A DNA stretch of 63,779 nt, the filler included, from Hausera hauseri (lineage: Eukaryota): assembly GCA_046269625.1 (NCBI GenBank). It is 11 parts of 11 records of this genome, joined end to end, with 100 filler letters (N's around TTAATTAATTAA, not from the genome) between each part and the next. Parts side by side here need not be neighbours in the genome. Positions count along the whole stretch, not along the records: positions 40,503 to 44,612 come from JBJURY010755431.1; positions 44,713 to 49,809 come from JBJURY010336715.1; 9 more parts are not named here. One strand, given 5' to 3'. The translations under genes were made by a program, and so were the position numbers. The notes under the pieces are model-generated. The model was not told the DNA's origin. It did no database searches and saw nothing but the letters and a program-made list of their open reading frames with translations. How positions within the stretch are numbered: position 1 is the stretch's first letter; each line of letters opens with the position of its first letter. Of the stretch, positions 1-63,779 are shown one piece after another.

Positions 1-2
1 AA

Positions 3-194
3 ATTGGAAATAGAAAGAGGAATTTACTAAAGTATCGAAAACGACTCGTTAGCCTTGCCAACGCTCGTAGTAAACGACTAAAACGAAAGGTCATGTACCT
101 GCAAGATGGAGGATTCCTTGGTGCAATTCTACCGCTTCTCACGTCATTACTGGATGGTCTTATTGGTACTGCTGTAACATATTATAAACAGTGA
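3..194 (+). CDS. 3' part of a small basic Maverick/adintovirus protein resembling adenovirus pX/mu (open at window start)
   Basis: Frame 3 reads IGNRKRNLLKYRKRLVSLANARSKRLKRKVMYLQDGGFLGAILPLLTSLLDGLIGTAVTYYKQ*. A basic stretch followed by QxGGFL plus an amphipathic helix, directly upstream of a Maverick integrase. Not in the ORF track. Confidence 0.7.
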   Translation: MGNRKRNLLKYRKRLVSLANARSKRLKRKVMYLQDGGFLGAILPLLTSLLDGLIGTAVTYYKQ

Positions 195-299
195 CGGTAA
201 GTATATGGTGATTTGCGATATGGGTGCATGGTTTTCATCTTTCTGTCCCGGTTTACCGAATCTTTCATTTACGTCTCAAGCAAATTGTTGTAACACAAG

Positions 300-1349
300 G
301 AAAACCGACACCATCGACGACAACGATTGGCGACGTGTGGTTCGATCCGCGTCATCCCGTCAGATATACTAGCGTCGAAAAACTGACAAAGACTGTCAAA
401 CAGACTCGGCAACAGACCCAACGTTTGCTCGGGAAAAAGTTAGCATACAGCCTAAAAAACCAATAAGAAAGGGATTTCAAACTCGTGCATACCGTGCCAC
501 CGGTGTAATTAACGTATGGCAAATGGATCTGATGGAAATGATTCCGCACGCCAGAATTAGCGATGGGTATCGTACGTGGTGACATGCGTTGATGTGCTTA
601 GTCGTTTTGCACATGCAATTACCGTGAAATCTAAATCTGGTAAAGAGATTGCCGTCGCTGTTCAGACACTGATACAACAACAACCGAAACATTTACAAAC
701 AGATTTGGGTAAGGAATTCTACAACGCCCATGTTGCAGCGGTCTTAAAACCGTTCGGCGTAAACCACTACTTGGTGTTTTCCCAATACAAGGCGGCATTT
801 GTTGAACAATTTAATCGAACATTTCGCGGTGGCCTAAACAAATTCTTTACAAAGCAAGGCAACAAACACTGGGTAGATGTACTGCCGGATATTATTCATG
901 CATACAATCATTCGACACATCGTGGTATCAATGGATTACGACCGGTTGACGTAATCCATGATTTAGACATGCAGCTTTATCAAAACACCAACTGACAACA
1001 AGGACGTCGTCACCCAAAATATAAAATCGGTGCTTACGTACCTATTTCGAAAATAAGTACGACGCCATTCATTAAGAATTTCAATCAGAACTGGAGAGAC
1101 GAGGTTTTCCGCATTTCGGCAATCAACACAAAACAAACACCTGTCATGTACGTTTCAGAAGATGAAAATGGTGAGGAAATACGCGGTAAATTCTACAACT
1201 ATGAACTAAAAGTACTACAGGAAAAACCTGATGTGTATCGTATTTCGGAAATTCTACGTTCACGCAGCAAAGGTTCGAATAATCAATATTTCGTCAAATT
1301 GCACGGATACACTACACCGAGTTGGATTTTTGCATTTCAAATTGAGTGA
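300..1349 (+). pseudogene. Maverick/Polinton retroviral-like (DDE) integrase with C-terminal chromodomain-like region; frameshifts and stops
   Basis: WFDPRHP..AYSL N-terminus; WQMDLMEM (D1), HLQTDLGKEF (D2), VEQFNRTF (E), YNHSTHR, KYKIGAYVPIS, IRGKFYNYEL, YRISEILRSR..QYFVKLHGY..SWI. Confidence 0.92.
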
Positions 1350-2206
1350 TGAGCACTTATTTGATACTTGATAGTAACAGATTATCAGAACATGACAACA
1401 ACAGCAATACCGCTGAACGGTTTACCATGGTGTTGGACCAGCCGCTCGACTTACGCCAGGGAGTCTGGGAAGTGGCTTTGGTGGAATTCACGTTTACATT
1501 TTCACCAATAACAATACGTGAGAACATTGGAATATACTATACTCTACTAAGACAATCTCCTGCATCTAGTCGTTTGCAGTTAATCCGAGACTCTAATGGA
1601 ACATTTCACGTTCGCAATTACAAGTGGCAATATTTTGCGGTTTATATCTTTTATGTAAACAATTGATTGGCGCTAAAACACAAACATCCGATTGAATTGC
1701 AATTTAAATCACTATCCGACACTCAGGCATGGGATTTTCAATCTGTCAATGTGCACTCGAAAGGTCTACAGCTCGGTGGACATAGTATAATCAGTGAAAA
1801 ATTAAACTTTTCCGAAAAAACCATGAAAACCACCGTTATTACAGTTAACTGGCAAAAAGACTGAATCATTCTTTTACTCTCATACAAGAGGAACTGGTTT
1901 TCTTACGGAAACGAAAACAGAATTCGGTCAAACCGGCGGCGGACGGCAAACCACGTCTCTACGAAGCATTCTATCGAATCTATATTTTGACGGATCTAAC
2001 CAAACCCGTATATGTTGGCGGAGACCGTAAACAACCCCATTCGAAACTGCTCGCGTAAATATCATCCGGCCCATGTATTTATCGTTGTCTCACAATGTTG
2101 TGCACAGATTTCCATGTATATAGTAGACGAATTTTAGAAACCCATTAAATTTCTGTTCGGGTCAACGACACATTTGACGTTACATTTTCGACGTCGTGAA
2201 CGTTGA
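1346..2206 (+). pseudogene. Maverick minor capsid (penton-like) protein, copy 1
   Basis: N-terminal YLILDSN..NT..RFTMVLDQPLDLRQGVWEVALVEF. C-terminal RIYILTDLTKPVYVGG, PMYLSLS and KPIKF..GSTTHLTLHFRRR* in shifted frames. Confidence 0.8.
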
Positions 2207-2257
2207 TAATAAACAAACTGCGTCATCACAATCATCATCATCATCATCATCGAGATC

Positions 2258-3327
2258 ATGAATATTTACACGGTGTTGCCGAGCAACAGTTGTCCGACGA
2301 CTCGTCCGAACAATTCAGCCAGTGAATACGTTGTAAATTGGAAGAAGCCTTTGGATTTATGTGGAAAATGGGAGGTTGCACTGACGGAATTTATCTTTCC
2401 CTATGCACTGGTAACATTAAAAGCTAGTACGAAAATAATGTACAACAAGACTGTTACTGAAACCAAAACACATTCTTGTCCTCTGACACTTACTAACAAT
2501 AAAATAGCAGTTGGAGAATCGGCCATTTACACGACCAGTACAAATTTCAGTGTATACGGCAAGAACGGTGTTTTTATTTTACGAACAAACTTACATTTTG
2601 TGGCAAATTTTGAATTTACTGTCACCTTTGAATCCTCTGAGATGGCGCAGAAATTCGGATTCAAAAATATAGAATACAAAGGTAAAGATATTAAAAGTGA
2701 ATATGCACTTGCTCCAAGATTAAGTTCCGTATATTACCAGACAACAGTGAAATTTACCTATACAACAGAAAGGGTGTCAACATCATACGTATCGACTGGA
2801 GTCAATGTCTATTGCGAATTTGTAGCACATCTCTGTCAACACTTCTTCAAATCAAAAGTACAAGGAGATATTTAAAGTTTTCGAGTCAGATGCAAATGAG
2901 TACATTAAATTTGAACTGGCTAAGGATATTGTCGACATTTCATTGGACAAATCTTTGGCCATGGTATTGGGTTTTTAAAAACAATGGTTTAAGGCGAACA
3001 CAAAGACGGCACATGTCGCAACACTTAAACCCAAAAACTGAAAACTAGAATAAGTCAAATATACATTTATATGAACGTTACCAAACCGATTTTGGTGGGT
3101 GGAATACGTGTACCGCTACTCCGTGAAATTTAACCGGAAAGCAACAATATACTGATGGTGACAATGTCATTGTCAAGCTAGATAATCCAATGTACCTACC
3201 TTTGGCAACTACATTTATAAACAATGTTGAAGTGAATATCCAATGTGACTCGGGCATTCTTATTGAATTTCCATACGGTACCACAACCAGTATAACTATT
3301 TATGTCCGTCGAAACCAACATGATTGA
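2258..3327 (+). pseudogene. Maverick minor capsid (penton-like) protein, copy 2
   Basis: MNIYTVLPSNSCPTTRPNNSASEYVVNWKKPLDLCGKWEVALTEF. C-terminal IYIYMNVTKPILVGGIRVPLLREI and NPMYLPLATTFINNVEVNIQCDSGILIEFPYGTT. Confidence 0.82.
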
Positions 3328-3676
3328 TTCTGAAATCGTTTTCATTTACAGTAAACCTCAGCAGGGAGGTAAACTGCCGTATTTCGTTGGTAAACAGTAT
3401 GGCTCTAGATGGTTGCATACATTGACAAGCTTAGAATTTCCGATGTTGAAGCGTATTGGAGCCGTGGAAGCAAAAACAACACAGGACGTACTACATGAAA
3501 ACAAATGGATTTTACCATTACTGAAGTAACCCGCCTTGACAGAACTAAAAAACACTGTACCAGGAGTCGTTGAATCGGTCAGAAAATAATTCTCCGGTAG
3601 TGGCTTGAGAAAACGTGGTAGATCAGTAAACTTTTCAACCATAAACGAACGTCGTCGTCGTACCATTTTCGATTGA
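3320..3676 (+). pseudogene. Conserved small Maverick core-type protein (QxGG / QxG motifs, basic C-terminus); two in-frame stops
   Basis: MIDSEIVFIYSKPQQGGKLPYFVGKQYGSRWL..FPMLKRIG...SGSGLRKRGR..RRRRTIFD*. Lies between the minor and major capsid genes, as in Mavericks. Confidence 0.65.
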
Positions 3677-3699
3677 TTGATTGACAGACAGACAGACAA

Positions 3700-4886
3700 A
3701 TGGAACCTGTAAAATCTGAATTGTGTATATTCGACATAGCCGCATCACAAGTTGTTATTGACAATGAAGCATTTGAAGAAATCTACCCCGTTGATTCGGT
3801 TTCAACGGACGGTAACTTTGACATTCAATTCAACATTATGGCATCGGACAATGAATATCTCGATTTCAATGACACGCTACAGTGTGTAAAATTCATTGTT
3901 AAAAATGATTCTTCAACGGTTCTCGCTGCAACAAACACTGTCACACCGGTCAATTACTTTTTCCTCACACTGTTCCAGGATGCTTTATTGACTCTAAACA
4001 GCGTCAAAATTGAAAGCAACACCAGTCTATAGAGTATCAAAGCTCTCATTGAAACGGGTCTGAATTGCAGTACAGACCCGAAAACAACTCATTTGACGAA
4101 AACCATCGGATGTGATGCCACTGCAGCAAACTGTCAGGCATGGGTGGCAGAATCAAAAGCGCTTACAATATGTGGACTGCTGTGTTTGACTTTTTCGATC
4201 AGCCAAAATACCTACTGCCCGGTGTTAAAGCCAGGATTCGGCTCAAACGCAGCAACAATGTATTTTCTTTGAAAACTGCAGTTGAAAATCTTAAACCCAT
4301 ACTGAAAATTGCCGAGGCACGATTATACGTACGTTGTGTNNNNNNNNNNTTGGGCTTGGAAACACAAAATGCTTGTTTTCTATTACAACGCATAGAACTC
4401 GCCTTTTACACCATACCCAGAGGTTCAAGTACGTTTTACAGAGATGCACTGTTTGGTGACATGCGATTGCCGAAATTTGTGCTTGTTTCATTTCAAACGA
4501 CTGCTCAACAAGAGGGCAGTTATACCACCTATTCGGAAACATTTGTCTGTAGCAATGTGAATTACATCAGTTTGGGTAAGAATGCAAATTTCGTTGAGGC
4601 ATACAATCAGGATTTCGAGACCGGCGATTTTGTTTGCACATATATGCAGTCTATCGTATGCAACATTGGTTTACCGAACAAAAATGTCAACAATGGCATA
4701 TCGATGTATTTATTCAAGTCCACCTCTCCTTTCTTTACCTTTGTCCTGACTCCGGATTATGACGTTGAACAGACTCAACTACCTCAGCAGGGAAACATGA
4801 GACTGGAGCAATCTACTGTTATGTACAATTACGGTGTATTTGATGCCAAGGTTGAAATAACGAAAAACGGATCCGACACTGTATAA
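3700..4886 (+). pseudogene. Maverick major capsid protein (double jelly-roll); stop, frameshift and 10-N gap
   Basis: KSELCIFD..SQ..I....EEIYP, IQFNI...EYLDFNDT, PVNYFFLTLF, DFFDQPKYLLPGV..RIRLKRS, ARLYVR, RLPKFVLVSF, FTFVLTPD, GNMRLE. Confidence 0.9.
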
Positions 4887-4967
4887 AAAATCCGCTGTGT
4901 TTCACGTTTTCTTCGTCTTCGTCTTCTTCGTCGTACTACTAAGTAATTTATTTTGATAACTACCATT

Positions 4968-5310
4968 ATGCTTCAATCACATTTTACATTTAGCTCCACT
5001 GAGCTGAGTCACTATGGAAAACTGCTCTTTGGCGCACAATTTCGTGGCGTGTTTCCACTGGACTGTGTGCCGCATGGTTTACGACAAAGTGGCAACTTCA
5101 TTGTCAATGCACACACTTCATCGTTGCCGGGCGAACATTGGATTGCTGTGTAAGTCCATCTAACCGTCGTCAGAGTATTTGATCCGCTCGGATTTTACTA
5201 TTCGTCATCGTTAGTTTCTCAAACTGAAAGGCAATCATTATCATCATTATCGGCATCCAATGACTATACTGTGTGGACATTACTGCCTATTGTGGCTTAC
5301 ATTACAATCA
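4968..5310 (+). pseudogene. Maverick adenain-like cysteine protease
   Basis: FRGVFPLD, FIVNAHTSSLPGEHWIAV (His), VFDPLG (Asp), CGHYCLLWL (Cys; shifted frame near 5272-5298). Confidence 0.88.
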
Positions 5311-5459
5311 TTTTTGTGTAAATTGTTTTGTGAAATATATTTTATTTTGTTGCTGTTGTTGATGCTTTTGTTTGTATGTGTGTTGTGAAATTCCGTTACG
5401 ACAAACGATTATCGGTTTTATAAGCAAAAAACAAAACTTGAAACGTGATATTTTACAAT

Positions 5460-5993
5460 AATGATGATGACGATTTTGAACGACAATTTTCACCGACTTA
5501 CAATCGTCTGATCGTGAGGCGGTTATAATATGAAATGCTCAACTATCGATGGGCTACGTGCTAAACTCATTTCCACCATCTCCTGACTTGTGCAAGGGGA
5601 AATGTTGCCAGTTTGACTTTTTTCCCATTGGCTTTTCCCCATGTACCCATGGTCAGACAACGTTGCAACCGTATCCATTGCAATCGCCAATATCGATTTA
5701 CCCTTGTACACATTTTCTGAGTGCTAGCAACATGTTTTCCGTTATACGTGACACATTTTCTGTTTTGCTTCTTCCTCTTCTAGTGCTTCTCCCTCACATT
5801 TTAGGTATACCCCACCTATATCAACTTTTGCTCACCTCGTCAAGCGCTATTGATATCATTTTGTTCAAAGTTCATTGCTCGACCTCCTTTTCGGCCAAGG
5901 GGTGCTTCAGCGAAATTTTAGTCAAATGAGGTGAGGAAAAGTGGTTTTCCGACCAATCAGAAAAGTGCGGTAGAAATGAAACATCTACCTACT
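5460..5993 (-). repeat. Maverick terminal repeat (right end), terminus 5'-AGTAGGTAG on the - strand
   Basis: Follows the protease and ends ACATCTACCTACT at 5993. Homologous to units at 9110-10255 and 58551-59717. Polinton ends are 5'-AG...CT-3' with short terminal repeats. Confidence 0.75.
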
Positions 5994-6737
5994 CAGTGCA
6001 CCTTCTGTATCCGAATTTACAATAACATTAACTAAGTCTCGGAAACCTTCAGGTTGCTACACAAGTAAATAAAGTTTATGTTCGAGATTGAGCGACCAAA
6101 ACCATCTTCGATCTATAAACGTAACACTATGTTACTGCCGCATTTTATAAACTTTCATTGGCCACTATTCGATTGCTTCCCTAGTTAGTCGTCAAACCAA
6201 TCTGATAGAACATTCTAGACTAAATTTACATAGTAAGAGTTTTCATCAATTCATATTTTCAATCTGTTTTTAAAAATCTAACAGAAATACAAATTTTGTT
6301 TGAGTATTTCTATATTCGAATCCATTTATATAGATACTTTCACAAAACTGGTCATTGAACTACTTTTATTCCACTCAAAGTTAACAATGTGTCTTTTGCA
6401 ACATTAACTACTTTGGAATTGACAAGTACTACGAAATTTTATAACGCTTGTAAACTCGTACTCCATCCACAGTATTCACTCTGTAGTCTCTTTGATATTC
6501 TAAACAAAATCTGAAGTGATTCAATTCGCTAAAACGAAATCGAGCAAACATCAAATAACTTTATAAAACGTTGATTTTAGTTTTACAAGGAACACACCAA
6601 AACTGTGAAAAGTAAAGTTGACTGACCGATAACAACGTTTATTTTGATTTATTAATACTATTGCAAAAATTTTCGCTGCCGAGTAATTCACGTAATCAAC
6701 AGAAAATTTAAATTTAGGAATTGCATTATTTTTTTAA

Positions 6738-6837
6738 NNNNNNNNNNNNNNNNNNNNNNNNNNNNNNNNNNNNNNNNNNNNTTAATTAATTAANNNNNNN
6801 NNNNNNNNNNNNNNNNNNNNNNNNNNNNNNNNNNNNN
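6738..6837. other. Artificial contig spacer (44 N + TTAATTAATTAA + 44 N); identical spacers at 15404-15503, 20835-20934, 25419-25518, 35182-35281, 40403-40502, 44613-44712, 49810-49909, 54934-55033, 59718-59817
   Basis: Ten identical 100-nt blocks with a six-frame stop linker. Confidence 0.98.
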
Positions 6838-7336
6838 ATCAAGACTTGTTGATGCTTGACGTCTCATGCTTGTTGAGGGAATACTGCTTTTTGCTGCCTT
6901 CATTAATATTTCCTTTTTGGACCTCTGAAACTGGTTCAAATGCTCCTTGTGCTCATTATAAAATTGTTCTTAGTTGATGTCATCAACTTTAGAACAAGCG
7001 GTATATACATAGGCCCGTTTACCATGCACTATTGTTGCGCCATAGTATTACTCCATTGCACTATGGCAACCATCAACATTGTGCACTGTACTTGTACAGT
7101 AACGTGGATACATGGGGCAATGCACTTGCATCATCTTTTTTGACCGTGTAAATGGTCCGAGATGATGCTTGTGCATTTCATAAAAATCGAGGTACGAACA
7201 TTGGGCTGAAATATTACACATCGGACACAGATATGCGTCCCTGTTTACTTGCTAATATTTTGCCATCTGTTGTTGGTACTGTTCTTCCTCCTCATGTATG
7301 CGAGAGACACCATACATGGGATACTGATTACACTTC
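6838..7336 (-). pseudogene. Decayed ORF with two C2H2-like (CxxC..F...HxxH) repeats; probable Maverick accessory gene
   Basis: One minus frame with three stops reads RDAYLCPMCNISAQCSYLDFYEMHKHHLGPFTRSKK ... KRAYVYTACSKVDDIN*EQFYNEHKEHLNQFQRSKK. Confidence 0.5.
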
Positions 7337-9049
7337 TAAATTTAAACAGATTAACTTTTAAAATAGATTAAAATTATATATAAAATAAATTAAAATGCAT
7401 AAACTCATAAAATTAAACATTAAGCATAACCCCAATTGCCTTACAGTTATAAATGTTTGTTCTCCATGTTTCTACTACTATTATTACTACTACCAATCAA
7501 ATGGAACAATATGTTGAAAGTGAGATTCAGAAAATGACCGATGACATTTTGACCGGACATGTGTTTGATGTACAGTTTTACCTGAGCTCAAAGGAACGAA
7601 AATAATGAGCAGACGAGAATATATTGAATTCGTAGCAAGATCTCTCTTCGTAAAACGTATCGAGGGTGAAATGAGACGAAAACAACAACGAAGTATTAAT
7701 TTCCTCATTGGACTTGTATTTACTGCTTCGCATTGTATTGTAATGAAAAAGTTAATTGACCGTATTTAATCAGAAATTTTGCTATGTTTGTTTTTGTGAA
7801 TCAATATAATTTATTTGTTACATTTCAGTATAAATACCTGTGCTTCTTTACGGTATGACATTACGACATGTCCCATTTAACAGAACTCATTCGTTTATCA
7901 CTCGTTCGACGGTCTCCGGAATCACCTTTACAATCTCGATCGACCTGTACATGATGCACGATACTGTTCGTTCGAAGAGGTACTCCGGCGTGCTGAGGAG
8001 AATTGAAGGGCACGAGAAGCTTATCTACATCATATGAAGTAGGTTGTTTGTAACATGGATACGAAATTCGTCCAGACTTTTCGCACTTATCAGAAATTGG
8101 CGTCGGATGACAATCCACGTCAAATACGGTTTGTGGAAGATTTTGTCAGTGGTGATTCCAACATTCAACATGGCAGTCAGCAGATCGGATTTGTTTCCAG
8201 CATTATTGCAATGTAACTAATTCCGTTGTACTCGTTCATTCTCGTGCTGAATTGGTTAATGCGTGTAGTTTGTGGTAGTGGCGATGGTGGTAGTGTTCCG
8301 ACTTTATCATTATTGAAGACTCGGGTTTAGTTGTACTACATAAATAGAAAATAAAAGTTTGATATGGACTTGATTGTGCTTACGTAAGTCAAACAACATT
8401 ATACGAACAAAACAAAAGTGATCATGGGTAAAGTTACATAAAAGCAGTTAATAATCCATAATTCTACGACACACGCACGCGGAGAGGGGGTCGATTGTTC
8501 TGATGTAACAGAATATTTAAATACAAATACCGATCGTGTATGTCCATTTATACAGACTTACTGGATTACTTTATGTACACTATGTACGACAGTGCATTGC
8601 TTTATTTCTTGGTTTTACTTACTTCATGTATACTTTTCTCCACAGACACATGATTGACACGAAAAACAAGGTTTCAGAAATATAAATGTGAATAATAATA
8701 AAACAAATAACATTTAATTAGAATTATTATTCAATAATTTTAAACTTACATGGTTTCTGACCATTGATCGAAATACAAATAACTTTAATCTATCTATGAA
8801 GTACATATATTTCATTGTTTGGCATACATCTTATCATTGTCTGACCATTCAATTCGTCGATTAACTTAAGTGTTTGTGTGTGCATGTGCTAGCAATCTGT
8901 GTCACGTTATGTTTCATTTCTTCATTGTCAACGCACATACACTTCATCACTGATCGAACAAATCATGAGAAATAATGATATGTCACAATCATTCTCCTTG
9001 TGAGTAGTATTACTCAATTATGAGTTCGTCGTACAAAATAAAATTCACA

Positions 9050-10255
9050 CGACATTTTACAAGACGAACGAACGAACGAACGAATGCATTTACAACGATG
9101 ATGATGATGATGACTTTGACTTTTTAACAGTGTTTTTTCGTTGAATTTTTCACCGGGATCTACTGGCATGATCGCGAGGCGGCTATAATAGGAAATGCTC
9201 AACTACTTATGGGCTACGTGCTCAACCTATTTCCACAACCAGCAGACTTGAATAATGGGAAATTTCTAGAGTTTGAAATTTCCCCATCAATTTTTCCCCA
9301 TATTCCCATGATCAGACAACGTTGAAATTGTGCGCATTCGATTCCCCGATATTGATTTGACATTTGCACCAAATATTGCGCCATTCGTAACTCGTGTCTC
9401 GTTTCTCATAAAACATTTCCTGTTTTGATTCTTTTGCTTCTAGCGACGCTCAGTAATATTTTCGACTAACGCCGCGCTAGAACATTTTTCTCGCCTCATC
9501 CAGCTCTACCGATTGCCGCTGGTGACATGTACGACATGTGACATATGCTTCCGGCTGGGGGGGGTCTCCGACCACAAAACATGAAATGCTTAGAATTGCG
9601 AGATAGGTGGGGAAAACTGGTTTCCAGCTCGATCTGAGCATTTTTTGGGAAGTGGCTAGGAGAGGACACTTCTACCTACTATGATGATTTTGACTTTAGC
9701 ATTACGCTTTTTTCGGTTCGTTCGTTTGATTGCATTTTTCACCCCGATACATTGGTCTGATCGTGAGGCGGCTATAATATAAAATTTTCTCCAACTTACG
9801 GAAAATGTACTAGACCAATTTCCGTCACCGGCAGACTTGAACATTGGGAAACTTTATCCGTTTGAAATTTTCCCATCGACTTTTCCCCATGTTCCCATGG
9901 TCTGACCGACTTGCAATAATGTCCATTGCAATCACCATTATCGATTTACGCCTCGTACACATTTTCTCAGTGCTAGCAACATGTTTCACGTTATACGTGG
10001 AGCATTTCCTGTTTTGCTTATTCCTCTTCTAGCGCCTCTCCCTTACATTTCTCTAAGCCGCACCTCTGTTAACTTTTGCTCACCTCGTCACGCGCTATCG
10101 ATATCATCTGCTCCGAACCTCTTTGCTCGACCTCATTTTCGGAGGATGAGTCGTGAGAAAATTTTAGTGAAATGTTCAGAATAGCCAATAATGTGGGGAA
10201 AACTGGTCGGCGGACCAATCAGAGAAGTGCGGTGGAGCGCTCACTTCTACCTACT
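9050..10255 (-). repeat. Double Maverick-type terminus: inner unit A (ends 9680) and outer unit B (9681-10255), each ending CTACCTACT
   Basis: Two diverged ~570-bp paralogous units in tandem. The same pair occurs in reverse complement at 58551-59717. Confidence 0.8.
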
Positions 10256-10524
10256 GGCAGAGTGCTGTGAAGTAATAATACTCGATCAGTTGAAAACTTG
10301 ACTCCAGTTCCGAAGGACTATTACAGTTGAGATTGAAAGTGAATTCGATACAAATTTGGGTTCTTTTCTTCAAATCGAAAATCGTCCTGACGCTGTACTT
10401 CACTACTTGTTGTGGTTAATACATTTTGATATTTAAACTCATCATATAGTTTTTTATCGCTCATTAAGGGGAATTTGGCAAACCTTCAGTCGTAAAATCT
10501 AAGTTCAATTATATATAATTCGAA

Positions 10525-12338
10525 AGTAGGTAGAAAATGGGAAGTCTGCACCACCCCTCCTCCGGGGGTGGTGTACAAATCGATAAATCAATTTGCACGT
10601 GCCAATCGATAGTGCACATGGAGCACTATCGATCGGTAGTGCTCTAGGTGATTAATCACCTTGAAGTTCTCAGTGAAACAACATATGCACACCTGATTTT
10701 ATCGATTATCGAGTAATTGACTATTCGACGTGTGAACCGATATTCGAAGTTCTGACATCATAATCTGACTCCTCATGTATGTTTCCTTACTTACCTACGC
10801 TTAAAGATTTATCGATTCTTGCCCCATTCACTTTGAAAATCAAGTTAATTTAGGCACACACGCACGTACTTGTGAATTTTTTCAATGTTAATTTACTCTG
10901 TAACAATTTATCGAACATGGCCAATTTTAGTTTTGTACAAGGTTTTGACACATGGAGAATCGATTAAAGTCATCAGATTTTTCGAATAATTTACACCTGA
11001 GCGATTTTTTAAGTTCAATTCGATAATTAATCGATATCGAATAATGTATTTGATAATATGGAATCGGATTCGGATTCTCCATACATGCTTTCCTATCTGT
11101 ATGCTCTGTTAGATTTATCGATTTCAAGTGCTTCTCCTTCAATTTCACACTTTAATATTATTCAATTAATTAAAGCAAGCACCATTGAATTACATAATAT
11201 TTATTATGCACCTGTTATTAAACCTTGTTTTTAATACAGCGCAGTGCACCGGAACGCGCCAATTACCATTGCCAAAGGAGTTTTCATATATGGAGAATCG
11301 ACTAAAGTCATCAGATTCTTCGAATAATGCACACTTGACCGAGTATTCGAGTTCGAATACCGAAATCGATATATCTGACTTGCTTTCGAATATCTGACAT
11401 CGGATTCAGATTCTATATATATTGTTTCCTATCTGTGTATGCTTAAAGATTTATTGATTTCAGTATGCTTCATCTCCAATTTTACCCTCAATTGTGCAGT
11501 CAAAATAAGCACCGTTTAATTATTTACTATTTTTATTTACTTTTTACTTGTTTTAATACACAGCGGTGCCCTGAACCGCACCAATATTGATTGCCCTATA
11601 GGTTTTTACATATGGAGAATCGATTAAAGCTATCAGATTCTTCGAATAGTCACCCTTGATCGAGTGTTCGAGTTCGAATAGCTAAATATTCGACTTGGAA
11701 GCTGGAATTCGAATATCTGGCATCATATTTCTATTTATTACATGTGGCATCTTATCCGGCCCCGCTATTAGATTTATCGATTTTTGTTTCACTGGGCTTT
11801 AAATGCACATTTTGCTTAATTGAAATATTGATTTTGTACATATATAGCATATTTTCATGGAATAACTTTAATGTATAAGGGGGCACTCGGACATGAGGAA
11901 TCGATTGCCATCATTAGCTTTTTCCAAAAGTTCGATATTGGATCCAAAAAATTTTCCAATTTTGAATATTCGACTTGATATTCGAGATCGCCATACTCGA
12001 CTTCCTATCTCTTTCCGCTAAATGTTGTATCGAATTTTGACTCCTTAGGACCTAAAAAAACTATGGGAAGTCTACACCAGTTGCACTTTGGATCGATATT
12101 ATTCGAAAACCAATCGATAAATTTAAATTCTAATTGCACATTCACACAGTGCATCGTATTTCCAATCGATGACACCCGGTACCGGGTGCTAATCATCAAT
12201 ATTTGTATTAGCACCGTTGCCTGGCACATTAACGATCGATAGGGCACCATGTGCACTACCGATTCTCACATGTGCGAAATTGATTTATCCATTAACCCCC
12301 ATTCCTGGAGTTGGGAGAACATACATTTTGCCCCTACT
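10525..12338 (+). mobile_element. Non-coding element with AGTAGG...CCTACT termini and internal ~280-340-bp tandem repeats (putative non-autonomous Maverick derivative)
   Basis: Left end AGTAGGTAGAAAATG...GATAAATCAATTTGCAC...TAGTGCACATGG.GC.CTATCGATCG matches the reverse complement of ~12230-12338. Repeat anchors ATG(G/A)(A/G)GAATCGA near 10951, 11289, 11610, 11892. No TSD seen. Confidence 0.65.
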
Positions 12339-12399
12339 TGCCTCGTTTTTACATTTTTTAAATTTTGAATTTTTGTTTATTTTCTAACATTTTGGGACA

Positions 12400-13812
12400 C
12401 TTCGTTTTACTGCATCAAATAAATTAAACGCACATCAGCGCCAAATTTAAGTTCGTAGACCATGGGGAATCGAATGGCTTCATTAGATTCTTGGAATAAT
12501 GCTTTCTTGACTGAGTTTTCGAGTTCGAATAGCTAAATACTCGATTTTAAGCTCGAATTCGAATATATGACCTCATATTCCCATTCGCCATATATGTCTT
12601 CCTATCCGTATGCGCTATTAGATTTATCGATTTCTGCTTCTCTGGGCTTTAAATGCAGATTTTGCTTAATTAGATTTATTGATTTTATACCTATATAGCA
12701 CATTACCATGGAATAATTTTAGTGCACCTAGAGGTATTCGGACATGAGGAATCAAATGCTATACTTAGATTTTCCGAAAAGTTCGAAGTTCGATATTTGG
12801 GTGAAAATGTTCGAATTTCGAATATTCGACTCGATATTTGAGATCTCCGTACTCGACGTCCTATCTGCCCCCGCTAAATGTAATATGGAATTTTTCTTCC
12901 TTAGGGCAAATAAAACGTATGGGAAGTCTGCCTAAGTTGCACTTTGCATCGATACTATTCGAAATCCACTCCATCAATTTAAATTCTAATTGCACATTTG
13001 TGTACTGAATCATATTTTCAACTGATTGCACCCGGTCACATGTGCTAATCATCATTATTGGAAATATCGGAAAACCAATATTATTGATTTTTGCACACCT
13101 GCACATGTGTATGTTCACTGCAACGTGCCCAGGTCGATGCATCTCGACTTTCTCTATTCGCCAGCACTTGGTTCTGATGGATTCGATCAATGCTAGACCC
13201 TACAACTACAACTATGTGAAAAGTGCGAAAGTGCTATACAACGGTGCCCAAGGGCACCTCCGCCTTGAGCATTTCCCCATCGGTAGTGCACCGAGGGAAC
13301 TACCAATTAGTACATGTTAAGTATCGATTTTATCGATTTTTATTTTATACCACAAAGGTCTATGTAGGTTAGCCTTCAGTTGGCATTTATTCGAAAACCA
13401 TTTAATAAATTTAAATTCTAATTGCACATTCACATAGTGCATCGTATTTCCAATCGATCACACCGGGTCACATGTCCTAATCATCAATATTGAAAATATC
13501 GCAAAACCGATATTATTGATTTTTACACACTTGCACGTGCTGTGCACCTGCATAGTGCACAAATCGATGAACACTTATGTGCACTATCGATTAGCACTTT
13601 GTTCCGATCGATTCTATAAATTGTGCAATGTACCGCTATCGATTTGTGAAATGTGCAAAAATGTGCATGGCAACAATGCATAGCGGCACCGTCGCCTAGC
13701 ACACTACCGATCGGTAGTTCACCATGTGTACTATCGATTAGCATAGTGCACTATCGATTTTGCACTGTGCAGCCCCTCAGGAGGTGAGGTAGACTTCCCA
13801 TTTTCCCCTACT
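12400..13812 (+). mobile_element. Second, 5'-truncated copy of the same non-coding element (right terminus at 13812)
   Basis: Same repeat units (near 12461, 12743). Ends GTAGACTTCCCATTTTCCCCTACT, the inverse of AGTAGG..AAAATGGGAAGTCT at 10525. Confidence 0.62.
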
Positions 13813-13917
13813 ATTTACAATTAGTATGATATGCAACGAGTAAACCTTTAACAATTATTTATCCAAATGAATTAAATAGACAACAAACCACATTATAACT
13901 AATTACACGATGTACAC

Positions 13918-15403
13918 TAGGGACCAGTGAATTTACCGGCTGACATGTTCGCCTAGAGATCTGTTTGATATGACAATACGAAATTGTGTGCAAAATTTTA
14001 TGAAAACCGATTAATGTTTCCAATTTTTGAGTAGTAACTTTTATGCTTCATCCTTATTTTCTATATACTTTATATTTATTGTATCTTTGTTTTATCTTAT
14101 TATTTCTGTTTTTGTATCATTGATTTATCTTTGTTTTACATAAAAATAATTTAGTTATGACAATGGCTATGAAAATTGCTACAAAAAATTCAGACAGAGC
14201 ACAAACTATTTGGGTTTGGAGCTTCTCTACATCAGAACATGTTGCCAACTATTGGCGATGTCATGCGGTTAGTGTGGAAGTTAAAATGTTAAGATGGTGA
14301 TAAAGATTTGCCTGAATGAAAGATATTATCAAGAATGTTGCAGACGAAGTTGGATTCCTATTGGAGAAGGCTATTGGTAATAGAACAGTTGTTTCTTTAG
14401 TTTCTCAAAAAGCAGTTGAAGAGCGCAATAAGAGATTGTACAACAAAGGCGTGGAAGTAAATAAAATCAAAGGTGCTAACAAAGTTGCCACATACCAAAT
14501 TAAAATGGAAAAGCTCTTTCATATCTGGTCATGTGATTATACTTCAGGACGTTTCAGTTATTTTGGATGTAATGCAAGGCAATGACATGGTTTTCATCTT
14601 GATTGTAAGTGCAAAGTGAAGGTTCCAAAGAGAGAAGTGAGGTTTTTGGTGGATCAAAGAGGTGAAAGGAAGATGACCATTGGTGGAGTTGATATGACAG
14701 TTACAAAGATGTTGAAGAGATCCACTGTCAGTGCGGAAGAAGAGGTAACAAGAATCACGAAGTATGTCGTGCTGAATAAAACCGCTGAAGTATCTGTTAC
14801 TGACATTGGTATGGAATTAGAATCAGATAATGGCGCTACTCAGTCAGTGATACATACACACATAGACGGAGAAGCACATGACGCTAATTACATTCCTGCC
14901 AATGCTTCGTTCTTAATTAATCAAAACAGAACGGCTCTTCCAACTCTGAGATTTGTGATCGCTATGGTGTCAGCGATGAAGCTGGAGCTGCTACTGCATC
15001 TGCTGTGCTTTCCGATTACGGACTCATCACGTCAATAGAGAAAAGTCAAGCTATTGATCCGTCAAGCTGCACAGAGAGTCACAAATACAGAATGGAAAGA
15101 GAACAAAGTGAGATTGAATATTTTCAAAAATAACTGCTGTCTATTTTGATGGAAAGAAAACAGCAACACGAAAGTCGGTTCAAAATACGAAAGGCGAAAA
15201 ATGGAGTCCTAAGGTAGTTTTGGAGGATCATTATTTTGTCTTGGTCGAATCTGGCCATCGAACCTCACTCATGTTACTCCTGTCACTGGACATGAAAAAG
15301 CTATTGCCGAATCAATTTTCAGCTTCTTAAAATAAACAAATTTAACAGAACATTCGACGGAACGTATGTGAATGTAGGTTTTGCAAATAAAGTCATTCAC
15401 AAT
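13918..15403 (+). mobile_element. hAT-superfamily (hATm-like) DNA transposon, left end plus 5' part of a decayed transposase (about 14158-15403)
   Basis: TAGGG start at 13918. LPTIGDV, KLFHIWSC, CKCKVKVPKREVRFLVDQRGERKMTIGGVD, CDRYGVSDEAGAATASAVLSDYGLI, VYFDGKK, LEDHY, THVTPVTGH. Confidence 0.72.
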
Positions 15404-15503
15404 NNNNNNNNNNNNNNNNNNNNNNNNNNNNNNNNNNNNNNNNNNNNTTAATTAATTAANNNNNNNNNNNNNNNNNNNNNNNNNNNNNNNNNNNNNNNNN
15501 NNN

Positions 15504-16000
15504 ACTGAGTTGTCATCATGATGTCTAAATCTGGCGGTATCACTTTTTCCGCAACATCACGTTCTGCGACTGTCTTAGCTTTTGCTACGTTAGCTATTCT
15601 CAAAGAACTTACATAACTATTTGCAAGTTTCTTTAATGCAAATGCAAACTTGGTTACCGATTCACCCTTCTGTTGCACTCGGTTTTGAAATGCCATAAGT
15701 TTTTGTTGAGGCGTTACTGTTAGCAATAATTTACGGTTTAAGGCTCCTACCAGAGAGGACCAAGATTTCTTTTCGTCATTGGTAAGCTCACTATAAGCAT
15801 CGGCAGCTAAATTCTTAAGATACAGTGGTAAGCGTTTTATCGTTACTTCAGGAGTGAGCTAGCACCTTCCGCATGCAACTTATAAGTTCTCAAAAAATCG
15901 TTCAATCCGTCCGGGTCACCATCATATGCCGGCAGATTCAAAGAATCAAATGTGAAAATGTCAAGCTTCTGTGCTACGGCTGGATTATCTGCTGCAATAT
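15504..16000 (-). pseudogene. gag: gag N-terminus of the complex gypsy family
   Basis: AADNPAVAQKLDIFTFDSLNLPAYDGDPDGLNDFLRTYKL...FQNRVQQKGESVTKFAFALKKLA, closely matching gag at 42465. Confidence 0.85.
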
Positions 16001-16305
16001 CTGTCTTATTCTTGTAAGGTTTATTCTTAAGTTGAGAAAGTTTAAACTCACCGTTTGGTTCGACGTTAGTTATTTTAACTCTAGTTTCAGAATTTGCTCT
16101 GTATATAACTCTACGTGTCTGACGTATAGGTGATTTATCCTTACCGTTTATTTGGTTGTCAATATTCGTCCTGAATTATCCCTTTAAATTTTAGTCTGAT
16201 ATCTTATCCCAAATTTTCAAATTTCTCACAATTAATCGATGTGTTGGCGCTGATCGCCGATTTGTCGTTAATTAACTCTGAATAGTATCTAGCTAGGCAC
16301 AAACT

Positions 16306-16323
16306 GTCCTGAAAGGGTCGCAA
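16306..16323 (-). promoter_or_regulatory. Primer-binding site (tRNA-Arg type, degenerate)
   Basis: TTGCGACCCTTTCAGGAC, 2 nt after the LTR end TAACA; compare 42088-42105. Confidence 0.7.
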
Positions 16324-16325
16324 AA

Positions 16326-17045
16326 TGTTATATATTAGGATGGCCCTTATCACTCCCCCTTATATATAACGCAGTTTACACTTCAATTTAATAACTTAAT
16401 AACAGATTCGGTTTAACGTTCTCGTTAAACCAATGTGCCCAATATGTAAATATTTCCGTGCGTGTGAAAATACGTGCCGTGTCCTGTGCATAGGTTAGGA
16501 ACAATCTGGTGCTTATATAATTTACCGTGAATTTTAAACCTTAGTGATACTCGAATCAGCCTTAAAGGCCGATGGGAAACTATACGGAATTTTAAGAGAA
16601 TATACTAAACAAATAATAGATTTACCACACACAAATGCAGCAATGCGATAGTCACGTATTTCGAAATAGTCAAAGTAACGTTTCTGCTTCGGTTATCCGT
16701 AGATATCTTCAAAGTTAATTTTCGTAGCACAAATCAACTCTAAGGTCGATGACTAACAATAAACTACTACTGGTTCATTTTTGATTCCATATATACATTT
16801 TCTACCATTAGGACTTTGTAATTATTTTCAATTTTTAATGCATNNNNNNNNNNATTTTTGACAGTTGTTTTCCGATTTACTCTGATAATTCACGATTTTC
16901 TTTATCTCACAATTTAATGAGATCCAAGTCCAAATTCAATTTTAACAGTTAATATCTACAACACCACGATCAATATTCTAATGGACTACTATTTTAATTT
17001 ATTTACACCTCTTCTCATTTATACAACTTCTACTAAGTTATAACA
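16326..17045 (-). repeat. LTR (TGTTA...TAACA) between a PPT (17046-17058) and a PBS
   Basis: Minus strand reads CAGGGAGGAGAAA|TGTTA ... ATATATAACA|TTTTGCGACCC. The 3' part is similar to the LTR at 41296-42085. Confidence 0.85.
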
Positions 17046-18959
17046 TTTCTCCTCCCTGAGCGATATCTTCGGATGTGCCTATTGCATCAGGAGAGGTGGT
17101 GCCATAATTCGGGTATTGTAGCGCATTTAGTCTTTCTCGTAAGTCCGTTCTTGAATCAATCAGGGAATTAATTCGTGTACTGGTTTGGGGATTCTGCTCC
17201 GAGTAAGAAACAGTGGGTGCTTATATCTCGACTACTTGATTATTTTCGCCACGTGAAAAATATTTTAACTTGGATGCCTCTGCTCGGCATACTGGGCATG
17301 TCGTTTTCCCATTAATCAGCGTCTATTGTTCCAAACAATCTCGACAGTGACGATATCTACAGTTCTTATTTGCTAAAATTACNNNNNNNNNNTAATTTTC
17401 GATATCGTTATCCAAATCACAGTCCGTAACCCATGTTATCTCTTGGAACAATAATCCTTTTGGGTTCTTATAGAGGTATCCATGCAGTTGCTTTTGATCC
17501 GGATCTATTGAACTTTTCCGTGGGTCTCCATTAACAGCTATTAAGGTCCACTCAATTACGGGTTGAGTATCTAAGTCCGGGATTCCCATTTTCTTATACT
17601 GTTTTTTTTATTTCTATCCTAGCTTGTGTATCTACGGGCACAGTTATCTTCTTGGTTCCTGTCAACGATATGAATACTGGTGTTAAGTATCTTCCTAACT
17701 TGGGGTCAATCCGGGCATATGCATTTTCATGTATTTCTAGTACTGACATTTGACATAGTGACTTGCATATTATTGTCCCTTTTGGGTTCTATAATTCGTA
17801 TTGGCGAATATGGGTGGAATTGTTGGCTATGACGAAGATTCAATTCTTTGGGGTTTGTATTACTTAGCAAGTTGATTTTCGGACTCATTGCTGACCATTC
17901 ATGATCCCATTTTATCGTAGCGTAAATATCACGCAAATATTGGGTTCTTTTGGCAGCGGACAACTGCCGATTAATTCTATAGGGGGTTCCGTTCATGATT
18001 TCTATCATCGCTTTGAAATGTGTTTCCATGGTCATGGGGATTGGTCGGTTTACATTATCCATCTTCTCTTTAATTTTAGGGTGAGTCCAAAATTTTCGTA
18101 TTTCTGCTATATTTTTTGGGTTTATTTTCAGTTTGTCGACTTGTTCCTGGGTTCTAAATCCTGGATTTAGCTCCATTTCTACAATATTGACGTCTTTCCT
18201 CTTTATTAAATCCTCTTTTCTGACTCCCTATATTTCCGTGAACGTTTCTCTGATTTTTTTCGAGGTATGATTATTCTAGAGTAAACTTCTACTCCGTTCA
18301 TGTCTCTAATTGAAATCTCAATGGGAATATAATTTCCGTCATCCCCTTCTCCGTAGTTTGTAACAATTATGCGGATGTTTCGTTCAATCTTGGACTAGTT
18401 TATATGAACCTGGGTGTTGCTCTATTTGATTTTCTGTTGGATGCTGGTGGTATATTAAAAAAGGCAATTGCACGGATGGGATTTCTTCACGAGTGATTTC
18501 CATCATTAGCTTCACAGGTAAGGCTGCGATCCTTAATTCCACTTCCTCTTTCGCCAAGCTTTCTCCATGCATCTTAAAAGTGCTGAACTTATATTGTCGA
18601 CATTTGTCTGAATTCCAGTTTTGATCAGTCAGTCGATAGTAAACTTCTCCTTCTGCCAAATGTATATACACGTCGTTGTGATGTCCTAGTTCGAATCTCA
18701 ATAAGTTTCTTAAGCTATAAGCTCGGGCGTCTTGGTTATTCCGCATTGCATATAACCACAGCACTCGATTTTCTTCAACGATTCCTTTTAGACTGTTGCG
18801 TATTTCATTCACTTTGTTATATTCAATCGATTCCTTATTTTGTAATTCCATGTGAATTTGTGGGTAAATGCCTTTCGAATTTGGGGTTATAATTGTTGCG
18901 TTTCTTTGCAAAAATTCATCAGTATCGGTCTGGTCACAGCTTTCTTTTCGGCTCTCCAT
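17038..18959 (-). pseudogene. 3' accessory ORF of the complex gypsy: unknown N-domain + DEDDh-exonuclease-like domain + linker + RING-HC finger
   Basis: Fragments 18384-19037, 17727-18176 and 17323-17589 join through frameshifts. IEISIRDMNGVEVYSRIIIPRKKIRETFTEI*GVRKEDL; NCRYRHCRDCLEQ*TLINGKTTCPVCRAE; ends QGGEML* across the PPT/LTR. Confidence 0.65.
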
Positions 18960-19099
18960 TTTACTTACCAATCTGAAATAAAAGTAAATAAGATTATTCC
19001 TAAGACAGATTCGTATTTCGAATTGAAATATTTGCACTTTCTAATGACAGAATAACCAGATGTGTAGTTGTCAGGTTATTTTATCATATAAATCACTTT

Positions 19100-20430
19100 G
19101 ATAAACCACCCTTACTCCTATATTATAATTTTTGCACGGTCTTTTACAATTTTTGGTAATCACAAAAATGACGCGACTACTATTAGTAAGACAAACACTG
19201 ACGTCCCAATAATTGCTATAATATGTAGAGTTGTCTCTTTCAGTGGCTTCTGTGTTGTTATATATGTGGTAATTGTGTTATCTATGTTTTGGCTTTTCTG
19301 TGAATCTAGGTAAATACTTTCTGCTAAAGTGTGTAAGGTGATGGTTTGATTTTGCTTTTTTGCTGCATTCATTTGTATTATATATTCTGTCTAAGATTTT
19401 AATAATTTACATTCGATTTGTTGCGTTTTTTTAAGTGTTACTTTTTGTCTATTATGTAAGGTTTGACAGTTTATCTCTATATCGTAGTATAATCTTTCCT
19501 CGACAAAGAATATTATCTTATTTGGCAGCAGTAAGTATTTAACGAAAAATCTTCACGGTTCTCTTCCGGTTCTTTTACTTGCTGTGATGACTTCAGTAGT
19601 AGTACTAGTCGTTATCGTCGTTCTGATTGAAATCTTCCAAATTTGTCTTCCTAAACGATATCCTCTTAAGTATATGCTGTATTTCATAACTGTATCCTTT
19701 GGGCATTTTACAGCACGGTTTGGGGTTCCATCGACTGATAGCAAAATATTTTGCTAGTGGATTTTTTAGATGGTATAAATCGAACTGAGATATGGTAGGA
19801 TTCGGTTAAGCTTGTTCTAGTTTTAATTTGAATACAGGCATTTTTTAAATCCTTGGAGACTTCAACTATATTTTCGTCTAATAATTTAATTTGGGGGTCA
19901 GTACTTTGAACTATGTTGGATAATTTTACGTTATCCGTTGGGGTTTGCTTGGGTATAACTATTTCGACCAGGGGTCGTATCTATGTTCGAATGTTCTCAT
20001 AGGGGTAATAATACATAGGTATTACGTATCCGTATGTTCGTGCGAAATCTATTTCGCAACATTTTCTATAAATTCAATATCCAAACTCACAATCTTTTAT
20101 CTTTTCACTATTTTGATCAGTAAACTTTGTAAGAATTTTCATATATTCTATGGTAGCTTTGTCGGCTTGGAACCAAATACAGGGCTTTTTCCAATCTGCG
20201 TCATAATCTTTCATTGTTTTTAGATTTTTACGTCCTTTCAACCTTCCAGGCGTTGTTGTTCCTCTATGATTTTGGCTTCCTTTCCTTTTTTACTAATTCC
20301 ATATACATCTGTTAAACTGGATTCATTTTCATCCCACCATTGCGCTTTAGTCATAGGAACATAAGAGGTGATTAATGATAATGCTAAGATTATCTGTACG
20401 TAAGATATTGGTCTACTGATTATGGAGGAC
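19100..20430 (-). pseudogene. Type I membrane protein fused in frame to the integrase (signal peptide, Thr-rich stalk, FN3-like domain, TM)
   Basis: RPISYVQIILALSLITSYVPMTKAQWW; RTTITTSTTTEVIT; DIEINC...IECKLLKS*TEYIIQM; TLHIIAIIGTSVFVLLIVVASFL. Confidence 0.62.
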
Positions 20431-20834
20431 GTTTTCATTTTCCTTTTATCTTGATTCGAGCTAGATCGCAAATTGTAACGTCTTTCTGGTCTCATTTCTG
20501 TTTTAACAACTCTCTGTATGGATACTGCCGCTTCTTTGCTATTTTTATTAATGTAAACAGTAGTTGGTGTGGTTCGAATAACTTTGTAAGACCCTCGTCC
20601 GGTACGAGTAAGTCTTAATGACGTACCTTTCTTTGCAACTGGATAGTGTACATAGACCCAGTTTCCTTTTTCTAAATCATGTGGTTTGGCCTTTTTATCA
20701 TATTGTTTCTTAAATTGTTCTTGATACTCGAGAGTAAGCGTCTTAGCTATGTCCCAACATTTTTATAATCTCATTTGTAAAACTTCCGCGAAATTTGGTT
20801 CTAAATCTTCTGGATTTGCATGATACTGAGTCAT
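20431..20834 (-). pseudogene. pol: Integrase C-terminus (GPY/F region) of the complex gypsy
   Basis: EYQEQFKKQYDKKAKPHDLEKGNWVYVHYP..LTRTGRGSYKVI..VYINKN..VSIQRVVKT..RYNLR. Confidence 0.88.
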
Positions 20835-20934
20835 NNNNNNNNNNNNNNNNNNNNNNNNNNNNNNNNNNNNNNNNNNNNTTAATTAATTAANNNNNNNNNN
20901 NNNNNNNNNNNNNNNNNNNNNNNNNNNNNNNNNN

Positions 20935-21263
20935 GTCAACAATATCCAGCCCCTTAAATGCTCAGTCTGCTGAATTTTCTCAGTAATTTCACACTTTCCC
21001 ACACAAAAAAAAAAAAAAACAATAAAATAGTTTACTTAAAAATTTCAATGTTCTTTTAAATCTAAATTTTTTAAAAGTATTAAAATATTTAATACATTTA
21101 AAGTTTCAGGTTTACACAATACAGAACAATAAATCCATCCAAGCAAAATATTATAACTCTACAGTGAGAATCTTTTTCTTAATTCTGAGGGAAAGTGTGA
21201 AATTTACAAACTGAGAAAATAAATTTTGAAGACAATACTTAAAGGGCTGGCCATTGTTGACAT
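20935..21263. repeat. Imperfect ~70-bp inverted repeat around an AT-rich core (foldback or MITE fragment)
   Basis: GTCAACAAT..CCAGCCC.TTAA...TTTTCTCAG..AATTTCACACTTTCCC at 20935-21000 is inverted at about 21189-21263. Confidence 0.55.
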
Positions 21264-21668
21264 TTACATTTTTTGCTGCTGTAAGTGTAATGTTTGTCCG
21301 ATTTTGATGCGGTTTGTTCTAAAATGTTAACATTCTAAATTATTTTTAAAAAAATATTTTTAAACAATTTTTTGGAGGTATAAAGGTACTAATCCTCCTT
21401 AATATAGGAAACTGAAAAATCCTATTTTGGAACAAGTGATAGTTTAGTTTTGCAGATCATCTATACATACAATAAAAGTCAAACATGCTTATATATATAT
21501 TTGTTCCTTATAGAAATCCATAAATTTGGAGGTATCAAGACCAAACTTGTATCCTTGAAGATTCTTAGATTTAAATACAGTATGAGAGAACAAACACTAA
21601 TGAATGCATATATGGAGAGTTGATACTTTATTCCAAATAACTGTTATGAATATTTCCCCTATAAAATA

Positions 21669-22241
21669 CAAGGTGCATTCAACTTCTACGGTCTCTTATT
21701 TCTTGTCTACAGAACTTTCTGCATTTTTAAATCATCAAACATGATCGCATACAAACGGAAATGCCAACATTCTTGGATATTTGTTCAACAGTCAATCGGC
21801 AGTCTTCCATAACCAACTTTTAAATGTGCTCAATCATGGCATCTGATTGAGAAGTGCTTGGCCAAGGCTCTTTTGGTTTGATTTTGCACAAAGTACACAT
21901 TTCTTTGAATTGTTGGACTCAAAAACACACATTTTCCAGATCTATGATACCTTCAACACGTCTCAATCAATTGACAATGGATTTGGATAGGTGACAAGAC
22001 ACCCAAGTGAAGAAATTGGATGATCACATGCTGTCCTTCATGCGTAAACGTTGCCATTTCCAGTATCAAAAAGACTTTTGTACATGCCACTGCTATGATT
22101 ACACAACACGTGAGACAGTGTTGGCATCTAGCCAAAATCAACTTAAAGAATAGATAAAAATTTTAACACAGTTCTCATGTTTCTATCTCCTTCCATTCTG
22201 GAGAAAATAAATAGGAGACCTTAGAAGTTGAATGCATCTCA
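21669..22241 (-). mobile_element. Internally deleted mariner element with TA TSD
   Basis: TIRs CAAGGTGCATTCAACTTCTACGGTCTC / GAGACCTTAGAAGTTGAATGCATCTCA flanked by TA. The minus strand from 22057 reads MATFTHEGQHVIIQFL...PIQIHCQL..QQFKE..PSTS..LVMEDCRLTVEQISKNVGIS (mariner HTH region). Confidence 0.88.
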
Positions 22242-23318
22242 TAGGGAAAAGTTAACATTTTAATAATGAAAATGTAAAAACAAGACTAACAATTAAATAG
22301 CAAAATATAAATTATAAGAACTTTTAAACATTTTCCCTGAATTAAGTTTAAATGGAGATTTTTTTTAAAAGATGCACATGAACATTATTAAATGACATAA
22401 TGTAAAAATAGAATCCAGTTAATTTAATTTCTAATCTAGTATTAATAGAGTATATGAGAATTATCTTTATAACTCTGACACTCAAAAACCTGAAAGAAAT
22501 ATGATGGCGAAGTTACATTCCTTGTACATGTAGCATCAAAAAGGATTTTTTTTTTTTTTGTTATGAGGTTTTTGTTTTACATCTTCATTCTTTAATAAGG
22601 TTAAACATAAGGAATTTGCCACCACCATGCTTGAAAGTGTTGACAATGATGATGAATTTCTAAAAAAAAAAAATCATGTTCTATGAGAAAGCAATTTTTT
22701 CATGTCTCGGGGACAGTTAAACAAAATATATAAATCTGGTATTCATAAGACCCTCATGTCACACCACAACCCATTAGGCAGAGTCCCAAAGTTAATGTAG
22801 GGAAATTTAAAATTTTCTTTTATGAATAAAGTTGTAAAAAATAAAAACCTCGAAAAGAAATGAAAAGAAAAACACTTTATATATAAATAAAACTATGTGT
22901 TGCTGTTACATGTAGAAGTAACATAACTTGGATATTTCATTTCTTTCAAGTTTTATTACGTGTAAAAGTTGTAAAGTTAACTCTAATGACCCTCTATATT
23001 TTTACTTTTTAGAAGGATTTTTATATTGAGTATACAGTTTTTATGTAATTCTGTGTTAGCCCAAGTATTACCAATAGTACAAGAAAAAATTTATAATCCA
23101 AGTTAGGAAAAAATCCATAATTCAAGACAATTCTGAGAATTTTGTAGAATTGTATTCTCGTTTTGATTAGAAAAATTTTAAATTCCTCAAATTACATGAC
23201 TACTATGGAGTCAGTAGTTCCTTTTACACAAATTCTATTCAAGATTAATTTTTGGGAATGTATCTATCACGTAAAAAGATGTTTAGGTGTATATTTTTAA
23301 TCAGTAAAAGGAACGAAA

Positions 23319-24331
23319 CAGATGCATAAGAACTGATTCAGTCATCCGCCATTTTTTTGGCGACCTTCCAAAGTTGCCAATTTGGCGGGTTATACAAAAT
23401 GCCAAACAAAACACTGTTAAAACATCATTTTCTAAAAAATCAAACACCTAAAACAGTCTAAAACACGGATTATAAAAAATTTACAACAAAATCGCATAAA
23501 ATCATCATTTTCAAATAAATCAAACTCCTAAATCAGTCTAAAACAAGGGTTATAAAATACTATAAAAATATCATTTTCAGGAAAATTCAAACTCCAAAAA
23601 TCGTATGAAACACATGTTATAAAAAAGGTATAACATAACACTACAAAAACCTCACTTTCTCATAAATTCAAACTCCAAAAACCTTCTGAAACACATTTTA
23701 TCTAATTTTTAATACAAATCATACAGTAAAATTAATAAAAACTGTAAATATAAATTCAAACTGACAACAAGAAATAACTCTCACTGAACCACGTGCTTTA
23801 CTGAACTAAAGAAATTCTAATTCATATCAAAAACTATGCATAGAAAGAAAATATATGTAAACATATACAAATCAATAGCAACAATTGCAATAAAGCCACA
23901 AAATGAAAATAACATGTAAATGGGCAAGAAACTAATACTACCTGCTACCAGCAAATACAAAGCAATTCTATATTAACTACACATACTTCCGCTTACTCCA
24001 TAAAAATGATGCCGCAATCTCCCGAATAATTCCAGAACACTTTAGACATTCCATATTGTCAACACAGACACCCATTCCAGCTAAATTACTTTTTAAATTA
24101 TTAAATTATGTTTCTAAACCACATAGCTTTCTTCCAACTGCGCAATTTTGTGTTCGAAGCTACACACACTAATACAAAGAGAAAGATGAAATCTCATACT
24201 GTCAACCCCAAATGACGTCAAACAAACACACCACCAATGTAATAATTTATCGCTCATAATGATATACAACATATGCCAATTTTGGTGCCAAATAAATTGT
24301 CAGCCAATATGAATCAGTCATTATGCATCTG
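23319..24331. mobile_element. ~1-kb MITE with 22-bp TIRs and four internal ~65-80-bp tandem repeats (about 23418-23700)
   Basis: CAGATGCATAAGAACTGATTCA ... TGAATCAGTCATTATGCATCTG followed by TA. Internal unit TCATTTTC..AAA.TCAAAC.CC.AAA..GTCT.AAACA..G.TTATAAAA. Confidence 0.75.
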
Positions 24332-25518
24332 TACCCCAATATTTGTTAGTACTCATATAAGTTTTTGCATAAAATTTCTGGAAGAGCAATGTTTACCACT
24401 TACCAACAAATTATGTATAAATAAATTGAAATAATAAAAAAAGAAGACAAATTCAACACACAAATATATTTTTAAACATTAATAATAAAAAAAGTACCTT
24501 TATCATACTGATGACACAATTCAAAAGTTTTCACAGCCATCCACCTTCCCTATCAAATAATTAAAAATCATTAAAAAAGTTATTTTTAAAAATCAAAAGG
24601 CAAAATACAAGGCCCACACTCTTCTCCCCAGAAATTTTTACGAACTAGGTGGAATGAAGCATAGGCCAGGATATTAAAAATATTGTACATTATTTCATAT
24701 ATATATATATAAATGCAACCCTTCTAATAACAGGTAAGATTTCAGAATTTCAGTTTACTAATATCCTTATCTTAAGTATTACTATTATCCTTAAGTACAG
24801 GCAACTAAAAGCAAGTATTCTTTCGCTGCAACCATAAATACATATCTGAATTAAATTAAAATGTATGGCATAAAAGGGAAAGCTGTATCTAATAAATATT
24901 TAAATATTTTTAATATAAATAACACAGAAAAAATAAAGTTTCACAAGGGTCATTCCAGGTCAGTTCAATTAGGGCAGGTATCAACAAACTTCGGCTCACT
25001 AGCCACATGTGGCTCTTCAGGTGCTTACATTTGGCTCTTTAGGGGAACTCTAGTTCACATTCCAAACTTGTCTCAATATCAGCCAGAAAATAATACTCTC
25101 ATTAACAAAGATGATTTCAAGACAGCGGCTTTCATTACATGACAGAATTTATATTTCAAAGTCTTCAGGGACTTTGAACCGATAAAATGACTCTAGCTTT
25201 TATTACAACTCTTAATGTCAATGTGAATGAATTAAGTTTTTAGCTACTTAATATAGATATGGCTAATTTTGAAATACTGAATATCGTAAATACCATCTTT
25301 GGAAGTAACACAGACCTCTTCCCAATAAAAAATATCCGTATAAGAAAATATACCAGGTTGTCCCTAAAGTTCTGCACCATACAATCATCGAAATAAAAAG
25401 CAATGCTATCAGAAACACNNNNNNNNNNNNNNNNNNNNNNNNNNNNNNNNNNNNNNNNNNNNTTAATTAATTAANNNNNNNNNNNNNNNNNNNNNNNNNN
25501 NNNNNNNNNNNNNNNNNN

Positions 25519-26452
25519 TGTAGAATACTTTGTCTACAAGCAACATGCCAGTCGGACGTGGTTGGACTTTCATGCGGCTTGGTTGAAATCAAATAATATT
25601 GTCAACTCGTTTCTTAAAGCAAACAGCTTGCTTATACTTCTGCCTTCCAATATTAAGTAGCAACTTCCCAACTTGTCGGAAATTTTCCAAACCAGTGACC
25701 CATACAAAACACTTTTTAGCTACATTTTGAAAATCACGGAACCATCTTTGGATAATATTATCCACAAATATTTTAATGATAACACCATAGGCATATTGAA
25801 ACCCTCAGAATTTCTTCAGACCTCTCTAACTCAATTGAGTACTCTAGGCGTTAATCAAGCAAACAACGCCGATTTACTACGAAGATATTTTCTGCAGTCT
25901 TTACCTAGAGACATACGGGCGCTGTTGACCATAGCAGAGGACACATCGTCCCTACAAAAACTAACACAACTGGCTGACAAAAGCCACGATATATTACATG
26001 CACATGCAGGCCCATTAGTAGCCGCTACGCTACAAATACCAACAACTCATCAAGCTAGCGAAATAGCTAATCTGAACTCACAGATAAATTCTTTACGTTC
26101 TGAAAACGCCAACATACACCAAGAAATTTCTGAACTTACGTCAAAAATCGAAGCTTTGACCATGCCTAGATGAAATCGTTTCGATGCGAACCATAGCCGC
26201 ACTTCATCTCAAAATTCAAGGCATGGGAGGTTACCTACACGACCAATGGTGTGTTACTACCACATCAAATTCAGAAACAACTCGACTAAATGTTTCTTAC
26301 GTTGCAGATTTTATGCTCCCCATTTCAAATGATCCAACATCATATTTATATGCCATAATAAATTCAATTTTAAAGCACAGAACTGCATTACAGGTTGCAC
26401 TTTAGTTAATCGATCTAATCCATCACGAATTACTCTTCAAAAAAACTCATAA
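25519..26452 (+). pseudogene. gag: gag with two tandem CHCC zinc motifs
   Basis: ORF 25673-26173 continues in frame past stops to LQKNS*. Confidence 0.8.
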
Positions 26453-29400
26453 AGCCGACAAATGTTTTGGCGCATGCTGGCACAGGCAAACGTTTTCATA
26501 ATAGCCGTACTTATGCCGTTTTTATATTAAAAGCCTCTTTAACTTCCGAATTTAATGAATCAATTAACGTCCTAATAGATTCTGGGGTAGCTGTCTCCTT
26601 ATTACCACCATCCATTAAAACACCATCCATCTCATTATCTAACACCAAATTGTACACAGCTAATGCCCAAGCATAACGCATTTTCAGCACGTCCGAAGTT
26701 TTATTCACTTTACCACCATTCTACGACTTTTTAAATTGAACATTCCTCATTGCCGACACAAAATCTCCAATACTTGGGTCCGATTTCTTATCTTTATACA
26801 ACCTCCTTGTACATAGTAGACAACGTCGGATCATCAAAACAGTTCAACAAAACCGACCTCTACAAATAACCAACCGTTCACACAACCTCTCTCGCCTATA
26901 AAATCAATATTAAAAGAACCATCAACCAACGCAAATACGAACGCCATTAATACCAATATAAATAATCCAACGTTTTTTTGCAGTCCGGTAATAGAGAAAC
27001 ACAAGGCATTGACAAGGACAATTTAGTCGACTCAATTTCCAGCGTTTCTCACACTAAATCCAATCAAGCCACTGCCGTGACAACAACAGCCTTTACTACA
27101 CTTAGCCAGGAAATGCAACAATCTTTAACCAAGTCTTGTTTTCACACAATAAAGAGACCCAGCATTTCGACCAGCCAACACGATGCTTCATCATATCATC
27201 ACAGAAAATCCTAGGCCCGTTAGGCAAAAACTCCGCTCACTTTCACCACGCCGTCGACAGTCAGTCCAATCGGAATTTTCTGCAATCGAGCAAGCTGGAA
27301 TAATAAAACGGTCAAAATCACCCTGGGCATTACCACTCCATGTCGTCCCAAAAAAAGATGACACATTCCATCCATGCGGCTATTATCGCCAACTTAATAA
27401 CGTCACTATCATGGATGCTTATTCTTTATCTTTGATTAAGGATATATTGCATTCTTTACACAAGACCACAATTTATTCGACCATAGATCTTGAAAAGTCT
27501 ACCACCAAATACCGGTAGCTCCCGAAGACATCCCAAAGACTTCCATAATAACACCTTTTGGTCTTTTCAAATGCGCATTTATGCCGTTCGGTTTAAAGAA
27601 CGCAGCACAAACCTTTCAACGGCACATTGCTTTAGTTCTTCAGGCTTGCCATTTGTGTATCCGTACATTGGTGACATACTAGTCGCATCAACATCGTTCA
27701 AACAACACGAGAAACATCTCAGACTAGTTTTTCAACGTTTACACAATTACAATTTACAAGTAAACTTTTCTACGTGTTTTTTTTCAGAAAAAGGTCAATT
27801 TCCTTGGCCACTTCATCACACCTGATGGTCACAGTCCACAGCCTGATAGAATCCATCAGCTACGAAACATCGAGCTACTCAAAACCACTACTGATATGCG
27901 TAGTTTCCTTGAGACTTTACATTTTCTACATAAATACGTCCCACACTGTAGCAAGTTAACTGTTCCTTCCGCTCAACTAGGTGCAGAGCCGAAAAATAAG
28001 CTTATATATTGGACACCAGAAATTGTTAACCAATTGGATAAACTCCGCGACAAGCTTAAAACGATTGAGATTTTAGCTTACCCAAATCCTGATGCTGACC
28101 TTATCTTATCAACCGACGCATCAACCACAGCGGTAGGAGCTGTTCTTCATCAAATATCTCAAGGTATAAATGAGCCGTTAAAATTCTTTTCACGCAAGTT
28201 GCAGCCACAAAAACACCGTTATCCCACCTTCGATAGAGAACTCGTGGCTATTGTTTTAGCTCTGAAACATTTTTCACATTTGCTAGTCGCTCGTTCCTTC
28301 ACTATTTAAACGGATCACAAATCTCTCGTTCACGTAATGAACATGAAACAACCAACACTGCGACAAGAACGCCATATATCATATTTGTCAACATTCAACT
28401 TTAAAATTTACCATATTTCTGGCACAGACAATTTAATAACAGATTTTCTGTCACGGTCAGTCGGTGCAATCAGCGTCACGCCTATATTCTCCAAGAAACA
28501 ACTGATCCAAAATTCCCCTTTCACTGAAATTCCAAAACAATACAAATCCGTTCAAATCATCCATGGAATAGCCATGGACACTTCGGCACCTGGACAACAT
28601 TTACAAATTGTAGCACCTTCAATTCAACAAACAGCATTTAACAATATTCACTCGTTGTATCACCCAGATTCAAAGGCTACATTTCGCCTTCTCAAACACC
28701 AAGTAACATGGCCATCAATGAGGTCTGACGTACAGAGCTGGGTTAAACAATGCGTATCTTGCCAAAAATTTAAAGTAGCTAAGCATCTCAAGCCACCTTT
28801 GTTTTATTTCCACTGCACGTCCCGTTTGGAATCTGTACATCTAGATATCGTCGGTCCATTACATTTCGATAACGGCCACCAATTCATTTTAACAATGATG
28901 GACCGCGCGTCTCATTGACTTAATGCCATCCCTTTGCGCTCCATCAATATAGACTCCATAGCCGATGCATTCATAAAGATTTGGATTAACCGGTTCGGTT
29001 CACCTCGCTATATAATTATAGACCAAGGTCCTCATTTTGAATCGAACATATTCAAGGCTTTAGTTAATCGACTAGGCATAAATCACATACAAACAACTCC
29101 ACATTATTCCCAGTCGAACGGCTTATTGGGACGATTTCACCGCACATTTAAAATCTCCCTAAAAATCCTGGCCGAAACTCACACGAATTGGACAACCATC
29201 ATTCCTTTCGTATTAATTGGGTGGCGTAACGCCCTGTCTACTACCACCGGTTGCGCACCCGCTGAAGCACTCTTTGGTACCACAATTCGTGCACTCTTTG
29301 AACTCACCGATCTGGACAACACACTAACTGACGAAACAATTAGGTCTGCACAAAATCACTTCGTTCAGCTAAGCCAGGATTCTTTCTTTAAAATAGTACA

Positions 29401-29770
29401 TGGAGACAAAATATACTTACCTGATTCACTATACAATGCAAAGTTTGTATGGTTAAAAAACCCTTCACCGTCCGGTTTCCAACCAAACTACTTAGGACCA
29501 TTTAAAGTCCTCAACGTTACCTCACACACAGGTACGATATTAAAAAATGATAAAGAACAAAATGTTCACATAACTAACGTAAAACTTGCATTTTTTGTTA
29601 ATGATACACCAGATCTCTCAGCTGAGCCTTCAGAAACCTTTCTCGACTCCTTCAATTTTTCCGCTGTTCTACTTCCACGACAACCTGATATTTCAAAACC
29701 CGTATCAATACAAAAAACTACACTAAACGACGTACCGACCAGTTCTACAGCAGCCGATATGTCCAATTAA
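26440..29770 (+). pseudogene. pol: pol (PR-RT-RNase H-IN) in the -1 frame relative to gag
   Basis: ORF-track fragments 26467-29770 carry the domain motifs in gypsy order. An A AAA AAC slippery site is at 26440-26446. Confidence 0.9.
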
Positions 29771-30905
29771 AATTTAATTTCATCTCAACCATCTCAACAG
29801 ACAATTATACAGCATGTTAAACAAAGCAAGATGGTTACTTTCAGCAAATACAGAAGAGGAAAAAATACCGATAAAATTCAACGTCTCGTCCATACAAAGA
29901 CCCATTAGTTAGCTTACACCATTCTGCTTTGTCTGCTTACTTTCTCCTTTCTACATTTTATCTTCTTACAGCCTTGTTTTCGTAACGGGAGGTAGTGTGG
30001 TGCTGCGGAATCGGGCGCCACTACAGTCTACAATTCCATATTGTCGAAAAACGTATGGTGTTTGTAAACGAAATGCAAAAACCAGATGACAATGTATCCT
30101 AATCCTACATAAAAACATAATTAATTGAATATGTTACTGTGTAAATATGACGACAATCACTCTCTCAACATTTCTCCGTTTGATAACCGTCAATTTTCAC
30201 TTCAGAAGAGAAAATCGGATTTTTACTATCAAATTAACAATTCTCAACGATTTCAGTCTTCAAATCCGAGCTATGTTCACACAAATCATTTGCGGCTGAT
30301 GAAGCCTACATGAACAAGAGAGTCGTCAAGGACGAATTCGATTGCGCAATAGTCAATATAACAATTGAGAATGATGGTTGCATGTACTGAAGTCTAGGTG
30401 CTCCCACAAAATTGAAAACGAAAACGAGCGTCTTAGAAATGCTTCCCTTAATTAACTGTCAAGAGAAAGACTTCAATGAGAAAGGAAATTGTTTTAGGTT
30501 TATACATTCTCTCTGGGTGTTTTGAGACATTTAGCGGCAGAAATCGAATGAAAATAGTAGCTTTAACAAACGACTGTTCCGGAACATCTGGTTAATAACG
30601 CGGATCAGTACATCTATTCATAAGACGGTTTTTTGTTTTGAAGATTAATTGGCAGTTAAAGAGGAAATTTTTATGAACAATCATTGATCAGTTTGATTAT
30701 TTTTTGGATGTTATTCTAAGAGCTACTATGATTTTTAACAGTCAGTTTCTTTTTTATGAAAGTTTTTATTATAGGCTATTAAAAATAGACTTGTAAATAT
30801 AGCGATTGAAAATCAATATTTTGTAGTTTAAAGGAAATAAACGTTTGTTATAAAAGTGTTATCATACTTACATTTCGGGATTTATATATATATATATTAG
30901 TGATT

Positions 30906-33900
30906 CCAGCCGGACGTGGTTAGACTTTCATGCGGCTTGGTTGAAATCAGATAATATTGTCGACTCGTTTCTTAAAGCAAACAGTTTGCTTATACTGTCG
31001 CCTTCTAGCATTAAGTCGCAGCTTCCCAATTTATCAGAAATTTTCCAAAGTAGTGACCCATATAAAACCTCTTTAACTCTATTTTAAAAATCACCGAACC
31101 ATCCCTAGATAACATTATCCGTAAATATTTTAATGACAACAGGGTAGGAACATTGAAACCCTCAGAATTTCTACAAACCTCACTAACTCAATTGAGTACC
31201 CTTGGCGTTAATCAAGCAAATAACGCCGATTTACTACGCAGATATTTTCTACAGTCTTTACCAAGAGACATACGCGCACTATTGGCAATAGTAGAGGACA
31301 CATCATCACTACAAAAACTAGCACAACTGGCTGAAAAAAGCCATGAGATTTTACATGCACATACAGCCCCTTTAGTAGCCGCTGCGTTACATACACCAAC
31401 AACTCAACAAGCTAGCGACATAACTAATCTGAACTCACAGATAAATTCTTTGAGTGCCGAAAACGCCAACATACTTCAAGCAATTTCTGCACTCACGTCA
31501 AAAATCAAAGCTTTGGTCATGCCTAGACGAAATCGTTTCGATGCGAACCATAGCAGCACCTCATCTCAAAATTCAAGGAATGCGAGGTCACCTATACGGT
31601 CAATGGTGTGCTACTACCACAGCAAATTTAAAGACAACTCAACTAAATGCTGCCTAGGTTTCAGATTTTATGCTCCTCATTTCAAACGACCCGACATTAT
31701 TTGCATTTACCATAACAAATTCAATTCTAAAGCACATAACTGCGTTACAGGTTGAACTTTCGTTAACCGATCTAATTCACCACGACCTACTTTTTTCAAC
31801 GACATACATCCCGTGCCTCCAAAAAAACTCATAAAGCCGCCAGATGTTTAGGCACATGCTGGCACAGGCAAATGTTTTTCTTATGATAGCCGTACGTATG
31901 CCGTTTTTACATTAAAAGCATCTTTAACCTCCGATCCTAATCAATTAATCAACTTCCTAATTGACTCCGGTGCAGCTGTTTCTTTATTACCAGCATCCAT
32001 CAAAACACTATCCATCTCTCCCTCCAAGACAAAATTGTATACAGCTAACGGCCAAGAATTACGCATTTTCGGTACGTCCAAGGTTTCATTCATTTTACCA
32101 CAATTCTCCGACATTTTCAATTGGACATTCATCGTTGCCGACACACAATCTCCAATACTTGGGTCTGATTTCTTAACTTTATACAATCTCCTCGTAGATT
32201 GTAGACAACGTCAGATAATCAAAAGAGGTTCAACAAAACCGACCTCTGCAGATAACCAACCGATCATGCAACCTATCTCGCCTATAAAATCGATATTAAA
32301 AGAACCATCGGCCAACGCAAATAATAACGTCATTAATACCAATATAAATAATCCAACGTTTTGTTGCAGTTCGGTAATAGAGGAACAAAAAACGTTCACA
32401 ATGACGATTTAGGCGACTCGATTTCTAGCGTTTCTCACACTAAATCCAATCAGTCCACTGCCATAACAACAACAGCCTTTACTACAATTAACCAAGAAAT
32501 GCAACAATATCTAACCAAATCTTGTATCCATACAATTAAAAAAGACCCAGCATTTCGACCGGCTAACACGACGCTTCATCATATCATCACAGAAAGCCTT
32601 AGGCCCGTTAGGCAGAAACTCCGTCCACTTTTACCACGCAGTCGACAAGCAGTATAAGCGGAATTCTCTGCACTTGAGCAAACTGGCATTATGAAACGCT
32701 CTAAATTACCATGGGCATCACCATTCCCCGTCGCCCCAAAGAAAGATGGTACATTCCGTCCATGCGGTGACTATTGAAAACTTAATAATGTCACAACCAT
32801 GGATGCTTATCCTATACCGTTGATTAAGGATATATTTCATTCTTTACACAAGACTACGATTTATTCAACCATAGATCTCGAAAAAGCCTACCATCAAATA
32901 CCAGTAGCACCAGAATACATCCCAAAAACGGCCATTATAACACCTTTTGGTCTTTTCGAATACGCATTCATGCCGTTCGGTTTAAATAACGCAGCACAAA
33001 CTTTCCAACGGCACATTGATTCAGTTCTTTCAGGCTTGCCATTTGTATATCCATACATTAATAATATACTAGTCGCATCGGCATCGCCCAAACAACACGA
33101 AGAACGTCTTAAATTAGTTTTTCAACGCTTGCAATTTGTAAGTGAACTTTTCTAAGTGTTCATTCTTCCAAAAGAAGTCAATTTCCTTGGCCACGTTATC
33201 ACACCTGACGGTCACAGTCCATAGCATGATAGAATTCATCAATTACGAAACATCGAACTACCCAAAACCACTACTGATATGCGTAGTTTCTTTGGGACTT
33301 TACATTTTGTCTATAAATACGTCCCACACTGTAGCCAGTTAACTGCTCCTTTCGCTCAACTAGGAGCAGGGCCGAAGTAAAAGCTCATATATTGGACGCA
33401 AGAACTTATTAACCAGTTCGATGAACCTCGCGACAAGCTCAAAACAGTCGAGATTTTAGCCTACCCAAAACCTGATGCTGACCTCATTTTAACAATCGAT
33501 GCATCAACTACAGCAGTAGGAGCGGTTCTTCATCAAATATCTCAAGGTATAAACGAACCGTTAGAATTCTTTTCACGCAAGCTGCAGCCACAAGAACGCC
33601 ATTATTCTACCTTCGATATAGAACTTCTGGCTTTTCTTTTAACTCTGAAACATTTTTCACATTTGCTTATCGCTCGTTCCTTCATCATTCAAACTGACCA
33701 CAAATCTCTCTTTCACGTAATGAACATGAAACAACCATCACTGCGACGAGAACACCATATCTCATATCTGTCAACATTCAACTTCAAAATTTGCCATATT
33801 TCTGGCACAGACAATTTAATAGCTGATTTCTTATCGCGGTCAGTTGGAGCAATTAGCGTCACACCAATTTTCCCAAAGGACCAGTTAATCCAAAATCCAC

Positions 33901-35181
33901 TTCCAATGAAATTCAGAAACAATATAAATCCGTGCAAATCATCGATGGAATAACCATGGATACTTCGACACCTGGATAACATTTGCCAATTTTGGCATCT
34001 CCCCTCCAACAAACTGCATTTCAACATGTTCATTCTTTGCATCACCCAGGTTCCAAGGCTATATTCCGCCTCCTCAAACGTTATGTAACATGGTCATCAG
34101 TGAGGTCTGACGTACAGAGCTGGGTTAGGCAATACGTAGCTTGCCAAAAGTTCAAGGTAGCAAAATATCTTAAGCCACCATTATTTCATTTCCCCTGTAC
34201 ATCCCACTTTGTCTCAGTTCACATAGATATCGTTGGCCCATTACCTTCCTATAACGGCCACCAAATCATCTTAACAATGATGGATTGCGCATCTCGTTGG
34301 CCGGAAGCCGTCCCTTTGCGCTCCATCAATATAGACTCGATTGCAATGCATTCATAAGGAGTTGGATTAGCCGGTTCGGTTCATCTCGCTACATAATTAC
34401 AGACCAAGGTCCTCAATTTGAGTCGAATCTATTCAAGTCTTTAGTTAATCGACTGGACACAAATCACGTACACACAACTCCATATCATCCCCAGTCGAAT
34501 GGCTTATTGGAACGCTTCCATCGCACTCTCAAAATCTCGTTAAAAATCCTGGCCGAAACTCATAAGAATTGGACAACCATCCTCCCTTTTGTTTTACTCG
34601 AGTGGAGCAACACGCCGTCTACTATTACCGGTTGCGCACCCGCTGAAGCACTTTTCGGTACCACAATTCGCGCACTCTTTGAACTCACCAATTTGGACAA
34701 CACACCAACTAACGAAATAATTAGGTCTGCACAAAGCCACTTTGTCCAGTTAAGCCAGGATTCTTTCTGCAAAATATTACATGGTGACAAAACATACTTA
34801 CCCGACTCGCTATTTAATGCAAAGTTCGTGTGGATAAAAAATCCTTCACCTTCCGGATTTCAACCAAACTACTTAGGACCATACAAAATTCTAAATTTAA
34901 CTTCACACATGGTTACAATACTCAAAAGTGGCAAAGAACAAAATGTGCAAATATCTAACGTAAAACCTGTCTTTTTCGTTAATGACACACAGGATCCAAC
35001 AACTAACTCTGCACATACCTTCCTTGACTCCTTCCATCCTTCTTCTGTTCTACCTCCATGACAACCTGCTGTTCCAAAACCCGCATCAATACAACAGACT
35101 ACGTTAAACGACATACCGACTACTTCTCAAGCTGCTGACACGTCAAATCAAAATTTAACTTTATACCAACCAACTCAGCAA
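30906..35181 (+). mobile_element. CsRN1-like gypsy copy 2 (5' truncated, runs to the spacer)
   Basis: Colinear with copy 1 from CCAG.CGGACGTGGTT.GACTTTC. FLIDSGA, LYTANG, WTFIVAD, AYHQIPVAPE, MPFGLNNAAQTFQR, YINN (degenerate YxDD), HIDIVGPLP, TDQGPQFES, NGLLERFHR. Confidence 0.92.
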
Positions 35182-35281
35182 NNNNNNNNNNNNNNNNNNN
35201 NNNNNNNNNNNNNNNNNNNNNNNNNTTAATTAATTAANNNNNNNNNNNNNNNNNNNNNNNNNNNNNNNNNNNNNNNNNNNN

Positions 35282-36280
35282 TATTAGCACTGATGACGAT
35301 GTATCCGGTTAAATATTTGATTAGTTCAATTCGTACATCCTCTTCATCTTCAGCTTGCAGGATTATAGAGAGAGATAATCCGTGTATATGCTCGTTTGTG
35401 TTTGATATCTTTCTTCTGGTCTTTTGTAAAATATTGGTTCTTCTAAGCTGGCATTTTCATCTATGTGTTGGCAAATTTCTACTCCCATAACTACAGGAGT
35501 TAGTAATATCTTGAAATAGATTTCTGTTTGGAATGCTGGATATTTGATCCTTAGTGACATTTTCGGTTCCAAAATGGAATTTTGAGGGTAAAGAGCATCA
35601 TAACAATCGGATTGTGCTCGAAATTGTATTACGCCACGAGCTAAATGTATTAAAACTTTTTCAAAAGGTGGTTGTAGGTGTAATAGCTCTTTTAAATTGA
35701 TATTGTAACGTGCTTCTTCTATTTTTAAGATTCGGAACATTCTATCGTTAATCGTTGAACTTTTTAGATCATTATCAATATATTTGCTGTCTGTATACAG
35801 GACATCCGTTGAATTTTCTGTTTGTTTGATCAATTGGGCATAAAATTTTGATGGATACAAGTTTTTTGAAATGTCGAATATTAAAATGGATTTGCCATAC
35901 AATTCTTGCCAGGATCTATTTTGCAATCGATATTTTTCGCTATCTTGTAAATTTTCTAAAATTTGGGACTGTAATTTCAATTTCTTATTTTCTGGTAAAT
36001 CATCAATATTGATCGCCTTCTTTCTTACTTCTTGTAATGGCTTCGTTGTTCTTATTTCAGTAAATGAGGCTGTATTGCACAAGATTCCTCTTGTTAATCC
36101 AAATCTCTGAGTTGGATTTTGAAACGTGAAGGTGTTTGTAAATTGTTTTGTAGGTAGTATAACCCTTCTCTTAGGGTTAGGGACTACCGTTTCAGTGGAA
36201 TTATCTGAATCGTTATCAGATCCGTCCAAGTCAATATCTGTTTCTTCTGACTGGTTCTCTGCTATTTGAAAATGATTCAT
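35282..36280 (-). pseudogene. Accessory ORF of a divergent subfamily of the complex gypsy (305 open codons, then a DEDDh-like segment in a shifted frame)
   Basis: LKELLHLQPPFEKVLIHLARGVIQFR aligns with LRNLLRFELGHHNDVYIHLAEGEVYYR (ORF 18384-19037). The shifted frame reads RRKISNTNEHIHGLSLSIILQAEDEEDVRIELIKYLTGYIVISAN. Confidence 0.65.
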
Positions 36281-36289
36281 TTTGCTGAA

Positions 36290-37020
36290 AAAGGAAATAA
36301 TAATGTAGCGGGTCATATTTAAGGGCCCGTTAAAGGGGTAGGTGGTTACCCCACTATGTTTTTTCATTGGTGTAATTGTGTTATTAAGGTACTGCAAATC
36401 TATTGGTTGAGATTTGCTTTCATCTTTTGCTGTGTGTGTTAGCGCTATTGTTTTATAGTGTGTGTGTAATTTTGTATATTTATGTTTTAGATCAATTTTT
36501 TCATATTCCTCAACGTCGACTATCCACTCCACACTTACTAAGTAAATTAGGTTAGTTGACAGTAACAAGGTCTTATTCATGATAGTTCTTTTTCTAGAAT
36601 ATCTTTTTAACTCCATTATTACAAAGGGTGTGGATATGGACAGTAAAAGAAATATTATTATTATGGACGGTACCAGGATTTTTAACATATTAGTTTGGAT
36701 GCTAGAACTAGTAGTTAATCGCGTTGGTGTATAAACTAGAAATTCTTTATGTAGTAAATACTTTTTGGTTCTCGTTTGAGTTCTAGTTGTTTGTGTCGTG
36801 TTTTTGCATAATTTTGGGTGAAAACAATCAAATATTCATCATCAGGTTGGAGGTCATTACATCTGGTCATTCGTTCGTACTCTTTTATGATGGCGTATAT
36901 ACTATGATATTTTCCTACACAAGTTATGGATATTGGATCTTTTACTAATTGTAAGGTTTTAAACTCAATATATAAATCTGAGGGACTGACAATTACTTCA
37001 GGTATTTTGTGCATGTCCGA
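36290..37020 (-). pseudogene. C-terminal part of the FN3-like type I membrane protein (ectodomain, S/T stalk, TM, basic tail)
   Basis: PISITC...TRCNDLQPDDEYLIVF; TTSSSIQTNMLKILVPSIIIIFLLLSISTPFVIMELKRYSRKR. Confidence 0.58.
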
Positions 37021-37249
37021 TTGGTATTTTAAAATGGTTTACACTTAGGTTCAGCAACAATTACATATCATTATCAGGATAAATGTAATTAATTTTGTAT
37101 TTTTTGGAAGCCTGTACGAAATCCAAACTATAGGTCAATTTAATTTTATTACACTAAGACGTTCTACTTATGATCAATAACAATAAAAATTGGCCCCATA
37201 TTACAAGGTCTAAATGTATGGCAATTACTTAAATTTCATACAGTTCTGA

Positions 37250-37530
37250 GAAATACTATCTATAAATCATGGTCGGCCATATTTTCATATAATCGAAGTC
37301 AAAATAAAAGTTTGGAAGGACTTCCATCAGAATATAGTATAAATGTATTCATGGTTAATTGAAAGGAGATAAAAAACCATAATCTCGTGTTGGTGAATAT
37401 GTAAGAATTTCTAAAAGTAGAATTACACTAACTGAAAAGTTCGATATCAATTTGAGTGATAAATTGGTTAGGATCAGCACGGTAAATAATATATAAATGA
37501 GAGTCTTTTAAGGGATTGTTGACGAAGCAG
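37250..37530 (+). pseudogene. Maverick integrase C-terminal remnant
   Basis: SYNRSQNKSLEGLPSE and RVGEYVRISKSRITLTEKFDINLSDKLVRI. Confidence 0.55.
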
Positions 37531-37533
37531 AGG

Positions 37534-37695
37534 AGTAAGTAAATAGGAGTGCATGAAATCAGACCCCCCCAGGGAAGGAAAATGGGTGTGGTTTGGAGAT
37601 GAGTCATGGGGTAGAAAAAATGATACACACATACACGTTTAATAGAGCGGAGATAGGAGGCACACAGTGAGAAAGTGTATACACACAAGCATGTG
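37534..37695 (+). repeat. Maverick-type terminus, family 2 (AGTA(A)GTA...), homologous to the reverse complement of 49910-50051
   Basis: Shared GATGAGTCATGGGGTAGAAAAAA.GATACACACA..CACG.TTAATAG.GCGGAGATAGGAG.CACACAGT.AGAA. Confidence 0.68.
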
Positions 37696-38246
37696 AAAAT
37701 GATCATCATTCTCCAAAATCAGCAAATTAACTACAGAACCATTCGGATTTTTTGTACGATACAAAATGTCAACGAATGGATTTTTTACTATGTCCTCATC
37801 AAAATCCACATCATCTTCCTCATTAATCAAAAAAACATTAATTGACAACTGTGGATTCTGTCTCTCAAATTTGCCTGTTACATATTTTCATCGGCATATC
37901 ATCCAATGAATATTTTAGTTCACTTAAGAAAGGAGTGTAATAGCTTACTCTATTTCTATTCCTGAGTTTCAAATTCAGAATATTTGATTACAGCCAAAAT
38001 AGAGTACAGAAAGCAGAAGTTGTCTTCATTCTGGACGTTAACAACGGCCATTGCATTTTTTAAAGTGTCAAGTGTTGGAATATAAGACTTACCAGACAAG
38101 TAGGGTAGTGGGCTTGTTTTTACCACGTGAAAGCAGTTTTTCAGAATCTTAACTATTTTCCACCCACTACCCATTTCAGCAAAATTCTCAATTTTCTCCT
38201 GTAAACTATCGACTGCAGATTGTGGAAAAGATTGTTCATAAGGCAC
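37696..38246 (-). pseudogene. N-terminal region of a Maverick protein-primed PolB, truncated at the terminal repeat
   Basis: FAEMGSGW, GKSYIPT, AVVNVQNEDNFCFLYSILA, FERQNPQLSINVF, VNLLILENDDHFH. Confidence 0.8.
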
Positions 38247-38249
38247 GGT

Positions 38250-38440
38250 TCGATGAGAAATATTCCTCAGTATACCATATTATCCTCATATAACCCCTAA
38301 TAATTCCTCATCATCTTGGTATATTCCCTATATAATCCTTATTATTTTGGTATATTCCCTCTCATATATTCCCTCAGTATTCCTCATATATCCCCTCTTA
38401 ATTCCTCATAATCATATATTCCCTCACTAGTTCCCTCTAA
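38250..38440. repeat. Low-complexity (TATTCCTCA-like) repeat
   Basis: Repeated TATTCC(C)TC / ATCCTC motifs. Confidence 0.6.
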
Positions 38441-38599
38441 TGGTTGTGTAAACTGTTGTCAACACGATGCATTGTCAGCATTTTTGTTTTAATGCATCAA
38501 TTACATGCACATATTTTGATTAATTAAAAGTCAATGTAAAAGTATGAATCTATGATTATGTGTTGTTAACATACTATATTTTTGTTTTAATGCATCAAT

Positions 38600-40402
38600 T
38601 ACATAAATTTCTCCGCGCCAAATTAAAAATTTCATCAAGGTTTTCATATATGGGAAATCTCGTCAGATTCTTTGAATAATGCACACTTGATCGATAATTA
38701 TTCGATTTTCTAATAATTTATTCGAATATCAGACATCAGATTCAGATTTTCCATATATGGTTTCCTATCTGTTTACGCTTAAAGATTTATGGATTCTTGC
38801 ACCTTTCACCTTGAAAATTAAGTTAATTTATGTGCACACACACATACTTGTGAATTTCTCAGTGTTATTTTACTAGGTAAAGATTCATTGAACAAGGTCC
38901 ATTTTATTTTTGAAAAAGTTTCAGCAGATGTAGAATCAAATAAAATTATCAGACTCTTCGAATAATGCATGCTTGATCGAATATTTGAGTTCGAATCGAT
39001 AATTATTCGAAATTGAATAATTTTTTCGATCATCGGATATCAGATTCAGATTCTCCGTATATGCTTTCCTATCCATCTGCGCGTAAAGATTTACTAATTT
39101 CAATGTGCTTTACCTTCAAAATCACCTTTTAAAATGTATAAATTAATTAAAACAAAACAAGCTACGTTTAATTTATTTATTGCATAAGTTAAACATTTTT
39201 GACAAAACCTTGTTTTATTCGACAATGGTGTACTGCACCGCGTCAATTTCGATTACCTTATAGGTTTTCGCATATGGGGAATCGAATGCCGTCATTAGAT
39301 TCTTCGAATGTTGTATTCTTGATCGAGTTTTGGAGTTTGAATAGCTATTTATTCAAGTATGAATAATGTTTTTGATCATATAATATCAGATTCGCATTCT
39401 ACACATATGCTTTCCTATCCATGTACGCTTAACGATTTACCGATTTCACCGTGCTTCACCTTCAAAATCAACTCAATTGCTTAATCAATATAAGAATGAC
39501 TTTGCATTTAACAAGAACTTTTAGCATATTTGAAAAACTTTGTTTTTATATACCAAAAATGCACTGAACCGCACTAATCTTGATTGCCATATAAATTTTC
39601 GACCATGTGAATTTGAATGCCGTCATTAGATTCCTCGAATAATGCATTCTTGACTGAGTTTTCGAGTTCGAATAGCCAAGTATTCGACTTGTAAGCTCGA
39701 TTTCGAATATCTCGTGTCATATTCCCAATCGACATACATGACTTCCTATCCAGCCCCGCTATTAGATTTATCGATTTTCGCTTTACTGCGCTTTAAATGC
39801 ACATTTTGCTTATTACGAAATATTGATTTTATGCCTACATAGTACATTTTCATTGCATATTTTTTTGCACCTGGGGGTTTTCCAATATGAGGAATCGACT
39901 CCCGCTGTTAAATTTTTCGAATAGTTCGAACTTCAATATTCGAGTTCGAAAATCTTTGAATTTCGAGTTTTCGAGTACAGATTTGAGTTCGCCATGGGCG
40001 ATTTTCTATCTGTGCTCGCTCAATGTTAGATCGAATTTTGCTTCCCTAGGCTTAAAAAACATCAAAAATATAGCCAATTTGCACTTTCTATCGATATTAA
40101 TCAATAACTAATCAATAAATTTAAATTCTTACTGCACACTCATATACTACATCATGTTTCCTTCCGATTGCACCCGGTCCATAGTTCTAATCATCTATAT
40201 TGGAAATATCGGAAATTCGATATTATTGATTTTTGCACACTTGCACACATGTTTTGCACTGCACCCCACATATCAAGGTCCATCTCGATGTGCCATATCC
40301 ACCTGCAATTGACTCCGATCAATTCCATCATCGTTACGCTGCACAATGACCAAAATATGAAAAGTGAAAAAGTGCCCTGACAACCGTATCCAAGTGCACA
40401 CC
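38600..40402 (+). repeat. Third copy of the ~300-bp tandem-repeat non-coding element (compare 10525-13812)
   Basis: Same units (TCATTAGATTCTTCGAATAATGC, TTTCCTATC...GATTTA.CGATTT) near 38649, 38930, 39274, 39604, 39887. Confidence 0.75.
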
Positions 40403-40569
40403 NNNNNNNNNNNNNNNNNNNNNNNNNNNNNNNNNNNNNNNNNNNNTTAATTAATTAANNNNNNNNNNNNNNNNNNNNNNNNNNNNNNNNNNNNNNNNNN
40501 NNGAGTATTACAGCAAACAAAAGATTAAAGAAGCAATGCTTTTTGTCAAACTAATGCCTGCCTGACAAG

Positions 40570-41303
40570 TTTATGAGAATACTTATGTCTGGGAAAATCC
40601 TAATATGGAAAAATACGTTGCCCCGATATTTCAGTTCAAAAGAAACGGTAAAATCTTAGTCCATGTGGATAAGTCAGTCAAGCTGTTGCTAAAGAAACAG
40701 TACCAAAAATACAAATCGACGGGTGAAGTTCCCCATTTAGATCGAGATACTATCAGCGATTGGACCCTAATAGCTGTGGGATGCGACCCTAAGAAAAGCT
40801 CGATAAATCCAAAGCAGAAAAGAATATACGCTTACTTATATCATGATGGAGAAGGGTTAATAATGGAGCCTATTGAGATTTTGCTGAGAGTGGATCTTGA
40901 TGACAAAAATTGGGCGAAAGAGGAGAAAGAATGCCCCGTATGTGAGGCGAACCTGAAGCAAGGATATGTAGTGTTAAACAACCCGGATTCTCGACATAAA
41001 TATTGCAGAGACTGCTTAGAAAAATGGACAATAGATAACGGATAAAGCACATGTCCAGTATGTCGAGCTGAAGCTGCAGACCTAAAGTACTACTTGAACG
41101 GTAGTTATACTAAAATAGTTAGGATCAAACCCTACCACAGTTATGAATTGGAGCCGAATCCCAGAGAAAGCCAACCTAGTACCAGTTCGAGACCCAGTCT
41201 GAGACAACGAATGGAATTATTACGAAGGCCCCGTCATCGCGGCACCTCACCTGACGCAATTGACACATTCGAGGATGCCGTTAAGGGAGGAGAAATGTCG
41301 TAA
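40570..41303 (+). pseudogene. C-terminal half of the gypsy accessory ORF with RING-HC finger, ending inside the PPT/LTR
   Basis: WTLIAVGCDPKKSSINP (matches 17323-17589); CPVCEANLKQGYVVLNNPDSRHKYCRDCLEKWTIDNG*STCPVCRAE; ...TSPDAIDTFEDAVKGGEMS*. Confidence 0.8.
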
Positions 41304-42085
41304 ATAGTCTCAAATAGAGTTGTATAAAGTCACGAATAGCGTCAATAGAATCTGTATAAATATTTAATCAGCAATGTAGTGAATTATGTACGGTTACAAT
41401 TATAAAGATAGAAGAAATTGTACATTATTGATGAGAATTCGAAATTTGTATTGTATTGATTCAAGTTAACAAAGAAGAGAAAATGAATTATTTAGTAAAC
41501 TAATTTTTTAGTAAACTACTTTTTTAGTAAACTAATTTTTTAGTAAACTAATTTTTACTGAAACGTAAAACAACTAAATAGAAAATGATGTCAGATGAAT
41601 AAATGATGACAACTGAAAGTATAAAAGGGAGAGTTTGATAAATGAGAAGAGATTTTTTTGAAGTTTTCCAGCGACTATAGTGAAGCTAATTGAAACCGCA
41701 AAATCATTCGAAGAGTATCATTGAGATAGACATTTGATTACATTGACATTGTGATACGCTCGATATTGTACTAGAGAAGCGGTAATTGTTTATTTGAATA
41801 TATTTTGTTTGTGTAAATTCTTTATAGTTTCCTTCACCCCTTAAGGGTGATTAGACATCAATAAGATTAAAATCAGTACTTAAAATAAATAGTTAATAGA
41901 GAGACATTATTAAATTTTATTGCAAAGGACCGCAAGCATTATCCAGCAAAGAAATTTATAAAATCGATAAGGTACATTCAGTCTATCCGATAACGGTAGA
42001 CCGAGCCACATAGCAAATAAACTTCAAGTGAAATTTACTGTTATATAGTGGGAGACGAATAGGGGCCACCCCAATATATATAACA
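41296..42085 (+). repeat. LTR (TGTCG...TAACA) preceded by PPT AAGGGAGGAGAAA (41283-41295); contains 4 x ~16-bp TTTAGTAAACTA repeat (41491-41556)
   Basis: PPT-TG start and CA-PBS end. Confidence 0.88.
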
Positions 42086-42087
42086 TT

Positions 42088-42105
42088 TGGCGACCCTAGC
42101 AGGAC
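42088..42105 (+). promoter_or_regulatory. Primer-binding site complementary to a tRNA 3' end (Arg type)
   Basis: TGGCGACCCTAGCAGGAC; resembles the TGGCGACC tRNA-Arg PBS of 412/mdg1-type elements. Confidence 0.8.
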
Positions 42106-42464
42106 AGTCTGTACCTTGCTAGACTTTACTTATCAGAGTTAATTAATTACATATCGGCAAACAGCGCCATTCACATCAATTAATTAGATATTTGGAAAAT
42201 AAAATCGATTTGGGATAAATAATTCAGAAATTGTTTGAGAACAAACATTGATAAGTCGAAAATAAATCATATATTAAAAGACAATTCACCTATACGTGAG
42301 ACACGTCGTAATATATATATAGAGATACAGAAAAAGTAGATAAACGTTTAAATTCCGAGAATAGAATTAAACTAGACGTTGTCGCGCACAATAAACAGTT
42401 TAAAATTCCGCTTTAGAAACCTAAAATAACTAAAGCTAATTTAGAGCTAAATAATATAAATAAA

Positions 42465-44612
42465 ATGGCAGCAGACAATCCACTAATAGCGCAGAAGCTA
42501 GACATTTTCACGTTCGACTCTCTAAACCTGCCGAAATATGACGGAGACACAGATGGGCTTAATGAATTCTTGAGGACTTATAAATTGCACGAAAAAGTGC
42601 TAGCCTCACTCCTGAAGTAATGATTAAACGATTGTCGTTATATTTGAAAAACTTAGCCACTGGTGCTTATAGTGAGCTCACAAACGATGAGAAGAAATTT
42701 TGTTCCTCCCTGGTAAGAGCGATAAATCGCAAACTGTTGCCAACCGTAACGCCGCAACAAAAGTTTATGGCATTTCAGGACCGAGTACAGCAAAAGGGTG
42801 AATCAGTAACCCAATTCGCATTTGCGTTGAAGAAGTTTGCTAATAGTTATATTAGTACATTGAAGATCGCCAACGTAGCTAAAGCTAAAACAGATGCAGA
42901 ACGTGACGTCGCAGAGAAGGCCTCACCACCAGATTTAGATGTTATGATGACGACGCAACAAATAAATCGTATTTGGTCGCGAGACGTAGTTAAACAATTG
43001 ATTTTGGCTAGACCTAAAAATTTTGAAGGAACGTTACGACTAGCTCAAGATTTAGAAATGGTGCTAAATAGATACGCCAGACAACGATAGAAACGACAGG
43101 AATAATGATCGAAATGACCGGAATGATAGAAATCGTAATGCTAATCGTAGAAGAGACGACAGACGATTTTCGGGTAACAGAAATTATGGAAATAGAAATA
43201 ATAATGGCGGTTACAGAAATGGCAGAGGTAGTAATTATACAAATACGAACAGATCAGACTCTAACTGGAATAGGAATAGAGGAAATTATAAAGGCTCAAA
43301 CTACTCGAATCAAAACGGTGATAACCGGAATAACGATAATAGGCGAAATGCCGACAATGCGCAAAGTTTGCCAAACCAGTATAATAAGGGTATAAATAGA
43401 TCTAAGTCACCAGTGAACGAAGACGGTCGACAGAGAGTCGGCAGAAATGGGAATTTGGTTTGTTTTACTTGCGGTAAAGAAGGACACATTTCAAGGTCAT
43501 GTCCAAATCCGCGTAGCTTTTCATTTAGTGAACCAAATAAGACTAATATGATTAGAATCCATGAGAATCTAGAAGCAAAGTATGTCGTTCGCGGAGACAC
43601 AAGCACTACCGTTGATATAGAAGATTTGCGAAAATTCCTAGATGCTCAGCCGGATACCACTAACTTACAAATTCTGATGGCTAGAAAAGAATTACGGAGA
43701 TAAGTTGAGACTTCTAGAAGTATATCACGGTTTAGCCGAACCAGAAACGGAATATAAACGGGCAATAGCACCTCAACGAAGTGATATGACACGGAAAAAG
43801 GGTGTTCTGACGAGTAATAAGCCATGTGATAAACCAAGCACATCGACGGCAGTCGACTTAGACGTAGAACGTAAGTTTACAGTCGAAAAAGTAGCTACGC
43901 TTACTGAGGACGATGCAGCAGAAAAAGAGTTTATGGAGCCACTATTACTTAAAATTACGAAAAATTGAGGCCGTAGCCCTTCTCTAAAAACGAAACGAAG
44001 AAATTGTTCACGCTCCAAAATAACTAGAGAGAAAATTGAAAAAACAGAAAACCCAAACGTCGTTGTAGGAGGCGACACAGACCATAATTTGAATATATCA
44101 GAGATTGGTTCATTCACACCTGTCGGAACAGCGGAGTCTATAGAGTCGATTAACGAAATTAACGAAATTTGCCCACTTTCCATTAGTGTAGAAGAAACAA
44201 CGAATATTGACAATTTCGATCTTAAGAAGTGAAAAGTCCGACATTCATGGAAAAACGCCAATGAATTAAGGAAACTGAGAAATAAACGCGATGGACAGGA
44301 AATATTACAGTGTGACTTAGAAAGGCTTCAACAGATTTGCGAACAAGTAAACATATCCGGAAAAGAACAACAATTCGCAGAGAAATTATATAAAAGTTTG
44401 AAACTGCGTAGCAAAGGAAAGTTTGCGGAAGCAATTGATATAGAACAACCCGAAGAGGTACCGACCAAAAGGTTGTTAAAGTGGAAACAGGAATTATAAT
44501 CATAAATTAAAAGCGGAATAGAATTTTTAGAAGGATGGAATAAAAATGAAGACAGAGTCGACGTAAAAGTCACTAAAGCTCAGACATTACTATCTACTTT
44601 AGAAGCAAACCC
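42465..44612 (+). pseudogene. gag: gag (capsid, N/R/G-rich linker, CCHC knuckle) plus a >1.1-kb coding-like extension without protease
   Basis: MAADNP..LPKYDGD; RVQQKGESVTQFAFALKK; CFTCGKEGHISRSC (43461-43502); then an acidic, low-complexity reading frame up to the spacer. Confidence 0.85.
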
Positions 44613-44713
44613 NNNNNNNNNNNNNNNNNNNNNNNNNNNNNNNNNNNNNNNNNNNNTTAATTAATTAANNNNNNNNNNNNNNNNNNNNNNNNNNNNNNNN
44701 NNNNNNNNNNNNA

Positions 44714-45438
44714 GGAGAAGTCCTATTAACTTATGAATGCGAAAAAAGAGACGTTCCGATCAACGTAGAAAAAAAAGATGCATGTAAAAATTTCGGGTCA
44801 CTTATGAGAATATTCCGAGACTAGCGATGCCGCTCACCAGAGTATTATTGGCAAACTCAGCCGAATGAACAATACTTAAGGAATGCAAAACAAGCCTACG
44901 TGAACCTATGCTCCGACGTAGCGGAACCGATTGGATACGTTTACCTAATGGAAGCACTGCTGCAGTCCCTAGTAAGCTAACTGGAACAAATCTAATCAAA
45001 GGATTATCAAAAGACAAGTTCGAGGACACGGCCAATAAAGGAATTTATAAACCAAAAGACATAGAAACTTTTAGGCAATTCTTAGTATTTCCGCGACAAA
45101 GAACTTATGAACTGAATCGGGCCATGTCAATGGTCATGGACGACACCCGCTTTCAAGCAAAATGGAAATCGATACTGGGTGTTAATCACTATCAAAGAGT
45201 AACTTCAGAAATATTGTATAAGATTTGGAGAAGATTTCTAATTTTCGGACAAGCTGCATCTGGATTCCTAGCTATCTACTTTTTAGTCCAATTAATTAAA
45301 TCAGTAAATCAAGCCGTTATAAACGGATATAAAATATTCACATTAACAGGATTTTCCTGCAAAATTTGGACTGCAATTATCACACCCTTTGGAAAAATAC
45401 TTAAGGCCTACGAAGAAAATCGGTGGAAAGTGACGTAG
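44714..45438 (+). pseudogene. C-terminal third of a chuvirus-like (class III) envelope glycoprotein, located upstream of pol
   Basis: GEVLLTYECEKRDVPINVE..CM*KFRVTYEN....PLTRVL...C....P......W..LP......P..L...GIYKPKDI...FLVFP...IWRRFLIFGQAASGFLAIYFLVQLIK....INGYKIFTLTGFSCKIWTAI. This follows my recalled chuvirus G pattern; not run against a database. Confidence 0.72.
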
Positions 45439-45977
45439 AACGCCACGTCGGATACTATAATCGCAAACGACGAGTGAGGCCCTCGATTCTGTATAAACGT
45501 AAAGACAAGAAAACAATAACATGAAAGGATGATTCAGATGATGACGAGCCTAAGTGGGGAGAAGCGAATTCCAGAATAAAGATGCGCAAGATGTACTCAC
45601 TGATTAACGCCCCATTACCCATCATACCACCAACCGCACCAGTATACGAAGACTGCGACCGAAAATAGGTTATGTCATACAAGTCTAAAATATACCGTAA
45701 GCCCATCGATTATGAAGATTCTTATGAAAGAACGAAACAATATCGAGTTCTACGGAAAATGAACGTTATTGACCAAGGAATAACAAAAAGCGACCACGGA
45801 ATATTATACTCGAAAAGAATACCTCATCACATAGAGTCGGAATCAACCATCTGGGAGAACCCGAAACTGTGTTTGATTCTGGGACCACTGCCTCAAAAAC
45901 TGCTCATCGACAGTCGTGTCAATAAAATGGCGAATAATAATTTATACCCGAGCGGAAATTTAAGACAATTAATATAA

Positions 45978-48900
45978 AATATTGTTTCAACGATAAACGG
46001 ACACCGAGTCTCTACTATAAAACAGTCAAAGATAGCGTCAAAATGCCTCGGGACAGTAGCAGAAGGAAGACCTTTTGCAAAGTATACATTGAAGACTGGG
46101 AAGTATATGCCTTAATCGACACAGGATCAGAAAAGTCGTTTATAAAATAAGAATTAATACTAACCACACTGCAGAACCAATTATGCTCACGATTATCATC
46201 GGACACTGGTAGCATAGAAGCATTTGGACAAATGTCGAAGCCGAAATTTAAGTGGACTCCTACCGTTTATATGATGGGCCAAGAACTTCAACACGAATTT
46301 ACGATAATGGACCAGTTAACAGACGATGTAGTATTGGGTTACGACATATTGAAACAGATACCAGGCATGGCAATCGATGTGCATAATGGAAAATTACTCG
46401 AACTCGGACCAGTTAAAGGAACAAAGATAATAAAGAAAAGGAAACCGGGCGAAGTATAGATCCCGGTAGACGAAGACATTCCGCCCAGAACCGAAAGGAT
46501 AATTTTTGCACGGATGCGTCGAGACGAAGATCTGCCCGTATATTTTAAACTTTAAGAGAATATCAATCCAAAACTCATGTTTAGCAATATCCTATGTAGA
46601 GTAGCCACGGGACGTATACCTATCAGATTAGTGAACAATGCAACAACCCCCGTAAAATTGTAAACTAACATTACTTTAAATCACACTTGCAGAGTATCGT
46701 CAGTAACAATAGAAGAAAAACCATACAAGTGCGCTGAATTTCCACCTCACGTCAAAACCAAATTCTCTCCAGAGGCGTATTCAAGTTCTACGAATTACTA
46801 TGTAAATACCGTTCAATAATCGCACAAAACGAAGAAGACATAGGTAGAGCAAAAGCCCTGAGATTAAGAATTACACTAAGGAAAAAACCCGGATCGAATG
46901 ACGAAATCGATCTAGAAGAACAGAAAATTTCCAAATGGTACCCACCTCCCCATTCATTGAGACCAGAAATAACTAAAGATTAAAACGACTGTTAAAGGCC
47001 GATATAAATAAACCATGCTACCGATCATGGTACTCACCTATACTTATTGTTAAAAAGAAAGGAACCACGAAACATCGATTTTGTATAGATTATTTGGCAT
47101 TAAACACGCTTGTGATGAAAGATTCGTTTCTCATACCATCGGTAAAGGAAGCTTTTGATGGACTATCAGGACTGAAATGGTTTACCACTCTCAACTTACA
47201 ATCGGGATATTGGCAAGTGGAAATCGAAGAAGAAGGTCGATATAAAGCACCGTTTAAAACACATGATGACGTATACGAATTTAATATCATGCCTTTCGGC
47301 ATCACCACAGGATCAGCTATTTTTACTAGAATGATGAATAAGATGCTCATGGGGCTTGATTATGCTTTCGCATATTTAGACGACGTAATGATAGCATCAA
47401 AATATAGGACGAACACTTAAAGGACATTGACGATACACTCGTGCGACTGGAACAAGCAGGGTTGAAATTAAATCCAAAGAAATGCAAATGGGCGCAGAAC
47501 GCAATATCGTACCTCGGACATATAGTTGGAGAAGGACGATGAAAACCGGATAAATCCCTGCTAAATCAAATATCTCATTGTATGGAACTGCAGAATCAAA
47601 AAGAGTTAAGATATTGGTTAGGTCTATGTAGGTATTATGCCACTTACGTGCCAGACAATTCGAAAATTAACGCACCACTATACCGCCTACTGAAAAAAGG
47701 AACTAAATGGAGATGGACGGCAGTGGAACAAGAAGAATTCGGCGAAAATGAAGAAAATTTTGACAAGCGAAACAGTTCTAAGATACCCTGATTTTATCCT
47801 ACCATTCATCATTAAAACAGATGCAAGTAAAGAAGGTATAGGATACGAATTAGCTGAGAAACAAGAAGATGAAGAACTAGAGCATCCAATAGCCTATGGA
47901 AGACGCTCGTTAAACAAAGCAGAAAAGAATTATTCGGTTACCGAATTAAAAACGCTAGCCGTAAAGGAAGCACTATGACACTTTAATGTCTATGTCTATG
48001 GACAAAAGATTATAATAGTGACCGATCACAAAGCAGTTACGACATTGAAAGGACAAGTTTATAACTCAACATGTAGATTAAACCGTTGGATCGAGGAGAT
48101 CTCACTATATAACATTGAATTCCAATACAAACCATGTAATAAACACGTCGACGCTGACGCGCTGTCAAGGTTAAGAACAAAAACCAGTGGGATTACCACG
48201 ATGAAGAAAACGCAACTCGAACAAATAATTGAACTTCAAAGGACGCTAACCTTGGATAAAACGATCAAGATCACAATAGAGCATGCTAAAGATAAGGTTA
48301 TTCAGCAAATTATTGAGTTCGCTCAAAATGACAAAATACCCAAAGGACGGCAACTGAAGAAGCATCTACAGAAACACGGACATAAATATCGCGCATCGAA
48401 CCAAGATAATATCCTATATTACGAACGAAAAGGGAGAAAACTAATAGTCATTCCAAAAGGATTACGCATCAAAGTACTCATGGCTGAACACGATTCATAT
48501 TTAGCCGGACACATGTCTTGGAAAAAGACAATGGAAAGCATATTAAATAAATACTATTGGCCAGACATTTATATCGATGTAAAGAATTGGGTAGGTGCTT
48601 GCGAAGTTTTTGCGACCAAACAAAAGAAAATGAAAGGCTACGTAGCAGAATTAAAACCCATAAGTGTACCAGATAGGCCTATGCAAGCTATGTCTATGGA
48701 TGTAGTGGGACCCTTGCCTAAAACTCATAAAAATAACAGATATATTCTAACATGCGTGGATCGATTAACGCATTACGTCAAATTGGTGGCATTATTAGAT
48801 TAAAAGGCAGAAACTTTAGCAGACTCAGTGGTAAGGAAAATTATCTGCAGATACGGACCACTAGAATAAATCTTGACGGATAGAGGGAAGAACTTCACGA

Positions 48901-49560
48901 GCGAATTATTTGAAAAAATTACCAAGATAGTCTAAATCGAACGTTTAACCACTACCGCATACCAACCTCAATGTAACGAAATTGTCGAACGAATGAACTC
49001 AACAGTTATTCGTTTAATATCAACAGTAGTGGCAAAAGACCAAAAGGATTGGGACGAATTCCTAGAAGGGACACAGTTCGCAATCAATACGACACCACAT
49101 CCAGCAACGGGATTTACACCGTTCTTTATGATGTATGGACCAGAGGCAATCTTACCCACAGATCTAGATATGACACCGTACGAAAAGGACCTCGAGGATC
49201 TCGAGCAAAACTTTGCCGCAGTGTTACAGACAAGATTGCAAAAGTGTTGGGAAGTTGCAAAAGCATTATCACTCGAATACCAGGAACAATATAGAAACAA
49301 TATGATAAAAAGACTAAGCCCCATGATCTGGAAAAAGGACACTGGGTTTATATACATTACCCAGTCGCGACGAAAGGTGCATCCTTGAAACTAACCGGTA
49401 CCGGAAGAGGACCATATGAAATCGTTCGCATAACGTCAACCACGGTCTATATTAACAAAAACGGTAAAAGGAAAGTCGTATCATTTCAAAGAGTAGTTAA
49501 AACAGATACAAGATCAGCTAAACGCTACAATTTAAGACAACGAGAAGCCAAGACCTCGTC
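45978..49560 (+). pseudogene. pol: pol of the complex gypsy (PR-RT-RNase H-IN)
   Basis: YALIDTGS; LGYDIL; LQSGYWQV, MPFGI, AYLDDV; KTDASKEGIG, NYSVTEL, TDHKA, HVDADALSR; EHDSYLAGH..C, SMDVVGPLP, TDRGKNF, GPYEI. Confidence 0.93.
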
Positions 49561-49809
49561 GATTGCTATCAGACCGGTATCTTACGCACATATAATTGTA
49601 GCCTTATCGTTGATTGCTGTCCTAACGCCTAAATCTAACGCCCAATGGTGGGTTGATGAAACTTCGTTGAGCGATATATATGGAATAAAAAAAATCTGGA
49701 TAAAATTTTCACTACCAAAAAGGTAACTCCCTAACACAAATCAGAACACAAAGACGAAAGGTTTTTACGAGCAATAAAATTAGATTATTTTTCACTAGAA
49801 GACCCATGT
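49561..49809 (+). pseudogene. Signal-peptide start of the integrase-fused membrane protein
   Basis: RYNLRQREAKTSSIAIRPVSYAHIIVALSLIAVLTPKSNAQWWVDETSLSDIYG, in frame with the integrase. Confidence 0.7.
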
Positions 49810-49909
49810 NNNNNNNNNNNNNNNNNNNNNNNNNNNNNNNNNNNNNNNNNNNNTTAATTAATTAANNNNNNNNNNNNNNNNNNNNNNNNNNNNNNNNNNN
49901 NNNNNNNNN

Positions 49910-50051
49910 TTTCTGACTGTGTGTCTCCTATCTCCGCCCTATTAATCGTGCGTGTGTGTATCGTTTTTTCTACCCCATGACTCATCCGCGAACCAAAAAA
50001 AATTTTCTTCCCCGGGGGGGGGTTGGCGTCATGTGCTCACATTCTACTACT
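49910..50051 (-). repeat. Maverick-type terminus, family 2 (ends ATTCTACTACT, i.e. 5'-AGTAGTAG)
   Basis: Reverse complement of 37534-37675. Confidence 0.7.
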
Positions 50052-50139
50052 TTTAATGTCACTAAAATTATTTCGGTACACTTTTTTTAATAATAAATGT
50101 CAGACTGATAAAGTGAACGATTAGGCACATAACGTAACC

Positions 50140-50563
50140 AGTCACGTGACACACGTGGCGCGTGCGCGTAACCCGTGATGCGTGGGATGGCGGCTCTGTG
50201 CTAGAAATCCTGATTTATTTCGCCTACTTTTCCTCCTCCTCCTCCTCATCCTCTTTGACCGACGACTTTCCCACTTTTCCAAAACATGCGAACCCCATGT
50301 TTCCCATATCATTCGAATGCCCATACTCTACTCTACACTTTCTCCTATCCATTTCTGCTCATATTTTGCTTCTGGAAAAAGTTCGTTTTTTGCTTTTGCA
50401 TTTCCCGGCTTTGTGTTTTGCGACACACCAAAACCGACCTCACCATTCAACTCGCCGTTGTCCAATTGACCAATCAGCATGCGAGCGTTACATGCTTGGT
50501 CAATTGGTGAGTGGGTGGCCCCCGCCCCCGTTCTTGTTCCAGTCTCATCTTTTTTCCCCTACT
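50140..50563 (-). repeat. Maverick-type terminus, family 3 (ends TTTTCCCCTACT), with an internal hairpin at 50462-50507
   Basis: Shares CCCATAT.ATTCGAA.GCCC and CACCATTCAA.TCGCC....AATTGACCA with the reverse complement of 54181-54780. Confidence 0.55.
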
Positions 50564-50799
50564 TGTATACTTGTATTATACTATCTGACTGTGGTTTTAG
50601 TAAGTTACATTTTGCCTGATAACTATTTTTAAATAGTGTCACAATTTTGTTATTATACCACGTTCGGCAGCTTATTTGAATGTCATAATTTACTTTTTCT
50701 TTCATGGAAAACACAATTTTATACTGCTGGATCAAATACTTAATGGGTATACTTTCTAAATCTTTTCAGATGTTTTCTCAGAAATGGCAGCTTCCGTGA

Positions 50800-53700
50800 C
50801 AGTACTCATTTAAATAGTTGGTTTTCTCGTTGTTGCCTCAATTTTCCATACCGATCTTCCGGATAATATCTTCCAGAGAAAATATTTAATTTATTAGGTC
50901 GGAGTTTATAAAGGTCGAAATATATTTTATACTCATGACCTATCGGTATTTTACAACATGGATTCGGTATTGTGGACCCAATGCCACAATATTCTGGTAA
51001 TGGGGCTAATTTATTTAATTCGTTAAATCGAATTGAGATTGTCCGTTAACATTCCTTTCGTTTTGATCTAACATTCGTTTTTGTGGAACAGTTGATTTTT
51101 TTTTAATTGAATTTTACTTTGAAACGTCGATCAATCGAAGGTATAATTATTTGAGATTGTGGGTTCACTTCGGCATAGACCTCATTTGAATTTGGGAAAT
51201 ACAAATGGCAAGTGAGAATATGAGTATCCGTAGTTTACGTCACAATATTTTGTGTAATTACCTGGTTTGGAATCACAACTGATTATCGCTTTCCTCGTTT
51301 TATTAGGTAGTGTTATCTGAAATCTTCAAAAATTGCGGTATTGTTTTGTGTTCTTAATCCAACACACATAGATTGGGAAGTAAACTAGTAGGCCGTCATC
51401 GTTTGTAATAACTTGGTGTCTAGTTTCATGATTTCTTCAGCGGTCAATTTCTTTTCCTTTATTACTGTTTCTTGTTTTAATCCGCTTTTACGAATTCTAT
51501 AAACATCTTCTAAAGTAGTTTCATCGTCCTGCCACTGGACCTTAGTTTTCGGTATGTTCGAAGCAATTAATGACAATGGTAATATTATGTGCACGTGAGA
51601 TATTTGTCTGGGTATTATATTAGACCCTTTTGCTTCTCTTTTGTTACTATTCTGATGTTCGTTCTTCGATCGCAAATTATAACGTTTATTCGGTTTTCTT
51701 TCCGTTTTGACAACTTGAATTGACAGAACTCCTTCTTAACCATCTGTATTAATATAAACTGTAGTAGATGTCGTTCTGATAATCTCGTATTGTCCTCTTC
51801 GGGAACGAATCATCTTTAAAGATGTGCCTTTCCTGGATACTGGGTAGTGCACGTATACCCAATTTCCCTGTTCCAAATTTTATGGTTTCGCTTTCTTATC
51901 ATACTGCTTGTTAAATTGTTCTTGATATTCTTGAGATAATTCTTTAGAAATTTTCCAACATTCTGTACCCGAGAAATTTTGTTCCAAATCTTCGGGATTA
52001 ATTGTATATATGGCATCATTCATAAATCTGTCGGTAATATGGCTTCTATTCTATACATAATTAAAAATGGTGTGAATCTGGTTGTGGGGTATGGTGTCGT
52101 ATTAATAGCAAATTGAGTTCCTTCTAAGAATTCATCCCGATATTTTTGGTCTTTTGCGACTACTGTTCACAGAATACGTATAACAGTTGCGTTCAAACGT
52201 TCCACCATTCTGTTACATTGGGGATGGTATGTGGTCGTAGTTAATCGTTAGATTTCGAATATTTTGATAATTTTGTTAAATAGTTCGCTCGTGAAGTTTC
52301 TTCCTCGATCCGTCAAGTTCTTATCAGGAGGTCCGTACCTTCAGATAACTTTTCTTTCTACGGCTTCAGCTACAGTATCGGTCTTTTGGTAGACTAGTGC
52401 TATTAACTCCATGAAGTGAGTTAGCCGATCAATACAGGTCAGAATATATTTGTTATTTCTGTGGATTATAGGCAGCATTCCTACAATATCATTGACATAG
52501 CTTGCATGGGCCTATCTAGTACGTTTATTTGTTTTAATTCCGCTATGTAATTTTTCACTTTTCGCTGTTTGGATGTGCATACTTCATAAGTGCGTACCCA
52601 GTTTTTCACATCGATGTAAATACTTGACTCAGAATATTTATTGATTATTTTTAATAGTATCTTCTACGAGGACATAAATCCAGCTAAGTACAATCGTGTT
52701 CGGCCATTAAAACCTCTGTTCGCAATCCCTTTGGAATGACTGTTAATTTTTGTCCTTTACACTTATAGTGTAAAATATTTTCGTGAACCTTATCACTCGA
52801 AACACAGTATTTATGTCCATGTCTCTGTAAATGTTTCCATAGCTGGTGTCATATTAGTATTACATCCTTTTCTAAAATTATATAATCTGCTTGGTGACTC
52901 TATCCTTCTTCTCTTCTATCAAAATTATAGTTGCTTTATCCCATGTTAAGGTGCGTTGTTTGTCTACTAACTCTTCGGGTTGAGTTTCTTTCATTATAGT
53001 GATAGCATTCGTTTTAGTTTTTAACCTCGATAAGGCGTCAGTATCTACGTGTTTACTTACAGACTTATACTGAAATTCGATGTCATCACGAGATTTATTC
53101 AATCCATCGGTTGAGTCTACATGTCGGATTATTCGCTCTGCCCTTTAACGTCGTGACGGCTTTATAGTCAGTAACAATTATGACTTTCTGTCCATAAACA
53201 TAGTCGTTAAAATGTCGTAACACTTCCTTTACCCCTAATGTTTCTAATTCTGTAACTGAATAATTTTTCTCGGCCTTCTTTAATGAACGTCCTCCATATG
53301 GGATCGGGTGCTGTATCTCTTTATTATCTCGTTTCTGAGATAATTCGTATTCGATGCATTCTTTACTGGCCTCGATTTTCATTATAACTGGTAGATTAAA
53401 ATCGGAATATCTTAAGACTGGTTCGCTCGTTCAAATTTTTTTCATTTCGTCGAAAGCTTTTCGTTCGACGTCAGTCCACTTCCACTTAATTCCTTTCTTA
53501 AGCAAGCGATATAACGATGCATTTATTTTCGAGTTACCTGGAACATACATGACATTGTACCCACACAAATTTAACCAATGTCTTAATTCTATTTTTGAGG
53601 CTCAATATCATCTGATATTTTATTCAACAATGATTTATCTGGTCTTGATCTTCCTTCTCCGACTACATAAGATACTGCATTTTAAGCCCATTTACATTTC

Positions 53701-54180
53701 TTATAGTTTAGTTAAAATCCTGCTTGCTCTAATCGCATGAGTATATCTTCAATATCCTTTAAGTTCTCTTCTTCCGTTCGCGATGCTATCTTTACATCGT
53801 CTAAGTAAGTGAGCACATTATCCAATTTCATTAACATTTTATTCACCAATTTTGTGAAAATAACCGGTCCAGTTTTGATACCGAACGGCATGATATTAAA
53901 TACGTACACGCCATCGTGCGTTTTGAACGCCGTTCTACAACGGTCTTCGTCTTCCATTTTTACCTGCCAGTATCGGGATTGTAAATCCAAAGTGGTAAGC
54001 CATTTTGTTCCTGAGAGTTTGTCTTAAGCTTCCTTTACGGATGGCAGTGGGAAAGAGTCTTTCATCATGAGAGTGTTCAGTGCTCTATAATTGATATAAA
54101 ATGGATGTTTTGTAGCACCCTTCTTTTTAACGATAAGTATCGGCGAATATCAAGATCGGTAACTTGGCCTAATATATCTT
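50800..54180 (-). pseudogene. pol: Further copy of the complex gypsy pol (RT-RH-IN) plus fused signal peptide/ectodomain
   Basis: SPILIVKKKG, DLQSRYWQV, TYLDDV, NYSVTELE, HVDTDALSR; RYNLRSK...RQISHVHIILPLSLIASNIPKTKVQWQDDETTLEDVY. Confidence 0.9.
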
Positions 54181-54780
54181 ATTAGGTAGATATGCTGGAT
54201 CTCGGCCATGGGGAGAAGAAACACTGAAAATGGAAAAGTTGCTGCTGGACAATGAGTGGTTTCTGGTCAATTCAAGTATGGCGAATTGAATGGTGTACAT
54301 CGTGAAGCCATGTAATCCTAGGAGAAGTCAGGAAATGCAAAAGTATGGGATTGATTTCTTCGGAAGCAAATTAGAACAGTAATAGATGGAATGATTTGTT
54401 GTTTGGATGACGGGCGTTCGAATAATATGGGATAATGGGAGTTGGCATAAATACCCCAAGCGGGATAATCAATCAAAAAGTGGCCCAGATTTAGCATTGG
54501 TCTGTGGGACAGAAGTGAAAGTTGATCAATCCAATCAGTGATGGTTTCCGAATGCCGGGGTTCTTATGAGCCCAACGGCGAAGTTAGAACGAATGAAAAA
54601 TACATTGTGGTAGAACGAGAACAGTTTAAAGAAAAACCAGAAATGTTGAGCAATATGCAGGAAATTGGTATAGGTTGATGCAGAATATCGGGATGAATGC
54701 ATGGACGAAAATAAAACCAAAGAGAAGCCGAGAAATGCACAAGAAAGTATGACAAAAAAGTGACTTTTCGATATGCGTCA
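54181..54780 (+). repeat. Maverick-type terminus, family 3 (ATTAGGTAG, degenerate AGTAGGTAG), interrupting the gypsy RT
   Basis: RT homology stops at 54180; the sequence beyond is homologous to 50140-50563. Confidence 0.55.
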
Positions 54781-57199
54781 AACGTAACGAATTACGAGTA
54801 ATTCGTAATTCGCAACAAGTTGTAAATATTAAAAATATCTATTTTTCGTTTTACAAATAGCTAAAACGACAGATAATTCGTTATTTGAACAATTTAAACT
54901 AAAGTTTTTTATGGACAGATAAAACTTCAAAATNNNNNNNNNNNNNNNNNNNNNNNNNNNNNNNNNNNNNNNNNNNNTTAATTAATTAANNNNNNNNNNN
55001 NNNNNNNNNNNNNNNNNNNNNNNNNNNNNNNNNCACCGAAGGACCAGCGTCCTATACATTCGTACTTCCCACGAACTACAACCGCCGAAATTTCGTGTAT
55101 AAATTGTATTAATAAATATTGTTTATAGAAATTGGATTTGTATAAATAAATATTGTTATGGTATTAGATTTAGTTTTAAAAGGTACTAAATTATATCCTA
55201 AAACAAATTACGATTGCATTACGAACTGGTATCTGCAGTCGATTGACCGTAATGGTGAATTCACGATTAACGATATACCGAAAGAAAATCGTCATATCAC
55301 TTGAAGTAATGCAAAAGAAAATATGCTGTCAATGTAGGTTAGCGAGATGCCCGAATTGCGGATATGACTGATATGACCGATTTGATCGTAGAAATAGGAC
55401 AGGGATAATTACGTTAACTGATTTAGTCCGGTAAGTATACCAATAAGACACTCCGTTAAAGAGTATTGGCTGGGATAATAGTGTCCGGATACTGAGATGA
55501 ATAGTATTCCACTTGATGACATTTAAACCGTCAATATATAGTAATTCGACTTGTGAATCTTATACCAATTATGAGGACTGGAGTACTAAATTATTCAGAA
55601 CGGTAACATTTAGAATAGTAGGTAAGTGTACGAGATGTTATTGCGGATACAAGGCACATTTAAATCAGAGTGATAATGAAGTATATATCGGTCCACCCCT
55701 GATACTGACTGAAATGATTACAGGTAAATATCGAGTCTAATGTTTGGTTATGAGATCAGTTTGCGCCTTGTGGTCTCTCAGCATCATTTTATTCATCTAA
55801 GATTTATAAACATGGTGATTTAACAACATTTGCAAATAAATATTAAGTATAGTATAGAAATGGATATCACGTATTGATCTACTTTTAGCCGATTTTAGAT
55901 CTAATTGTGACGAGGTAAATATGCATATTAGTCGGTTTTAATTATTCTCAATTGGGTAAATGTTGACCGGCTTCAGATATTAATGTGTGGATAAAACAAA
56001 TTTTCGTCCATGCGCATGTGTAGTGAATTCAATATTATAGTCGATATGTGTTTCGGGAACTTCTTGGGATATTTGATATAATAGAATAACTATTGAATTG
56101 TCCCGAAATTTTTGGAATAATCCGGCATCAAGTTAAGTATTAATCTAATTGGGGAGCTCACAACATTGTCTAAAACCGGACCTGTGATGACTACCTGTGA
56201 AATTGATGGATTATTCACGCTAGTTAAAAATGGTAATTCCAGGAAGAAGCCATTTGGTATAGCCCGATAGAGAAATGGTCACGAATAAACTGAAAGGATC
56301 AGGACCTTGAACTAATAAATATATACATATATATTTGTAAACAGATTTTGGTGTGTTTATATCGAATCTGACATTAAATGGGATTAATGGCGATACATTA
56401 AAGATTCCCCCTAAACAAATACCGTCCATGATAGCATGAATCGGCTGTCCAAGACGTCGTCTTGAATGGAGTCTAAATTGATTACGAATGAGTATCGTTA
56501 CAATATGGATTTATACGCACATCTCAGATGGTAAGTTGACCACCTCTGTGAAATTATATGCAAAACTTGGGAAGGTCGTCATCTGATGTTTATACTTACC
56601 ACGTGTAATTACCCATAACATAGTTTACCTGTCTTCTATCCTGATTAGGTCGAATAGTGTAAAATGAAATAACGTTCCACTTAGCTTCACTGACATGTTT
56701 TCGATCGAATGCTCACACCAGTCGCCCCTAGCCAAAGAGAAAGTCACTTTTCAAACTCAGAACATCTGCATAACAATTCTACGTGAATCGCCTAAAGGGT
56801 GCAGACAATGTCATATTGTCGAACCACCATCGAACTCTTACGCCTTCGGACTAACCTCTTTAGATACATAAGGATTTGATTTATATGTTGGGTTGTTCAC
56901 GACGGATTATTAGCTTAGATACAAGTTCAACCTGAACCAGTCTATTTACTCGGTGACCCTTCATTGACAACGTATGCCAGGGAATGAATTTGGACCATGA
57001 AATTAGTCGGCCTGAAAGTATCACATATATCCATTTTACATAATTTCTTGATTACGTAATTATTATCATCATTTTGAAAACATTCAATCTCAATTAAAAA
57101 GCACAGACATTTGAAACCATAAAATTTATTGAAGTACACACAACATTTATACCAATACAACAAACATCATGTTTACAAGTTGTATTGTTCAATTAACGA

Positions 57200-57510
57200 A
57201 CCTATTCAATAGTTTCCACAAATTAGACAATGGATTTTGTTACTGTATTGAGTTATATTTCACTAACCGGGGAATTCGATCCACCGTTGTCACAAGCTTT
57301 GGTTGATAGAACACACCAAGTGGGTCGAAAACACGAATTACATTCGGTCGGATGCAGATAGCAAGCCAATGTTTGTCGGATAGATTTCTTTTGTGTGAAT
57401 TAATGACGTATGCTCCAACGTATAAGTAATCGGGAATCCGTTCGATTGAATAGACGTCTTTAAACTGATCACTCAAGTGTTGTTTCAAAGCCGTTTCAAT
57501 CTGAAATGTT
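57200..57510 (-). pseudogene. Maverick cysteine protease, second copy
   Basis: FKDVYS, YVINSH...KHWLAI, VFDPLG, NSIQ*QNPLSN + CGNY (shifted frame). Confidence 0.85.
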
Positions 57511-57593
57511 CAAAATAAATAAATATAGTAATGTACATGTAAAAAATAGAAAACTACTTCATGTCCATGCACTTCACGTACTTTGATCCTTGT

Positions 57594-58550
57594 TTATACT
57601 ACGACAACATTTCCATCCTTTGAAATCGGGAGTTCAGTATCGAAAACCGTCTCTGGTTCCTTCAAGGCTGTTTTAAATCGCACATCCAATTTCAAATTCC
57701 CCATCTTGGGTAATTGTGCTTGATATACTTCAAAGTCCGGATCGAGGACAAATGTGAAATGGCAGCATGAGTTCTTGAAATCCGTTTTGATCATGGTTCA
57801 ATAAACCCATATTGCAGATAATGAATTGTACATATTCCTCTGTGTAACCGGACATTCCTTCGGCAAGGTAAGTATGGTATATTTCACTGTAGTCAATATT
57901 TATCGTTTGAGTGATTAATTTAATTTCATCATTTGCAAATATAGTAAAATGAGCTATAATCACCACCGGATTTCTATGGCGACTAAAATGCAACCAACAC
58001 GAATTTTGGCATTCGTTCATCGGAAAACAAGTTGTCCTTGTATTCATGTGTGAAGATTGTGATAATGTAAAACCCACCACTTTCGTTTTCTGGAATGTAT
58101 ATATGGCATTCTTATGGTCTAATCCTCGATGATGGCCTATCATTATGGATTGATCTACACGCACCCATCGAACCAACAATTTAGTCTATAATAAATGGTT
58201 GAGGGTTCAGTGCTACCGTTTCTTCTACTACCTTAGTGTACTTGTAGACTACTGCTCCAATTTCTCCTTAGTTTGATGTTCACATTGACTTCAGGTAACA
58301 GGAATTTTGGCTGATCAAAGAAATCAAGATTCAATATACCACAGAGTATGAGTATAGTTGGCTCTTTCATCCATTCCTTACGCTTAGCGTTATCCTTATT
58401 GTAACCAATTGATTCCAAAAATGTTGTTTTTGTGTCATTTCCAAAGTTGAGGCTTATCTCAATTGCCATTCGTATGTATGTATAATTACTGTCTTACACT
58501 TTTACATTGTTTAACGTCCGTGTTGTTTCTTTGAAAAGTGAATGATGCAG
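57594..58550 (-). pseudogene. Maverick major capsid protein, second copy, N-terminus cut off at 58551
   Basis: HSLFKE, IEISLNFG, LDFFDQPKFLLPEVNVNIKLRR, LLVRWVRV, FTFVLDPD, GNLKLDVRFKTAL. Confidence 0.88.
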
Positions 58551-59717
58551 AGTAGTAGGAAGTGTCCTCTCTACCACACGTCTCTGATTGGTCAAAAAAC
58601 CTGATTGGTTATTTCGAACATTTCACTAATACATTTCTCACGAACCCCTCCCCCAAACAAAATGGGGTCGAGCAAAGAGGTTCGGACCAGGTGATATCGT
58701 AGCGCGTGAGGAGGTGATCAGAAGTTAACTGAGGTGAGGCTTACAGAAAGGAAAGGGAGAGGCGCTAGAAGAGGAAGATGCAAAACAGGAAATGCTCCAA
58801 ATGTAACACGAAATATGTTGCTAGCACTGACAAAATGTGTACAATGAGTAAATCGATATTGGCCATTGCAACGGACACTGTTGCAAGTCGGTCAGACCAT
58901 GGGAATATGGGGAAAATCGATTGGAAAATTTCAAACTGGTAAAATTTCCCCATGTTCAAGTCTGCCGGTTGTGAAAGTGGGGAAATTTTTATTGAAATTT
59001 TTGTTGGGGAAAATTTCATATTATAATCGCCTCACGATCGGACCAATAGATCGCGGTGCAAAATGCAAGCGAACGAACGAATGAACGAAAAAACACAATG
59101 TTAAAGTAAAAATCATTAAGTAGGTAGAAGTGTCCTCTCCCAACCACTTCCCAAAAAGTGCTCAAATCGAGCTGAAAACTAGTTTTCCCCACCTATCATG
59201 TTTTGTAGTCGAAGATCTCCCCCAGCCGGAAGTACATGTCACCGGCGGAAATCGGTAGAGCTGGATGAGGCGATAAAAATTTTTTAGTGCGGCGAGAGTC
59301 AAAAATTTTACTGCACGGTGCTAAAATCAAATGAAGTAAAACAGGAAATGTTTTATGAGAAACAATGCACGAGTTACGAATTGCGCAATGTTTGGTGCAA
59401 ATGTCAAATCAATGTCGGGGTATCGAATGCGCACAATCTCAATGTTGTCTGACCATGGGAACATGGGGAAAAATTGACGGGAAAATTTCAAACTCTAAAA
59501 ATTTCCCATTGTTCAAGTCTGCTGGTTTTGGATATTGGTTGAGCACGTGGCCCATCAGTAGTTGAGCATTTCATATTATACCTGTTTCACGACCAGACCA
59601 ATGGATCAGGGTTAAAAATGCAACCGAACGAGGGAACGAACGAACGAACGAAAAAGTGCATTGTTAAAAAGTTTTAAATCATCATCGTTGTAAATGCATT
59701 CGTTTTGTAAAATGTTG
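58551..59717 (+). repeat. Double Maverick-type terminus (outer unit B from 58551, inner unit A from 59119), abutting the MCP gene
   Basis: AGTAGTAGGAAGTG at 58551 and AGTAGGTAGAAGTG at 59119; reverse complement of 9050-10255. Confidence 0.8.
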
Positions 59718-59817
59718 NNNNNNNNNNNNNNNNNNNNNNNNNNNNNNNNNNNNNNNNNNNNTTAATTAATTAANNNNNNNNNNNNNNNNNNNNNNNNNNN
59801 NNNNNNNNNNNNNNNNN

Positions 59818-62606
59818 CATCACTGTCCTTAATAATGAAAACAAGTGTTTCATATATGTCAATCTATCAAAACTCGTAGCGGATCAAAACCATGCTTCAC
59901 GAGTCAAAGTATACAGAAAAATCGAGCACAAGTATGACTTCCAATGTACTAAGTTCACGCCATCCATAGATGAAGTCAAAAATTCGGGCGACTCAACAAC
60001 ATATCAATCAAGATCTTTGGATTGTATGATGAGGACAAATTCTATCCGCTACAAGTGTGTGATGTGGAATTGGAAGATCATAGGGATCTGCTCTTGCAAG
60101 ACGGCAGAGTGCGTCTAGTCACATATTAAATTACGAAACATACATCAATAATCGAAATATGCAAAAGATGCCTGTCCCATTTCAATGTTGATGCAGCAGT
60201 GAACAAGCTGCAGGAGCACAATATATACTGCATCAACAATTATTGTATCAGATTAGAATTTTTCAAGGAGGACGACATCGAATATAAGGAGTTCGAGAAG
60301 ATGGTGAAAGTTTTAATAGTGATCTATTGAGACTTTAAAGCTATACTGAGTCCAGTTCAGAGCTGCAGCCTTAATCCACAACATAGCAGTGCAACAGTAT
60401 ACCAATATCATGAAGTCTCATCATATTGTATGTATGCCACAGGACTGGACAAGTACCCATTACTATTCAGAGGTTCAAATGCCGTAGCACGTTTCATGAA
60501 GAGATTGGAAGACATGGCTCATAGAATTGAAATTACGCTGCATTAGCACAGGTAGTAGGATACAATGGCCATGTCAAAGAATGAACATGAAGAATGCTAC
60601 TTGTGCTTCAAATCACTCATTAAGGAGAATCATATAGTCAGGGTTATATAGGAAAGCATCTGCAACAACTAATATCTACTTTGTAGAACAGTGACATTTG
60701 TACCTGTAATATTCCACAACCTAAGTGGATATGATTCTCACTTTATTGTTCGAGAACTAGGAAACATTGAAGTAATCCCCAACAGTGAGAAGTATATCAC
60801 CTTTACAAAACATGTTGGAAAAATCCGGTTTCACTTCATAGAAAATTTCCGATTCATGTTCTCTTCACTTGACAACTTAGTGAAAAATCTCCCATCAGAA
60901 GAACTCAGGAAAACGAAGTGGTTCTTTCCAAATACATTTGATCTAGTAAAAAAGAAAGCAGATTTTTTGTATCATTACGTCACATGAGGGAAAACGCAGG
61001 ATGAAACAGCTCTGCCGACCAAGAAGGAATTTTACAATATCCTCTCACACCGTGATATCAGTGATATGTACTGTCACCATGCCTAAAAATGTCTGGGCGG
61101 CATTCAAATGCCAAACAATAGGTGAATACAGCGACATATACTTCAGAACGGATGTGCCGCAGCTGATGGATGTATTTGAAAGCTTCCGGGATGTGACATT
61201 AACGGGCCACAAGTTGGATCCATGTCATTTCTTTACCGCTTCAGGAATTAGTCGGGCAGCAATTATGAGATATACCGGTATTAGACTGCAGATCATGAAG
61301 GATTATAACATAATCCTCATAATTGAGAGAGGCATTAGAGGTGGAATATGCCAGCTCATTCACCGATATAGTGAGGCCAACAACAAGTACGATCTATCCA
61401 ACCCATCATCCTATTTAACATAGCTAGATGCCAACAACTTATATGGATGGGCAATGAGAGCCCCCTTGCTATATGATGACTTCAAGTGGATCGAGCATCC
61501 TGAAAACATCCCTATATTGGACCTGGATCCCACTGGAGATACGAGATACATTCTGGAGTTGGATATGAAATATCCGGATTCTATTCACGCAAGGTATTAA
61601 CAGCTACCTTTCCTCCCTAAAAGCAAACCTCCGCCCCATGGAAAGCTTATAAAGCTGCTTTGCCATCTGGATAGCAGGGAGAGGTATGCAGTTCATTGCA
61701 TCAATCTCCAGAAGGAGGTCAGAAATGGACTCCGCATCACGAAGATCCATCGGTTCCTGCAGTTCAGCCAGTTCAACTGGCTACAGCCGTACATAGACCT
61801 CAGTAGGAAGCTGCGGGCCAATGCCAAAACGACTTCGAAAAGGATCAATTTAAGCTGTATAATAACAGCGCTTTTGGCAAGACGATGGAAAACATCCGCA
61901 GCAGGATCAACATAGAACTGGTCTGTTAGTGGAAGCAAGCCAAGAAGCTGATAGCCTAGTTGCACTTGTACAGCAGCGGCATATACACGGAGTATTTGGT
62001 CAGTATTTATATGCTCAAAACATAGCTCGAGTTCAGTAAGCCAATATGTGTGTGCATGTCCAACCTGGACTTGTCAAAGACCTTGATATACGACTTTCAT
62101 TACGACATCATGGTCCCCACATGCTAGTCTACAGAGCCGACGTAGATGTATAGTGACAGTTTCATTTATCAGATCCATTCGAAGGACATCTATGCAGACT
62201 TTGCTAAATTGACTCAGAATATGTATACATCTGACTATCCAAACGAGCATCCCAACTATTCAATAACCAAAATAAGGTCATTGGGAAATTCAAAGTCGAG
62301 GTAAATGGGGCAATTAACTCGCGATTTGTGACGCTGCGGAGCAAAATGTACTCAATCGATATATGTGACCAAGCAAAGAAGCATGCTAAAGGGTTTCAAA
62401 GATTCAAGAAGATCACTTTCGCGTATTATGTGAGAGTTATGCAGGAACAGACTCATATTATATCAGAGATGCAAAGGATCCAGTCTAGGGATTGTAACAT
62501 CCATACATTAACACTGCATAAGAAAAGACTAGATTGGATGGATGACAAGAGGAAGATCCTGAGCGATGGAATTCACATACTACCCCACGGACATGTGGCA
62601 TTGTAA
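59818..62606 (+). pseudogene. polB: Maverick protein-primed family B DNA polymerase
   Basis: IY*DFKAIL (ExoI), FHNLSGYDSHFI (ExoII), TDVPQLMDVFESFR (ExoIII), GIRGG, LDANNLYGWAM (motif A), FKLYNNSAFGKTMEN (motif B), YSDSFI (eroded motif C), LRSKMY, DDKR..LPHGH. Confidence 0.93.
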
Positions 62607-62799
62607 ATATTGTTATTCATTGTTGTTCATTGTTTAATAAATGTTGTATATAAATATCGTGTTGTCTTCTTGATCAAGTAATGTGGGATATAGGATACGA
62701 CCAAGTAAAACTAAGTAACTACTATATAGGTTAAGACCAACTTATTTCATAACACATTTATTTAGTAACAATATAACTTTGACATAGCTCTAAACACTT

Positions 62800-63260
62800 T
62801 TAGTGTGTGTGTGCTTGTCATTGCTTGTAAAATGTAAGTAACCTGAGAAAAGATATATCCCAGATATATGTCAGTATGCTTGTGCATGTAAAATGTAAGT
62901 AACTTGAGAAATGAATGATTAAGATATATGGTGTGTGCTTATGTGCATGTACATGTCTGTGCATGTAAAGTGCAACTAACCTGAAAAAAGGTATATCTCA
63001 GGTATATATGTCAGTGTGTGTATGTGTGTGCATGTGCATGTATGTGCATGTAAAGTGCAACTAACCTGAGAAAAGGTATATGTCAGTGTGTTTGCAATTG
63101 TGAGTGTTTCTCTGTGTTTGTAAAATATGTGTCCTGAGAAAATGTGTAGCTCAGATGTATGTATGTGCATGTATGTAAAATGCAACAAACTTAGGAAAAA
63201 TTATAGCTTAGTTATATGTCTGTATGCTTGTGCATGTGTGTAAAATACAAGTAATGTTTA
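62800..63260. repeat. About 6-7 degenerate 57-85-bp tandem repeats (GCATGTAAA.TG.AA.TAACCTGAGAAAAG.TATAT..GTCAG)
   Basis: Anchors near 62840, 62901, 62978, 63063, 63132, 63188. Confidence 0.8.
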
Positions 63261-63437
63261 GCTAATATGTGTAATATGCTGATAATATAGATTGGGTAAT
63301 ATAAGAACAATTTAGGTTAAATACAAGATAGATCATTTATATGAGATATATCTGTAATTATTCAATAAATCAATACAATGCGCCAATACATTTATAAATA
63401 AAACTAAGACTTGTATTATTCTGTCATTATTTCAAAA

Positions 63438-63779
63438 ATGCGCAGTACACGCCCAATTTTTCTCGAGGATAGGAACCATTTCAATGGAAGAATGCTAACA
63501 TGTAAAGATCATATATTCTGCATTGATTGCCTCAAAACTTGGATGCGATACAACAGTATTTGTCCAATTTGTAGGACAGAATGTTATCATGTCGTTGTTC
63601 AAGATGACTATGAACAGGTAATATACATTGTATTGGTGCTGCCAGCGATAATTCATTCGGACGATGATGAAGACAGTAGTAGAGGAAAAATGAGAGTTCT
63701 GGCACAAAACCCTATAGTTCCCCTTGAAATTGATGCGTTTAAACAAAAGTTCATTTCACGAATTGATATATCGGTACTT
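63438..63779 (+). CDS. RING-HC finger protein (probable E3 ligase), open to the window end; first two Cys substituted
   Basis: MRSTRPIFLEDRNHFNGRMLTCKDHIFCIDCLKTWMRYNSICPICRTE..., with TATAAATA at about 63392. Not in the ORF track because it has no stop in the window. Confidence 0.72.
   Translation, partial: MRSTRPIFLEDRNHFNGRMLTCKDHIFCIDCLKTWMRYNSICPICRTECYHVVVQDDYEQVIYIVLVLPAIIHSDDDEDSSRGKMRVLAQNPIVPLEIDAFKQKFISRIDISVL

Follow-up and report, generated by a model that had tools for sequence, protein, structure and literature searches.

A probable enveloped Ty3/Gypsy retrotransposon family with two additional 3′ genes in Hausera hauseri

Five unlinked contigs from Hausera hauseri are, judged by their sequences, decayed members of a single Ty3/Gypsy LTR retrotransposon family that is present in high copy number and in several subfamilies. 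They lie in a window of 63,779 nucleotides, the whole stretch of DNA analysed here, in which 11 contigs are joined by N-spacer-N linkers. We refer to them as contigs C (15504-20834), F (35282-37038), G (40503-44612), H (44713-49809) and I (~50537-54180). The best explanation overall, to which we assign a probability of about 65%, is a single enveloped Ty3/Gypsy family with two 3′ genes, one for a second membrane protein and one for an accessory protein with a RING domain. It is likely that the family spread as an enveloped, errantivirus-like element.

Copies and subfamilies

A preliminary description of this DNA had proposed that the five pieces are related and represent one family in several subfamilies, and both proposals are borne out. 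Contig C overlaps the integrase end of contig H with 72% nucleotide identity and contigs I and G with 70% each, and contigs H and I are 70% identical across 2.5 kb. When contig F (35282-37038) was compared to the other four contigs by blastp, no match was found. The view that it is an unrelated piece was dropped after profile, translated and shuffled comparisons had shown distant kinship: it matches the N-domain of the accessory gene by hhalign (E 1.8e-4) and by tblastn (E 4e-4 to 9e-4), and its relationship score exceeds 100 of 100 shuffles. The pieces thus do not belong to unrelated families.

Stops and frameshifts interrupt every copy in the window. The family is high-copy, as 15,828 contigs of sequencing run X1 match contig H and 7,312 match contig C, with 30 of 30 bins covered in both cases (contig depth in X1 does not equal copy number). 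Intact, recently multiplied copies like those of gB-type errantiviruses were not seen: the copies in the window are decayed, and of the 15,828 contigs on contig H 526 are at least 99% alike. No loci related to the element were found in viral contigs. A metagenome scan with protein P0006 gave 2 loci.

Order of the genes

Contig H carries, in this order, a fusion glycoprotein (G), protease, reverse transcriptase, RNase H, integrase and a signal peptide. The G fragment (44713..45480, + strand) is the C-terminal portion of a fusion glycoprotein of class III (chuvirus/gB-like). It matches PF24664 at ~44764-45477 (profile positions 391-623 of 653, E 4.5e-24), with ~390 N-terminal positions outside the window, and hydropathy places a transmembrane segment at ~45241-45297. 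No alignment was obtained between the fragment and the env of either P0006 or the Meloidogyne protein P0059, no longer homologue was found among 482 candidates, and there was no phage match. Matches to WD40 were dropped as summed repeat noise. A coding-like linker (45405..46040, +), with 3 stops in one frame versus 14 and 17 in the others, leads from G to the protease.

The pol region (46079..49560, +) has stops and frameshifts throughout and shows the domain order of Ty3/Gypsy elements (Metaviridae). It consists of an aspartyl protease (46079-46357; E 0.003, below the Pfam cut-off), reverse transcriptase (47049-47527; RVT_1), RNase H (47736-48110), integrase zinc finger (48450-48617) and integrase core (rve, 48672-48968), with the integrase tail downstream, all on the + strand. 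Identity to Gypsy pol proteins is 30-46%, and all matches listed for pol have Gypsy-type domains. In a quick integrase tree without outgroup, the element is on a long branch and the surrounding nodes are poorly resolved. The class III env lies directly upstream of the protease, as in gB-type errantiviruses.

The other parts of the element are linked on contigs C and G. Contig C carries the integrase end, a type-I membrane ORF, the accessory ORF, polypurine tract (PPT), LTR, primer-binding site (PBS) and gag, and contig G carries the RING, PPT, LTR, PBS and gag with its CCHC knuckle. On contig G, the PPT (41283..41295, +), recognized by sequence and recurring at 17056 on contig C, is followed by an LTR of 790 bp (TG...CA; 41296..42085, +) and by the PBS (42088..42105, +). 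tRNA ends with the same 8-nt terminus as the PBS are all Arg among the matches listed (30 of 32 places; PMC13524379 supplementary file 1), and the element is likely primed by tRNA-Arg. The window itself contains no tRNA genes. The equivalent region of contig C (16306..17058, -) has a PPT, an LTR (17045 to ~16326, with an N10 gap inside) and a PBS (16323), so that a TG...CA LTR with PBS and PPT is present in two subfamilies. The two LTRs are homologous, and codon periodicity is absent.

The gag gene of contig G (42465..43700, +) is frameshifted and codes for a capsid, an Asn/Arg-rich region and a CCHC knuckle (43458-43508; zf-CCHC E 4.6e-6). Its 5′ part on contig C (15504..15995, -) has 80-83% amino acid identity to it and matches Retrotrans_gag below the cut-off (E 0.0086). 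Behind gag, contig G continues with a coding-like extension (43678..44610, +) which has 4 stops in one frame versus 27 and 29 in the remaining frames and has no Pfam match. The at least 369 codons that follow the knuckle contain no protease motif, and the knuckle-to-protease spacing is 38-147 aa in those 9 of 123 comparison proteins that show both motifs. In P0006, G is fused upstream of PR-RT-IN.

From these linkages, the order LTR-gag-G-pol-membrane protein-accessory gene-LTR, as given in the preliminary description, is very probably correct. The linkages on contigs H, C and G support it, but the join from gag to G is inferred, and neither this join nor the whole element is spanned by any contig or X1 piece. 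The computed minimum length of 13,471 nt agrees with the earlier estimate of more than 13 kb. Because both LTRs seen (contigs C and G) lie between a PPT and a PBS, the 5′/3′ arrangement had to be deduced by permutation, and the link between the 3′ genes and gag rests on the PPT-LTR-PBS junctions and not on a complete provirus.

These junctions might represent an assembly collapse or a tandem by-product, with gag on contigs C and G coming from another internal region than the G-pol of contig H. The short-read style of the assembly, the N10 gap inside the LTR of contig C and the unusual PPT-LTR-PBS setting of 2 of 2 LTRs would fit such an origin, and shared-LTR tandems are described as common in the part of the literature consulted (PMC5932611). 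However, neither collapse nor recombination can occur unless one and the same LTR borders both regions, which would still place gag and the 3′ genes in a single family, and the junction is found in two subfamilies that have diverged in parallel. We consider this explanation very improbable.

It is also conceivable that two related lineages have been merged into a composite which never was one piece, one with G before pol and the other with the 3′ membrane protein, as an envelope substitute, and the accessory gene. G is found on contig H only, the homology of contig I to contig H starts at the reverse transcriptase and that of contig C at the integrase tail, and the subfamilies are ~30% apart at the nucleotide level. 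Against this, contig H has both G and the in-frame signal peptide that it shares with contigs C and I, contig G bears the RING gene and shows no protease after gag, and many related X1 contigs cover G. Two lineages are unlikely, if less so than a collapse, and we retain the single family.

Genes downstream of the integrase

A predicted internal signal peptide (49568..49700, +; hydropathy) is in frame with the integrase tail and starts the second membrane protein. It is kept in frame in contigs H, C and I. Contig H, the only one on which G is seen, extends ~190 nt beyond it, and on contig C the integrase tail and signal peptide (20241..20834, -) have 72% nucleotide and 66% amino acid identity to contig H. 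There, a broken type-I membrane ORF of ~400 codons (19160..20400, -), homologous to contig I, codes for a Cys-bearing ectodomain, a Thr-rich stalk and a transmembrane segment (~19166-19222, KD19 2.81). Contig I is a third copy (50537..54172, -), identified by nucleotide overlap, Pfam and homology, with reverse transcriptase, RNase H, integrase, signal peptide and an ectodomain that ends before the transmembrane segment. The distant relative on contig F (35366..37038, -) retains the last ectodomain domain, the transmembrane segment, an acceptor site and the N-domain of the accessory gene (~35465-35878).

The membrane protein had been described as FN3/TM. Its membrane ORF and transmembrane segment stand, but the FN3 assignment has no Pfam or PDB sequence match and the fold match is weak. 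An AlphaFold model of the contig F domain has 7 strands at low confidence (pLDDT 41), and the top Foldseek rows for it are FN3 with TM ~0.5 and E 0.37 or worse, so that the last ectodomain domain may be called weakly FN3-like. Against the ectodomain piece of contig C, contig F does not outscore shuffled sequences (995 of 1000), and its score against that of contig I is reached by 7 of 1000 shuffles.

The accessory gene of contig C (17041..18959, -) is broken and codes for an N-domain, a DEDDh-like pseudo-exonuclease, a pre-RING domain and a RING. It matches P0001 (E 3.5e-64) and P0002 (E 1e-44). On contig G the 3′ part (40503..41303, +), with pre-RING, C3HC4 RING (40929-41066) and a tail that ends just inside the LTR, has 45% identity to residues 610-869 of P0001 (E 9e-61). 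P0001, from outside the window, is an intact relative of 870 aa and has the same C-terminus, GGEML, as contig C. From P0001, the protein would consist of an unassigned N-domain, a DEDDh-type exonuclease fold and a RING. A word search with P0001 found no match except P0001, and P0003 was dropped as a relative since its match is driven by repeats.

As to the claim of an exonuclease-RING gene, the RING and the similarity to a DEDDh-type fold are supported, but the catalytic acids are lost. The exonuclease region of P0001 resembles DnaQ (E 1.3e-4) and PolC (E 4.4e-4); it has no Pfam match, and the top Atlas score (RNase_T, 0.89) is a lead only. Three catalytic acids (D and E of ExoI, D of ExoII) are replaced by A, N and M in P0001; the A and N replacements also occur in P0002, and ExoIII is outside the aligned stretch. 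An active exonuclease was thus dropped, and the domain is a predicted pseudo-nuclease. The RING matches PF00097 with E 2.6e-7 in P0001 and 9.1e-5 in the window and shows the C3HC4 zinc-ligand pattern, which makes it a predicted, candidate ubiquitin ligase. A model of the N-domain (pLDDT 39) gave many rows of 2OG-Fe(II)/AlkB-like double-stranded beta-helix folds (PDB, BFVD) with very low TM, and no sequence or Atlas match supports such a fold.

A predicted splice acceptor lies shortly before the accessory ATG (18959) and is followed 4 nt on by a GTAAGT donor-like site (18963..18995, -). A matching acceptor with a branch-point-like motif is found in contig F at 36538, and P0002 reads the same residues across the acceptor site. 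RNA structure is unremarkable (z -0.41) in the stretch from the transmembrane segment to the acceptor. It seems somewhat probable that the accessory gene is expressed from a spliced RNA.

All genes compared are under purifying selection, including the 3′ genes. Between subfamilies, pN/pS is 0.14 for gag, 0.17-0.26 for pol, 0.29-0.35 for the integrase tail with the signal peptide, 0.51 for the ectodomain, 0.52 for the pre-RING domain and 0.49 for RING and tail, with dS near saturation and one 13-codon piece left out. The comparisons cover genes seen in more than one subfamily; G is seen in one copy. All bootstrap intervals are below 1, and the dN/dS check proposed earlier for membrane protein and accessory ORF (0.49-0.52) thus came out in favour of both. 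In nucleotide-guided alignments, identity is lowest at third positions within the genes and even across positions in the LTR and the leader.

The element may be enveloped by descent and yet work only inside cells, with the 3′ genes serving in RNA processing, particle trafficking or turnover of its own proteins. Rotifer LTR elements bear DEDDy and TM ORFs without a shown role, according to the part of PMC5408684 consulted. That intact relatives have lost the catalytic acids speaks against RNA trimming, and the selective maintenance of a signal peptide, an ectodomain and a transmembrane segment suggests a function in the lumen or at the surface. We regard the intracellular explanation as rather unlikely; the two extra genes likely aided movement between cells.

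For the enveloped element, we propose that an LTR transcript would be primed by tRNA-Arg and that the polyprotein would cross the membrane at G, return to the cytosol for PR-RT-RH-IN and re-enter the membrane at the internal signal peptide. Another type-I surface protein, perhaps FN3-like and with a predicted role in attachment or as a decoy, would be set free there. The accessory protein would be made from a spliced subgenomic RNA; its inactive exonuclease fold would attach to nucleic acid or to complexes of RNA silencing, and its RING would recruit an E2, leading to ubiquitination of a host defence factor. That the accessory protein acts against host defence is a tentative proposal. Should this reading hold, an invertebrate retroelement would possess two surface proteins together with an accessory E3 ligase made from a spliced RNA, and would provide a tangible candidate for a suppressor of host silencing that is encoded by a transposon; the intact natural homologue P0001 makes a biochemical test possible.

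Comparison with known systems

The preliminary description had proposed an independently evolved complex, possibly infectious, metavirid lineage; an env-bearing complex metavirid as such is not novel. Ty3/Gypsy elements with env placed between gag and pol have been published for nematodes, bryozoans and flatworms (Chary & Hayashi, eLife 2026, PMC13524379), and planarian Burro is a complex gag-env-pol Gypsy with accessory domains (PMC6431247). Both the core of gag, gB-type env and pol and the combination of a complex Gypsy element with accessory domains are thus already in print. For the 3′ gene pair, a second membrane protein and a RING protein, no description was found in the literature. The surveys of enveloped Ty3/Gypsy elements sought gag, pol and env and did not cover other ORF arrangements (PMC13524379), and because of this limitation 3′ cargo such as that found here would be missed.

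The gB-type GAG-ENV-POL errantiviruses (PMC13524379) share with the element the Ty3/Gypsy pol, the class III fusogen upstream of the protease, LTRs with a tRNA-PBS and multiple copies, but the main text names no second membrane protein, RING or exonuclease. The giant Burro/GYPSM1 elements of planarians (PMC6431247) resemble it in the env in frame between gag and pol, a long post-gag insert, accessory domains tied to ubiquitination and thousands of copies. They differ in exceeding 30 kb and in carrying MATH, BIR, BCL2, ankyrin and Ubi/SUMO cargo inside or upstream of the polyprotein rather than 3′ of the integrase, and neither an integrase-fused membrane protein nor a pseudo-exonuclease-RING is described for them. 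No MATH, BIR, BCL2 or ankyrin domains were seen in the 369 codons after gag.

In the part of PMC5408684 consulted, the bdelloid Vesta/Juno elements have a 3′ accessory ORF with a DnaQ-like exonuclease fold (DEDDy ORF3), and sister families have TM-bearing ORF3s reminiscent of the membrane ORF found here; their catalytic residues, however, are intact, that part mentions no RING, and their env is paramyxovirus F-like. Capture of the same Pfam fusogen family is also reported for mosquito BEL/Pao elements with a chuvirus glycoprotein (Dezordi 2020, PMC7642597) and for related arthropod Gypsy elements (PMC13524379), which belong to another retroelement superfamily or to other hosts and may also differ in position and extra genes. 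The most far-reaching interpretation, which we consider unlikely, is that an invertebrate Ty3/Gypsy lineage reached a complex-retrovirus organisation on its own: its entry apparatus would have two glycoproteins, a chuvirus-like fusogen and a protein released from the Pol C-terminus that serves as an FN3-type attachment factor or as a decoy for cytokine receptors, and a spliced RING gene with dead nucleic-acid enzyme domains (AlkB-like, DEDDh), still intact in some genomes, would act as a Vif/ICP0-like destroyer of the host's RNA silencing.

Composition of the element and its repetition

The window consists of 11 contigs separated by N-spacer-N linkers, so that adjacent contigs are not linked, and its content suggests an AT-rich, repeat-rich animal genome. 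The preliminary description had linked five contigs by homology into a metavirid (Ty3/Gypsy) element with the order LTR-gag-G-pol-membrane protein-accessory gene-LTR, G being a fusion glycoprotein. For four of them this is borne out at the nucleotide level: contig C (15504-20834, minus strand) is 72% identical to contig H (44713-49809) over the integrase tail, 70% to contig I (49910-54933, minus strand), and 70% to contig G (40503-44612) over the LTR end and gag, and H is 70% identical to I over 2.5 kb. The fifth, contig F (35282-40402, minus strand), has no blastp match to the other four. Its 490-aa ORF, which follows an ectodomain-like ORF and a transmembrane segment, nevertheless matches the accessory N-domain (E 1.8e-4); the contig represents a more distant family that keeps the same 3′ gene order. 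Its ectodomain match is weak, the score against I being reached by 7 of 1000 shuffles and that against the short piece of C by 995 of 1000.

In sequencing run X1, which may be the source sample or one close to it, 15,828 contigs align to H and 7,312 to C, a depth that gives no copy number; those on H comprise 526 at 99% identity or more, 2,054 at 95-99%, 6,482 at 90-95% and 6,766 under 90%. X1 contigs cover all bins (30 of 30) on both H and C. By these numbers the family is highly repeated, G and both 3′ genes included. The feature is real, and its pieces had been correctly assembled from the sequence alone. Stops and frameshifts occur in every copy.

The expected core genes were found by Pfam on contig H, where a Monjiviricetes fusion glycoprotein, represented by its C-terminal part (PF24664, E 4.5e-24, profile positions 391-623 of 653), is followed by aspartyl protease (E 0.003, below the cut-off), RT, RNase H, integrase zinc finger and integrase core. 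A hydrophobic signal-like segment is in frame with the integrase tail on H, C and I. Between protease and RT, the region 46459-46700 has weak blastp matches to the same region of the related proteins P0008, P0028 and P0031 and no Pfam match; it looks similar to the dUTPase-like insert found in Burro and in elements of rotifers. Contig G likewise shows the proposed run of RING, PPT (41283-41295), a 790-bp LTR (TG...CA), PBS (42088) and a gag that includes a CCHC knuckle. Judged by the tRNA ends tabulated in PMC13524379 (supplementary file 1), the PBS fits tRNA-Arg.

No sequence was seen to span gag and G. The 1,107 nt (369 codons) 3′ of the gag knuckle on contig G lack a protease motif and mostly follow one coding-like frame, with 4 stops versus 27 and 29 in the others; the distance from knuckle to protease is 38-147 aa in the 9 of 123 stored proteins in which both motifs were found. 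On H, G passes via a coding-like linker into the protease with no gag between. Precomputed annotation places PF24664 in 2 of the 120 listed pol relatives; a separate profile scan confirmed it upstream of the protease in P0006 and did not confirm it in P0059 at E 0.01. The summed pieces give an element of at least 13,471 nt, in line with the proposed length above 13 kb.

Both LTRs (contigs C and G) sit between PPT and PBS, a setting unlike that of a lone provirus. It represents either head-to-tail copies with a shared LTR, described as common for LTR elements in PMC5932611, or the collapse of two LTRs during assembly; the LTR of contig C contains an N10 gap. Under either reading, gag and the 3′ genes have a common LTR type.

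The membrane protein and the accessory gene

On contig C the membrane protein extends over about 400 codons from a signal peptide to a strong transmembrane segment (KD19 2.81), with cysteines in each ectodomain piece. It had been described as an FN3/TM protein, of which the transmembrane segment stands and the FN3 identity of the last ectodomain domain is plausible: there is no Pfam or PDB profile match, and a seven-stranded model of this domain from F (pLDDT 41) has FN3 domains as top Foldseek rows (TM about 0.5, E 0.37 or worse).

An HMMER search of 1.84 billion representatives with the accessory gene gave three matches, P0001 (870 aa, E 3.5e-64, on a 16,242-bp contig), P0002 (333 aa, E 1e-44, on a 12,445-bp contig) and a false one driven by repeats. 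P0001 is an unbroken ORF that spans all accessory pieces of C and contig G and ends in GGEML, as does C at the PPT. It consists of an N-domain (about 150-170 aa), a DnaQ-like domain (DnaQ E 1.3e-4, PolC E 4.4e-4), a long linker, a pre-RING domain and a C3HC4 RING; in C the linker is about 200 aa shorter. Of the proposed exonuclease-RING gene, the RING and the DnaQ-like fold hold but the catalytic residues do not, as the ExoI D and E of P0001 are replaced by A and N and the ExoII D by M. P0002 has the same A and N at the ExoI positions, so that the loss is common to intact relatives and does not stem from decay. A Pfam scan of P0001 gave no exonuclease match; an Atlas search of the accessory protein gave RNase_T at 0.89 as a lead. 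The P0001 structure model is poor (pLDDT 39), and the many 2OG-Fe(II)/AlkB/cupin rows obtained with it may be taken as a lead for the beta-rich N-domain alone, for which sequence searches give no support as AlkB-like.

A dN/dS comparison between subfamilies had been proposed, and for both 3′ genes it yielded pN/pS below 1: 0.51 for the ectodomain (131 codons), 0.52 for the pre-RING domain and 0.49 for RING and tail, compared with 0.14 for gag, 0.17-0.26 for pol and 0.29-0.35 for integrase tail and signal, all intervals lying below 1 (G has a single copy in the window). In nucleotide-guided alignments, identity is lowest at third positions in genes and flat in LTR and leader. The 3′ genes were functional during subfamily divergence and change more rapidly than the core.

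Splicing is predicted to yield a subgenomic RNA for the accessory gene. Just 5′ of its ATG lie, on contig C, a pyrimidine tract and an AG, with GTAAGT 4 nt further on, and, on F, a branch-point-like motif, a tract and an AG overlapping GTAAGT. P0002 reads the same residues there, and K, E, Q, M and W are all absent from its 20 residues upstream (a chance of about 0.004 in a single post hoc test), which fits an off-frame transmembrane-coding stretch as in C. The region 18886-19241, from the transmembrane segment to the splice acceptor, attracts far more X1 sequence than the flanking coding parts, which hints that the subfamilies have kept a cis-element there; its predicted RNA folding is not unusual. 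On F (35900-36700), unlike on C, a single open frame takes in the transmembrane segment, the acceptor site, about 220 additional codons and the accessory N-domain, so that this family may use read-through or encode a larger accessory protein.

Other regions of the window

A short interspersed repeat (37556-37674 and 49910-50028, 85% identical) adjoins two truncated copies of the element. Two related decayed regions (1-6737 and 55034-59717), with an rve integrase at 561-995 (E 8e-7), are presumably Polinton/adintovirus-like; the capsid-, protease- and ATPase-like stretches noted by eye have no Pfam match. At 59818-62606 and 63408-63779, a decayed reading without Pfam match, which by eye we take to be protein-primed polymerase-like, is followed by a RING ORF (RING E 1.2e-7) whose similarity to the RING of the accessory gene is weak (E 0.013). 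In the region 25519-35181, another Gypsy gag-pol element, simpler and with no envelope gene in view, occurs twice in tandem; its copies are 84% identical over 4.3 kb. Contigs A, B, F and J have in common two families of complex non-coding repeats that contain internal duplications (10741-13761, 38640-40399, 5484-5993, 9137-10255, 58550-59668).

Mechanism and relation to known elements

From this anatomy we infer a polyprotein that would cross the membrane at G and re-enter at the internal signal peptide, a second surface protein, and a pseudo-nuclease-RING protein that may be directed against host defence. The latter would be analogous to viral E3 adaptors such as Vif and ICP0.

P0012, a gag-pol polyprotein of 2,439 aa, is another env-like fusion at the 3′ end: after its chromodomain come a stretch similar to rhabdovirus G (E 0.0018) and a transmembrane segment. 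In a quickly computed integrase tree (119 hits and H), H lies on a long unresolved branch, and its G fragment shows no alignment to the env of either P0006 or P0059; for these reasons a separate env capture is possible. The search for a published description of the 3′ gene pair, made without most subscription journals and Repbase, found none. GAG-ENV-POL elements with gB-type env are reported from three phyla (PMC13524379), Burro is a gag-env-pol element with many accessory domains (PMC6431247), and DEDDy ORF3s occur in rotifers (PMC5408684). The gag-G-pol core is already known; what is new is the pair of 3′ genes.

Follow-up and report, generated by a model that had tools for sequence, protein, structure and literature searches.

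The locus analysed here raises the question of whether a Ty3/gypsy-type retrotransposon can carry a viral fusion glycoprotein on the gag side of its pol genes, and whether such an arrangement is new. The window, i.e., the whole stretch of 63,779 nucleotides analysed, originates from Hausera hauseri (GCA_046269625.1), and its first-pass annotation placed a chuvirus-like glycoprotein between gag and pol. In our judgement, positions 44713-49809 very probably represent the degenerate remains of one member of a multicopy family of Ty3/gypsy-type LTR retrotransposons, with a chuvirus/gB-type envelope (env) gene located directly before the protease, reverse transcriptase (RT), RNase H and integrase, likely after gag.

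Ten identical 100-base linkers (N44-TTAATTAATTAA-N44) connect the 11 pieces that make up the window; we infer these linkers to be artificial joins. Gag is located on the piece 40503-44612, env and pol on the following one (44713-49809), and some other pieces of the same family are on the opposite strand. The gag-env junction is absent from the window sequence, as the 100-base linker 44613-44712 is found at that place. Neither piece is spanned by any contig of run X1, one public sequencing run (share 0.22) possibly derived from the source sample, the contigs of which are short and the depths of which are not copy numbers. Of the proposed placement between gag and pol, the position of env before pol is confirmed, and its join to gag is supported indirectly. 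Rfam gave no matches, and the ORF 35366-36835 had no Pfam match. The features of the env-pol piece and of the join preceding it are as follows:

44613..44712, no strand: fixed linker between the gag and env-pol pieces, identical to the other nine
44714..45438, plus strand: C-terminal part of a chuvirus/gB-type envelope glycoprotein (PF24664, relatives' profile, tblastn frames, hydropathy)
45439..46108, plus strand: coding-like env-protease linker, a putative cytoplasmic tail (stop counts per frame, motif positions)
46034..46360, plus strand: aspartic protease with ALIDTGS at 46109 and an internal stop (tblastn to the protease regions of P0006, P0007 and P0154; motif)
46977..48180, plus strand: reverse transcriptase (YLDD at 47373) and RNase H (DAS at 47820), frameshifted (RVT_1, E 9.6e-17; RT_RNaseH, E 7.3e-6)
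48450..49560, plus strand: integrase with zinc-binding, core and C-terminal parts, stops and a frameshift, boundaries approximate (Integrase_H2C2, E 2.2e-15; tblastn)
49568..49726, plus strand: signal-like hydrophobic segment after the integrase (hydropathy 1.85; same segment in the sister copy at 20241-20762, minus strand)

The env ORF 44869-45438 matches the Monjiviricetes fusion glycoprotein family PF24664 (E 6.9e-22; 77.6 bits, cut-off 27), which bears out the chuvirus-type identity proposed earlier. The sequence motifs named in that proposal are likewise present: GEV (44714), VTY (44797), TRVL (44836), GIY (45040), FP (45088), WRRF (45226), FGQ (45244), SGFL (45259), IYF (45274) and LIK (45292), as well as ALIDTGS (46109) of the protease. 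The profile derived from 50 relatives aligns to the env-pol piece over profile positions 391-646 of 686 (E 1.6e-41) and has no other significant match anywhere in the window; the N-terminal part of env was not found there. The fragment begins at the piece edge, where approximately 360 ectodomain residues are missing according to comparison with four relatives. It has a frameshift near 44760-44790, internal stops upstream of 44869 and a single hydrophobic, membrane-anchor-like segment at approximately 45232-45320 (hydropathy), and it ends in a stop codon at 45436-45438. The glycoprotein is divergent, with at most about 32% identity to the relatives and a best identity of 30% in the env tree. 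Atlas ranked the PF24664 cluster first for env with very high confidence, the recognition value of 2199 being under the 2300 mark. When the env profile was compared with PDB, gB chains were matched only non-significantly (E 0.26-0.96), below two chance matches to glutathione transferases. A class III fold of the glycoprotein is suggested by the Pfam family and by PMC13524379; a narrow literature search found nothing on chuvirus G as a class III protein. Word-based protein searches with the env ORF yielded 0 of 482 and 0 of 64 candidates, and of the stretches picked up by pattern scans for env in metagenome and viral contigs, 0 of 112 and 0 of 5 were confirmed.

In agreement with the first-pass annotation, the piece 44713-49809 carries env, a coding-like spacer, protease, RT, RNase H and integrase in colinear order (tblastn). 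The pol order of protease-RT-RNase H-integrase is of the Ty3/gypsy type (Pfam, tblastn); BEL/Pao elements have the same order, and all close relatives found are gypsy-like polyproteins. The copy is dead because the frames differ and stops and frameshifts run through it from RT to integrase. Hence no single polyprotein can be read from this copy, and it cannot make one.

The stop codon of env and the ALIDTGS motif are approximately 670 bases apart, which is inside the 2000 nt upstream of pol applied to GAG-ENV-POL elements. Env, linker and protease occupy three different frames. The linker has 3 stops in 216 codons in one frame vs 6-16 in the other five, and it contains PTAP at 45630 and LYPxxxL at 45942, both of which we take to be late-domain motifs recruiting the ESCRT machinery. 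The YP motif is located approximately 55 codons ahead of the protease motif, as in the relatives. A YPxL-type motif occurs in the linkers of 7 of 11 non-redundant relatives vs 1.28 expected from shuffles, with the near-duplicates P0008 and P0151 as well as P0157, the env of which did not align, left out of the count. PTAP is not conserved (1/11 of the relatives' linkers), and PPxY is likewise present in 1/11. Since 13 of 35 tails of stand-alone glycoproteins also have a YPxL-type motif, it is not special to env-first elements. Five PBS, PPT and LTR-end patterns were absent from 44713-46150 and self-BLASTN gave no LTR match in that region, as had been claimed for the stretch between env and protease. 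No Pfam match was obtained for 45669-45974 within the linker and no gag-like or knuckle sequence was detected over its approximately 670 bases; gag is therefore not hidden there.

Relatives were collected by phmmer with the env fragment over 1.84 billion representatives, which gave 151 proteins at E<=0.001 (150 listed); Pfam was run on 20 of the 150 listed, namely the 13 best and seven long ones. In nine of the best 13, a single ORF contains env and, downstream of it, a Pfam aspartic protease. The remaining four are P0005 (a weak Bcl-2 match, then env), P0009 (env without a Pfam protease), a WD40 protein and the Lishi spider virus 1 glycoprotein. The WD40 proteins P0012, P0048 and P0058 were recognized as chance matches by the Pfam scan. 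Two relatives extend the order upstream, as P0007 has a CCHC knuckle (267-281), env and protease, and P0025 (rank 25) has Retrotrans_gag (79-173, below the cut-off), env and protease. The usual order is also represented among the matches, env being located after the integrase in P0108 (rank 108). Named chuvirus glycoproteins are included, such as P0013 of Lishi spider virus 1 (E 9.4e-13); the envs of retroelement polyproteins score higher (E 6.6e-21 to 4e-13). A single ORF extends from env through protease, RT and RNase H to integrase in the cluster members P0151 (4844 aa) and P0154 (3003 aa), and tblastn matches of P0002, P0006, P0151 and P0154 are colinear along 44714-49612. The relatives have hydrophobic segments before and after the ectodomain, followed by 70-330 residues up to the protease. 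When the RNase H-integrase fragment served as an independent query, 25 of 736 candidates of 481-2000 residues matched, and the best match, P0157, has env before the protease; the other 24 of the 25 list no env, within this size range.

Phylogenies of env and RT had been recommended along with the first reading. In the env tree (33 rows) the window fragment sides with 12 polyprotein envs and P0089, apart from 19 others including the named chuvirus proteins (support 95/82). The window env forms a long branch (2.05) of unsure placement; the 20 "other" rows were hand-picked, and P0005 and P0009 have no Pfam protease match. In the RT tree (31 rows), the RT of the window pairs with its sister on a long stem, and this pair adjoins six env-first rows at the weak support of 80/61, where P0152 is called env-first by cluster membership only, and P0157 falls outside the env-first clade. 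As env groups with retroelement envs and is colinear with pol, the fragment does not have the appearance of an endogenous chuvirus fragment.

The gag side and the further copies of the family comprise the following features:

40566..41303, plus strand: RING-finger-like accessory ORF remnant before the purine tract (zf-RING_2, E 7.5e-4, below the cut-off)
41296..42085, plus strand: LTR-like segment TGT...ACA (same ends in the sister copy at approximately 17043-16326, minus strand)
42465..43703, plus strand: gag, with a capsid-like part, an Asn/Arg-rich part and one CCHC knuckle near 43460-43510, frameshifted (zf-CCHC, E 7.7e-7)
43704..44612, plus strand: coding-like stretch from the knuckle to the piece edge (stop counts)
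15504..20834, minus strand: sister copy (72% nucleotide identity to 49194-49533 and 70% to 42017-42957; self-BLASTN)
51385..54170, minus strand: second sister copy, from RT to the post-integrase segment (70% nucleotide identity over 2539 bases to 47013-49533)

A purine tract (41283-41295) lies ahead of the LTR-like segment, and a PBS-like TGGCGACC comes after it at 42088; the gag piece has one such segment, and the pol piece has no 3' LTR. The RING-like ORF 40566-41303 is 38-49% identical to 17583-17044 on the minus strand, and its remnant belongs to the 3' end of another family member that lies before it. Among 181 proteins, the gag fragments of the window and of the sister copy matched solely the N-terminus of the gag-env relative P0009 (E 3e-4 and 2e-6). 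From 43501 to 44612 one frame has 9 stops in 370 codons vs 29 and 36 in the others. The stretch 43704-44612 had no significant match to 13 polyproteins, and neither protease nor env follows the knuckle over 1.1 kb; a Bcl-2-like sequence or a remnant of the env start was looked for at the end of the gag piece and not found.

The sister copy at 15504-20834 (minus) is arranged in the order of integrase end, post-integrase membrane ORF remnants, unknown ORFs, RING-like ORF, purine tract, LTR, PBS and gag start; its 3' ORFs had no Pfam match. This copy ties the gag family to the env-pol family. The second sister copy has no env or protease upstream within its piece. In run X1, 15,828 contigs match the env-pol piece and cover 30 of 30 bins, 13,248 of them being less than 95% identical, and a 411-base contig with 50 differences covers 45758-46154, from the linker into the protease motif. 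Many diverged copies thus carry env, linker and pol sequence, and the family is multicopy, as seen from the two approximately 70% identical sister copies in the window and the thousands of diverged contigs.

Three other explanations of the locus have to be weighed. Env could precede pol as an ORF of its own, in which case the stop at 45436-45438 and the frame changes around the linker would be genuine and Pol would be made by frameshifting or splicing. It is true that env ends in a stop, that linker and protease are in other frames and that the family branches as a divergent sister to the relatives with a single ORF. Stops and frameshifts, however, occur throughout the copy, also inside RT and integrase, env reads into the protease in nine of the best 13 relatives, and the linker has retained one open frame with the YP motif approximately 55 codons before the protease motif, so we regard genuine separate ORFs as improbable. 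Given the terminal stop of env and the differing frames of linker and protease in the window copy, a single ORF is suggested for the family by its relatives only. There is a still slimmer chance that the gag and env-pol pieces come from different subfamilies or loci and are adjacent by concatenation only, in which case the true order would be env-gag-pol, or the gag another one. Such an origin would fit the fixed linker between the pieces, the opposite strand of other family pieces and the ENV-GAG-POL elements that, according to the available part of PMC13524379, occur in mites. It is at odds with the absence of gag-like or knuckle sequence from the 670-base linker (Pfam, 45669-45974), with the sister copy, which joins gag with integrase at approximately 70% identity on both sides, and with the gag piece running 1.1 kb past the knuckle without a protease. 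The two pieces might be different copies of one family, which would leave the gene order unchanged.

Hardly any weight can be given to the last explanation, in which a piece of a chuvirus glycoprotein was inserted once into an ordinary gag-pol gypsy element or was misassembled beside it. Named chuvirus glycoproteins are indeed among the matches (P0013, E 9.4e-13), but the envs of retroelement polyproteins give better scores and keep the fragment on their side of the tree, and env, linker and pol are all covered by many diverged contigs. That the arrangement is a family trait, as first proposed, is thus upheld by the relatives, the colinear tblastn matches, the diverged contigs, the independent RNase H-integrase search and the env tree. 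The order gag-env-pol is favoured because the relatives read from env into protease, two of them carry a gag domain before env and the sister copy ties gag to integrase; judged from these comparisons, gag is likely to be upstream of env in the family.

The first reading had also held that captured env genes of LTR elements are located 3' of pol and knew of no described precedent for gag-env-pol. The former is out of date and the latter is contradicted by published elements (PMC6431247, PMC13524379; both cited here from their available parts). A mononegavirus-like env was described in frame between gag and pol in the planarian Burro elements (Arkhipova and Yushenova, 2019; PMC6431247). Burro/GYPSM1 elements are giant gypsy-like elements with a single ORF of 4,800-5,100 residues containing BIR, MATH, Bcl-2 and ankyrin domains (PMC6431247). 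The likeness to Burro, as far as the available part of the source describes it (PMC6431247), includes an env that matches mononegavirus fusion glycoproteins and is flanked by gag and protease, and accessory domains with a link to ubiquitination; the weak Bcl-2 match just before env in the relative P0005 also recalls Burro. The window family differs, when compared by description, in appearing compact (an estimated 13-14 kb in summed pieces), with one CCHC knuckle and a RING-like ORF at the 3' end; no search brought up a named Burro sequence. No BIR, MATH, ankyrin or Bcl-2 domains were found in the ORF fragments of the window family that were scanned, the gag-env stretch being incomplete.

Ty3/gypsy "ancient errantiviruses" of the GAG-ENV-POL order with HSV/gB-type ENV have been reported from Nematoda, Bryozoa and Platyhelminthes, and they are not monophyletic (Chary and Hayashi, 2026; eLife; PMC13524379, available part). 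Nine flatworm elements are given in its supplement, some with up to 215 copies. These elements share with the window family a Ty3/gypsy pol with a gB/chuvirus-type env upstream; set side by side by description, they are intact whereas the window copy is dead, and it lies outside the 98%/98% copy threshold used there (PMC13524379). The main text of that paper does not mention polyprotein, in-frame, late domain, fibronectin or Burro. The nematode non-canonical endogenous retroviruses of Sacco et al. (2022) are metaviruses with ENV before POL and an RNA virus-type glycoprotein, as cited in PMC13524379, and share the ENV-before-POL order according to that citation and their title. Mosquito BEL/Pao elements with a chuvirus glycoprotein belong to the same family PF24664 (Dezordi et al., 2020; PMC7642597, available part). 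The chuvirus glycoprotein is there a stand-alone viral gene or carried by BEL/Pao elements, unlike the env-before-pol order, and named chuvirus proteins are found in the other half of the env tree. The window family is a further example rather than a new design, because the env-before-pol order has already been described in flatworms, nematodes and bryozoans. What the locus contributes is one more family, divergent and decayed, within a known group whose gene order is published.

An intact member of the family might function as follows. One polyprotein would be produced, with Gag staying in the cytosol and an internal signal anchor directing the glycoprotein ectodomain into the ER, where signal peptidase would separate Gag from Env. 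The membrane anchor of env would return the chain to the cytosol, so that the protease and the other enzymes would start as the cytoplasmic tail of Env, from which the protease of the element itself would free Pol. The PTAP and YPxL-type motifs of the Env tail could recruit the host ESCRT budding machinery, and the trimeric glycoprotein could mediate fusion between the particle and another cell. Downstream of the integrase, a second signal would yield a further membrane protein.

With regard to this last step, the segment 49568-49726 is likely the start of a second membrane protein. A signal-like and membrane segment follows the integrase in all four env-first relatives of the RT clade that have an ORF past the integrase (P0002, P0006, P0151 and P0154), and none was found in the more distant P0157. 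Remnants of the post-integrase membrane protein are kept in the window copies, and a narrow literature search found no described protein of this kind. It is conceivable, though we hold it rather doubtful, that the env-first clade represents an undescribed two-surface-protein design, i.e., a polyprotein with a gB-type fusogen before Pol and a fibronectin-III-like attachment or host-receptor-decoy protein after the integrase, resembling herpesvirus gB and its receptor-binding partners. Late domains would then have moved from Gag to the Pol-carrying Env tail, and the window family would be a deep-branching, RING-bearing lineage. The YPxL-type linker motif and the post-integrase membrane protein are concrete points for testing, for which intact copies elsewhere are better material.

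As a minor observation, Atlas suggests with rather high confidence a fibronectin-III-like fold for the post-integrase protein, which serves as a lead only.

The region 3' of the integrase in the env-pol family, together with the junctions between neighboring elements, contains the following features:

20400-19150 (-), second membrane protein remnant, after the integrase
49568-49726 (+), second membrane protein remnant, after the integrase
51735-50800 (-), second membrane protein remnant, after the integrase
19040-17730 (-), a pair of ORF fragments, 218 and 166 aa long, flanked in the sister copy by the membrane ORF on one side and the RING-like ORF on the other
17607-17041 (-), RING-finger-like accessory ORF of the second copy of the family, stopping at the purine tract
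40566-41303 (+), RING-finger-like accessory ORF, stopping at the purine tract (zf-RING_2, E 7.5e-4, below the cut-off)
40566-42957 (+), element 3' end, purine tract, single LTR, PBS and gag of the next element
17583-15506 (-), the same succession

The post-integrase remnants display a signal-like segment, a Cys pair and a membrane segment, and their layout agrees with that of P0002, P0006, P0151 and P0154, env-first polyproteins retrieved in protein searches. One of these, P0002 (HBK71150.1), is a retroelement polyprotein of the order knuckle-env-pol; its database record, which comes from a metagenome bin, names it a hypothetical protein of Flavobacteriaceae. Its source is likely an animal contig placed in a bacterial genome bin. 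Whereas the env-pol copy in the window shows one aspartic-protease-like domain, at least two, located between env and RT or after the integrase, are found in the env-first relatives P0001, P0006, P0007, P0151, P0154 and P0025. The Pfam scan gave no match for the 218 and 166 aa fragments. The RING-like ORF could possibly be E3 ligase cargo.

The two junctions represent either head-to-tail tandems with a common LTR or assemblies joined through the LTR. When their LTRs were compared, the ends matched and the interiors matched poorly. In X1, a public sequencing run possibly from the source sample, depth over the LTR interior (41325-41735) is 10-15 compared with hundreds to thousands around it, depth not being equivalent to copy number.

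Other sequences in the window are:

35366-36835 (-), open frame of 490 codons with a hydrophobic segment close to its start
25545-35180 (+), unrelated env-less gag-pol gypsy element, two tandem copies
561-4883 (+), Polinton/Maverick-like ORF remnants
59819-63779 (+), Polinton/Maverick-like ORF remnants

The 490-codon frame had no match in the Pfam scan. Read by eye, the remnants in the last two regions, taken together, look like candidate Polinton/Maverick genes: integrase, capsid-like ORFs, protein-primed DNA polymerase and a RING ORF. The tandem gypsy copies are 84% identical across 4.3 kb.
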